Shown here: piece by piece, positions 1-46,356 of the stretch
Numbering within the stretch: the stretch's first letter is position 1
How the letters are laid out: each line of letters opens with the position of its first letter
From: a virus
Lineage: Duplodnaviria; Caudoviricetes
Direction: 5' to 3' (one strand)
Virus record (IMG/VR): IMGVR_UViG_3300037515_000063
Location: 1-46,356 of that record
Length of the DNA stretch: 46,356 bases
Notes under the pieces: model-generated
What the model saw: the letters and a program-made list of their open reading frames with translations, nothing else
Told to the model about the DNA's origin: nothing
Databases searched by the model: none
Position numbers and translations under genes: made by a program

Positions 1-1572
1 CGTCGTGGGCATACGCGGTAGTCCATGTGGTCTTGTTCGTCCCCGCGTCGTAGGAACCTGTCAAGACCTCCCGTTGATCCAGGAATGGCGTGTAGCCCAT
101 GGTGGCGTCCTGCGTCTCTCGCTCAATAGGAAGCTGCTCCAGATAGATGTCCCCGTCGTCGCGCTCAATCAGGACCACAAGGAACCCGGAAAAGACAGCC
201 ATCCCATGTACGAAGGCGTCGGACTCAGTGTCTCCGAAGGTGTATTTGCCCCATGCACTTTGAAGCTTTGCGTTCCCGTCGAAGAAGGTCCGGTAGCAGA
301 AGACACAGTTCTGTGCTCCTGTCGTCAGGACGAACACGGTGGACGTGGTAGCGTCAGTCTCAATCTTCAGGATGTCCGTAGGGATGTACCCCAAGACGTG
401 CTTCGTGACGTCAGACGCCGTGTTGGACAAGGTGGCGTCGTTGAAATAATACTCATACAGGATGGCGTTGCTCTGCGCTGCGGAGCCGAAATACAAGACA
501 TCACCCATCGACGCAGGACGCGCCAGGGGTGACGAGGTGTAGGTGGTCGCTTGGTCAAACTCCGCAGACTCAGGGGTGAAGGCCCCCAGGCTGGTTAGCT
601 CGAACTGCGCGCGGGCCGAGGTACAGAACAGGATCTTGCGAAACGTAAGGCCGGCTTTCAGAATGTTGACGTCGTTGGTGGTGGCTGCCCGGTCCACGGG
701 ATCTGTCGCCAGCACTTCGACTGACTTCTCAGGCCAGAGATTGAACACGTCAGACGTCTGAGACGTGATGACATTTTCATCTGACAGAAGCGCCAGCCGC
801 CCCCGAAAGAACGTGACATCCTGGATGACCCGGCCAATAAAGGACGGGGCGGGCGCTAGGTCTTCGTCCCCGGCGTTGCGTGCGTTCCAGGGGGCGGCCT
901 TAAACGTAAAGGTGCCGTCAGACTCACGGATCAGGCGGTGTGGCATCGTCCCCGCGTCAAAGATGTTATGCGCGGTGGGGTCCGCTGTCTCTTTCCAGGT
1001 ACTCGTGACGGTGTCGTCAATGGCGTAGTAGGAGCCGAAGCCGTCGACTGCCGTCCCCCGGACGCGCCAGATGTTTCCGGTTCCTGTCGGGCCGGGGAGG
1101 TTGGTGAATGACTGCTTGGTGCCTGTCACAGTCCCAGTCAGTACCTCTGCCATCTTAGTGACGACCTGCCGGTTAACGACAAACGTGTTGTCGGCCACGG
1201 AGGTAGCTCGGATATCCTCGACAGCCGCCCCCAGGAGATATGTCATATCCATGAAGGTGGCCTTCAGGGTCAGCGTCGACGTGTCAGCAGCTGCCCCGGT
1301 GGTCACAGAGACGCGTAGGAAGTTGTGGTCCCCGGTAGCGACTGCGTCAATCGTGGTGGTGAAAGAGCCTGACGCGGCCCCGCCGATACCCGTCTCCAGA
1401 TCGTTCCAGGCCACGCCATCGGCGCTACCCTCAACCTTGAAGCGCAGGGTGGTGGCATCCGAGGACTTCCACTCCCAGTCCAACTCCGTCTCGGATACCG
1501 AGAAGTCAATCGGGATCTCCATGTCGGCGGCGTCAATCTGAACGATCCCCGTGTTATCTAGGTCTACCTGCT
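1..1572. repeat. Diverged terminal direct repeat; second copy at 44785-46356
   Basis: Colinear at offset 44,784. Identical over 1-127 and 1461-1572, with many substitutions in between. Confidence 0.95.
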
Positions 1573-1906
1573 CAGTCAGGAAGTAGCGCGTGCTGTCCCC
1601 GATGTTCACAGTGATCTCGGCACCTGTGATCGCGTTGACCGCCTGGATCACCCCGTTGCTAAAGAGGACGAAGGTCTGCTCTGTCTCGTCCCGGTCAATA
1701 GGATGCACGTAGTATTCACTGTCAGCGTCCACAAAGGCGAGCTTGGAGATAAGCTGCGAGCCGGGACGCTTTTCGAAACCGCCCGTCACCACACTCGGGA
1801 GGGCGTTAGTCACAACCTCAAGCTGATTGTGCTGCCTTACGGGCGTCGGCTGCCGACTTACGCCCCCGAATAGCGTGGGGATCTTCTGCTCAATCAGCTT
1901 CGCCAT
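1..1906 (-). CDS. Tail tubular protein B (T7 gp12-like), 5' part; runs off the window edge
   Basis: ATG at 1906 reads MAKLIEQKIPTLFGGVSRQP...GGFEKRPGS, a typical gp12-like N-terminus. It follows tail tube A and is in frame with the allele at 44291-46356. The joined gene is about 799 aa. Missing from the ORF track because it has no stop in the window. Confidence 0.9.
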   Translation of the reverse strand, partial: MAKLIEQKIPTLFGGVSRQPTPVRQHNQLEVVTNALPSVVTGGFEKRPGSQLISKLAFVDADSEYYVHPIDRDETEQTFVLFSNGVIQAVNAITGAEITVNIGDSTRYFLTEQVDLDNTGIVQIDAADMEIPIDFSVSETELDWEWKSSDATTLRFKVEGSADGVAWNDLETGIGGAASGSFTTTIDAVATGDHNFLRVSVTTGAAADTSTLTLKATFMDMTYLLGAAVEDIRATSVADNTFVVNRQVVTKMAEVLTGTVTGTKQSFTNLPGPTGTGNIWRVRGTAVDGFGSYYAIDDTVTSTWKETADPTAHNIFDAGTMPHRLIRESDGTFTFKAAPWNARNAGDEDLAPAPSFIGRVIQDVTFFRGRLALLSDENVITSQTSDVFNLWPEKSVEVLATDPVDRAATTNDVNILKAGLTFRKILFCTSARAQFELTSLGAFTPESAEFDQATTYTSSPLARPASMGDVLYFGSAAQSNAILYEYYFNDATLSNTASDVTKHVLGYIPTDILKIETDATTSTVFVLTTGAQNCVFCYRTFFDGNAKLQSAWGKYTFGDTESDAFVHGMAVFSGFLVVLIERDDGDIYLEQLPIERETQDATMGYTPFLDQREVLTGSYDAGTNKTTWTTAYAHD

Positions 1907-1917
1907 GTAGGGGCCTC

Positions 1918-2571
1918 TTAGCTAGTGGAGAACGGGCTGTAGCGCTGGGTAGCGTTACGGAGGTGGGTGTTAGACCGGAAGAAGCTAAAGTCGTCAGCGG
2001 CTTCGTCAGCCTGAATGGCGTTTATCATAGCCTCGTACTCCTCTTCGCGGGAGATGTTATGGAGTACCTGTGACCCCATGGCCCCCTTCTGGAACCGGCG
2101 AGCCGCCTTGGTCCAGATGTACGTTTGGAGCGCCGGGGGCAGAGCTGCGAAGTCCAGCAACCGGACCAGGTCCACGGTGATGGTGTCAAGGTTATCCCAT
2201 GTAACCGTGTTGTTCGCCTTGTCGTACAAGCGGTAGCCAGTGCCGTCCTCGGTCTGTCGCAGCGCCACATCCAGATGTGAGGAGGGCCGGTAGGTCGCTG
2301 TACGACCATAAGGGACCGTGGTGGACGTGTCGACGCTGAGGATGTCCACCGCAATCACAAACTCGTTGCTGGCATTGCGCGTCAGGGCAACCGCCTTCTC
2401 TGTGTTGGCGTGCCATCCAATCATCTGGACCTCACGGCTGACCAGGTCGAGAATAGCGGCCGCCTTGGCTGCGTCGGTGAGCCCGGCGGTGATCGTCTGA
2501 ACCGCAGCTTCCCCGATGGTCCAGAGGATCTCGTTGACTGCCTCAAGGCGCGACATATGGGCTAGTTGCAT
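1918..2571 (-). CDS. Tail tubular protein A (T7 gp11-like)
   Basis: N-terminal LEAVNEILWTIGEAAV, then GWHANTE and FAALPPALQTYI motifs. Lies between capsid and tube B. Confidence 0.92.
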   Translation of the reverse strand: MQLAHMSRLEAVNEILWTIGEAAVQTITAGLTDAAKAAAILDLVSREVQMIGWHANTEKAVALTRNASNEFVIAVDILSVDTSTTVPYGRTATYRPSSHLDVALRQTEDGTGYRLYDKANNTVTWDNLDTITVDLVRLLDFAALPPALQTYIWTKAARRFQKGAMGSQVLHNISREEEYEAMINAIQADEAADDFSFFRSNTHLRNATQRYSPFSTS

Positions 2572-2588
2572 GGGGGATATCCTTAAGG

Positions 2589-2643
2589 AAAAAAGGGCCT
2601 CCCCGTAGAGACATACAAGATGCCATTCCTACGGGGAGACCCT
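2589..2643 (-). terminator. Intrinsic terminator
   Basis: Minus strand reads agggtctccccgtag...ctacggggaggccct followed by T6. Confidence 0.8.
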
Positions 2644-2673
2644 GAGCGCACAGGAGGGGAAGCCGTGCGCTCT

Positions 2674-2994
2674 TTACTTGGTGGCCGAGGAGGCCTTACC
2701 GGACTTCGGCAGCGCCGGGGGAGCCGGGCTGATCAGAGGCGTCGTTTCATTCTTCTCGTCTTTGACAGCCTGCATAGCGGCGGCGACCGCGATAGCCAGG
2801 GAGTTGATGTCCACCGCAGCTGGACCAGGGACGCCGCGCTCAAACCGGTGAGCATTGGCGCGGTATTCCTCGAACCGCTTCTCCATGGCTTCAAGGCGAG
2901 CCGCGGGCATCGGGCTGCCCTTAGCGGCCAGCTTCGCGCACTCTTTACGCCAGTTCTCTTCTTGCGTGAAAACCCACGCGCTATCGTGTTTCAT
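2674..2994 (-). CDS. Hypothetical protein downstream of capsid
   Basis: 106-aa ORF with a GAGGGG RBS, bounded by two hairpins. Confidence 0.7.
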   Translation of the reverse strand: MKHDSAWVFTQEENWRKECAKLAAKGSPMPAARLEAMEKRFEEYRANAHRFERGVPGPAAVDINSLAIAVAAAMQAVKDEKNETTPLISPAPPALPKSGKASSATK

Positions 2995-3016
2995 CGAAGG
3001 TATCCCCTCTGGAATT

Positions 3017-3050
3017 GAAAGAAGTACGAGTGTCCCCGAAGGGACACCCG
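3017..3050 (-). terminator. Post-capsid terminator (T-phi-like)
   Basis: gtgtccc-TTCG-gggacac hairpin followed by a pyrimidine-rich tail, just after the capsid stop codon. Confidence 0.7.
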
Positions 3051-3063
3051 CACAGGAGGTAGC

Positions 3064-3991
3064 TTAAGCCGTGATTTCCCACGTGAACTCATTACGGACA
3101 GGACCGTGACCCACTGCGACTTTAGCCACAATGAAGTCCTCCTGCCGACGAGTATCACGGTCAGTCTCAAGACCCATGCCGATCAGCTTGACCGTACCAA
3201 CGCCGTCGTTGGCCCAGCCCACACCCAGCGTACCACTATAGTCAGCGCGGTACTTCGCCTTGACGTCAGCGTTGGCTGCGTCGTTGGCGGAGGGGAGCAG
3301 GTTGGAAGGGAAGACCGTAACGTTGCCATTACGGACCTGAGGGCCGGTGTTCATCAGCCCCTCGTCGTTCATTGAGAAGCGCCGGTCTTTGAAGATGAAG
3401 CCGTTGGCCGCATCATCGTCGACATAAGCGTTCGCGATGGAGTCGAACGTGGGGAATGGAACAGCCAGCCACAGGTTCTCGTCTTCGCCGTTATCAGCGG
3501 CAGCGTCGAGTTCCATGGCCCGCATAGCTTCCCACCACTGCGCACCGGCAGCCGTAGCTGCGATGGTGCCTGAGGTGTCAGAGCTGGTGATCACCTGCCC
3601 GTTCCCAAACGGAGAGGTCATAGAAGCACTGGGGAGCGAAGTGTCAGCACGTGCAGTCTTGACAATCGTCCGGTAGACGTTGGTGTCGAGGACGCGCGCG
3701 AGCGCCTTCCCCAGCTCTTCCGTATACCGCCCACGAACCTCAAAGTGGCTCATGGCTTCATCAAGATCATAGATGCCGATGTGAGAGACAAGCAGCCCGT
3801 CAATCGAAATGACGTTCTCAGTTTCGTCAGTATCCTGACCGAGCATTTCCTGCCCGGCTACGTGGTAGGCCGCGTTGACCTTCCAAGTCTTAGGGAACTG
3901 AGCCGACTTGCCGTTAGCAATTTCACGGACGTAATGTTTGTCCATGGTGTGCGTCTTCTCAGTGAAAGCAGCGAATACCTCACCTCCGAAG
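3064..3991 (-). CDS. Major capsid protein, exon 2
   Basis: FGGEVFAAF...REIANGKSAQFP...ISIDGLLVS...YTEELGKALA...VGHGPVR, all T7 gp10-like. The first ~72 aa of the track ORF 3064-4206 are translated intron. Confidence 0.95.
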
Positions 3992-4242
3992 CATGTGTGT
4001 TCAATGAAGGGCGTTAACCTCCACCCGCCCCGGGGGGCTGCTGCATGTTGCCATGCAGATCGGACTATATCATAATCAGCACTCGGTATGCTGACTCCCT
4101 GCGCTTCGGCGCACTTGCGCCTACTCCGTGGATAGTCTCTGAACCTTCTCCTGTACGTTACCTCAGGAGCTTGGCTGCTGATTGCCCGCGTGGGGTGTCC
4201 CAGCAATTCACAGGGTTTAATGAAGACCTAAGTCAAGACTCA
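3992..4242 (-). ncRNA. Group I self-splicing intron, no endonuclease ORF
   Basis: Core elements P (AATTGCTGGG), Q (AATCAGCAG), R (GTTCAGAGACTA) and S (TGATATAGTCC). P3 ccctgtg/cgcaggg, P7 gacta/tagtc, P8 tcagca/tgctga, P9 ctgcatg-GCAA-catgcag. The 5' exon ends in U paired to G of the IGS, and the intron ends in G. Confidence 0.93.
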
Positions 4243-4334
4243 ATCTTCAGGAAGAGACCCGTCTGGTCCCCCGTGTTCGCGACGTCTTCGCCGAAACGCG
4301 TGGGGGCGCTAGGGTCTCCTACGAATAGCGCCAT
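4243..4334 (-). CDS. Major capsid protein, exon 1
   Basis: AAGGAAAA RBS, then ATG at 4334: MALFVGDPSAPTRFGEDVANTGDQTGLFLK plus 2 nt (AT). Joining to C at 3991 gives LFLKIFGGEV. Spliced product is 339 aa. Confidence 0.92.
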
Positions 4335-4536
4335 GAGATTTTCCTTTATGGCTTTTGTTGTAGGGAGTTTGACCCATTCTTTCTGGTTGACATTGGTTGA
4401 CAGGGAGAACCCGCCGCAACGGGGGGCACCTGCGCCTTTGCGCCTTCAGACTGGTATAAGATCAGGGACCCCGGTGATCAGCCAGGGTCCTTTCGACAAG
4501 TGAGCTCGGGGATCAATCCGCACTCACTCAATTAGA

Positions 4537-5070
4537 TTAGACGATACTCAGCGTGCCAGTCGCAGCAACGTCAAAGTCCAGCGCCTCTTCAGCGGCTGCG
4601 TCGGTGATCAGACCAACGCGGATAACGTCACCCGGGACCAACCCGCCGACGTAGGTGTCTGCGTTGAATTCATGGGTAGCCGAGACAGGGCCATCAAGGA
4701 AGCCCTCGTCTGCGTATGCGACCACGTCGTTGTTCAGGAAGATCGCAGCGATCACGGTGTCCTCGGAGTCAGGGACCGTGATGGACCCCTCAGCGACATC
4801 TAGATCCTTGACGGCCACGCGGACAGCGCCACCTACCGGACCGGAGTAGATCAGGCCGGGCTCCTCGTCGAGGTCGTGGCCTTCAGCGCCTGCAACTTCT
4901 CCAGTACGACCTTCAGCCGTGCCGGAGTATAGCCAGTCAGCACCGTTGCCAGTGGCTGTGGTGATGGCCAGGGCCTCAGCGCCCCCGGTGTCAACCTCGG
5001 CTGCCGCGGCTTCCGTGTAGGTGCCGATGAAGGGGACGGTCACGAGCCGCTGTGAATTAGTAAGGGACAT
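4537..5070 (-). CDS. Acidic hypothetical protein, possible virion/decoration protein
   Basis: 177 aa, D/E/A/G/T-rich with a beta-strand pattern. TAATG coupling to the upstream gene. Confidence 0.7.
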   Translation of the reverse strand: MSLTNSQRLVTVPFIGTYTEAAAAEVDTGGAEALAITTATGNGADWLYSGTAEGRTGEVAGAEGHDLDEEPGLIYSGPVGGAVRVAVKDLDVAEGSITVPDSEDTVIAAIFLNNDVVAYADEGFLDGPVSATHEFNADTYVGGLVPGDVIRVGLITDAAAEEALDFDVAATGTLSIV

Positions 5071-5717
5071 TATTTCTTCTCTTTCTTAGTGTCTACGAGA
5101 GTGGCGTTGCACGCGATGGAGACGCGGGTGCCCTCCCCTTTTACAGGATGAACGAAGTGAGGTAGCCATGATGGAAACACCACCATAGATCCGACCTTGG
5201 GTCGGAGGCGCGCGCCGGGCTGCATTACGAGACCGGGGATAGCGGCGTTGATGCCGCGCTGATCCACGAACTCTAGAGTGCCGGGTGCTGCCTTTACCCC
5301 TGTTGCCATCGTTAGGTCGGCTTCTTCGTCCGTCCCGGAGACGTAGTAGACCCCGGCGAAGTGGCAATTCGGGTGTGTATGGACAGTGGCGTAACCACCA
5401 TCCGTGTACGCCATGGCCCACGCCTGCATCTTGAAGGCGTATTGGGCGTCTGGGCCGCCGCCGTGAGCGACAGCTAGCTGTGCGAAGTTGTCGTTAAACA
5501 TCTTAGCGAGCTGGCGACCGGCAGGCCCACAGTCCGTTAGAACCGTGTCCTTGCTGTGCCATGTTCCGGCGACGTTGCTGCGGTAGATCCCTGCGGGGTC
5601 CACCACGCGCATGGCCCCGATGTACGCCATCAGGGCTTCGTTGAGTTTTGCGGGGGTCGCGTATTCCTTGACCACAAGTTGGGTCGGGAAGATTGTGGAG
5701 ACCTGAACCGCAGCCAT
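5070..5717 (-). CDS. Putative 2OG-Fe(II) oxygenase (TIGR02466-like)
   Basis: HTHPNCHFAGVYYV, FPSWLPHFV and RVSIACN motifs. Confidence 0.85.
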   Translation of the reverse strand: MAAVQVSTIFPTQLVVKEYATPAKLNEALMAYIGAMRVVDPAGIYRSNVAGTWHSKDTVLTDCGPAGRQLAKMFNDNFAQLAVAHGGGPDAQYAFKMQAWAMAYTDGGYATVHTHPNCHFAGVYYVSGTDEEADLTMATGVKAAPGTLEFVDQRGINAAIPGLVMQPGARLRPKVGSMVVFPSWLPHFVHPVKGEGTRVSIACNATLVDTKKEKK

Positions 5718-6535
5718 TAGAAGCCGACCGTATGCGACCGGGGGTTCATTGAGAAGCTAGACCGCGAGGCCTTCTCCATGACCTGACGGCGGTACTGATC
5801 GCCAAGGGGGCCGCGTAGGCGGTACTTGGGGTCCTGGATGGCGATGGTCAGGTCGTTCTGTGACGCGAAGCCCTCAGGCGTAGGGGCTTCCCCCTGTGTC
5901 ACTGGTGCACCACCCTTGAGCGCCTTGAGCTTAGTTACGGCGGCTTCCCAGTTGGGGCTACCCAGCTCCTGCTCGATAGCGGTCCGCTGATCCTGGGTCC
6001 ATCCCGCCCTGTCCACCAGCGCCTTGTATTCAGCCAGCCCGGCTTCCCCACCCAGCTCGTGCATAATGGTCGACAACTGAGCGACGACGCTGCTCTCGAC
6101 GCCTGCAATGTACTGATCGATGATCTCGTTCGGGATGCCGATCTTGTTCAGCTTGTCCCGGTCAGAGGCGTCGATGTTGCCCGTCTCAGCCAACGCCGTA
6201 GTCATGGCGTCAAAGTCCACCCCGGCCTTCTGGGCGGCCTCTTCAGCAGCTCCTGTGTCCAGGTCCACCGGGGTCTCTACGACCGGCACAGTGGGCGTCT
6301 CAGAGGTCTTGGGAGTGCCTTGCTTCAGCTTGTACTCCGCCTCGACGGCGTGTGATTTCCAGTCGTAGCTCTTGGTATCCGCGTTGTAATATTTGGTGTA
6401 CTGTTCTTGAGATACTCCCAGCGCAGTCCAGGCTGCGGAAGGGTCCTGTGGAACAACCCCCACCTCTTCAGGGGTAATGTGAGTGCCTCCGTTCATGCCC
6501 CCGGGGGCGGGAGTCGTCAGTGTGTTCTCGTCCAT
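5717..6535 (-). CDS. Capsid assembly/scaffolding protein (T7 gp9-like)
   Basis: Acidic and helical, with a C-terminal EGFASQNDLTIAIQDPKY...YRRQV motif. Lies between portal and capsid. Confidence 0.88.
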   Translation of the reverse strand: MDENTLTTPAPGGMNGGTHITPEEVGVVPQDPSAAWTALGVSQEQYTKYYNADTKSYDWKSHAVEAEYKLKQGTPKTSETPTVPVVETPVDLDTGAAEEAAQKAGVDFDAMTTALAETGNIDASDRDKLNKIGIPNEIIDQYIAGVESSVVAQLSTIMHELGGEAGLAEYKALVDRAGWTQDQRTAIEQELGSPNWEAAVTKLKALKGGAPVTQGEAPTPEGFASQNDLTIAIQDPKYRLRGPLGDQYRRQVMEKASRSSFSMNPRSHTVGF

Positions 6536-6747
6536 TAGCTATCCCCTTCGCTCTCTTCAATCACCTGGACAATCAGGCGGTCACACTCATGCAGCAAGAC
6601 GACCTGCTCGGCGGTCGCCCTGCCTTCCTTGTAGGCCCGCATGGCTTGGTAGCGTTCCTTGGATTTGCTGATGTTGTCACCAGCTACCACGGAGGCGTCC
6701 TTGCCAAACGGCTTCTTCTCGTTGTACGGCTTTGTGTCCCACGACAT
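6535..6747 (-). CDS. Hypothetical protein
   Basis: 70 aa, translationally coupled to both portal and scaffold. Confidence 0.7.
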   Translation of the reverse strand: MSWDTKPYNEKKPFGKDASVVAGDNISKSKERYQAMRAYKEGRATAEQVVLLHECDRLIVQVIEESEGDS

Positions 6748-8261
6748 TACATGTTCCCCTCGGCTAGTTTAGGTGCTGCGGCCTGCATGGCCTGCATGGC
6801 TGCTTGACGGGCCTCACGCTGCTCCGCGAACTGCTGAGCCTCTTCTTCAGAGCGCACCATGTCTGGCAGGCCCATACCTACGAAGGCGCGCCCGATCAGC
6901 TTAGACAGCTTGACCACATCAGTTGCGTCAGGGCCAAACGCCTGAACCACCTGTGCGCCCTGCATCGCAGCCTGGGCGTCTCTCTCCCGGGATAAGGCTT
7001 CCAAACCAGTCAGGATCTTGGAGCTAACCATCCCCGGAGGGAGCGGCGGGGCCTTGTTAGCCTTGACGAGATTGATGATTAGCAGGGCGGTGCGGGCCGC
7101 AAGAACGTCTGTAGCAATGGTCCCGAATACACCACCAACTGAGCCTTCAATCTCTTCGATGTCAGACTGGATCTCTGTCGCAGTGACGCGCTCGGCGTTA
7201 CGCCGGGCCCCAGCCATCAGGAGGAAGGCCTTACTTAGGCGCTCCGTCATGATGCTGATCTGAGCTTCCGTTAGCTGGTAGCCAGCGCCGTTCGCGAACG
7301 ACTTCAGTTCGATAGATGCCGGATCACACATAAGCATCCCGCCGTTCTGGATTTCCTTCAGGCGATTGCGAATACTGGGGGCCGTTGCGCCGGGGGCTAC
7401 CGCAATAAAGTGGAAGCCAGCCATGGCAGCCAGTTCCAGCCCGGCCTTCTCAAGGGTCTCCAGGGAGCGTAAGTCGCTACAGTGTAGCTCGACCTTGGAG
7501 CGTCCGTAGCTTTCGCCGGGGACCTTGCTCCACCTGTGGACACGCCACGGCAGCTCTTCCACCGGGTAGGTTACACGCTCACCCACCTGTGCGCCGGTAT
7601 CCGTCTGCTTGACCTCGTAGTAGCGGTCTTCGTTGACGTCATACCATACGCGGGTGTAGAACTCGTACTCGCCCTCTTGGTTCTTTGACAGCCCCTTGCG
7701 CTGTGCCGCCGAGAGGCGCTTCAGCGGGATGTCGTCAGGGTACTCACACTCTTTAACGATCAGCTCCAGCAGCTTTCCCTTACGGTTACTGCGGCAGACG
7801 AACTGGTCGAGGCGGTAGGTGGTCAGTGTGTTGTCACTGTGTTGAAACTCAGCGACCGATCCGGCAACCATGAGCTGCTCGATCTGCTGGAGAGTTACTC
7901 CCCGCCAGTCGGCGCGTTCCATTTCAGCCTGGATGATCTGCTCGTAAAGCGCCAGTTGCTTCTCCAGATCAGGAGGCACTTCGCCCCCGTTCTGTAACCG
8001 GGCCTCGGGGGTCAGGTCCAAACGCATATAAGGCCGCCCCGCGGGCAGCAGGGCGGAGGTCATACGGTTAGATAGGTTTGAGACAGCATACGACCCCAGG
8101 CCCTGGTAGGCCTCAACGAGGTGTGAGCTGCGATGGTGGCCTTCGAGAGGCATCGCTGACGGGACTGTCAGAAGGGCGTTATGCCTAGCCCGCTGGAGGA
8201 ACTGGTTTCGTTCCTGACTATCAGCGGTGTCGTACCGCGCCTTCCACGTATCACCCATCAA
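6747..8261 (-). CDS. Portal / head-tail connector (T7 gp8-like)
   Basis: YQGLGSYAVSNL, GESYGRS and RNAERVTATEI motifs; 504 aa. Confidence 0.95.
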   Translation of the reverse strand: MMGDTWKARYDTADSQERNQFLQRARHNALLTVPSAMPLEGHHRSSHLVEAYQGLGSYAVSNLSNRMTSALLPAGRPYMRLDLTPEARLQNGGEVPPDLEKQLALYEQIIQAEMERADWRGVTLQQIEQLMVAGSVAEFQHSDNTLTTYRLDQFVCRSNRKGKLLELIVKECEYPDDIPLKRLSAAQRKGLSKNQEGEYEFYTRVWYDVNEDRYYEVKQTDTGAQVGERVTYPVEELPWRVHRWSKVPGESYGRSKVELHCSDLRSLETLEKAGLELAAMAGFHFIAVAPGATAPSIRNRLKEIQNGGMLMCDPASIELKSFANGAGYQLTEAQISIMTERLSKAFLLMAGARRNAERVTATEIQSDIEEIEGSVGGVFGTIATDVLAARTALLIINLVKANKAPPLPPGMVSSKILTGLEALSRERDAQAAMQGAQVVQAFGPDATDVVKLSKLIGRAFVGMGLPDMVRSEEEAQQFAEQREARQAAMQAMQAAAPKLAEGNM

Positions 8262-8269
8262 GGCTCCCC

Positions 8270-8527
8270 TTAACTAATTGAAATGCCGCCGCGCGTGGAC
8301 TGGCCACCGTCTAGGTCATTGCGAAGTGACGCCTTGCCGATCTTAGATGCGGCCAGTGCGCGTCTCTTGCGGGCCTCCGCCAGCTGGGCAGGGCGGTTAG
8401 GGTCGACGGACGACTTCTTGACAGTCGGCTTCTTAGGCTCTTTGTAGACGTTGATGCTTGGCTTGTCGGCCCCGCCCAGGAGGCCGCCGGTCAGCATACT
8501 ACCGAGGCCCTTAACTGCTTTGCTCAT
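8270..8527 (-). CDS. Small basic virion protein (gp7.3-like)
   Basis: K/R/G-rich with GKASLRNDL near the C-terminus, immediately before the portal. Confidence 0.7.
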   Translation of the reverse strand: MSKAVKGLGSMLTGGLLGGADKPSINVYKEPKKPTVKKSSVDPNRPAQLAEARKRRALAASKIGKASLRNDLDGGQSTRGGISIS

Positions 8528-8882
8528 AGTGGAGGTCCCTTGTGAAGATGTAGAATGGTTCGATATGAACAGCCTTGGCGCGCTGGACGATCTGGACCGC
8601 GCGGGGGTGGCTGTCAGACTGGACGACCACGGCAGAGCAGCCGGAGAAGCCGAAGATGTCGAAGATCAGGTGAATAAACCGCCGGGAGTACCAGCGTCCG
8701 TGCCACCCAGGGTCCGCGCAGATGTGCATTTCCAGTATCCCAGGGGCCGGGGTGACGGTAAACAACGCCACCACGACCAACTGGTCCCCTAAGGAAGCTT
8801 CAAGCGCCCAGCTACCCCTTATCAACAACGAGGGAAACGCCACGGGGTGACAGCGGCTCACGAAGTCCACCCGATCCGTCAT
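8511..8882 (-). CDS. Possible GNAT-fold/acetyltransferase-like protein
   Basis: LEMHICADPGWHGRW resembles GNAT motif A, and the position matches such genes in T7-like phages. Start at 8882 is inferred. Confidence 0.5.
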   Translation of the reverse strand: MTDRVDFVSRCHPVAFPSLLIRGSWALEASLGDQLVVVALFTVTPAPGILEMHICADPGWHGRWYSRRFIHLIFDIFGFSGCSAVVVQSDSHPRAVQIVQRAKAVHIEPFYIFTRDLHYEQSS

Positions 8883-9177
8883 ACATGTCAGGGTACTTTG
8901 GTGAGGCCGGTGCCAGGTCCACGTCAGACGTGGCCGGGTCGGGGCGCTCAGCGGCGCGGCGGGCGTCTCCGTCAGCAATCTCTTCGTCCCTCCATTGCAG
9001 CAGAAAGTCCACTGTTGCACGCATTCCCGCGCTGAATGCTAGGCTTAGTCGATTGGTCTCGTCCCCCATGAGACTGAAGCCTACGGGTGTGGTGGGTAGC
9101 TTAGGCAGCTGCGTCTCCCGGTCTAGATAGTCGATCAGATCGTAAGCTCGGCGAGGAATCTTGTCCTCTTTAACCAT
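8812..9177 (-). CDS. Hypothetical protein
   Basis: 121 aa with a GAGAGGGA RBS; first gene of the structural block. Confidence 0.7.
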   Translation of the reverse strand: MVKEDKIPRRAYDLIDYLDRETQLPKLPTTPVGFSLMGDETNRLSLAFSAGMRATVDFLLQWRDEEIADGDARRAAERPDPATSDVDLAPASPKYPDMYDGSGGLREPLSPRGVSLVVDKG

Positions 9178-9199
9178 TGCGGTTCCCTCTCAGACGGTT

Positions 9200-9424
9200 C
9201 TATGCCCATAGGGTCATAGCGGGGGGTGATGTGAGGCCCTCCCGGACGGTCTTAACGAGGACCGCCAGAGACAGCCACACGCCTACGTAGAAAACGGTGA
9301 TTACCCAATTGTCCTTCCGGGAGTCGTTGATCGCGAGGATGACGGGAAACACGAGCATAAACCCAACCAACCACAAGAGGACCTGGGAGAACATAGGACC
9401 GACCTCGATCACAGGGGCCAGCAT
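9200..9424 (-). CDS. Small membrane protein with two TM segments
   Basis: Two hydrophobic stretches; GGAG RBS before ATG 9424. Confidence 0.6.
   Translation of the reverse strand: MLAPVIEVGPMFSQVLLWLVGFMLVFPVILAINDSRKDNWVITVFYVGVWLSLAVLVKTVREGLTSPPAMTLWA
9205..9227 (-). promoter_or_regulatory. Possible degenerate phage-RNAP promoter ahead of the structural genes
   Basis: accccccgctatgaccctatggg shares the 3' GACCCTATGGG with the 23-bp motif (about 16/23 positions). Confidence 0.4.
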
Positions 9425-9503
9425 CAGGCGTGCTCCGAGACGGGCACCGGGCGCCACCGGGTAGGAGGACTGTCTTCCGTGATGTCTTGCCATCCGGTCA
9501 TGT

Positions 9504-9812
9504 CTAGGTATCCTCTCCAATGCATTTGATAGGTTGCCCGGCACGCAAGGGCGGCTGTGTACTAAAGCCACGCATACCTCGGTCACAATTATACACCCTA
9601 CAGGCGCGACCAGCGCATACAACTACGTAATGCCCGTCCGCGGAGGCGCGGATCGCTAGAACAGAGACGGCTGAGACTTCGGCCAAAGGGTTGGCTTCCC
9701 ACCCCTCTCCCGAGATGACAACTTCAGACGGACTTATCCGGGTAAGTACCCAGTCCCATAGAACTGTAGTCACGTGTGCCGATCCCACTTTTGTATCAAC
9801 TGTTATGGCCAT
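9504..9812 (-). CDS. Hypothetical protein
   Basis: AGGAG RBS before ATG 9812 (MAITVD). Confidence 0.55.
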   Translation of the reverse strand: MAITVDTKVGSAHVTTVLWDWVLTRISPSEVVISGEGWEANPLAEVSAVSVLAIRASADGHYVVVCAGRACRVYNCDRGMRGFSTQPPLRAGQPIKCIGEDT

Positions 9813-9822
9813 TATGTAACTC

Positions 9823-10224
9823 CTAAGATAGCGAGGCCCCGACCCAGTGGCGGAAGGGGCCACGCATCAGCTCTACCTGGGCCTCCGTAGGCCGTGTGAC
9901 ACCGGGGGAAGCGTCCCGGTTCCGTAAGTATACCTCAAGAACAGCCAGCGCTTTCCAGGCAATCTGTGCCTTATGGAGGACCCCCCCGTCCGCCTCGTTG
10001 ACCTCCCCGTCGATCAGCTGGTCAAGCGTGTGACGAGCGTGGGCGTCTTGGAGGTCCGCTAGGGGAACGTCCAGCCACCCCTTAGCGTCCAAGGGCTGTT
10101 GGTGTTTGTCCTTGCCATACGCGGAGACCTTCGCTACTTCGCGCAGGGCGTTCGGGAAGTATGCAAAGACGCCCTGGAATACGGGGGGTTTGCCGGTGTT
10201 TTGCTTCTTGGTCTGGTCTGTCAT
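9823..10224 (-). CDS. dATP/dGTP diphosphohydrolase-like protein (DUF5664-type)
   Basis: GKPP...ALREVAKVSAYGKDK...W...AHARH...DGGVLHKAQIAWKAL pattern. Confidence 0.8.
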   Translation of the reverse strand: MTDQTKKQNTGKPPVFQGVFAYFPNALREVAKVSAYGKDKHQQPLDAKGWLDVPLADLQDAHARHTLDQLIDGEVNEADGGVLHKAQIAWKALAVLEVYLRNRDASPGVTRPTEAQVELMRGPFRHWVGASLS

Positions 10225-10234
10225 CAGCGGTCTC

Positions 10235-10982
10235 CTAGGGGTGGGCACAGCAGAACTGCGCGGGTTTGCCTATCACACGGGCCAGCTGTGTGTGCATGGT
10301 TATAAACTGGCGGTACGCCTGGGTCTGGTCTACGGGCGTCAAGGTTGTTCTGCGAGCATCAGGAAGGGCAGCCCACGCTGGCGTCCACATCTGTCCCTCG
10401 ACTAACAAATCCCGTCTCTCGGTAGCGAGTGCGATCAGGTCGTACTGCTTAATCAATTTCCGCTCCTCGTCCGTCAGTGTGATCCTCAGGGCCTTATTCA
10501 CAGCCTCATTGACGGCGTGCATGAATTAGGAAAACTCAAGACTTCTTTAGTTTTTCACCCAAATGGGCAATGGGCGACGAAAAACTAAAGAAGTCTTGAG
10601 TTTTCCTTATTCACAGCCTCATTGACGGCGTGCATGAACGGCTTCAGAGCCGGGACAGCGTACTTGACCTGCGTAATGATGTCTCCATAGTACGCCTCAG
10701 CGCTGTCGTGATGAAGGGCCGCGTAGACGAGGTAGAGGGCGTGCCCATCCTCAGCCATCCAGCGGGCCACAGTAAAGGCGTGCTGCGCCACGGAATACAG
10801 GGGGTACTCGGGGCGCAGATGGCCGTTGTACCGGCATAACCGGGACAGGGCCTGTGCGATGTCGCCCACGTCGACCTCTTCCGGACGCGGGTCAGTCAGG
10901 TAGAAGGCCCCCCGCTGGCTGTCTGCTGCCAAGGACCGCGAGAGGATGAGCTAACGCCCTCAGCGTTTTTCGATACCAACAT
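10235..10982 (-). pseudogene. HD-domain 5'-deoxynucleotidase-like gene broken by a G6 frameshift and a 113-bp insertion/duplication
   Basis: Fragments read WQQTASGG | AFYLTDPRPEEVDVGDIAQALSRLCRYNGH...YSVAQH...ALHHDSAEAYYGD...MHAVNEAVNK | ...IKQYDLIALATERRDL. Confidence 0.85.
10492..10638. mobile_element. MITE-like hairpin insertion with long flanking direct repeats
   Basis: Perfect 29-bp inverted repeat at 10528-10556 / 10579-10607. Perfect 34-bp direct repeat at 10492-10525 / 10605-10638. Confidence 0.7.
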
Positions 10983-11871
10983 CGATTTGTCCTTCCTTGA
11001 GGGGGATGGCGAGAACTGTGTGCTTCCCACACAGAGTCCCGTGCGGGGTCCGTAGGTTGACGTTGAGCTGGTGGGGTGAGAACGTCGCGTCCCCGTCCAC
11101 CAGAAGCCGGGCACAATATAGGTTCATACAGGCCTCGGCGTGTGGTGAGGACGTCATGAACTTTTCGCGGATCTTCCCTGCCGCGAACTGCTGCTGGTAA
11201 ACCGAAAGGACTGTGTGCCAATACTCCGCATCACTCGACCCGTACAGACCCTCCAACAACTTCGTCCCCTTGACCTTCCCAATCCCGGGAGCCCCTTTGA
11301 AATTGTCCGTCATGTCCCCTATGAGCGCCTGTAGCCACATGTTATGGCGACCCTCCCGGACGGAGGTCATACTGGACTTACACAGCTCCAGCGTCTCCCC
11401 CGGGACCACATGATACCCGGGGATCTGGAGGAGGTCTTTGTCTATGGAGACCACCACGGTCTTGGGATCACTGGTATGATGGGGTCGGGTGACGAACATT
11501 GATATGACGTCGTCAGCCTCCAGACCTCCCCGGCGCACCGCGGGGTACTTCTCAAGGAGGTAGTCACGAGCCATGACCACCGTCTCCGGGGTCGGCGGGC
11601 GGTTAGCCTTGTACTCCGGATGCAGCAGGTGTCGGAAGGTCTTACCCGGTCCTGAGAGCACCAGTGTTACGGTATCCTCGTGAGACACCGCGCCTGCCCC
11701 CGCCGCCCATAGGGCAATCTTGTCATCCACGATGGTCTTGATGGTCTCAAGGTTGACGACGTCCGTAGGTTCTTCGTCGGTACTGTAGCGCACTGCCTTG
11801 GTGGTCCCGCCCCAGGCTGCCTGGTACAGCAGCGAGTCGGCGTCAAGCAGCGCATGGACAGGGTGGCGCAT
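10960..11871 (-). CDS. 5'-3' exonuclease (T7 gp6-like)
   Basis: LLDAD, FRH...YKANR, LEADDV, SIDKDLLQIPG and GDMTDNFKGAPGIG motifs. Confidence 0.95.
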   Translation of the reverse strand: MRHPVHALLDADSLLYQAAWGGTTKAVRYSTDEEPTDVVNLETIKTIVDDKIALWAAGAGAVSHEDTVTLVLSGPGKTFRHLLHPEYKANRPPTPETVVMARDYLLEKYPAVRRGGLEADDVISMFVTRPHHTSDPKTVVVSIDKDLLQIPGYHVVPGETLELCKSSMTSVREGRHNMWLQALIGDMTDNFKGAPGIGKVKGTKLLEGLYGSSDAEYWHTVLSVYQQQFAAGKIREKFMTSSPHAEACMNLYCARLLVDGDATFSPHQLNVNLRTPHGTLCGKHTVLAIPLKEGQIDVGIEKR

Positions 11872-12329
11872 TAGATGGTGTCTCCAGGGATGCTGAAGGC
11901 CTCCTCTAACGGGGTGGCTACTACCACCCAGACCCCTTCGAACCTAGCGTCCGTATAGACCCCGTCTACGATCATACTGACCGTGACCTCCCGGACCATC
12001 ATCGGAGGCAGACCGTCAAGGACCGCGCGGTCTCCGGCACGAAGAACTTCATGGACATGATAGCTGGAGTCCCTCGGAATAGGAGCACAGACCCCGGTAA
12101 TAAACTTCTCGTCAAACACCTTGATGGCGTTATGCTGCGACAGGAAGCGCATGGCTTGAAAGACAGCCAAGGCGTCCTGTTCCGTGGAGCACGCGATACC
12201 GCCCGACATTACCAGCGGGGGCTGCTCTGCCCCCTTCGCGGACATACTGAGCGCAACGACCCCAGCGAGGCCGACGATCACCCCAAGAGCAAATAGCATA
12301 GTACGCGCTGTGGTTCTAATATGTTCCAT
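11871..12329 (-). CDS. Hypothetical exported/membrane-anchored protein
   Basis: AGGAGA RBS before ATG 12329; N-terminal hydrophobic helix ending in SAKG/A. Confidence 0.65.
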   Translation of the reverse strand: MEHIRTTARTMLFALGVIVGLAGVVALSMSAKGAEQPPLVMSGGIACSTEQDALAVFQAMRFLSQHNAIKVFDEKFITGVCAPIPRDSSYHVHEVLRAGDRAVLDGLPPMMVREVTVSMIVDGVYTDARFEGVWVVVATPLEEAFSIPGDTI

Positions 12330-12363
12330 CACGGTTCTCCTAACTGTCCCAAGTGGGACACTG

Positions 12364-14244
12364 TTAATGGGTTTCAGCCCAGTTGTCTCCGGCCTTAAAG
12401 GTGCCGTGGATTGGACAGCGAAAGCCAAGATCTATGGCAGCTTGTGTAATACAGTCGGAGACTATCTGTCCGACCTGATCTTCCAGCCCGGGGCGGACCT
12501 CGAACTGTAGTTCGTCGTGGACCCACATCACGCAGGCCACATCAAAGTCGTCACGGCCTGCCCACCGCTTCTTAGGTCCGTAGTCAGGGACACAGATACG
12601 CATCCCAGCAGCCTCCAGCGCAGCAGGCACCAGCACCATCGCCTTCTTGACAATGAGAATACCAGCAGACTGGATCAGCAGATTGAGGGCGGCATGCTCA
12701 CTGCGGACCTGAAGGATGCCCCCGTCCAGTGCCTTCAGCCAGCCCTGCTTTGACCGGGCCTTGACGTCTGCAATCAGAGACGACACCCCCTGGATGCGGT
12801 CCTGTAGTGTCTTGCGCATACGCGCCCCGATGACCGCGAGGTCCTTTGTAGGAGGGATACCTAACGGCCCGAAGTTCGCGGGCTTCCCCGCAAGGGCCGC
12901 ATCTTGCATAAAGATCAAGCCCAGCTTTAGATCTCCCGCCCCATACAGCCACCCGTATTCACCGCGCTTGACTTGGTCCCGACTGTAGAACCCCCAGAGG
13001 TGCTGGACTTCCGTGTGGATGTCCCCCTCAAGCAGGGTTTCCATGTACGCCCCGTTGTCATACGGGACCATGTAATGCGCAAGGCCCCGAAGTTCGAGCC
13101 CAGCGGCGTCCACGCCCACCATACGCCAGCCCGGGGTAGCCACCCAACACTGCCGCATCCGGAGGTCTTTCTTATTGACCTGCTGGACATTCGGGGAGGA
13201 GCACGAGGGACGGCGGGTGATGGCCCCGATTGGGTTGAGTCCCGCATGAACGCGCCCGGAAGGGCGTACGTGGTGCAGCCAGCCGCCCCCGCTCCCGTCT
13301 TTCTTAATCGGGGAGTTGAGCTGGCCAATCTTCTTATCGACCGTGAAATACTCTTTCAGGGGTGCAGCCTCGGGGTACGGCAGGTCTTCTAAGACGTCGG
13401 CGTTGATCTTGGGACTGCCCATGTCTGTGAATTCAGTAGGACGCCATCCGTACTTGGTGATCAGACGCTCTGCCACCTGCTGCCGCGAGCCTGGGTTGAA
13501 CTCCTGAAGCTCGACGGGGCAGAACTCAACGCCCGGGTCCAGCATCCCCCGCAGCGGGTGGTTCTTATTGATGATCTTCAATTCCTTGACCGGCTTCCCT
13601 GGCTGGGGCGACACAAAGATCGGCGGGAATAGCTTCTTGAGGGCAGCCGTGCACTGCTCGTTCTCCTCCAGGAACTCACTGAGGAGGTTCTGGGCGCACT
13701 CAACATCTAGCGCCATGCCCCGATGGACGATCTGCGCTGTCTCCCACGCACACCCATGCTCCAAGGCGACCGCCGTCGGCTGTGTGTCCAGCATGTGCTT
13801 CAAGGCGTCCCAGACGCGCAGGGTGATCGTCACGTCAGAGTTGCAGCGGTCAATCAGCCCCGGCGACCACACCTTCCAGTCCAGATCCGGCAGCTTATGG
13901 ACACCAACTCGGTGCCCCCAGCTCGCCAGTGAGTGTGCCTTGATACCGGTGCGCACGGGGTTGTCCAGCTTCGAGAGGACCAGCGTGTCGATCACCTTGG
14001 TCCAGTCCAGGGTCTCACCAAGAACCGCCTTGATCGCCAGTAGATCATACCCTAGTCCGTGATGCCAGATGGTACGGTCTGCCGCTTTCAGCCGGGCGAT
14101 GGCCACCTCCAGGCCCCCCGCTGGCCCCCCTTCGTAATAAGCGGTAACGACGCGGTCTTCTACGTCAGCGATACTACACACCCAGATCTTCTCAATGGTG
14201 TCCAGTAGGCCGTCCCCTTCGAGGTCAGCGGCGAGCGTTACCAT
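12364..14244 (-). CDS. polA: DNA polymerase, family A (T7 gp5-like), with 3'-5' exonuclease
   Basis: Exo DLE and GLGYD; motif A DAAGLELR; motif B RDQVKRGEYGWLYG; motif C VHDE. Confidence 0.97.
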   Translation of the reverse strand: MVTLAADLEGDGLLDTIEKIWVCSIADVEDRVVTAYYEGGPAGGLEVAIARLKAADRTIWHHGLGYDLLAIKAVLGETLDWTKVIDTLVLSKLDNPVRTGIKAHSLASWGHRVGVHKLPDLDWKVWSPGLIDRCNSDVTITLRVWDALKHMLDTQPTAVALEHGCAWETAQIVHRGMALDVECAQNLLSEFLEENEQCTAALKKLFPPIFVSPQPGKPVKELKIINKNHPLRGMLDPGVEFCPVELQEFNPGSRQQVAERLITKYGWRPTEFTDMGSPKINADVLEDLPYPEAAPLKEYFTVDKKIGQLNSPIKKDGSGGGWLHHVRPSGRVHAGLNPIGAITRRPSCSSPNVQQVNKKDLRMRQCWVATPGWRMVGVDAAGLELRGLAHYMVPYDNGAYMETLLEGDIHTEVQHLWGFYSRDQVKRGEYGWLYGAGDLKLGLIFMQDAALAGKPANFGPLGIPPTKDLAVIGARMRKTLQDRIQGVSSLIADVKARSKQGWLKALDGGILQVRSEHAALNLLIQSAGILIVKKAMVLVPAALEAAGMRICVPDYGPKKRWAGRDDFDVACVMWVHDELQFEVRPGLEDQVGQIVSDCITQAAIDLGFRCPIHGTFKAGDNWAETH

Positions 14245-14255
14245 AGGTGTATCCT

Positions 14256-15374
14256 TTATCCAAACATGTCTACGTTGACGGTCGTCCGCAGGACCTCTCC
14301 CAGATCTTGGTGATATGTAATCCCTTTGAGGTCACGGTAGGAGCGGTAGCCCGCGTTAGCTGCGTAGGCGTCCAGCGGCGGCATGACGCGAATGCTCTCA
14401 CATTTGGCGCCGGGGTAGTCCTTGGCCTGATCGTGGTGCACGTGACCAGTCCACCAGAACCGGTAGACAGTCTCACCCCAGTGGAGCGGCTGGTCGTGCG
14501 CCATCAGGAGGGGCAAGCTGGCCATCTTGGTTGTATGTCCGTGCGTCGTCCCGATCAGTACCTTGCCAAAGCGGTAGTAATGGAAGTACGACGGTGACGT
14601 ATCCACGGAGACACGCGGCTCTTTCTCGTACAACAGGTTAAAGGCGGCGCGTAGCCACGTGGTTGTCACGGGATCATGATTGCCTAGCTCAATCATCAGG
14701 TGAACGTGCGCGTGCTTCAGCAGCGCTAGGTTGACCGCGTACCGAATAAGCTCCAACGCCGCCGTGACCATCTTAGGGAACCGGGTGTCCGTGTCCAGCC
14801 CGTGCTTGCTGGTCGGCGTCTCCGCCCGGTAGCCATCAAAGTGGAGGAAGTCCCCCATGGGAGCAATGACAACCGTGTGGGCATCTGGTAACGACCCGAT
14901 CATCTGGGCCATCGTCTTCTGATAGATGCTCTGACCAATCGCCATGTCCCAGTCGGCGTCGTTGGTCTCTTTAGCCCACGCCAGCATCCCCAGATGCAGG
15001 TCCCCAATCGGCACGAAGTTCAGGAGCTTAGGGGTCAGTGAGGTGAGCGGGGGCGGGACCGCCTTGACTGGGCGAATGGCCTTGGACAGCGCTCGTTCAT
15101 AAGCCGCTAGGGTGGTCTCCAGAGCCTCAGTCTGCCGGGTGGTCGACACCCAGAACGGCTTCATGTTCCCGTCTGCGTCAGCCTTATACGTCACCTTGGA
15201 CGCAGTAAGGCCGACGATGTTGTCCGACAGCTCGGTGATCACGGCAGCGTTAGCCTTCACCAGCCGCCGCCGGACCCAACTGATCGGCTTACCCATGGAG
15301 TTGGCGACTGCGGTTAGGGTCCCTGCCTCCGCGTAGGCCGCCTCCACGTCTATAATTTCTTGTTCATCAATCAC
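14256..15374 (-). CDS. Calcineurin-like metallophosphoesterase with N-terminal HTH-like segment
   Basis: GDLHLG, GDFLH, GNHD, HGH and GHVHH motifs. Confidence 0.88.
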   Translation of the reverse strand: MIDEQEIIDVEAAYAEAGTLTAVANSMGKPISWVRRRLVKANAAVITELSDNIVGLTASKVTYKADADGNMKPFWVSTTRQTEALETTLAAYERALSKAIRPVKAVPPPLTSLTPKLLNFVPIGDLHLGMLAWAKETNDADWDMAIGQSIYQKTMAQMIGSLPDAHTVVIAPMGDFLHFDGYRAETPTSKHGLDTDTRFPKMVTAALELIRYAVNLALLKHAHVHLMIELGNHDPVTTTWLRAAFNLLYEKEPRVSVDTSPSYFHYYRFGKVLIGTTHGHTTKMASLPLLMAHDQPLHWGETVYRFWWTGHVHHDQAKDYPGAKCESIRVMPPLDAYAANAGYRSYRDLKGITYHQDLGEVLRTTVNVDMFG

Positions 15375-15376
15375 TA

Positions 15377-16987
15377 TTAAAAGTCCTCGTTGGGTATGGT
15401 TGTAGCCGGGATATGGGGGGACCGAAGGGACAGGCGTCCGGTCTCAATACTGTATGACAGCTGGTCGGCGAGTCCCGTCTCCCCAGTGTACCTGTTCTTG
15501 AGAATACGCAGGAGCGTGGTGTTCTTGTCCAGTTCGTCTTCTGCCTGCTGATTGCGCTCGGCAGCTATGACGACGTCACTCAGTTGGGCGATGGCCTGTG
15601 TTCCCCTGAGGTCCGCGAGTGTCACTTGTCCCCCTTCTTCATGGGCCTTAACGCCACCCGTCCGCTTCAGGTGACTGACGATGTGTGTATCAACCATCGT
15701 CTCCTGCGTCAACGAGCGAATCTGTGTAACCAGCCGGTCCAAGGTCCGCCGTTCGTCCGTCGCAAGCTCGTTCCCAGACACCGCAATCGAGATGTGATCC
15801 AGCGCAATCACGTCACACTCACACGCCTTGACCATGTACCGCAAGCGCGCCATGAGAACCTCGGAGTCCACGGAGCCGAAGTGCTCGTAGGCGTACAGTC
15901 GGTTGGTGCCCAAGGTGGCGTCAAACGCTTCGTCGAACTGGACGTCGGTGTACGCAACGTCTGGCAGGTGTATCGGAAGGTCCATGTGAATACCGACGAG
16001 GCGTTTGCCCGCGCGGTCCAGGCTCTCTTCAAGGTACATGACTCCCACCGTCTTACCTGAGTTGATGGCTGCGTCATAGAGCACCTCGCTAACGATGGCT
16101 GTCTTGCCGATGCCGGTGCCTGCACACCACGTCACCAGCTCCCCGCCCCGGTGCCCGTAGAGCTTCTTGTTCAGGAGGGGCCACGGGTAGGGAGTCCCCA
16201 TCACCGGTCGCGTCTTGATCCGGCTCTTCAGCTCGGCAAGATTAACGATCCCGTCCGGACGCCACGGCTTGGCCCCCCAGATCACGTCACGTAAGGCTTT
16301 GTACCCCGGCCCATGGACAACCAGGTCACTGGGGTCATTAGCGCCTCCAAAGTCCGCGATGTAGACCTTACCCGGAGTAAGCAACGAGCAGACCTTTTCA
16401 GTCGCCGACTGTCCCGCCTCGTCCTTATCAAAGGCCAGTACGACCTTCTCGTACCCCTCCAGCGCGTCCACCACACGGGCCAAGGAAGCGTAGGCAGACT
16501 GAGCCCCGTTCGGGACGGAAATCACAGGCCACGAGCCTCCCATGGCCTCACTGACAGTCAGGGCGTCGATCTCCCCCTCGGTGATCACCAGCATCTTCCC
16601 GCCGCCCCGCTGCTGCGGCCAGCCGAAGGGCAGCGCGTTGGTGGAGTCCCCGTAGACCACGAACTCTTTGTTAGCCGAGCGAACTTTCTGCCACTGCAAG
16701 GCCCCGTTCACGTCATAGTAAGGGGCCACCTGTCGCCCGTCGGCGCTGACCCCGTACCGAAACCGCTCGCAGGTTGCGCGGGAAATTTTACGCTTCGTCA
16801 GTTCGACGTAAGTAAGATCATGTAACAGAGGTAAGCTGGGGCTGCTCATAGGGGAACTCCTCTGTCCTGCGGGGGGGTGTCTCTCATTACAAGAGAAGCA
16901 GTGACCCCAGCCCTCATGGTTGATACTGTACGCGTCGGAACTCTTCCCGCATGGGCACGGCTGGTGGGTCTCATCCCACATAGGCAA
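15377..16987 (-). CDS. Primase-helicase (T7 gp4-like)
   Basis: Zn finger CPC..CFSC, TOPRIM ITEGEIDA and FDKD, Walker A GTGIGKT, DLRGTQAIAQLSD and KNRYTGETG. Confidence 0.97.
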   Translation of the reverse strand: MPMWDETHQPCPCGKSSDAYSINHEGWGHCFSCNERHPPAGQRSSPMSSPSLPLLHDLTYVELTKRKISRATCERFRYGVSADGRQVAPYYDVNGALQWQKVRSANKEFVVYGDSTNALPFGWPQQRGGGKMLVITEGEIDALTVSEAMGGSWPVISVPNGAQSAYASLARVVDALEGYEKVVLAFDKDEAGQSATEKVCSLLTPGKVYIADFGGANDPSDLVVHGPGYKALRDVIWGAKPWRPDGIVNLAELKSRIKTRPVMGTPYPWPLLNKKLYGHRGGELVTWCAGTGIGKTAIVSEVLYDAAINSGKTVGVMYLEESLDRAGKRLVGIHMDLPIHLPDVAYTDVQFDEAFDATLGTNRLYAYEHFGSVDSEVLMARLRYMVKACECDVIALDHISIAVSGNELATDERRTLDRLVTQIRSLTQETMVDTHIVSHLKRTGGVKAHEEGGQVTLADLRGTQAIAQLSDVVIAAERNQQAEDELDKNTTLLRILKNRYTGETGLADQLSYSIETGRLSLRSPHIPATTIPNEDF

Positions 16988-17058
16988 TCTCTGGGGGCTG
17001 GGGCGGGGTAGTGGGGTACGGGCTGGTCGTGGGCACCGTGGAGGTAGGCTGGCCTAGC

Positions 17059-17583
17059 TTATTCATCATCGGAGTCCTTCTCAAATGGGTGGCGGTACAT
17101 CTGCGGGAGTTGCATGAAATCGTGCGTCTCCGCCGGGTAGTCCGTGGGGGCGACCCACAGGCGAAGGTGGGGGGCTTCCCCCGCCCGGGCAAACCGCTTG
17201 ACCACCATGGCCTCTACGATCTGGTCGTCGTCCGCCCAGACCAACTGGCTTTTGGTGATCTCGTCGTAGACCGCCTTCTCGAAGTTATCAACGTCTCCAC
17301 GGGGCCACGCACGCTTCGTGGTCACAGGACGCGCCGCAACGATCTCAACCGCGGCCATCAAGGCCCCCGTGGGGAACAGGAGCTCCGTATTCCCCGCCCC
17401 CCTCCCCGACAAGGTCTCCGCCATCAGTCGCCTGACCTCAGTCATCCATGCGCTGTAGGTCTTGCCATAGTACACCCCGAACCGCGTAACCCGGGGGCGG
17501 CTGGCGGGTACAGGGGGAGCGGGGATCACAATGGACACCCCCGCCCCTTCACTTCGGATCGTGAGCTGCTTAGAAGTCACCAT
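17059..17583 (-). CDS. rusA: RusA-like Holliday junction resolvase
   Basis: PVPASRPR, GDVDNFEKAVYD and VWADDDQIV motifs. Occupies the position of T7 endonuclease I. Confidence 0.85.
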   Translation of the reverse strand: MVTSKQLTIRSEGAGVSIVIPAPPVPASRPRVTRFGVYYGKTYSAWMTEVRRLMAETLSGRGAGNTELLFPTGALMAAVEIVAARPVTTKRAWPRGDVDNFEKAVYDEITKSQLVWADDDQIVEAMVVKRFARAGEAPHLRLWVAPTDYPAETHDFMQLPQMYRHPFEKDSDDE

Positions 17584-18265
17584 TGAAGCTCGCCTGACTG
17601 ACCAGCGCTCCCTTAGCAGCGAAGTCGGCATCCCCGGCGTCCGCAGGTGTCCCTACTGGGACACTCGCCCCCACGGCTGCGGCGGATGCCGACAAGGCAG
17701 GCGTGTGGCTGCTACCTGCGGACGCCGGGGCCACGTAGCCGCCGTCTTCCACCGGGATCTCGGTGGCGTTCTTCTTGATCAGCATGACCTCATTGAGGTA
17801 CAGGGTGAACCCGGTGTCTGCCGCAGTCTGCCAGACGGCTGGGCCGAGGAGAACGCGGACCACGTCCCCGCTCCAAATGCCTACCGACAAGGGGAGCTGG
17901 TTGCGCTGACTGTCCACACGGGAAGGCATGGACTTGGTCTTGGCAATAACAGTATAGTAGCCCGCCATCCCATCGTAAGGGGTGCCGTCCTTCGTCACCA
18001 GCGTATCCCCGTCTTTGATCGGGTTGTGTGTAGGGTCAGCGTCGAACTCTTTGAAGCCGTCACTGATCAGCTTCAGGATTTCCCGGAGGGTAGCGGACTG
18101 GCCCCCGATGATCCCGGTCAGCGTATCCAGCTGGTCCTTAGGGGCCTTGACTGTGATCTTGTACTTGGCTTTGTCGGCTCCAAACTTGTCGTCTGGTTTC
18201 TCACAATGCGCAAAGGCACAGACGAGAGGCGGCATAACGATGTACGGGAATGTCTTCTTAGCCAT
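17570..18265 (-). CDS. ssDNA-binding protein (T7 gp2.5-like)
   Basis: AFAHCEKPDDKFG...KYKI, LYLNEVMLI and an acidic C-terminus ending in F. GGAG RBS before ATG 18265. Confidence 0.8.
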   Translation of the reverse strand: MAKKTFPYIVMPPLVCAFAHCEKPDDKFGADKAKYKITVKAPKDQLDTLTGIIGGQSATLREILKLISDGFKEFDADPTHNPIKDGDTLVTKDGTPYDGMAGYYTVIAKTKSMPSRVDSQRNQLPLSVGIWSGDVVRVLLGPAVWQTAADTGFTLYLNEVMLIKKNATEIPVEDGGYVAPASAGSSHTPALSASAAAVGASVPVGTPADAGDADFAAKGALVSQASFNGDF

Positions 18266-18305
18266 TAATTTCTCCATTGATTTAGAAGAACCCAAGATGG
18301 TTCTC

Positions 18306-18328
18306 CCCATATGGTCAATTTGGGTGTA
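18306..18328 (-). promoter_or_regulatory. Putative phage RNA polymerase promoter
   Basis: tacacccaaattgaccatatggg directly after the RNAP gene; near-copies at 29456 and 31337. Confidence 0.75.
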
Positions 18329-18352
18329 TGGTACGTGAGTACCGCGCTCCCC

Positions 18353-20836
18353 TTAGTAGAAGAAGAACTCACTGGACAATACCTCGTCCGGGCACCATGT
18401 CCCTAGTTCGGGAGGGTCGCGCAACTCGACGCCCGGCGGCGCTTGGTCTACAAAGGCTTGCTGAATAGTCGCCAGCCAGTCCGTCTGATAGATACCGCAG
18501 AACGTTTGCTTGATGATCCCCACCAAGGTATCCATACACGCCGCGTGTGTCCCAAAGCTATCATGGATCACCGCGATACTCTGGACGGACGACGCTGGCA
18601 GGGAAGCCAGTACCTGCGACAGGTGAGCCGCGTCGAACGAGTGGATCAGGTTCGGGACGATCCCGTGCCGTTGCTTGTTGACCTTGAGGTCGTTCTGCGG
18701 GGGGGAGTCCCGCTTGACCCACAGTGTCCCTAGGTTCGTAGTAACCCGGAGCATCTGGGGTGTCCAGTAGGCTTGGGTTATGATACTCCCGTCCGGTGTT
18801 TCCCAAGTGAACGGGCGTCCGTGGCGTGCGAGTTCGGCTGCGTTGAACTGTAGCCACTCCATGATCAGGGCGGCAGCCTGCACGGTCTCCTCAATAGCCG
18901 CGTTCATGTATGCAGCCAGTAGGCCCGCCTCACGGTTATCAGTCGTCCATCGGTCTTCCTTCAGTTGATCCCGCATCCCAATCGAGGTCAGCCCATACGG
19001 CTTGGTCATGACCCCACGCTTTACCGTGGAGCGGCCTACGCCCCGCGCCTTCCATGCTGCTCCTGCCTCTGACTGGTCAGCCGTAAGCTGCTGGTTAACC
19101 GCCGTGGCCACCAGCTCGTAGATGTCCTGCCGCGTAGGACAACCGGTCAGGTTGGTCGCCAACGCGCCCGCCTGATCACGGCCCATGGCGGACAGGTGCT
19201 GCAGCCCGTTACAGGTCCCGTCAACGTACACCGGGAGGTGGGACACGAAGGCTGCCCGCCCCTCAGGATCTGCTGGAACGCGGCATACCTCAATGCACGC
19301 CGCCAGAAACTGCCACGGATCATCCCCACCAAGGGCCACCTTACGCAGCTCGGGCAAGCCAGCCCCCAGTGGGTCTGAGGCCACAGCGAAGATCATATCA
19401 ATGTTGGTGTTGAACCACTCCGCCTGCTCTTCACGTGAGCCCTTGTCATACCCGTACGTCTGAGCACACCGGAACACCAGCCACTTGTAGCCCTCTGTCC
19501 CAAGCGGGACACCCTCAGCCAGCTCCAGCAGTCCCCTCGACAGGTCGTCCGCTTGCGGGTGAAGGTCTTGCACGACCGGGTACACCCGGCGCCGCCAATC
19601 AAGCCCATGCGGAAAATATAAGCGGGGCTCAAGTTGATCGTGGGAGGCGGTGGTGACTACACGCATGAGCCCTTGCCGCTTGGCCTTCTGTCGGTGGTTT
19701 TCGTTGTGGACTTCAAGGCGTTTGAACTTCAGCTTGCCCCGTTCTTCGTGGGACATCGCTGTCCACACATCGGGGGCGACGTCCTCAGGCAGGGAGCGGA
19801 ACGGGGCTACCCCGAGGAGGTCAGCGTACGTGTCCCAGTCACCGACCGCCGCCCGAACCACACCAAGCACCACCGTATTCACTCGCCACGGGGTCCGCTG
19901 GGCAACGTTGACGGCGCGTAGGGCGGTATTACTGACGGTATCCGGTGTCAACTGCGCAGTGCCTGTCCCCGGTCGAGCACCTACGAGAAACGGAATGGTG
20001 TCAGGGGCCATGAATCCACCGTCATACTGAGTACCAGTCCACACCCACGGACGGGGGGTCGTGACCATCGCCATGCGATAGGGGCGAGTGATCGCGGCAT
20101 CCAGATACAGACCAGCGAGTTTGTCACTGAAGGCAGGCTTGACGGCAATCGTGCGAATGGTCTTGCCCTTGGACACCGCGGCCAGCCGATTTTCCAGCGG
20201 ACACTCGGGGACATCGAGCATCACACTGAGTAGTTGAGTTCCCAATAGAAGGCGGGTGGCGGGGGTCCACCGTTCTTTACTGCTCAGGATCTCCGTGTAT
20301 TCAAGACGGCGTAGCCACGCGCGGACTGTGCGGGGGTTGCGCTCTCGTACAGACCGTTGCAGCTTAAGCAGTCTGTTCTCCCCTCCCGGTTCCTTGCCAG
20401 CCTGCCGCTCCCCTGCCCGCATGGCTTCGTACTTCGCCTCCAGCCAGACGTGATAGCCTACTTGAATGGCCGTCGTCTGGACAGGAGTGAGCCCAGGGGA
20501 GTTCAGGTAGCGCACGCCTGCTGACTGAGCCGTCAAGGCACTACGGACGGTCAGGTATGCCAAGGTACGGGCGTCTAGCAGTTGTACCAAGTCCTCCCAC
20601 CCGCTGAGCCTGCGTCCCGTCGTCACCGCTTGGATGATATGCTTCCGCCCTTCCGCCTGTAGCCGCTTTACAGGCGGGATCATCGCGTGCACTAACTCAG
20701 CCACCACGCGGGCACCAATCGGCAGGTCGTATTCCCGGTTGAGTCGCTTCGCTTCGGCAACCTCCTCCATCATCCGCGCGATGCCACGCTGGACGGCTAG
20801 GGTTTCTCGTTCGATCTGTCGTTTTACGGGGTCCAT
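18353..20836 (-). CDS. Single-subunit DNA-directed RNA polymerase (T7 gp1-like)
   Basis: LDWRRRVY, DGTCNGLQH, RSTVKRGVMTKPYG, PNLIHSFDAAH and IHDSF motifs. Confidence 0.98.
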   Translation of the reverse strand: MDPVKRQIERETLAVQRGIARMMEEVAEAKRLNREYDLPIGARVVAELVHAMIPPVKRLQAEGRKHIIQAVTTGRRLSGWEDLVQLLDARTLAYLTVRSALTAQSAGVRYLNSPGLTPVQTTAIQVGYHVWLEAKYEAMRAGERQAGKEPGGENRLLKLQRSVRERNPRTVRAWLRRLEYTEILSSKERWTPATRLLLGTQLLSVMLDVPECPLENRLAAVSKGKTIRTIAVKPAFSDKLAGLYLDAAITRPYRMAMVTTPRPWVWTGTQYDGGFMAPDTIPFLVGARPGTGTAQLTPDTVSNTALRAVNVAQRTPWRVNTVVLGVVRAAVGDWDTYADLLGVAPFRSLPEDVAPDVWTAMSHEERGKLKFKRLEVHNENHRQKAKRQGLMRVVTTASHDQLEPRLYFPHGLDWRRRVYPVVQDLHPQADDLSRGLLELAEGVPLGTEGYKWLVFRCAQTYGYDKGSREEQAEWFNTNIDMIFAVASDPLGAGLPELRKVALGGDDPWQFLAACIEVCRVPADPEGRAAFVSHLPVYVDGTCNGLQHLSAMGRDQAGALATNLTGCPTRQDIYELVATAVNQQLTADQSEAGAAWKARGVGRSTVKRGVMTKPYGLTSIGMRDQLKEDRWTTDNREAGLLAAYMNAAIEETVQAAALIMEWLQFNAAELARHGRPFTWETPDGSIITQAYWTPQMLRVTTNLGTLWVKRDSPPQNDLKVNKQRHGIVPNLIHSFDAAHLSQVLASLPASSVQSIAVIHDSFGTHAACMDTLVGIIKQTFCGIYQTDWLATIQQAFVDQAPPGVELRDPPELGTWCPDEVLSSEFFFY

Positions 20837-20894
20837 TCTGTGCTCCTAGATAAGGTAGGCGTCCAGCTCAGCCAGTTCTGCTAAAGCGTCGTCT

Positions 20895-21278
20895 TCAGGC
20901 GACCCCCCACGGAGCTTTTCCATCACGGAGACGTAGGATAGCCTCGGCTGCGTCAGCTGGATGGGGGGTAGGGTGCGGGGAGGTGTATATCAGGTTAAAT
21001 ATCGCGTCGTCACGCCACGGGAGGTCGAACACGTTCATCATGAACTCCCCGAAGCTGTCGGTGTCTGCGCTCTGTATCCCCTGCTCGGCTGCCCAGACCG
21101 TAGCCCACCCGGCAATGCAGCCCGTAGTTCCGCAGTTGTGCGCCAGGATCTCCGCCGCCCCGGCAGGGTCTGACTCCAGATCAATGCCCTCCCCGCCGAC
21201 AAAGGCAGCCATCGAAAACCGCTCGGAGGGTAGACGTCTGATCCACTCAGCGAAGGCTGTCAGGCGTTCTTTATCCAT
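20895..21278 (-). CDS. Hypothetical phage protein (CGTxGCIAGWA motif)
   Basis: GAGGA RBS; carries a conserved-looking HNCGTTGCIAGWA motif. Confidence 0.75.
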   Translation of the reverse strand: MDKERLTAFAEWIRRLPSERFSMAAFVGGEGIDLESDPAGAAEILAHNCGTTGCIAGWATVWAAEQGIQSADTDSFGEFMMNVFDLPWRDDAIFNLIYTSPHPTPHPADAAEAILRLRDGKAPWGVA

Positions 21279-21290
21279 GGTGTGTTCCTC

Positions 21291-21515
21291 TCAATATGGG
21301 GTGTTGTTCAGGTACTGCCGGAGCGCGGCGCGGAAGTCACGGTACTCTTTGCTCTGGCGGAATGTATCGTGGGGTTGCCGGTTCGTCATGTACTTACAAA
21401 AGGCCCGGTCCATCAAGATGTGTGCCAGCTCGGCAGGCGTCAGAGCGGGGGTGAAGTTGCGGATGCGTGACATATTCCAGCTTCGATGCACTTTGGATAT
21501 CCGATCCGCCATCAA
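21291..21515 (-). CDS. Hypothetical protein
   Basis: 74 aa, overlapping the MTase stop codon. Confidence 0.55.
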   Translation of the reverse strand: MMADRISKVHRSWNMSRIRNFTPALTPAELAHILMDRAFCKYMTNRQPHDTFRQSKEYRDFRAALRQYLNNTPY

Positions 21516-23077
21516 TTCCCATCCCTCATAGAATCGAGAACGTCTGCGATGACCTCGGCGATCTGCATGGCAAGGTATGGTGGCACCGCGTTTCCTACCT
21601 GATGGTATTGAGCGGTGCGCGGCCCCTCGAATTTGTAGTTGTCAGGAAAAGTTTGAAGACGCGCGGCCTCACGAACAGTCAGGCTTCTGCACTGCGACGG
21701 ATCGTAATGAATGAAAGAATGACCGTCCTTCGCAATATGAGACGTGATCGTTGTGGATGCCTGATCCGGAAGTTGAACTTTGAACCGGTCGGAGAACATC
21801 TTTCCGGTACACCCAAGAGCGACATTGGCGTGATTTGGCAGCAGTTCGGATGGAAAATCAGCCAGCTTCGGGCTTTTGCCGGTTGCCTCAGCGAAAACCG
21901 CAGCATACATGTAACGCTGAAGATCAGAGGCCATATGTGCCCGTGCGTCATGACCCGTCAGTACGCTGAGTCGTGGGTCATACATTTCGCTCAATGCGCG
22001 ATGTCTTGCGCGAGTGCGGCCAGGATACAACTGAGAAAACCGCGCTTCCGGTCGAGCATTATTCTTCATTTGCAGCCGGATGCCGCTGACAACGGATTTT
22101 GCATAAGGTGCTCCGTTGAGCTGCGCAGCAAGGCTCATTTCGGCAAGCCCTGATATCGCGTGGGACCAGCCCTGAATGCTGTCTTCACCTCGTGACAGGC
22201 CACTGCGGACTGCCGGAAGGTTTCCGATTGTTTGCTTTACTGTCGGCGGCCTGTGACGACGCAACTGTCCAGGCCGCACATTTATATCGCTCCTGATGCC
22301 GACAATGAACATTCGGTGACGCGCCTGGGGGACTCCGTATTCCTCGGCCTTGACCATGAAAAGTCGCGGGTCCACGTCAGGGCCCACGTCACTGACTGGG
22401 TGATCGGGTTCGGACAAGGAGTAAAGTTGATAGTTGAGGCCGTTTGCATCGTTTTCCAAGGCGGCTTTGGGGCAGGAAAGACCAGCAACAATCCTGTTTA
22501 TAACGGAGTCGCCTCCGACTTTTGCCGACAACAATCCCTTTACATTCTCCATGATAAAAACGGGTGGGTGGTGATCGATGATGATCTTCAGATATTCCCG
22601 GTACAGGAAATGCCGTTCATCCTTTTCAAAGTCAGGCATTCCCATCATCCGTGATCGACCGACCAGTGAATATGCCTGACAGGGCGGTCCGCCAACCAGC
22701 GCCCACTTTGCCCTTCCGGTAAGCTTCTGATTGATAATGGAGCGTACCTTGTCGTGCGCATCTGCGCCGAGAGATATTCTCAGCGCACTTTTCTGCGCCT
22801 CTTTGAATTGCGGTTTGTGGTGGTTATATAGATCGTCCAGCGTGATATCGCCCCGCAGATAGTTATAGTATTCGTCCGGGGTTTCGTTTCGCGGAAAACA
22901 GCGCAGGAAATGCCTCAGCAACAGGGTTTGATGCGAAAACTCGTCATGTTCAATCGATACAACACTGCGAAAGCGCGGCTGATCATGATCTCCACAAACT
23001 GTGGCGAAACCTTCGCCTAGGCCACCTGAACCGGCAAATAAATCGACCACAGGATATGTTGGCAGGTTACTGGCCAT
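21512..23077 (-). CDS. dcm: C5 cytosine DNA methyltransferase
   Basis: DLFAGSGG, GGPPCQ, ENVKG, PQARHR, RSLTVREAARLQTFPD and QVGNAVPP motifs. Start is ATG 23077 or GTG 23095. Confidence 0.95.
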   Translation of the reverse strand: MASNLPTYPVVDLFAGSGGLGEGFATVCGDHDQPRFRSVVSIEHDEFSHQTLLLRHFLRCFPRNETPDEYYNYLRGDITLDDLYNHHKPQFKEAQKSALRISLGADAHDKVRSIINQKLTGRAKWALVGGPPCQAYSLVGRSRMMGMPDFEKDERHFLYREYLKIIIDHHPPVFIMENVKGLLSAKVGGDSVINRIVAGLSCPKAALENDANGLNYQLYSLSEPDHPVSDVGPDVDPRLFMVKAEEYGVPQARHRMFIVGIRSDINVRPGQLRRHRPPTVKQTIGNLPAVRSGLSRGEDSIQGWSHAISGLAEMSLAAQLNGAPYAKSVVSGIRLQMKNNARPEARFSQLYPGRTRARHRALSEMYDPRLSVLTGHDARAHMASDLQRYMYAAVFAEATGKSPKLADFPSELLPNHANVALGCTGKMFSDRFKVQLPDQASTTITSHIAKDGHSFIHYDPSQCRSLTVREAARLQTFPDNYKFEGPRTAQYHQVGNAVPPYLAMQIAEVIADVLDSMRDGN

Positions 23078-23079
23078 CT

Positions 23080-23133
23080 TTATATGCCTCGCCACCCGTG
23101 TTTCTCGATAACCTTTTTCTCTTCTGGTGTCAT
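23080..23133 (-). CDS. 17-aa leader/remnant ORF before the methyltransferase
   Basis: GAAGGGA RBS, MTPEEKKVIEKHGWRGI*, stopping 2 nt before ATG 23077. Confidence 0.45.
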   Translation of the reverse strand: MTPEEKKVIEKHGWRGI

Positions 23134-23170
23134 GTTGCTATTCCCTTCTTCAGTGTCCCGGCTGGGACAG

Positions 23171-24298
23171 TTAAAAATCTGACTTCGCTTTGGTTAGAGA
23201 CCAGCTCTGGCCCCCGACGTCGTAGTGGCCTTCTAGGATATCCCCTTTCGGGTGTTGGTAGTAGAACTTCCTCGCCAGCCATTTGCACAGCCGGGAGTCG
23301 TGGATACACAGGGACGCCCCCGCGAGAAAATCGTCCCACATGAAGTCCATGCTGCTCTGGTCCGTCAGGCGGTCCATGGCCACGTTGTCCAGATTAGGGG
23401 GCGGGACAGCTGGGTCAAACATCTGGTCGTCCTCTTCCAGCAGACGCCGGTCGTACTCCGTCTCATAGACCCCCTGCAGGCCGTCTTCCGGGACTGGGAA
23501 CCATTTCTTGGTCCACTTGTCCGTAGCACCCCCGGACGCTAGCGTCCCCGTGCCCGCCTTGACACCATGAGCTACCCCATAGTTACCGAGGGACGGCAGT
23601 GCGTCTGTCACCAGACCCGTCATGGCAGTTATATACTCAAGCTGTTCGTGACTTTCGACCATTTCAGGACACCCGGCCTTCCGAACCCACGTGACCACGT
23701 CTTCCTCGGCGGGCACAGCTCCAAGGTAGTGGGCCAAGATAGCCACACAAGTCCCGGTGCGTCCGTGCCCGCCCATGCAGTTAATCGTCACAATGCCGTT
23801 GACCTGCTTCAGCCGGGTTGCCAGCCGCTGCCACCATTTTGGGTCGGTTAGTTCGGGTACTGACGCGTCGGGCCACTCAATAGTCAGCACCGGAGTCGCA
23901 GGGACCGGCGGAGTACATATATCCTTACCCAGTAGCTTACGGGCTCCTGCGTTCGCAGAGATGGCCGGGTACTCCGCCACGTAGTTCGTCTCCCCGACCA
24001 GATCGATAGCCAGCTTGATGTCTGAGGTCTGCGCATGGAAGCGTTCGATGTTAGTCCGTGATCCTGTGTATAGCAGGAGCTTATTGACTGTCAGCAGGAG
24101 GTTCGCCTTGCAGTTAAAGCAGCCGAAGGGGTCGTCCTGTTTGTGCCCAGATGGCAGTGGCCCGAGCGGACCCTTGTATATTCTCGAGGGCGTCGAGTTG
24201 AACATGTGCTTAGCCATAAATACTCCAGCGCTGGTCTCGGCAGGTTTCAGGATAAACTTTCGTTGCTTGGGGTTGAGTCTGTGATCCCGCAAAGTCAT
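23171..24298 (-). CDS. Cys-based (tyrosine/dual-specificity) phosphatase-like protein
   Basis: P-loop INCMGGHGRTGT (CX5R), upstream WPD loop (IEWPDASVP) and downstream VESHEQ. Confidence 0.85.
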   Translation of the reverse strand: MTLRDHRLNPKQRKFILKPAETSAGVFMAKHMFNSTPSRIYKGPLGPLPSGHKQDDPFGCFNCKANLLLTVNKLLLYTGSRTNIERFHAQTSDIKLAIDLVGETNYVAEYPAISANAGARKLLGKDICTPPVPATPVLTIEWPDASVPELTDPKWWQRLATRLKQVNGIVTINCMGGHGRTGTCVAILAHYLGAVPAEEDVVTWVRKAGCPEMVESHEQLEYITAMTGLVTDALPSLGNYGVAHGVKAGTGTLASGGATDKWTKKWFPVPEDGLQGVYETEYDRRLLEEDDQMFDPAVPPPNLDNVAMDRLTDQSSMDFMWDDFLAGASLCIHDSRLCKWLARKFYYQHPKGDILEGHYDVGGQSWSLTKAKSDF

Positions 24299-26352
24299 CC
24301 ATTCGCTCCTCGGCCCGGTTGGACGAACAGGCGTGCGCCTGACACCGGGACCCGCAGCGCCAGCTCGGGGATTTCAATCGTATCCACCCGCGCATAGGCC
24401 CCCTGCTCCCGCAGGGCCTTCATGACCCCCCATGGGTTCGCGCCCATCAGCGCCCCCAGGGCTAGGTAGCTTCGGGCAAACCGAGGGGTGGAGCTTCTGG
24501 ACTGCTTAGGCTCCTGCAAATGCCCTAATGCCGGGGCTGGCACGGCTGTCAGCCCCGTATACCAGTCTGACGGAGCTTCAGCAAGGCCCCCTTCGGACCT
24601 AGGAACGCTACCGATCCAGACGGACGGGGCTGTTTGCCAGACGTCTAGATACTTCTCGGTGGTAAAGGTGGGCGCGAGCCTGAGGAGCAGATGTACGGGG
24701 TCCTGCGGCTCCCCCGGACGGCCTATAACCTCAGAGGCGGAACAGGGGCCCTGAAATTTATTGAGGAGAGGCAGGCACGCCGTAAGCGGCCCTCCAAAGA
24801 TCGAAGCAAGGACACTGATACGAACACCCTGTAGAACCCCAAGTGACCATTCGTTCGCCTTCTCAAACATCCGGAAGTGAACACCAAACTTGGCTAGTGC
24901 GCCGTCCCCTCCGTTGTGCTCTTGATGGATCATGTAATTCCAGCGCTGCACCACTTTGGCCCACGTAGGGGCGCAGGGAACCCGCTGGAACTTACGGAGA
25001 GCCCGTCCGAACTTGGCCGTTTCGCGCGTAATTTGCGCCCACTTCTTACCGCCATACGCGGACTCCCAGTTCAAGTCCGTAAACCCGGCCTGCACGGCAG
25101 ACAACGCACGCTCCAGGATCTTAGGGGGACAGCAAAAGCATCGGTCCGTATAGCAACTACGTTCCGTCACGCACTTGCCACGGAACACGGTCTCATACAG
25201 GGACGCGAGAGCGTAGGGTTCTCCGTCAGCTTTCTCGGTCCGGCTGATATGCCGCAGTTCCCCTACACACGCAGCCGCCATAAGCCGGAAATGAGCGGCA
25301 GCCCCGTAGGCGAGTAGTCTGAGCTGAGCATCCGTGGCCGTGCACTGAGTAGCAGAACAATGTAACGCAGCGAGCCCCAGCTGAGCCCAGTCGTAGGAAT
25401 ACGCACTCGGTAGCTCGCGTCTGTTGAAGTCTTTCATGTACTCAGCCAGCTTGTGCCAGTCCGGCGCGTCCCAGACGGGAGCCTCAAGTCTGGCTAGGGA
25501 CTGCCCGACGGCAGGCTCGAAGGTCGTCACACACGGCACCTTATGCACAACCGCGTGGACACAGTAATGGTTACTCAGGCTCATGGCCGGTGCCCAGACG
25601 ATGTCACCGGGGCGGGCGTTGTTAATGGTTCGCTCCCAAGCCAGCAAGTCTATGCCGGGGCTGGCCTGGATCACCTTCTTCACGACCAGATCCGCCGGGA
25701 TATAATCCGAAATCGCCATCTGCGCAGGCCCGCCACGTATCTGGACCGGGATCAAACAGGTGCCACTCTGTACCAGTTCTACATAAAACTCGTCGGTGTC
25801 GGGAATACCCGCCTTAGTCTTGAGATGCCGACACGCCTCAGGGACGCTGCTTTTTGGTGCAAAGATTGTCTCGGAGGCCCCGGAGGTCGCGCCGTCGTGA
25901 CCTTTCCCAAGCGACAGGGTCGTTTCCGTCAATATCGCGGAGTAGTCCGCTGGGATGAACTGCGTCAGCAGTAGTTCGGCCTCGGGGTCAGCTGCTACAG
26001 CCTCAGCCGCGATGCTGCGTAGGTCGTCTCCACTCACAACTATACGGCTGTCGACAAACCCATGACGCGGCTGCATGGGGCACGGGCGCACGAACAGCTT
26101 CAGATCCCTCATCGCGAGGCGTAGATTCACGTTTACGCCCTCCATCGGATCAGTGGCAGCCAGTACGTCCTTCGCAGACGCCCACTGCCAAGAACACAGG
26201 TGACTGGCGGCAGTAGGGCTGCAGAGCTGGTCTACAATGGGGTTATATACGCCTAACGCGTTAATCCCTCGGATTTTCTGGGTCGTCGGCTTAGTATAGG
26301 CCGCTTTACCGGTTAGGTAGGGGGCGAGGTGGTTCCACAGGGGCACACTCAT
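24295..26352 (-). CDS. PEP-utiliser/dikinase-like protein (ATP-grasp-like plus phospho-His swivel domain)
   Basis: FVRPCP, LLTQFI, VEL...VQIR and SLSNHYCVHAVVHKVPCV, which resembles the xxSHAAIVARxxGIPCV signature of PEP-utilising enzymes. Confidence 0.65.
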   Translation of the reverse strand: MSVPLWNHLAPYLTGKAAYTKPTTQKIRGINALGVYNPIVDQLCSPTAASHLCSWQWASAKDVLAATDPMEGVNVNLRLAMRDLKLFVRPCPMQPRHGFVDSRIVVSGDDLRSIAAEAVAADPEAELLLTQFIPADYSAILTETTLSLGKGHDGATSGASETIFAPKSSVPEACRHLKTKAGIPDTDEFYVELVQSGTCLIPVQIRGGPAQMAISDYIPADLVVKKVIQASPGIDLLAWERTINNARPGDIVWAPAMSLSNHYCVHAVVHKVPCVTTFEPAVGQSLARLEAPVWDAPDWHKLAEYMKDFNRRELPSAYSYDWAQLGLAALHCSATQCTATDAQLRLLAYGAAAHFRLMAAACVGELRHISRTEKADGEPYALASLYETVFRGKCVTERSCYTDRCFCCPPKILERALSAVQAGFTDLNWESAYGGKKWAQITRETAKFGRALRKFQRVPCAPTWAKVVQRWNYMIHQEHNGGDGALAKFGVHFRMFEKANEWSLGVLQGVRISVLASIFGGPLTACLPLLNKFQGPCSASEVIGRPGEPQDPVHLLLRLAPTFTTEKYLDVWQTAPSVWIGSVPRSEGGLAEAPSDWYTGLTAVPAPALGHLQEPKQSRSSTPRFARSYLALGALMGANPWGVMKALREQGAYARVDTIEIPELALRVPVSGARLFVQPGRGANG

Positions 26353-26355
26353 ATT

Positions 26356-26580
26356 TCAGGTTCCTTTCAGTACATGCCAGTTAACGACGGCACGCCGCTG
26401 CGCCTTCGCCGTCTCTTGAGTGATACGTCCGGCGGATAGCTGACGCTTGATGAAGCGAAGCGTTGAGGACTTCGCCCCAGTGAGCCCTGACTGCCGGGAC
26501 TGTGTACGAGCTTCAGCCCGGCGGTCTATAGGGCGGCAGAATTCCTTGAACCGCCCTGACGTCACCAGACAGGTTCTCAT
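26356..26580 (-). CDS. Small basic hypothetical protein
   Basis: 74 aa with ATGA coupling to the upstream ORF. Confidence 0.6.
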   Translation of the reverse strand: MRTCLVTSGRFKEFCRPIDRRAEARTQSRQSGLTGAKSSTLRFIKRQLSAGRITQETAKAQRRAVVNWHVLKGT

Positions 26581-26756
26581 GCGGGGGGGTACTTCGTGGT
26601 CGGGGCAGAAATGCCGTACTGCAGTGCGTCCGCGAGAGCCTTGCTAAAGGCATATGACATCGCGGTAGCCCGGGCACTCTGAAAGACACGGTCGTTCTGT
26701 GTAGCGCGGCGCTGCGCGGAAGCGAGAACGAGGTCGACAGCGGTTGGCTTGGTCAT
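26577..26756 (-). CDS. Hypothetical protein (59 aa, below the track cut-off)
   Basis: AAGGA RBS, MTKPTAVDLVLASAQRR...; TGA overlaps the next ATG. Confidence 0.55.
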   Translation of the reverse strand: MTKPTAVDLVLASAQRRATQNDRVFQSARATAMSYAFSKALADALQYGISAPTTKYPPA

Positions 26757-26768
26757 GAGGGGAAGTCC

Positions 26769-26999
26769 TTAGTTGTTACTGAGAGTGACAGTGCCGGAGA
26801 AAGGTGTGAGCATGGCGCTGGTAGATCCGTCAGACCATTCCTTCCCAACCGGACTGTTCTCATGTACCCCATCCGGGGCGATCAGAATGGACTTGCGAGG
26901 TCCTGTCACAAGCCAGATACTGCCTGTCGAGAGCCCCTTCGCCAAATAGGGGTAGTCTGGACGTGACGGCAGCGAAGCATCTTTGACTGTGATTTTCAT
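26769..26999 (-). CDS. Hypothetical protein
   Basis: AAGGAA RBS; ends in LTPFSGTVTLSN. Confidence 0.7.
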   Translation of the reverse strand: MKITVKDASLPSRPDYPYLAKGLSTGSIWLVTGPRKSILIAPDGVHENSPVGKEWSDGSTSAMLTPFSGTVTLSNN

Positions 27000-27514
27000 C
27001 GTCTGTTTCCTTCGTTTTCTGCGGTTCAGCTTAGGCGTAGTGTTCTACTGCGCCCCTTAGTTACAAAAAATAGTGATGTATTCGGGGCAACAGGGCACTC
27101 CTGTTGTAAGCCAGCGCACAAGCGCCGCCCGTCCCCCGCCAGTGTCCCATATCGGGACACCCGTATCCCCGGCGGTTGCCAGGCACCGGTGATGCTCCCC
27201 TTTCGCAGTAGCGGCCCCTAGCACCAGTCAGGCGGTACAGAGCTTGCGGCTAATCAGTTCGCGGACCTGAGACTTATATGCTAAGGCGTCTCAGGAGTGC
27301 CGTAGCTCGTCCGAGCGAGCGGTGTAAGATCAACAAGACCTTACCAGTATCTCCGCGGCTGAGGAACGGAGACACCAGAAAGGGCTAGCAGCGCCTTAGT
27401 CGCGCGGGTCAGACCAAATGACCAGACACACGGTACAAAAGGTGCATACGATCATAACTTGAAGTACGTCGAACCAGTTCATGTAGGTCTCCTGCTCGCA
27501 GCGATTGAATTAGT

Positions 27515-27546
27515 ATTATCCCACAACTACATTAACAAAACGTTAA
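27515..27546 (-). promoter_or_regulatory. Host-type promoter with a CtrA-like box
   Basis: TTAA-N7-TTAA at 27532-27546 inside the palindrome cattaac-N5-gttaatg; GATAAT -10-like hexamer at 27515-27520. Confidence 0.6.
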
Positions 27547-27550
27547 TGGC

Positions 27551-27583
27551 AAAAAGAGACCGCACGCGCCTGGACGTGCGGTC
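27551..27583 (-). terminator. Intrinsic terminator after the ParB-like gene
   Basis: gaccgcacg...cgtgcggtc followed by tcttttt. Confidence 0.75.
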
Positions 27584-27599
27584 CTAGGTTGAGGATTAG

Positions 27600-28247
27600 C
27601 TAGGCGGCCTTCTTGGCGCGGGATGCTTTGGGGGCGGCTGGCGTCTCAGCGGGCACAGCCAGCGCGGCTACGCGGCTCATAAACTGCAACTGCTCTGCGA
27701 CGGACAACAGGACGTACGCGGCCAGCGCCTTGTCGACAGGGGACTGTGCTGGAGCCTTGCGCTTGGCCACGGCGGCCTTGCGCGTGCTGCTACTACGGGT
27801 TTGCGTCTTGCCATTCGCGGCCTTGACAGCCGCTGGCTTGACTGGGGCGGTCTTGGCCTTGCGGGCAACGGCAGACTTAGACACGCCAGCCGCCTTGGCG
27901 ATGGTACGTACGCTTTTGCCCGCAGCGACAGCTTCGTGCACGTATGCAGTCAGTTCGTCGTCCGACAACTGGCGGCGACAGGCGTTGAGGGACACAGCCA
28001 GCGCGGCGGGATCTTTGACGCTGGTCTCTTCGAAGGGGACATGCTTGACCGGAATATTGAGGTCTTGCGCGATTTCCAGCCGGTGGTGCCCATCTACAAC
28101 GATACCCGCGCTGGTGATGATGATAGGCGTCTGAACACCATGCTTATCAATGTCCGCCTTAAGACGCTCATACTCTGCATCGGTGAGCGGGCGGACTGCG
28201 GTGTCATACGTGTCTGTCTTCAGTTGCGCATATTTCGTGACGTTCAT
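27600..28247 (-). CDS. ParB N-terminal-domain protein with HTH and Ala/Lys-rich tail
   Basis: LKADIDKHGVQTPI...VDGHHRL...SLNACRRQL, then HTH KSVRTIAKAAGVSKSAVAR. AAGGAA RBS before ATG 28247. Confidence 0.85.
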   Translation of the reverse strand: MNVTKYAQLKTDTYDTAVRPLTDAEYERLKADIDKHGVQTPIIITSAGIVVDGHHRLEIAQDLNIPVKHVPFEETSVKDPAALAVSLNACRRQLSDDELTAYVHEAVAAGKSVRTIAKAAGVSKSAVARKAKTAPVKPAAVKAANGKTQTRSSSTRKAAVAKRKAPAQSPVDKALAAYVLLSVAEQLQFMSRVAALAVPAETPAAPKASRAKKAA

Positions 28248-28410
28248 AATCGCATTCCTTCGTTCACAGACCCCGCGCGGGATGCGCAAGGTGGCGTCGA
28301 GTGCCGGGGCTAGCGGACGCAGTCGCGTTGCTTCTAGCACTCGGAGGGTTAGGGGCGCTTGGCGGGACGCAAGGCCCAAATCACCATTAGGATAATAAGC
28401 CATAGACGAA

Positions 28411-28440
28411 CTAATACCATAAGACATCTGGTCATGTCAA
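28411..28440 (-). promoter_or_regulatory. Sigma70-type early promoter
   Basis: TTGACA-N17/18-(TG)gTATTAG upstream of the ParB-like gene. Confidence 0.6.
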
Positions 28441-28444
28441 CCTC

Positions 28445-28645
28445 TCAATGCATCGTATGCACACAAGAGCCCGCGCAGTACCCCGCCACTACGGACAAAA
28501 AGGCTTTTATGCCGTCCGCCATAGTATGATACTGCACGCGCGTTATGGTCGCATCGGGTAGGAGCGTTGAGACGGTAAAGCCAGCCTCTTCCTGTATGAG
28601 CGACACTGTGGCTTTCAGACACGTGAATGTTCCGATGTTTTCCAT
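28445..28645 (-). CDS. Early hypothetical protein
   Basis: 66 aa with a GGGAGA RBS. Confidence 0.6.
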   Translation of the reverse strand: MENIGTFTCLKATVSLIQEEAGFTVSTLLPDATITRVQYHTMADGIKAFLSVVAGYCAGSCVHTMH

Positions 28646-28646
28646 A

Positions 28647-28976
28647 TCAATAGTCTCCCTTGAGGTGGGCTGCGGTAGCCGGGTACTCCCCTGGCCATCT
28701 GCCGCGCCGGATTGCGTGTTCGAGGTCTGGAGCCCATGGTGCCGCCTTGGAGCGCAAGCTGCGGATGCTGGCGTCTACAGCCAGACCCATGTGTCCGGTC
28801 ATCACGAAGCCGTAGGCAATCATCGCTTGGTCAGGGTCCAAGGCGTACCAATCTGCCTTGACGCGTCTGGTAGTCCCCTTGCACGTGACCTCAACGTGAC
28901 CTGGATAACAGCCCCGGTCTGCGTCGTATGCGGCGGTATGCGCAAAGGTGGTACGGTTGATGATAGGCATGATCAC
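28647..28976 (-). CDS. Early hypothetical protein
   Basis: 109 aa, coupled to both neighbours. Confidence 0.65.
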   Translation of the reverse strand: MIMPIINRTTFAHTAAYDADRGCYPGHVEVTCKGTTRRVKADWYALDPDQAMIAYGFVMTGHMGLAVDASIRSLRSKAAPWAPDLEHAIRRGRWPGEYPATAAHLKGDY

Positions 28977-29158
28977 ACCTGCTCATGAGCATACACCCAC
29001 GCTTCTGCGACTGCGGTGGCGTCTGCTAGGTCAAGCCCTACGTACTCAGGGCCGCGAGCCCTGCCCATGATGAACCGGTCTGTCATGAACAGCTGGCTGT
29101 GGCTGTCAGCGGTGACGCGGGCTGCGTAGTCGTCTTGTTCAATGTGTAGGACTAACAT
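28973..29158 (-). CDS. Early hypothetical protein
   Basis: 61 aa with an AGGAGA RBS. Confidence 0.65.
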   Translation of the reverse strand: MLVLHIEQDDYAARVTADSHSQLFMTDRFIMGRARGPEYVGLDLADATAVAEAWVYAHEQV

Positions 29159-29185
29159 GGTGGTCTCCTGTTGCTTAGGTGGTCG

Positions 29186-29362
29186 TTAGAAATAGCAAGA
29201 CTGTAGCCAGCGCTCGTAAAATCGCTGCGAACACGGTAGCAGGCTGTCCCACGCCTTGCGTGGTGTCCCGTCAGTGTGCGTGGGGTTCCGGCGGGCATAG
29301 CTGTCATACCAAGCTTGTCCGAGGCTGCGCAGAGGGCGATTGAGGTAAGGGCTACAGGTCAT
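29186..29362 (-). CDS. First early hypothetical protein (58 aa)
   Basis: GGAGA RBS, MTCSPYLNRPLRSL...; just downstream of a TTGACA promoter. Confidence 0.55.
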   Translation of the reverse strand: MTCSPYLNRPLRSLGQAWYDSYARRNPTHTDGTPRKAWDSLLPCSQRFYERWLQSCYF

Positions 29363-29396
29363 TGGTCTATCTCCGTGGTGTGTGAGTATGCTGCAG

Positions 29397-29425
29397 GCAT
29401 ATCATGAGACAATCCGGGCTGTCAA
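29397..29425 (-). promoter_or_regulatory. Sigma70-type first early promoter
   Basis: TTGACA at 29425-29420 followed after about 17 nt by (TG)ATATGC. Confidence 0.6.
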
Positions 29426-29455
29426 GCGTCTATATCCAGTCACTGACGTTCCTTG

Positions 29456-29478
29456 TATACCCAAACCGACCCTATGGG
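29456..29478 (+). promoter_or_regulatory. Putative phage-RNAP promoter in antisense orientation
   Basis: tatacccaaaccgaccctatggg, matching the 18306 and 31337 motifs. Confidence 0.65.
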
Positions 29479-29479
29479 A

Positions 29480-29655
29480 TGGAGTCCTAGGAGTCTTAAG
29501 AGTCTTAAGAGTAGCTTAGGGTCTTAGGAGTCTTAGGATAGACCTAGGACACTATACTACAACCTTACTAAACCTTACTACTCTTAGGTTACTCCTAAGC
29601 TTCCTAGGTGTCTTAGGTGTCTTAGGTGTCTTAGGTGTCTTAGGTGTCTTAGGTG
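29480..29655 (+). repeat. CTTAG/CCTAG short-repeat array including 5 x TCTTAGGTG (29611-29655)
   Basis: Directly visible; analogous to the short-repeat arrays near T7 termini. Confidence 0.9.
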
Positions 29656-29735
29656 TAGCTATGGCAGTGTCCCACAACGAGACACCCCCCTGAGACAGCT
29701 TGTAGGGAGGGCTGGTGTTGTCGTGTCATGAGGCA

Positions 29736-29764
29736 TTGACCGGAAAAAATAGGGCGAGTATGCC
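29736..29764 (+). promoter_or_regulatory. Possible sigma70-type promoter on the + strand
   Basis: TTGACC-N17-TATGCC. Confidence 0.4.
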
Positions 29765-29850
29765 CTTGTGGTCGTGGGAAGCCTAGGAGATCCGAGGCCG
29801 CTTAGGTGTTAGCTGGGGATACCTCCGTGTCTTAGGCTGCGCGTGGCTGT

Positions 29851-29930
29851 CCAAGGCTGTCCAAGGCTGTCCAAGGCCGTCCAAGGCTGTCCAAGGCCGT
29901 CCAAGGCCGTCCAAGGCCGTCCAAGGCTGT
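29851..29930 (+). repeat. Tandem repeat 8 x CCAAGGCYGT
   Basis: Directly visible; further copies at about 29973-29992. Confidence 0.95.
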
Positions 29931-30495
29931 GCGTGGTGGGGCTAGAGCGCCCCCTTGCGCCTCCCAGTACCCCCAAGGCCGTCCAAGGCTGTCCTACACC
30001 TCCGCCTGGCTGTCTTATGTCTGTCCGTGGTCTCTCCTGTCCCCTGCAGAGTCGGCTACGCCTCCTCATATGCCTCTGTACGTCCCTGCGGCGTCCCGTG
30101 GTGAGCATCTCAGGTGTCTCAGGTACCCATAGGCCTGCTGGGCGCCTTGGGCACTCACGGCTGCTCCTACAGGGAATAGCTGACCGCCCGGTCAACGATT
30201 GATTTGTGGGTGTGTGTGACTACGCGGGTGCGCGCCCCTGTGCGCGGAGGGGGCCTAGGGGGGTGTGGCTGCCTTGGGCCACTCGAAAACAGCCCTTGTG
30301 TATCTGAGCCGATACCCCCCACCTCGCGCCTCCTATGCGCAACCACGGCATCCTATGCGCCATTAATCAGTCCGGAGACTCCCTCGTGTCCTATTCACGA
30401 TACAGCCATTGGTCAAATGTAGTCCCAAGCCAACACAGCACTCCTCGCTATCTGTGGTGTGTCCTGACTACACCTGGGACTACTTCAGATAGCTT

Positions 30496-30612
30496 ATGCC
30501 TCCAGGAGCTCCTAGGAGCGCCGCTGGTGCGGATCAGGGTCTTCCAGGTAGGTCGATGACCAGACAAGGCGACTTGCTAATCCTGGCTGCTCCTAGGAGC
30601 TCCTGGAGGCAT
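30496..30612. repeat. ~117-bp element with perfect 24-bp terminal inverted repeats; diverged inverted copy at 31452-31557
   Basis: atgcctccaggagctcctaggagc at 30496-30519 and its reverse complement at 30589-30612. Confidence 0.85.
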
Positions 30613-30634
30613 CTGGTGGGGGTTGGTAGGTGCG

Positions 30635-31186
30635 TTACAACTTCGCAGCCTCAATGGCCCTTTGGGACGCGACCACGACCCACTGGATAGCTGAGGCTGT
30701 CTCGGGTCCCCCGTTCCACTCCAGGCCCTGACCTGTGATGGCTTCCTGGAAGGTGTTGGTGATCCACTCGGACACATAAGCCCGCTTGGCTTCGTCACGA
30801 CCCAGGTCAGACGGTAGCTCCAACGAGGCTCCCATGAACGGGTGTTGTCGTGTCCCGTACAGGATCGCGGGCTTGCCATGGCTGGTGCAGATGCGCAAGG
30901 AGCATTTGTTGGGGAGGTCTACTACCGCGACACTGTTGGGAATGACATGACCTCCCAGGACAGCCTTGGAGGCTGGGGCGTTGCGTGACACCCCTATGGT
31001 CAGGTACAGATCTGTCTGGGCTTTGCTCCACAGCTCATGAGTGGCGATCACTTCATCGTCTGCGCCGAGACGCTTCTCGTCCTCTTCAGACAACAGCTGC
31101 CCAAAGTAGCGCGACCGGGGGTCCCCAACCCCCGCCCTAATATCCCTCCCAAGAGCTGTCTCCAGATCGAATGTCTTCTTTGTCAT
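30635..31186 (-). CDS. Hypothetical protein in the terminal region
   Basis: 183 aa with a GAGAGGGA RBS, downstream of the 31337 promoter. Confidence 0.7.
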   Translation of the reverse strand: MTKKTFDLETALGRDIRAGVGDPRSRYFGQLLSEEDEKRLGADDEVIATHELWSKAQTDLYLTIGVSRNAPASKAVLGGHVIPNSVAVVDLPNKCSLRICTSHGKPAILYGTRQHPFMGASLELPSDLGRDEAKRAYVSEWITNTFQEAITGQGLEWNGGPETASAIQWVVVASQRAIEAAKL

Positions 31187-31199
31187 GACGTGTCCCTCT

Positions 31200-31330
31200 C
31201 TTAGGTCTATCCTAGGAGTAACCTAGGTTTAGTATGGTTGTAGTGTAGTTGTAGTGTAGTTGTAGTATAGTGTCCTAAGACACCTAGGAACCTAGGTTAC
31301 TCTTAAGACTCCTAAGTCTCCTAAGTCTCC
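31200..31330 (-). repeat. CTTAG/CCTAG array, inverted relative of 29480-29600
   Basis: Shares ggagtcttaagagt, taggacactatactacaac and taggttactccta blocks. Confidence 0.85.
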
Positions 31331-31336
31331 CCCTTA

Positions 31337-31359
31337 CCCATAGGGGCAGTTTGGGTGTA
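31337..31359 (-). promoter_or_regulatory. Putative phage-RNAP promoter (phiOR-like position)
   Basis: tacacccaaactgcccctatggg. Confidence 0.7.
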
Positions 31360-31644
31360 TGGCCCGGTTCCGTCTGCGGAAAGTATCAGTTTGTGATACC
31401 TTACGCAACCGGTTCTGACCAGGTCTCCTGGGGTCTGCCCTCGGCCCCTGAATGCCTCCAGGAGCTCCTGCGGTGCGTCAGGAGTAGCAAGTCGGCCTTC
31501 TCGGGCACCACCCTAGCCAAGATACCGAGATGCGCACCAGTGGCGCTCCTAGGAGCATCGCGACTACGTTCGCTAGAAGCAACGCGACTACGTCCGCTAG
31601 GGGAATAAGCTGACCGGGCGGTCAACGAATGGAGTTTACGCCTG

Positions 31645-31929
31645 TTAGGAGACCGCGACCGTCTTCATCTTCTTGACGACGGTGTCGATGATCTGCGCGA
31701 GACCAGCGGGACGCCAGTCGAACTCATTCCACGCGATGGCAGCCAGACCCCGTAGCAGACCGGACATCTCCACGGGGTCCATGGACAGCACAGGAGCCGC
31801 AGGGACCCCGGCGTCCAGCGGGGTCACGGTGATGGTGATCTGGACAGGACGCCGCATCTGGTCAGTGGCGTGGACGTTCAGGTATGCCTTGTTGTCGATG
31901 GTGCTTACGGTAGACGAATGAAACTTCAT
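31645..31929 (-). CDS. Hypothetical protein
   Basis: 94 aa with a GAGGGG RBS. Confidence 0.65.
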   Translation of the reverse strand: MKFHSSTVSTIDNKAYLNVHATDQMRRPVQITITVTPLDAGVPAAPVLSMDPVEMSGLLRGLAAIAWNEFDWRPAGLAQIIDTVVKKMKTVAVS

Positions 31930-32068
31930 GATGCCCCTCGGTTAGGTGTACGTGTGGGTGTACGTGCTGTACGTGTCAGCTTGGTTAGCTGGATCGTCCC
32001 TGTACGTGTGCGTGGTTGGACGGCCTCGGCTACCCTGGTGCGTCTCCGGTCTGCCTTGGTCTGTAGGG

Positions 32069-34240
32069 CTACACGACTTGTTCCTCGCGCAGCTCTTTCA
32101 GCCGTACTTTTAGCGGACCTAGCTTGTTTCTCAGTTCCCATAGGATACGAGCGTCTCCTCTTCCGTTGATGTCTGCGACAACCCCTCGGACTTCCATGTC
32201 CTTGATGCTGTCTTCCCAGAGGTCGATACGTGTCTGCATCTGGATCTCCACCTCGCTGTCGGTAGCGATCTGGTCAGCAAAGCTGGCGTGGGTTTCCCCG
32301 GGGAGCTTGGCGTATGGCCGCCCTACCTGCACACTCGAGGCCTCTTTGAGGCCACCTTGGCGCAAGGGGATCTCGGCCAGAGAGCTTAGGCGTGACGCGT
32401 AGACGGCAGCAATGTTGTCTGCGACGTCCCCGATTAGCTGTCCCTTGACGGAGGCTACTCCATGTGCCAAGGCGTCCACCAGGTCATCCGCCGTGCGGCT
32501 GTTGGCGGAGGAGCGATCCCACGCAATCTGAACCATCTGGTTGATGAACTCAGCGCAGTGGTCCGTACTGATGACGTCATGACAGATCAGGAGGCGCGAG
32601 GTTGACATGACCGGGGCCAGTGTCTCGATGATGCGCCGCCCCTTCTGGACGCCGCCTGTCGTGACCTGTGTCACCCCCTGCGGGTATCCAATCAGATTGA
32701 GCATCCCCTCCAGGGTACTACCGAAGAACCCGTCCGCCAGCTCCTCCACGATCACCCGGGAGCACCGGAAGGTCTTGATGGCTTGGGCTACCCTGGAGAC
32801 CGAGTCGGCCTTAGACGGCCCTCGTACAGCTTCTAGGTGGCGGATAACCGCGTAGCCCGACACTGTGACACTGAGGATAACCAGACCGATGGCGTCTCGG
32901 CCAGCCAGGCCCGACGCTGGGTCAATAGCTGCCACAGTCTGTCCATAGGCTGCGTAGTCCTTCCCCCCCTGTATGACAGACCACTGGTCGCCTCGAGGCG
33001 CGCCCCAGGTGGACCACGTCTCAGAGGCGGGGTCGTTGATCAGGTGGAAGCGTAGCGGGGCGGTAGCTGACATGGGGTCCAGCATGAGAACCGGGAGGTC
33101 CCTCAGCTTCAGGGGTTTGTCCCTGAGCGCCGTGGGGTCAACCACAAGCATCATGTGCAGCCGCCATGCGCGCTTGGTCAGCGTGTTGCGTAGGTCGTAG
33201 GCGTAGGCGTCACTGAACATCCCCGGCCAGCGGGAGTGCAGCAGCTTGTCGTCCTCCTCAAACATACACGCACGGTGCAGGTCCCAGACCGGGGTGCCGT
33301 CTGCTGTCAGGAGATCCGCGAGGTACGCGTAGACAGAGTGCTCGGACTGGTAGGTGCCCAGCAGGATCTTGCGCCCCTTGGGATTGATCATGTGCAGCTC
33401 GTTAAGAACCTCCACCAGATCCTGCACCTTCTCCGGCGTGTCGTCCTTGGTCCCCTCGACGTCATCCCCGATAGTCAGGTCTGCACGAAGTCCCGGCAGG
33501 TTTGAACCAATGCCGAGAGATGTGAACGTGACGCCGCCTGTGACCACGGTGGCCGACTGGGGCGTCTGGAACTGCTCAGAGTTGTCCAGGCAGGTCTTGG
33601 GGTCTGGCTGTAGGTGCCAGAGGATTGGGCAGTGCTCGATGTAGACCCGGCGCACTGTCCTGAGCATACGTGACGCCAGCTTCTCACCGCGCGATATCAC
33701 CATGATCTTGATTAGCGGGTTCATGAAGATCTGGTACGCGACATAGACGCCAGTCAGCGTGGACTTAGCGGAGAAGCGGGTAGCGATGATCAGTGTGCGC
33801 AGACTGGCCTCGTTGAGAAGGCCATCCAGAATATCCCCGTGGATGGGTCCAGGGTCCTGCCACCCGGCGATCAGGGGCTGGACAATACGCAGGAACATCC
33901 CGAAGCGTAGCTTCTCTGTGGGTTCCGCGCGGACTCTGTTCTGTAAATCAGCGACGATCAGCGCGAGCCGATCAGGATCTTTCTTCATCTGAGCGAGATA
34001 GTACATTTCGTTGATCAGGTCGTCCTCGCTGTCAACGAGGTCTTCGATGACCAAGGGCGCTTCGTTCTTTTCCTTCTGCGCCACGCCCTGACAGACCCGA
34101 CAGACCTTGTGCCAGCCGGTCGGATCTGAGTTGAGCAGGGAGAACGTGGTGATGCTGATTGGTTTGCTCTCACCACACTCTCTACAAGTGCGGGATTTGC
34201 CTTCCCATGAATGCGCCGTTGCCGACATCTTCTTGGCCAT
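32069..34240 (-). CDS. terL: Terminase large subunit with N-terminal Zn-ribbon extension
   Basis: IIATRFSAKST (Walker A-like), GLRADLTIGDDVE (Walker B), LLGTYQ, nuclease AAIDPASG...D and DDLVDAL. Confidence 0.93.
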   Translation of the reverse strand: MAKKMSATAHSWEGKSRTCRECGESKPISITTFSLLNSDPTGWHKVCRVCQGVAQKEKNEAPLVIEDLVDSEDDLINEMYYLAQMKKDPDRLALIVADLQNRVRAEPTEKLRFGMFLRIVQPLIAGWQDPGPIHGDILDGLLNEASLRTLIIATRFSAKSTLTGVYVAYQIFMNPLIKIMVISRGEKLASRMLRTVRRVYIEHCPILWHLQPDPKTCLDNSEQFQTPQSATVVTGGVTFTSLGIGSNLPGLRADLTIGDDVEGTKDDTPEKVQDLVEVLNELHMINPKGRKILLGTYQSEHSVYAYLADLLTADGTPVWDLHRACMFEEDDKLLHSRWPGMFSDAYAYDLRNTLTKRAWRLHMMLVVDPTALRDKPLKLRDLPVLMLDPMSATAPLRFHLINDPASETWSTWGAPRGDQWSVIQGGKDYAAYGQTVAAIDPASGLAGRDAIGLVILSVTVSGYAVIRHLEAVRGPSKADSVSRVAQAIKTFRCSRVIVEELADGFFGSTLEGMLNLIGYPQGVTQVTTGGVQKGRRIIETLAPVMSTSRLLICHDVISTDHCAEFINQMVQIAWDRSSANSRTADDLVDALAHGVASVKGQLIGDVADNIAAVYASRLSSLAEIPLRQGGLKEASSVQVGRPYAKLPGETHASFADQIATDSEVEIQMQTRIDLWEDSIKDMEVRGVVADINGRGDARILWELRNKLGPLKVRLKELREEQVV

Positions 34241-34262
34241 GGGCAGATCCCCTTTCTATTGA

Positions 34263-34622
34263 TTAGTCTGTAAGGACCTTGACGGACTCTTTGACGGTGT
34301 TGCTGTCCTTAGCCACCTCGTTGCCCAGTTGCAGCACGGTCAGCGCTGGCCGCTTGGCCTCGATGTAGGCACTGCAGGCGTCGCCAATCACCATAGCTGC
34401 TTCATAGTCCTGGGAGGCAGCCACCGCAGACTTACACTTCTCGGTGATGGACTCAACGATAGCACGCTCCTCAGCTCTCAGGGCCCGGGCGTATGTGTGG
34501 TTCTCGTCAACGCGGCGCAGCAGGTCGCCCGCCGTTAGGTCTTTGGCCTGTTCAAGAGTACCGCAGCCAGTGAGGAGGCCGAGGGAGAGCAGGGCAGTAC
34601 ATAGAATAGTCATAGTTCGCAT
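34263..34622 (-). CDS. Lipoprotein (possible spanin component)
   Basis: Signal peptide with LLTG-C lipobox. Confidence 0.6.
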   Translation of the reverse strand: MRTMTILCTALLSLGLLTGCGTLEQAKDLTAGDLLRRVDENHTYARALRAEERAIVESITEKCKSAVAASQDYEAAMVIGDACSAYIEAKRPALTVLQLGNEVAKDSNTVKESVKVLTD

Positions 34623-34816
34623 CAGGTGTCCTTTGATTTATTAGAGGCGTCAGCTACCCCCTTTTCCAGGGCGGCGACAATGACGTCGTCGATGTGGGTC
34701 TCGGTCTTCTTGGCGGCGCGCTTGAGGTACGTGATGCCCGCGACGAGCGCCGCAGCGACCACGGCAGACACGACCAAGCCAAGGCTATTGAGTAGCTCGG
34801 TGATAGCACTTTCCAT
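34622..34816 (-). CDS. Small membrane protein, holin-like
   Basis: One TM helix followed by the AKKTETHIDD motif; lies in the lysis-cassette position. Confidence 0.55.
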   Translation of the reverse strand: MESAITELLNSLGLVVSAVVAAALVAGITYLKRAAKKTETHIDDVIVAALEKGVADASNKSKDT

Positions 34817-34825
34817 AGGGGGTCC

Positions 34826-35074
34826 TTATTGGTTCTTGATGAAGGGGAGGTACTCGGAGATGGAGGACCACAGGGTCCCCCCACCAATGCCACACAAGGC
34901 GGCGAGCGTGTACGCCCGGGCGCGGAAGGTCTCCCCAGCTTTCAGGCGTGCATCGGTGAGCCGCTGGTGCTCTTTGAAGTCCTCAATCAGCTCGTCCTGT
35001 CGCTCCTTGATCGCTTTGGTACGCTCGTCTACCCGGGCCATGGTGGCGCAGAGGGTGGCTAGGTCATTTATCAC
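34826..35074 (-). CDS. Coiled-coil plus C-terminal TM protein (holin/antiholin-like)
   Basis: MARVDERTKAI coiled coil, then a hydrophobic segment. Confidence 0.55.
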   Translation of the reverse strand: MINDLATLCATMARVDERTKAIKERQDELIEDFKEHQRLTDARLKAGETFRARAYTLAALCGIGGGTLWSSISEYLPFIKNQ

Positions 35075-36357
35075 CTGTACCTCACTCGGGCCTCGCCCGC
35101 GTCCAGCGCGCCGGTATTGACCAGGATCTGGATATCAGCCAAGGCACCAGAGAGCGTGACGAACCCGCAGGTCCTGAAGGTGGAGGCCCCAGCTTGGTGG
35201 ACGGTCGTACCTTCCCACAGCCATAGGTGCTCCGTCGTGTCCCAGCGTGTCAGCGTAAGAACGCCGGTGTAGTTGTCGGCGATACTGTCGTTGGCGGGCC
35301 GGACGATAAAAATACCGTCCCCGGCGTTGTCCTCGCCGACCGCAGTGCCCGCTAGGACGGAAGTTTGCCCCACATACCCCGTGGTCTCTACCCCCCCCGA
35401 TGGGCCTATCCGAATATAGGGAGGGTTGGCCTCCACGGTGGCGCTGACACCGGATATCAGAACCTGTACTTCAGTGGCAGACGCTAGACCCGCCAGGTCA
35501 TCCGCCAGCATCACAGATGCCCCAGAGGTCGTAGCGGTCTGCGCGGTATAGGTCCAGCCACCCAGGAAGTTTGCATCCATGTAGGCCTTGGTGGACTGCT
35601 GTGAGGCGACACCAGTGGCACTGTCCGAGGTGAAGTCATCTTCATCCAGGAAGTCCAGTAGGGAGGCCGTTCCCGACCCGGTGAAGTAAGGGACCTTGTT
35701 AGCGGCAGAGGTCAGCCCAGCCAGCGCAGCCAACTCAGCGTCGTAGGCCTGTACATCCGTTCCCACAGTTAGCGCTAGGTCCACAAGCACTGCGGCCTTC
35801 TCGCCTGCCGACAGGTTATCCGTCACCTCGTCCAGCGACGCCTGCACCCACTGGCCTGCGTCTGCGCGCAGGAGGTCGTTGTCTGTGCCGGGGGCAGTGA
35901 TGCCAGACCCCAGCTCTGCAAGGTCCACGTAGGCCTTTGTGGCGGCATCAGCTGCCGCTGTTGGTGTGCCGACGTCCTTGATCCGCGTTCCTTCAGCGTC
36001 CCAGATCTCGTCTGAGTCCTTGCCAATCCGCAAGGTGGCGGCGTCAATAGCCTCCTGCGCCATATAGAACGCCTGGTCCTTGGCCAGATCCAGGTCACTT
36101 TCCGTCAGTGTTCCAACGGTGAAGTCCACCAGGGTTACAGTTTGGGACGTGGCCCGCTCCAGAACGATGGTGTCGTCCAGCGTTGCTCCAGTGACCAGCC
36201 GAACCGTGGTGGCGTTGGGGAACGTATACTCCGTGGTGATCGTCAGCAGTGTCCCGTTTTGGTACACCTTGATGTCGTCCGTGTTCCGGTAGTCGTAGGA
36301 CACTGTGAAGTCAGTTTGGCTTCCGGTTGCAGTGTAGACGTCGCGTGCGAAAGCCAT
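35071..36357 (-). CDS. Tail fibre (T7 gp17-like N-terminal adaptor)
   Basis: TGSQTDFTVSYDY...IKVYQNG...LTESDLD...QAFYMAQEA, and DVQAYDAELAALAGLTSAANKVPYFTG. Confidence 0.92.
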   Translation of the reverse strand: MAFARDVYTATGSQTDFTVSYDYRNTDDIKVYQNGTLLTITTEYTFPNATTVRLVTGATLDDTIVLERATSQTVTLVDFTVGTLTESDLDLAKDQAFYMAQEAIDAATLRIGKDSDEIWDAEGTRIKDVGTPTAAADAATKAYVDLAELGSGITAPGTDNDLLRADAGQWVQASLDEVTDNLSAGEKAAVLVDLALTVGTDVQAYDAELAALAGLTSAANKVPYFTGSGTASLLDFLDEDDFTSDSATGVASQQSTKAYMDANFLGGWTYTAQTATTSGASVMLADDLAGLASATEVQVLISGVSATVEANPPYIRIGPSGGVETTGYVGQTSVLAGTAVGEDNAGDGIFIVRPANDSIADNYTGVLTLTRWDTTEHLWLWEGTTVHQAGASTFRTCGFVTLSGALADIQILVNTGALDAGEARVRYR

Positions 36358-36360
36358 TAC

Positions 36361-39300
36361 TTATTCTCCATAGTGCCACGCCTCAAGAGCGCGAAAGATT
36401 GGGTGAGAGGCAAAGGGGGCCGCGTGGATGCCCTGGCGAATAGCAGACTCCTGCTGCTCCTCGTCGGTGATTGCTCCTAGTCCCGTGTTGACCAGGCCGT
36501 ACGCCCGCCGTACCTGCGAGCCCGTAGGGCCTGCAAGCAGCGATAGTGCGTTAGCGTCTTTGAACTTGCCAGAACCCGGGACCACGGGAGCAAGCCCCTG
36601 CTGTTCCAGTATCTTGTTTAGGGGCTCAGAGACACCTTTAGTTATCAGCTCGCCCAACGGACCCTGGAACCCGGATGCCATGGGGGACCTGATGTAGGAG
36701 GTGTATAGGATCTGCGACCAGCCCTCAGGCGTCTCAGCTTGCTTCATCCACTCCGCCCCCTCACCTCTCAGGGCATGACGAGCCCAGTCGCCCAAAGCGG
36801 CGTACAGTAGCCCCTGTAAGGCCGCCCCCATGAACAAGGGAGCCTTAGCGTTACGGACCTCACCTAGACGGCCTACGATCTGCTTGGCCATCATAGGGAA
36901 GCTAAGGAACTGAAGCCAGATGGAACCGATAGGTGTCCCCGCCAACAAGGGCGAGTGGCCTAGCTCGGCTTCAGGGATCGCGTCGCGAATTGCTCCGCGT
37001 ACCATTCTGTGGAACTTGGACATCGCGACGGGGTTGTCGGCTTCCATAGCTGCCCAGTTGGGCATGTTGAACCGCCCAGCGCGAATGCTGCCGTGCTTGG
37101 CGTGCAGCTGTGCGATGGCGGTAGCGTCGTCTGCGTCAATCCCGCGCCGTGCGTACGAACTCAGGACCTTACTGTCCAGCTTGGAATACCGCGCCATGTT
37201 CTTCAAGGTGTCACTCATGAACAGGTGGCCGTTCCCCGCACGCATGAACAGGTTCCACGGACGCATCAGATTGACACGCATCATGGCTGTGACCCCGGCT
37301 TCCGTGGTGGCGTCCAGCATCCGGGACGCTTCCCGGTACAGTGAGCCCGGGCCACCAATGGCGTGCATGTTGCCGTAGTTGTCAAGGTCTGCAAAGCGTA
37401 GCTGCCGCATGTCCATGTTCCGAGCGTCTTCGCTCATGGACAGGACAGCCCGCATTGTGTGTTGCCCGCCCTTCTCCAGATCGCGTAATGCCGCTTTCAT
37501 GGAGGGGGCAGTCCACACCGCCTGAAGACCCTTGCCTAGACGCCCGTGGGCGATGTCAGACATCATCAGGTCGCCCGGCAGCGTGAGTGCTACCGAGCCT
37601 AGCATGGAGACCACGTTGAACCGTTTGATCTGTGTGGACCAATAGCGTGCCCCAGGGGACGCGGGATCAGGACCACCCAGAAACCTACGCTCGATCTCAT
37701 GCAGGTCACTGGCGAACTGGTTCTGGTACTTCTTCAGCAGGTTAGCTTCCTTCTGCTGCCCTGCGACTTCAGCGTTCTTGATGTCGACGTTGAACTTCTT
37801 GTTGACTGCAGCTGCCTGTTCACGAAGACTACGGCCCTGTAAGGCGTCGTGCATCGCGATGCGGGGAAGCACCTGACGCTCGTAGTTCTGATAGGCGTGA
37901 TCGAAGTCCCAGTTGTAGAACTTCTGGACCAGAGGGTGATAGCGCATCTCCGCCGTGGAGATGTCGAACTGTTTCGGTAGGAGGCGCTGGGGGACGCTGT
38001 CAGAGACCCACCCGCCGCCCCTGATGTGCATGGGGTCCAACAGGTCGTCGACCATGTTGTTCAGCCGTGTCTCAAAGTCAACCTTGTTCGCGACCGTCTC
38101 GTTCTCGACGGAAGTCGTCAGCCGCTCAGCTTTGCCGGTCTTGGCCTTGGCCTTGCGATTGAGGTTCTTGATCTGTGGAGTGTTGCGAGAGTAGCGGTTG
38201 ATGTACTCCTGAATGTCCTCGACGACATGACGGCGGGACACCACAAACTCCAGTTCCTCTTCGGCGGTCGTCAGGATCTCCTCGGTTCGCCTCCAGAGTC
38301 GGTAGGACCGCTCAGCAGTCTTGTGCCGCTGGGTGTGGGTCTCCGAGGGAACGAACTTAGGGCTGGCCTCTTTCTTCGCAATGTCTGCCGTGGTGGACGT
38401 GTAGCGGTCGGCGTACGTGGTACGAAGCTCTCTCAGCCTACGGACCTTGTTAGCCATCTTGGTCACGACCAGCGACATAGCCGTCTTACGGGCCATCTTC
38501 GCCATGTCCGTAGCTTCATTGGCTGCCTGTAGGACCTTGGCTTCCGCCTGGCCCTGCATATACCGCGTCCAGTCTGCGAGGGCTTCCTGCTTCGTCTCAG
38601 GGTCCAGCTTCTGGAACTTGGTTGCGCCACGTACCATCTTCGATCCGTCAGACGTTGTCTCTTCCACCCCCTCGATAAACCCCCGATCAATCAACCAGTC
38701 GTCCATAGGCTCGCGGCTGTAGAACATGCGGAACATGTCCTTAAGTCCCGTGCGGTCCATGGACGCAGCTTCCATATTGATGAACTGCGGGGAGTACGGG
38801 ATCTGCACCCCGTCCTCCGTGGTCGGGAAGTCCGCCTTGGTGGCGAGACCGCGATCCAGGATCATCTTCTCAAACTCACCGGCCTGACGGTCCCGGGCAG
38901 CAGCGGCCTTCTCGACGAACGGGAGCAGGCGTGTCTTCTCGGCGTCCGTTAGGTCGGAGATGCCTCCCCAGATGACGGAGGTGTCGTCTTCGTGGAACGT
39001 GGCGTGCCGGTAGTTGTCAACAGCATGGGCGAACTCACGGTCAGACAGCCGCCACCCAGGCAGCTTGACGTCTGATCCGAACATCTTCCCGCCACGCCAT
39101 CCCCAGGCGCGGTCAAGGGCCTTGCGTGCGTCTCGGTATGCCGTGTGGATCTCAGGTTCATGCTTGCGGAAGACACCAATCAGTTCGTCGTTGATGTCAT
39201 AGGCGTTAGCAGCCCGGGCTTCCCCTAGAAGCTCAGCCTCATTGGTGGCCCGGTTGGGCAGGACGCGGTTGAACAAGGTGTAAGCCTCGTCCGCCGAGGT

Positions 39301-40305
39301 GTAGCCCTTGGGGGCGAGGGACGCCTGGCTAACCTTGGACATGGTCTGCGCCCGACCTACCGGAGACAGCCTGTCTGAGCCGATGGGCGAGCTGGCCTTG
39401 GTGATCTTGTCACTGCCCATGCGGACAGCAGTCTCTGCGGCTTCGGCCCCTTCAGGGACAGCCGCCCCAGTGCTCTTAGGCATCACATGGGAGCTGCTCA
39501 TGCGGCTCGCTGCCTCCTGCCACGCGTCAGCAGTGTCGTCTATGTGAACGAAGCCACCCCGGTTGACGTTGACGCCAACGAAGCGTGGGGGGAGAACCCC
39601 GCCCAGCGCCCCGCCGATCACAGCACCGGCTGCGGTGTAGGTCATAAGGTCGCCAAAGTCGACGGTAGGATCACTGATGCTCTCAGCCGTGCCAAAGATA
39701 GCCGCGTCACCTGCTCCGGCCATAGCCATCCGGGATGCCGCCACCAGACGCGCTGACCTGCCAGTATTGACCCCTATCTTCATGACGTTCAACGCAGCAG
39801 AGGCAGGAACCAGCAGGGAGACGTCAAGCAGACCGCCCGACAACATCCCTACGATCCCCGCAACAGGGGAGTCCATAGCCAGCGATAGGCGCCGGTATTT
39901 ATCTTCAATCTGCCCGGCGAGATGCTCAGCTTCCGCACGGCTCTGTGCAGTTAGCAGGACGTCAGCCGCCCCTGCGTCGGTCTCCATCAGCTTACGGAAA
40001 GGTGCCAAGGGGGACGCGTCGTCATAGATGTCGTTGAGGATGTTATAGCTGTCCTCGGGAGTGAAGACAGGGTTGCTCGTCGTAATGGCACGACCAACTT
40101 CAATGATCGTGTTGGACGAAGCAAACCCCGCCGCGAAGCTATCGTACCATGTCGGCTGATCATCACCGGACTCGACCTCGTCCAGGAACGCTGTGTCCGT
40201 AACAGCAGTCAGGTTCCCTCCCTGCTGAGCAAGGTCAACCCGAGGATCATTGGCCATCGATACGCCTTTCTGCTGAGCAAGGTCAACCCGAGGATCATTG
40301 ACCAT
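36361..40305 (-). CDS. Large internal virion (ejection) protein, gp16-like
   Basis: 1314-aa helical protein directly before the tail fibre; alternative start at 40257. Confidence 0.85.
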   Translation of the reverse strand: MVNDPRVDLAQQKGVSMANDPRVDLAQQGGNLTAVTDTAFLDEVESGDDQPTWYDSFAAGFASSNTIIEVGRAITTSNPVFTPEDSYNILNDIYDDASPLAPFRKLMETDAGAADVLLTAQSRAEAEHLAGQIEDKYRRLSLAMDSPVAGIVGMLSGGLLDVSLLVPASAALNVMKIGVNTGRSARLVAASRMAMAGAGDAAIFGTAESISDPTVDFGDLMTYTAAGAVIGGALGGVLPPRFVGVNVNRGGFVHIDDTADAWQEAASRMSSSHVMPKSTGAAVPEGAEAAETAVRMGSDKITKASSPIGSDRLSPVGRAQTMSKVSQASLAPKGYTSADEAYTLFNRVLPNRATNEAELLGEARAANAYDINDELIGVFRKHEPEIHTAYRDARKALDRAWGWRGGKMFGSDVKLPGWRLSDREFAHAVDNYRHATFHEDDTSVIWGGISDLTDAEKTRLLPFVEKAAAARDRQAGEFEKMILDRGLATKADFPTTEDGVQIPYSPQFINMEAASMDRTGLKDMFRMFYSREPMDDWLIDRGFIEGVEETTSDGSKMVRGATKFQKLDPETKQEALADWTRYMQGQAEAKVLQAANEATDMAKMARKTAMSLVVTKMANKVRRLRELRTTYADRYTSTTADIAKKEASPKFVPSETHTQRHKTAERSYRLWRRTEEILTTAEEELEFVVSRRHVVEDIQEYINRYSRNTPQIKNLNRKAKAKTGKAERLTTSVENETVANKVDFETRLNNMVDDLLDPMHIRGGGWVSDSVPQRLLPKQFDISTAEMRYHPLVQKFYNWDFDHAYQNYERQVLPRIAMHDALQGRSLREQAAAVNKKFNVDIKNAEVAGQQKEANLLKKYQNQFASDLHEIERRFLGGPDPASPGARYWSTQIKRFNVVSMLGSVALTLPGDLMMSDIAHGRLGKGLQAVWTAPSMKAALRDLEKGGQHTMRAVLSMSEDARNMDMRQLRFADLDNYGNMHAIGGPGSLYREASRMLDATTEAGVTAMMRVNLMRPWNLFMRAGNGHLFMSDTLKNMARYSKLDSKVLSSYARRGIDADDATAIAQLHAKHGSIRAGRFNMPNWAAMEADNPVAMSKFHRMVRGAIRDAIPEAELGHSPLLAGTPIGSIWLQFLSFPMMAKQIVGRLGEVRNAKAPLFMGAALQGLLYAALGDWARHALRGEGAEWMKQAETPEGWSQILYTSYIRSPMASGFQGPLGELITKGVSEPLNKILEQQGLAPVVPGSGKFKDANALSLLAGPTGSQVRRAYGLVNTGLGAITDEEQQESAIRQGIHAAPFASHPIFRALEAWHYGE

Positions 40306-40325
40306 CGATACGCCTTTCTGCTGAG
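40222..40325. repeat. 48-bp tandem duplication across a gene junction
   Basis: ctgctgag recurs at 40222, 40270 and 40318; the two units differ at one position. Confidence 0.95.
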
Positions 40326-43300
40326 TCTATGGTGGTCTTGAGACGCTCCAGGATGCCTGGGTAGCGCTGCTCAAGAGCCTTACGGTACGGTGGGATGTTA
40401 GGATTGACACGGGAGAGCTGGTCCACAGACACCCCCGCAATCTTGGAGGCTTCCCAGTAGCGCCGTGCCATGACGCCCGGTGCCAGCTTCTCAGGGATAC
40501 CTTTCATGGTGTCCACGGCAACCTCGTAGGCTGCGTCGCCCATACGCCCTTCCTTAAGAGCAGCCATCATCTTAGGAGCCTTGGTCGGCGTAAAGAGGCC
40601 AGGCTGTGCGTTGTAGGACAGATCCAGCATCCCTTCCCACGCCTGCTCAGAGAACTGGGAGCGCTCCTCCGGGGTGAACTTCTTGGTCAGCTCGGTTGCC
40701 CGGTGGGCCATGTCCAGCTCCAACAGCTTACGGGCTATCGGCTCGGGAACCGTCTGGGTCCCATCACGGACCTTGCCAATGTCGAGACCAACAATCCGCA
40801 TGAACTTAGCGGCGTTCTCGTTGTTCGTAATGTTTAGGCCATAGCCCACAGTGGCCTTGTCATCCCCCGCGTCATAGACATAGGGTCGATAGCCTTCCCA
40901 GAAATAGCCGTTATCGACCACCCGCTGCCTGAAGTCGTGATGCTCAGGCGCGAGGAAGTTGGTCATGAAGCGGGCACGTCCGCGCTCTTGTGTCAGGGCG
41001 TCTTCAATGTCCACCATTGCCTCCAATTCATTCCGGGGTGCCGGGCGGCTGCGCGTGGTTGTAGCTAGGTCTGGGCTGAGCTTGCCGCTAGTCAGTAGTT
41101 CGTCGACCTGCTTGTTGCGCTCCTTCCGAAAGCCCTCAACCGTCTTGTCCCCAGTTGGGACGTGAGGCTGCGACTGTCCGGGCAGAGGCCCTGCGCTGTA
41201 CTGAGGCAGTCCTAGCGGACCCTCCATCAGGAACTGGTGTCCAGTAGGGGGCCGGTCCAGCAACTCACGACGACGCTGTTCTAGCTCACTACGAACCTCC
41301 TGTGGCGACTTGACGCGGGGAGGGTACACGCGGAGCTGAAGCTGTCCGGAGGAGAATGGATTAGGCGTCCACGCCATCCGTTCACTGACGCGCCCAGGGG
41401 CCATGGTGACGGTAACGGTGCCGTCCTTGTTGACCTCCTGAGGCATGTTGCGCCAGATCTCCGAGCCTGCCTCGGCTGCTGAGAATACCCGGCGCTCCCC
41501 GGCTGCGCCTACGGCCTGGAACTGAGCACCAGTCCGCTCGCTGCGCAACGTGACCAACGCCCCCCCGTCCACATCAAGGTTGTTAGGGTCAATGCCCGAC
41601 GCTGAGAACGGAACAGGCTGTTGGTTGCCGAGGGGGCCTTCCATGCTGTATAGCTCAAGCGGCGTCTCTTGGGTCTTTAGCTTGACGGACTTGTCCACAG
41701 TGGTCTGTAGTTCGCGCAGGTCGTCCGTGGAATACTTCCGGGTGTGGATCGGTTGGCCGTTGATGTCAGTCTGCACACGCCGGGCGAAGGGGTGCTGAAG
41801 CACCGCTACCACCTGGTCATCCACAATCGCTGGGACCAGCCGGTCTTTCAGCCGCTCCTGGGCGTACTGGAAGGACTGCTCTGGGGTCCACTCAGGGTGC
41901 CGTGCGGCTACCTCCTGGGCGGACTGACGGACTGCGGAGGCGGCAGAGGGACTAAGGGCTTCCACCCCACCCAGCATATCATCAGCCTGTACGGCCTCCA
42001 GCAGCATCTCTGCGTGGTCTACCGTCAGGTCGGCTACGTCAGAGGCCGACAGGGCGTGAAGCTCCCTGAATACAGTCTCAGGCTTCTGAGTGACCCCGGC
42101 AGCCTTGGTCTGCTGATAGGCGGTGATGGCCTCGTCTTCCGGCAGTCCATAGAGGCGCGCGGAGTAGATAGTCTCCCAGAGACCCTTGGCGTCTGTGGTA
42201 ACAAAGTCGGAGGCGTTCGCTGAGGCTGCCTCGATACGGGTTAGGACTGAGGTAGCGGCGGCGCGGGTGTCTTCCCGCAGGAGCAACTGGGACATCAGGT
42301 TCTTGAGTTCCGTGGTGGACTCCTGGACGCCCATGTTTGCCGCCATAGCCGCAATCAGGGTCCCTGCTTCCTCGGTGTTCCCGTTCTGCAGCATGGAGGC
42401 CGCTTCCTGAATGCCTGAAGCCACTGCGGTATGCCCAGCCTTGCTCCACGCTTTACGCGTAAGGCTGCTGAGGTCCCCGGTGCGCCAGCTATCTAGCAGG
42501 CCGTTGATGTTAGCAGAGTCCCCCAGCTTCGTGAGGAGCTTGGATCGCATGGACTGCGAGGCGTCCGAGCGCCCGAATAGTTCTTCGTGACGACTGACAG
42601 ACGTAATCAGCTCCATGGGCGTTCCCTGCTGGGTGAGCATGGTCTGCTCAATGTCGTCCAGGTTCTGCTTCTCTGCCGCAGTCTGCATCTTGCCTTCAGA
42701 CTGAAGCCAGTGCTCCCGGGCTGCGAGGGCTTCTGAGGGATACCTGTCAGCCAGCCTGATGCCGTCTTCGTTCTCAATGTCCATGAGATACATGGCCCGG
42801 CCACCGTTGTCGGGGTCTGATGCAAACTTCATCATCTCGAAGACAGCCGCCTCACGGTACTTAAGAGCCGTTTCGCTGCCGACCAGAGAGCCAATGCCGA
42901 ACGCGGTCGCCTCTAGACGCGTGATGTCCTGAGGGGTCCAGACGGTGCCTGACTTCAACTGGGTCTGAATGTCGTCGCGCATCAGCTTGAAGTTACGCAC
43001 GGTGGCGTCAGCGATGCGCGCCTGCTTATGGGAGGACACTGACTTGCTGGTCATCTCCAGGAAGGTCTGCATGGCAGCTTCCCCGAAGATGTCGTCGCTC
43101 CCCTTCAGCTCATCCTGAAGCACCTTCTGCTGAAGAAGTTCAGGGTCTGCCATAGGGTCGGAGGCCAGCTGGTCCATGTAGGAGTCGGCCATTTGGGAGC
43201 CGTTGACCCGCCCACTGGAACGCCGCAGCATATTGAAGCCAGACTTATAGGCCAGCGCATCCTGAATGCGGGGAGGCAGCGCCGAATAGTCGCCGGTCTT

Positions 43301-43603
43301 CACTGCGTTGACGGCTTCACCCCGGTTGGCCATGGTGTAGTTGAGGACCTCGCGGGACCGCCGCAGGTCGTCCTCCTCGTCCACCTTCTGTTTGATCTGC
43401 TGGACAGTGCCAAAGAAGGAACCCAGAGAGGCTGTCAGCTCCGCTGTGCTACCATCCCGGACCGAGACATCAGGAGTACGGGAGAAGTCACGGGAGCGCA
43501 CGGAGGGCCTAGAGGCGGCAGGGAGGCGCGCGGAGGAGCGGCTTAGGCGGCTTTCACGTTGACCACCAGTCGTACTGGCGATGTCTACAGGCTTATCAAC
43601 CAC
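40295..43603 (-). CDS. Internal virion protein (gp15-like) with C-terminal lysozyme-like domain
   Basis: WEGYRPYVYDAGDDKATVGYG...LDLSYN...RRYWEA resembles phage (GH24-type) lysozymes. Confidence 0.85.
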   Translation of the reverse strand: MVDKPVDIASTTGGQRESRLSRSSARLPAASRPSVRSRDFSRTPDVSVRDGSTAELTASLGSFFGTVQQIKQKVDEEDDLRRSREVLNYTMANRGEAVNAVKTGDYSALPPRIQDALAYKSGFNMLRRSSGRVNGSQMADSYMDQLASDPMADPELLQQKVLQDELKGSDDIFGEAAMQTFLEMTSKSVSSHKQARIADATVRNFKLMRDDIQTQLKSGTVWTPQDITRLEATAFGIGSLVGSETALKYREAAVFEMMKFASDPDNGGRAMYLMDIENEDGIRLADRYPSEALAAREHWLQSEGKMQTAAEKQNLDDIEQTMLTQQGTPMELITSVSRHEELFGRSDASQSMRSKLLTKLGDSANINGLLDSWRTGDLSSLTRKAWSKAGHTAVASGIQEAASMLQNGNTEEAGTLIAAMAANMGVQESTTELKNLMSQLLLREDTRAAATSVLTRIEAASANASDFVTTDAKGLWETIYSARLYGLPEDEAITAYQQTKAAGVTQKPETVFRELHALSASDVADLTVDHAEMLLEAVQADDMLGGVEALSPSAASAVRQSAQEVAARHPEWTPEQSFQYAQERLKDRLVPAIVDDQVVAVLQHPFARRVQTDINGQPIHTRKYSTDDLRELQTTVDKSVKLKTQETPLELYSMEGPLGNQQPVPFSASGIDPNNLDVDGGALVTLRSERTGAQFQAVGAAGERRVFSAAEAGSEIWRNMPQEVNKDGTVTVTMAPGRVSERMAWTPNPFSSGQLQLRVYPPRVKSPQEVRSELEQRRRELLDRPPTGHQFLMEGPLGLPQYSAGPLPGQSQPHVPTGDKTVEGFRKERNKQVDELLTSGKLSPDLATTTRSRPAPRNELEAMVDIEDALTQERGRARFMTNFLAPEHHDFRQRVVDNGYFWEGYRPYVYDAGDDKATVGYGLNITNNENAAKFMRIVGLDIGKVRDGTQTVPEPIARKLLELDMAHRATELTKKFTPEERSQFSEQAWEGMLDLSYNAQPGLFTPTKAPKMMAALKEGRMGDAAYEVAVDTMKGIPEKLAPGVMARRYWEASKIAGVSVDQLSRVNPNIPPYRKALEQRYPGILERLKTTIDSAERRIDGQ

Positions 43604-43621
43604 GCGTCACTCCCTTGGAGA

Positions 43622-44287
43622 TTATCGGCCCCAATATGAACTATTGGGAACCTTGGAAAACTTGTACTCAGAACTGGAGGAGGCGCTGGTGCTGAAGGTC
43701 GGCTGAGACGCCCCGGACTGGGCCCCCCCAAACATTCCACTGAACCGCTGGTTGATGGTATTGGAGCCCTGGTTGCCGTAGCCAGCACCTATGTCACCCT
43801 GGGACGACATGGACGAGCCCCCGCTGAATATGGCAGAAGCGACGTTCTTCCCGGTGTTGAAGTGGTTTGCAATCTCAGCCATCCTGGCGTCTTTGTAGAC
43901 CCCGATGACCTCTCGGTGGATCGCTTTCTGTTGACTGAGCGCGGCTTCTTGCTGCCGGTTCGCATTGCCCGCAATCCGGGCTAGATCCAGCCCCTCCATA
44001 CCCCCGACCTCACCAAGGAAGCGGGCCTCGTTAGCGGCCATCCCGCCACCGCCCAGCTCAGCCATGGCGGCCACGACCTGCGCGTGCTGTCGGTCAGCCT
44101 CGGCAATGCGCTCCGCTTTCTGCTCTTGCTCCTGGTCCTCCAGCTCACGCCGTTGGCGATTGATCTCGTCAATCTGGGCGTTGCCTTCCTCGCCAGCACG
44201 CTCGACCTTATCAGCCAGTTCCATGGCCGTAAAGACACCGCCCATCACCGCAGCAGCGGCGGCGACGATGATTGCTGCTACGGCCAT
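43622..44287 (-). CDS. Internal virion protein A (gp14-like)
   Basis: Ala-rich hydrophobic N-terminus, Q/E coiled coil and G/S-rich tail; follows tube B. Confidence 0.85.
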   Translation of the reverse strand: MAVAAIIVAAAAAVMGGVFTAMELADKVERAGEEGNAQIDEINRQRRELEDQEQEQKAERIAEADRQHAQVVAAMAELGGGGMAANEARFLGEVGGMEGLDLARIAGNANRQQEAALSQQKAIHREVIGVYKDARMAEIANHFNTGKNVASAIFSGGSSMSSQGDIGAGYGNQGSNTINQRFSGMFGGAQSGASQPTFSTSASSSSEYKFSKVPNSSYWGR

Positions 44288-44290
44288 GGG

Positions 44291-46356
44291 TTACTCCTGT
44301 CGACTGATTTCGTTGAACGCGAGAAGCGCGGCGGCGGATGTGATGATGGAGGGGTATGGTTTGTCGTTGATGATCTCAATGCGCGCCGTCAGGCTTTCGC
44401 CGTGAACAGGGACCTTGAAGGCCCCATAAGGGTCGATAGACGGCTGCCCTACCGACAGCAAGTTGCTACCCAGGACCTTACCCTCGAACGAGACGGAGTA
44501 GGTATCTCGGGCCGGGAGTGTTACCTGGACGCGGAAGTATCCAGTGTTGACGTACTGCATCGCAATATCCCTCAGTTGTGAGCGTCCGTGTAGGATAGTC
44601 CCATCAGAGTCGCGCGGGAAGATCTTGGACAGCTCCACGGTCATAGTGTAGTTCCGGCCTGCGTAGCATTCATCAGTCGAGAAATCCCCGACGGCAGTGA
44701 CCGTAGTTGACGTAGGATACTCCAGGGACCGTAGCTCTCGCCCCGGCTCGTCAAAGTTAGGGCCGAGAATAACCACCACATCATCGTCGTGGGCATACGC
44801 GGTAGTCCATGTGGTCTTGTTCGTCCCCGCGTCGTAGGAACCTGTCAAGACCTCCCGTTGATCCAGGAATGGCGTGTAGCCCATGGTGGCGTCCTGCGTC
44901 TCTCGCTCAATGGGGAGCTGCTCCAGATAGATGTCCCCGTCGTCGCGCTCAATCAGGGCCACAAGGAACCCAGAGAAGACCGCCATCCCATGTACGAATG
45001 CGTCGTCCTCGGTGTCTCCGAAGGTGTATTTGCCCCACGCACTTTGAAGCTTGGCGTTCCCGTCGAAGAAGGTCCGGTAGCAGAAGACACAGTTCTGTGC
45101 TCCTGTCGTCAGGACGAACACGGTTGACGTGGTAGCGTCAGTCTCAATCTTCAGGATATCCGTAGGGATATACCCCAGAATGTGCTTCGTGACGTCAGAC
45201 GCCGTGTTGGACAAGGTGGCGTCGTTGAAATAATACTCGTACAGAATGGCGTTGCTCTGCGCCGCTGAGCCGAAATACAAGACATCACCCATGGACGCCG
45301 GGCGCGCCAGAGGGGACGAGGTGTAGGTGGTCGCTTGGTCAAACTCAGCGGACTCAGGGGTGAAGGCTCCCAGGCTGGTTAGCTCAAACTGCGCACGGGC
45401 TGAGGTACAGAACAGGATCTTGCGGAACGTAAGCGCGGCTTTCAGAATGTTGATGTCGTTGGTGGTGGCTGCCCGGTCCACGGGATCTGTCGCCAGCACT
45501 TCAACCGACTTCTCCGGCCAGAGATTGAACACGTCAGACGTCTGAGACGTGATGACATTTTCGTCTGACAGGAGCGCCAGCCGACCCCGAAAGAACGTGA
45601 CATCCTGGATGACTCTGCCGATGAAGGACGGGGCGGGTGCCAGGTCTTCATCCCCCGCGCTGCGTGCGTCCCAGGGGGCAGACTGAAACGTAAAGGTGCC
45701 GTCAGACTCACGGATCAGGCGGTGTGGCAGGGTCCCTGCGTCAAAGATGTTATGTGCAGTAGGGTCCGCTGTCTCCGTCCAGACATTCGTGACGGTGTCG
45801 TCAATGACGTAATAGGAGCCGAAGCCGTCGACTGCCGTCCCCTTGACGCGCCAGATGGCCCCGCTGCCTGTTGGATTGGGAAGGTTGGTGAAGGACTGCT
45901 TCGTGCCTGAGACGGTCCCAGTCAGCACCTCCGCCATCTTGGTGATGACCTGCCGGTTAACGACAAACGTATTGTCTGCGACAGAGGTAGCTCTAATGTC
46001 CTCGGCAGTCGCCCCCAGCAGATAAGTCATATCCATGAAAGTTGCTTTGAGGGTCAACGTAGATGTGGCTGAGGCGGCCCCAGTGGTCACTGAGACGCGT
46101 AGGAAGTTGTGGTCCCCGGTCGCCACTGCGTCAATCGTAGTGGTGAAAGAGCCTGACGCGGCCCCACCAATACCCGTCTCCAAATCGTTCCAAGCTACGC
46201 CATCAGCGCTGCCCTCGACCTTGAAGCGCAACGTGGTGGCGTCAGAGGACTTCCACTCCCAGTCCAACTCCGTCTCGGATACCGAGAAGTCAATCGGGAT
46301 CTCCATGTCGGCGGCGTCAATCTGAACGATCCCCGTGTTATCTAGGTCTACCTGCT
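44291..46356 (-). CDS. Tail tubular protein B, 3' part (second allele); enters from the window edge
   Basis: PHRLIRESDGTF, W..R.AGD...P.PSFIG, FFRGRL, LQSAWGKY and GRSQLR motifs. Open to the window end. Confidence 0.92.
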   Translation of the reverse strand, partial: QVDLDNTGIVQIDAADMEIPIDFSVSETELDWEWKSSDATTLRFKVEGSADGVAWNDLETGIGGAASGSFTTTIDAVATGDHNFLRVSVTTGAASATSTLTLKATFMDMTYLLGATAEDIRATSVADNTFVVNRQVITKMAEVLTGTVSGTKQSFTNLPNPTGSGAIWRVKGTAVDGFGSYYVIDDTVTNVWTETADPTAHNIFDAGTLPHRLIRESDGTFTFQSAPWDARSAGDEDLAPAPSFIGRVIQDVTFFRGRLALLSDENVITSQTSDVFNLWPEKSVEVLATDPVDRAATTNDINILKAALTFRKILFCTSARAQFELTSLGAFTPESAEFDQATTYTSSPLARPASMGDVLYFGSAAQSNAILYEYYFNDATLSNTASDVTKHILGYIPTDILKIETDATTSTVFVLTTGAQNCVFCYRTFFDGNAKLQSAWGKYTFGDTEDDAFVHGMAVFSGFLVALIERDDGDIYLEQLPIERETQDATMGYTPFLDQREVLTGSYDAGTNKTTWTTAYAHDDDVVVILGPNFDEPGRELRSLEYPTSTTVTAVGDFSTDECYAGRNYTMTVELSKIFPRDSDGTILHGRSQLRDIAMQYVNTGYFRVQVTLPARDTYSVSFEGKVLGSNLLSVGQPSIDPYGAFKVPVHGESLTARIEIINDKPYPSIITSAAALLAFNEISRQE

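Follow-up and report, generated by a model that had tools for sequence, protein, structure and literature searches.

In 2004, Bonocora and Shub reportedly described group IA2 introns in the genes for DNA polymerase in the T7-like phages PhiI and W31. The DNA polymerase gene is also the location given for group I introns of T7-like phages in the available text of PMC3428280, PMC6083498, and PMC8351571, while group I introns that split major capsid genes are described from crAss-like phages (Yutin et al. 2021, PMC7886860, available text). The gene preference of phage group I introns has been called mysterious (PMC12350094, in the text available). Here, we analyze an intron that belongs to this well-known kind of self-splicing element and that splits the major capsid gene of a T7-like phage. 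With it, the genes known to host introns in T7-like phages come to include the major capsid gene besides that of DNA polymerase; the literature that we searched, which lay outside most subscription papers and the supplementary list of >100 phage introns in PMC11878797, contained no report of a T7-like capsid-gene intron. As argued below, the element is very probably a functional, ORF-less group IA2 self-splicing intron that was recently gained by one T7-like lineage and is carried as a near-neutral passenger, with splicing predicted from the chemistry of its family.

The window, by which we mean the whole stretch of DNA analyzed (46,356 bases, 59% GC), is one virus record rated 100% complete. 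According to PHROGs, its minus strand carries a T7-like gene set consisting of RNA polymerase, ssDNA-binding protein, primase-helicase, DNA polymerase, portal, scaffold, major capsid, tail tube proteins, and terminase. Both the gp10 homology of the capsid gene and the T7-like gene order, including a phage-encoded RNA polymerase, mark it as a T7-like (Autographiviridae-type) gp10 major capsid gene, an assignment that concerns genes only and not formal taxonomy. Even the top matches among 1,439 GenBank phage records are only ~34% identical in the capsid protein, and we therefore take the phage to be uncultured. Half or more of the window was contained in 3 of 20 sequence runs (the other 17 of 20 held under half), and these three are listed as sediment metagenomes, one of which may be the source of the window. 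No RNA run was among those listed, a result that carries no information on expression. Several other features of the genome were noted. Its two ends (1-1572 and 44785-46356) overlap by ~1.57 kb without being letter-identical throughout, and a tail tube gene is present at both. Two extra genes lie between the scaffold and capsid genes (4537-5717), encoding a 2OG-Fe(II) oxygenase (5070-5717) and a 177-aa acidic protein that has no family match (4537-5070). The early region (21512-28427) encodes a 527-aa C5 DNA methyltransferase, a protein that has a domain resembling tyrosine/dual-specificity phosphatases (23171-24298), and, at 27600-28427, a ParB-like/HTH protein. Upstream of this region is a perfect inverted repeat (30496-30612) whose 24-bp arms are 69 nt apart, which was the source of spurious microRNA matches. 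The near-identical contig G001 is otherwise ~99.9% identical to the window over 20 kb, except for a 1.6-kb patch of dense substitutions (8115-9772) that points to recent recombination with a relative. G001 also has an intact HD-type deoxynucleotidase gene, which in the window is split by a 113-nt insertion (10492-10638) that has a 34-nt direct repeat around an AT-rich inverted repeat of 35 nt (97%); this could represent either a miniature element or an artefact of assembly.

The capsid gene and all of its features described here are on the minus strand. Its ATG is preceded by a Shine-Dalgarno-like AAGGA (4342-4346), read from the sequence, and the capsid proteins of L002 and L099 start at the same M[AV]LFVGDP. 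Exon 1 (4243-4334) has 92 nt, equal to 30 codons plus 2 nt, its last base is the splice-site U, and its sequence does not differ from that of the intron-less contig L001. The intron (3992-4242) has 251 nt, 55% GC, and a terminal G at 3992, while exon 2 (3064-3991, 928 nt) encodes the T7 gp10-like remainder of the protein, matching phrog_267 (E = 3.6e-45) and the Pfam Gp10A-like family (E = 1.9e-36). A terminator-like hairpin followed by a U-run lies after the gene (3024-3053), as found by a consensus scan only (3 found vs. 1.3 expected by chance). The joined exons form a 1020-nt frame with a single terminal stop, which encodes 339 aa and reads LFLKI/FGGEVF across the join. Thus, both the exon coordinates and the restored conserved motif proposed in an initial annotation of this DNA hold. 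The intron-less 339-aa protein matches T7 gp10A (PDB 2xvr; E = 4.4e-37) with the LFLKxFGGEV stretch aligned. Without splicing, the frame stops at a TGA after 33 codons, as the initial annotation had read it (the TGA is at 4235-4233), which supports its view that the full capsid protein of the intron-bearing allele would depend upon splicing. It should be noted that an open frame alone is insufficient to place the boundary, as many U/G combinations keep the frame open. The boundary is instead fixed independently, because the contig L001 and a contig from run X2 both join 4243 to 3991. A further prediction, that standard gene callers would produce a wrong capsid N-terminus, proved right about the miscall but wrong about its form. 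For the window contig, the protein collection contains a 293-aa product whose start is the ATG at 3945 and, separately, a 33-aa orphan peptide, rather than the expected frame from a TTG at 4206, which is absent from that collection; the 339-aa protein is found on 3 contigs. The 293-aa form has no LFLKxFGGEV stretch to align to T7 gp10A. The annotation can now be corrected, as the database capsid protein is short of its first 46 residues and is accompanied by a spurious 33-aa peptide.

A covariance-model search, which had been suggested as a check, places the element among group I introns: Rfam RF00028 matches 4265-4041 with 80.8 bits (gathering threshold 50, E = 4.4e-19, model positions 1-253), is the sole group I match, and is alone above its cut-off among 5 Rfam matches in the window. 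In P1 (4221-4249), the exon bases 4249-4243 pair with the guide at 4227-4221 through 6 Watson-Crick pairs and a U4243-G4227 wobble, and the helix is extended by 4242-4238/4233-4229, with the in-frame TGA at 4235-4233. This exon-guide pairing, the U-G wobble at the splice site, and the terminal G3992 agree in full with what had been proposed. The P4-P6 domain (4143-4205) consists of P4 (4205-4200/4181-4176), P5 (4195-4193/4187-4185), P6 (4175-4173/4145-4143), and P6a (4169-4164/4153-4148), while the catalytic domain (4062-4215) consists of P3 (4215-4209/4103-4097), P7 (4137-4133/4067-4063), P7.1 (4132-4125), a GUA linker, P7.2 (4121-4108), and P8 (4096-4088/4082-4074). The guanosine site of P7, likewise within 4062-4215, is G4137-C4063, accompanied by a bulged A4138 and the pair G4139-C4062. 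The 3' domain (3993-4060) is composed of P9.0 (4060-4059/3994-3993), P9 (4058-4052/4047-4041, with a GCAA loop), P9.1 (4038-4027), and P9.2 (4024-4004), whereas P2 is absent. Pairing was found in P3, P4, P5, P6, P6a, P7, P7.2, P8, P9, P9.0, P9.1, and P9.2, so the locus has the P3-P7 pseudoknot core of group I introns with P4, P5, P6, P8, P9, and a G-C guanosine site. P7.1 and P7.2 lie between P7 and P3' and are linked by GUA, which is the mark of the IA2 class as stated in the available text of PMC3428280. The initial annotation had listed P/Q/R/S, P3, P7, P7.1, P8, and P9 as present; P3, P7, P8, and P9 do pair, but P7.1 has shrunk to 8 nt, with either 2 bp and a 4-nt loop or 3 bp and a 2-nt loop. 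P10 is weak and pairs at 3 of 5 positions, 2 of which are adjacent. The minimum free energy fold is modestly better than those of shuffled sequences (z = -2.0, 8 of 200 as good), which is to be expected because the intron fold is a pseudoknot. The standard helices fill all 251 nt, leaving no endonuclease ORF in a peripheral loop, and Pfam detected no nuclease family among 90 frames of the window, a set without the 4206 TTG frame that crosses the intron; both results are in line with the earlier claim that a homing endonuclease is absent. The description of the intron as minimal had to be abandoned, since three ORF-less relatives measure 238, 248, and 258 nt. Judged by these sequence features, the assignment of 4242-3992 as an ORF-less group IA2 intron is confirmed.

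The structure also finds support in related introns. We aligned this intron with 13 of 22 dereplicated compact relatives, omitting 9 that mostly have extended peripheral parts. Across the 14 aligned introns, 92.5% of cells pair and two-sided changes occur at 40 of 63 pairs, whereas none of 500 shuffles reach the observed value and slid controls pair at 34-44%; the structure was drawn from this intron's own sequence, which favors it somewhat. P9.0 pairs in this intron and is weakly supported across the alignment (61% of cells). Beside the guanosine site, G4139-C4062 is replaced by A-U in the other 13 introns, a compensatory change. Since the helices are intact although an empty allele exists, selection to splice is implied. 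Among the 31 cores compared, the closest is that of L099 (76%). However, we name no donor because the intron tree is poorly resolved, with a support of 0.48 for the nearest group, and because the motif filter removed T4, MK21, and L056. Coverage of the intron falls short of 80% in every GenBank phage record, and the plasmid search yielded no match.

The initial annotation had also suggested a search of relatives for intron-less alleles, and one was found in a near-identical genome. L001, a contig of 19,954 bp, has 99.9% identity to the window over 2,999 nt on one flank of the intron and 99.4% over 1,616 nt on the other, lacks exactly the 251 nt of the intron, and has nothing between the two joined positions. 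The two alleles also coexist. In run X2, a 118-nt contig with a depth of 22.2 skips exactly 251 nt at 3991->4243, while a 369-nt contig (record 8, depth 5.47, one difference) contains the intron with both flanks. This run contains both alleles with common flanks and the intron-less allele is ~4x deeper, where the depths are contig means rather than cell fractions. Run X1 has a single 6,024-nt contig of depth 31.3 that contains the intron with both flanks, and no intron-less joint is listed for it, although contigs show presence only. The allele evidence comes from X1 and X2, as X3 and X4 are without cover across the junctions. It should be noted that L001 and X2 share the same nearby differences and may be one data set, and the window may itself stem from X1, so that there may be as few as two independent samples. 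Four synonymous differences from the intron-less allele are located within 58 nt of the 3' splice site (3967, 3961, 3937, and 3934; overall 3934-3967), and three of the four travel with the intron in run X2. As near-identical L001 lacks the intron and one run holds both alleles, we can conclude that the intron is optional, a real genetic passenger but not a switch that the virus needs.

Within the capsid clade, the intron-bearing allele stands alone. In a redundant set of 125 capsid loci, 124 cross the site unbroken, leaving only L302, which does not extend to the site. The 89 closest loci collapse into 50 clusters at 97%, and all 50 are empty at the intron site. One of the search patterns favored intact genes, whereas the exon-2 search did not, and 23 of the 24 loci from the latter cross the site with none interrupted. 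The outgroup L358, with ~95% identical DNA and an identical capsid protein, is likewise empty and agrees with L001 at all four nearby sites of difference. Because all 50 clusters of this close clade are empty at the site, a recent gain in the lineage of the window is the simplest reading of these sequences. Pattern searches of other records, a set that may lack those closest to the window, found no ORF-bearing intron at the same site. The pattern of exon 1 and the P element gave at least 120 matches, none with a capsid match among the matches listed; the pattern of the intron end and exon 2 gave 25, all without a capsid match or S motif; and the exact P1 stretch had 0 matches in other records.

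Other introns do occupy the same gene in relatives. These measure 591-628 nt, contain EndoVII-like ORFs, and are inserted at four sites from codon 58 to codon 85: one shared by L056 and L420, and one each in L302, L099, and L396. The L056 intron ORF matches Pfam Endonuclease_7 (E = 4.8e-23); Pfam was run on this ORF alone, and the others are referred to as EndoVII-like. The capsid frame of relatives is also broken by three inserts that have no core, located at L099:725-765 (41 nt), L396:389-449 (61 nt), and L397:1711-1760 (50 nt). Each follows an exon U, has a 7/7 internal guide pairing inside the insert, and ends in G. Just downstream of the insert, L099, L396, and L302 have a complete group I intron; L397 ends too soon, and L302 starts with the same insert end as L397. 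From their sequences, these inserts look like mini-introns that might borrow the neighboring ribozyme.

To place the locus among phage introns generally, we scanned viral contigs with a P7-P9 motif, which yielded at least 120 loci, at least 80 of them with flanks, and 76 of those gave a downstream frame. Among the matches listed, the best PHROGs matches of these 76 frames were major capsid (27), DNA polymerase (13), RNA polymerase (7), ribonucleotide reductase (5), tape measure or similar (4), endonuclease (4), thymidylate synthase (2), terminase (2), portal (1), primase-helicase (1), unknown (1), and none (9). The sample is redundant and biased, as the motif was derived from two capsid-gene introns. 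Capsid genes of six PHROG families are invaded, and at least 42 of the 120 motif-matched loci have a compact core, both counts again among the matches listed. Thus, the earlier assertion that phage group I introns mostly occur in DNA-metabolism genes overstated their rarity elsewhere, given that major capsid is the commonest host gene here and that crAss-like capsid introns are in print. These counts support the idea that what phage group I introns track is conserved essential genes generally, rather than nucleotide metabolism in particular. Separately, a group I intron-like element with an ORF splits the capsid gene at L452:1038-1655 (GenBank MW202512), scoring 47.5 bits, just below the Rfam cut-off. 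The MW202512 capsid has no significant similarity to that of the window, and in its record the label of major capsid protein covers just the downstream part.

In the mechanism that we favor, a ribosome translating the late capsid mRNA would meet the in-frame TGA 3 codons into the intron and release, whereupon the RNA would fold. Guanosine bound at G4137-C4063 would attack after U4243, a site set by the P1 wobble, and the 3'-OH of exon 1 would then attack after G3992 to yield the mRNA for the 339-aa capsid protein. In-frame stops just inside introns are common and thought to help folding (PMC3984707, available text); for this intron, we infer both splicing and the aid of the stop to folding from the known chemistry of the family. 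The intron would persist by lying within a motif that is conserved in an essential gene, so that nothing but its exact loss would be tolerated, and it would spread among co-infecting relatives by DNA recombination, either through repair of a cut made by another phage's endonuclease or through ordinary patch exchange. Against this explanation stand the reduced P7.1, the weak P10, and the lack of any detected mover, i.e. neither an endonuclease gene among the 90 window frames nor an ORF-bearing intron at the same site. The first of the two routes, homing in trans, is a sub-case of this explanation that we consider a genuine but tentative possibility. In it, an EndoVII-type/HNH nuclease of a co-infecting relative would cut the empty gene near codon 31 and repair would copy the intron with a short exon-2 tract, a pathway described in the available text of PMC3984707, PMC6083498, and PMC2988022. 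Consistent with this, 4 of the 6 synonymous differences in the gene fall in the 58 nt downstream of the intron (P ~1e-4 under uniform placement), three of them stay linked to it as noted above, and in L358, despite its identical protein, codons 29-44, which span the site, contain 8 of the 25 synonymous differences (permutation P of 3e-5 near the site and 3e-4 anywhere). The sister introns with EndoVII-like ORFs at four other sites of the gene also point in this direction. Gene conversion near a nuclease target is a known signature of homing (PMC2988022, available text), and both clusters of differences would fit repeated gene conversion at such a target. However, the two genomes are mosaics over 20 kb, in which the patch of divergence (8115-9772) and small clusters (10908-10948 and 11685-11699) occur without an intron, and the uniform-placement P values therefore overstate the case. 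For this reason, the SNP cluster was downgraded as a sign of homing co-conversion, while the asymmetry of differences around the intron was dropped, as exon 1 is too short. By Pfam and PHROGs, no candidate nuclease gene, free-standing ones included, was detected in this genome, and the pattern searches found no ORF-bearing intron at this site; plain recombination by patch exchange is the alternative route. We also considered the N-terminus of the 723-aa terminase large subunit (34031-34240), a CxxC...CxxC segment with a weak match to an endonuclease VII PHROG (E = 9e-5), and rejected it as a homing endonuclease: it is zinc-finger-like, has a weak likeness to the L056 intron ORF (18 residues, E = 0.002), and has no Pfam nuclease domain. 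It may be a fused DNA-binding remnant. A bolder version, which seems to us unlikely, would make the 5' end of the capsid gene in this clade a contested homing target, with the ORF-less intron caught mid-spread in a natural population and driven in trans by the EndoVII-type endonucleases of sister introns, L358 escaping by synonymous changes, and the 41-61-nt mini-introns possibly excised by a neighboring ribozyme. The cluster of synonymous differences in L358 lies at L358:968-1013, and with the guide of this intron the exon end of L358 would form just 5 of 7 pairs.

The remaining alternatives question whether the intron is a passenger, whether it works, or whether it is real. A dead or dying insertion would splice poorly, leaving the allele defective, helper-dependent, or reliant upon capsid made from the internal ATG at 3945. 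The reduced P7.1 and weak P10, the minor share of the intron allele in X2, and the 293-aa product listed by gene callers would all suit such a state, but the catalytic residues and helices are intact, the deep X1 contig bears the intron with no intron-less joint listed (within the stated limit of contigs), and the 293-aa form is missing the LFLKxFGGEV residues aligned to T7 gp10A; we regard a dead or dying insertion as quite improbable. The initial annotation had proposed that dependence upon splicing could gate assembly on host GTP/Mg status, i.e. a domesticated sensor in which the splicing rate reports GTP or Mg and thereby controls capsid synthesis. The capsid protein of the intron-bearing allele would indeed need splicing. 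However, a nearly identical phage does without the intron, the empty allele has the greater depth where the two are found together, and all 50 clade clusters are empty at the site. Cellular GTP is normally above the requirement of group I introns, which also counts against a sensor. Related introns occupy many unrelated genes and sites, and this one has the standard IA2 helices only, with no added aptamer-like domain and no Rfam riboswitch match (for the 200-nt intergenic stretch upstream, Rfam was the sole check). Control of a group I intron by a riboswitch is known from Clostridium difficile (PMC3984707, available text), and the idea of sensing by phage introns was raised as an unproven hypothesis in the available text of PMC11878797. 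Overall, the gating proposal finds no support at this locus, and we consider a sensor very improbable. The probability that the intron is an assembly artefact, or that the empty allele is a spliced cDNA, is close to negligible. Both sequences are metagenome assemblies and the runs are DNA only by guess, but two runs carry the intron with both flanks (X1 in record 1 and X2 in record 8), and the empty allele sits in a 19,954-bp contig with linked synonymous differences that splicing cannot make.

Thus, a functional and recently gained passenger remains our preferred reading of the intron. Its main value is that near-identical phages naturally provide an intron-bearing and an intron-less allele, which also occur together in one run. 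With these two alleles at hand, it can readily be examined whether introns of this sort are neutral, costly, or regulatory, and by what means one without an endonuclease spreads, with the uncultured state of the phage restricting such work to in vitro, heterologous, and read-level approaches.

Compared with described systems, the intron is close in kind to the IA2 introns of T7-like DNA polymerase genes. As far as the available text of PMC3428280 goes, it resembles that of Pf-WMP3 in phage family type, in having P1-P10 without P2, in its GUA-linked P7.1/P7.2, in the exon U paired with G, and in the terminal G. The polymerase introns of PhiI, W31, and Pf-WMP3 contain an HNH ORF in P6a, whereas this one is ORF-less, resides in the capsid gene, and has a shorter P7.1 and a weaker P10, again by the text available. 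The T4 td and nrdB introns (NC_000866, annotated as group 1A) fall below the Rfam cut-off and were compared by eye; they have the same order of P7, P7.1, GUA, P7.2, P3', P8, P7', P9, P9.1, and P9.2 and a near-identical P7'-P9 stretch, but they carry I-TevI or I-TevIII and reside in nucleotide-metabolism genes, in contrast to the ORF-less capsid intron of the window. The psbA intron of cyanophage S-PM2, which is paired with the free-standing F-CphI in collaborative homing (PMC6083498, available text), is likewise endonuclease-less with intron-less alleles in relatives, and EndoVII-motif nucleases occur in related introns in both cases, whereas Pfam and PHROGs detected no free-standing endonuclease gene beside the capsid gene or elsewhere in the genome analyzed here. 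Finally, the crAss-like capsid introns (PMC7886860, available text) similarly interrupt the essential major capsid gene of uncultured phages. Those phages belong to a different order and their introns, several per gene, were recognized via the protein domains that they encode, whereas the capsid gene described here has one ORF-less intron together with its exact empty allele.
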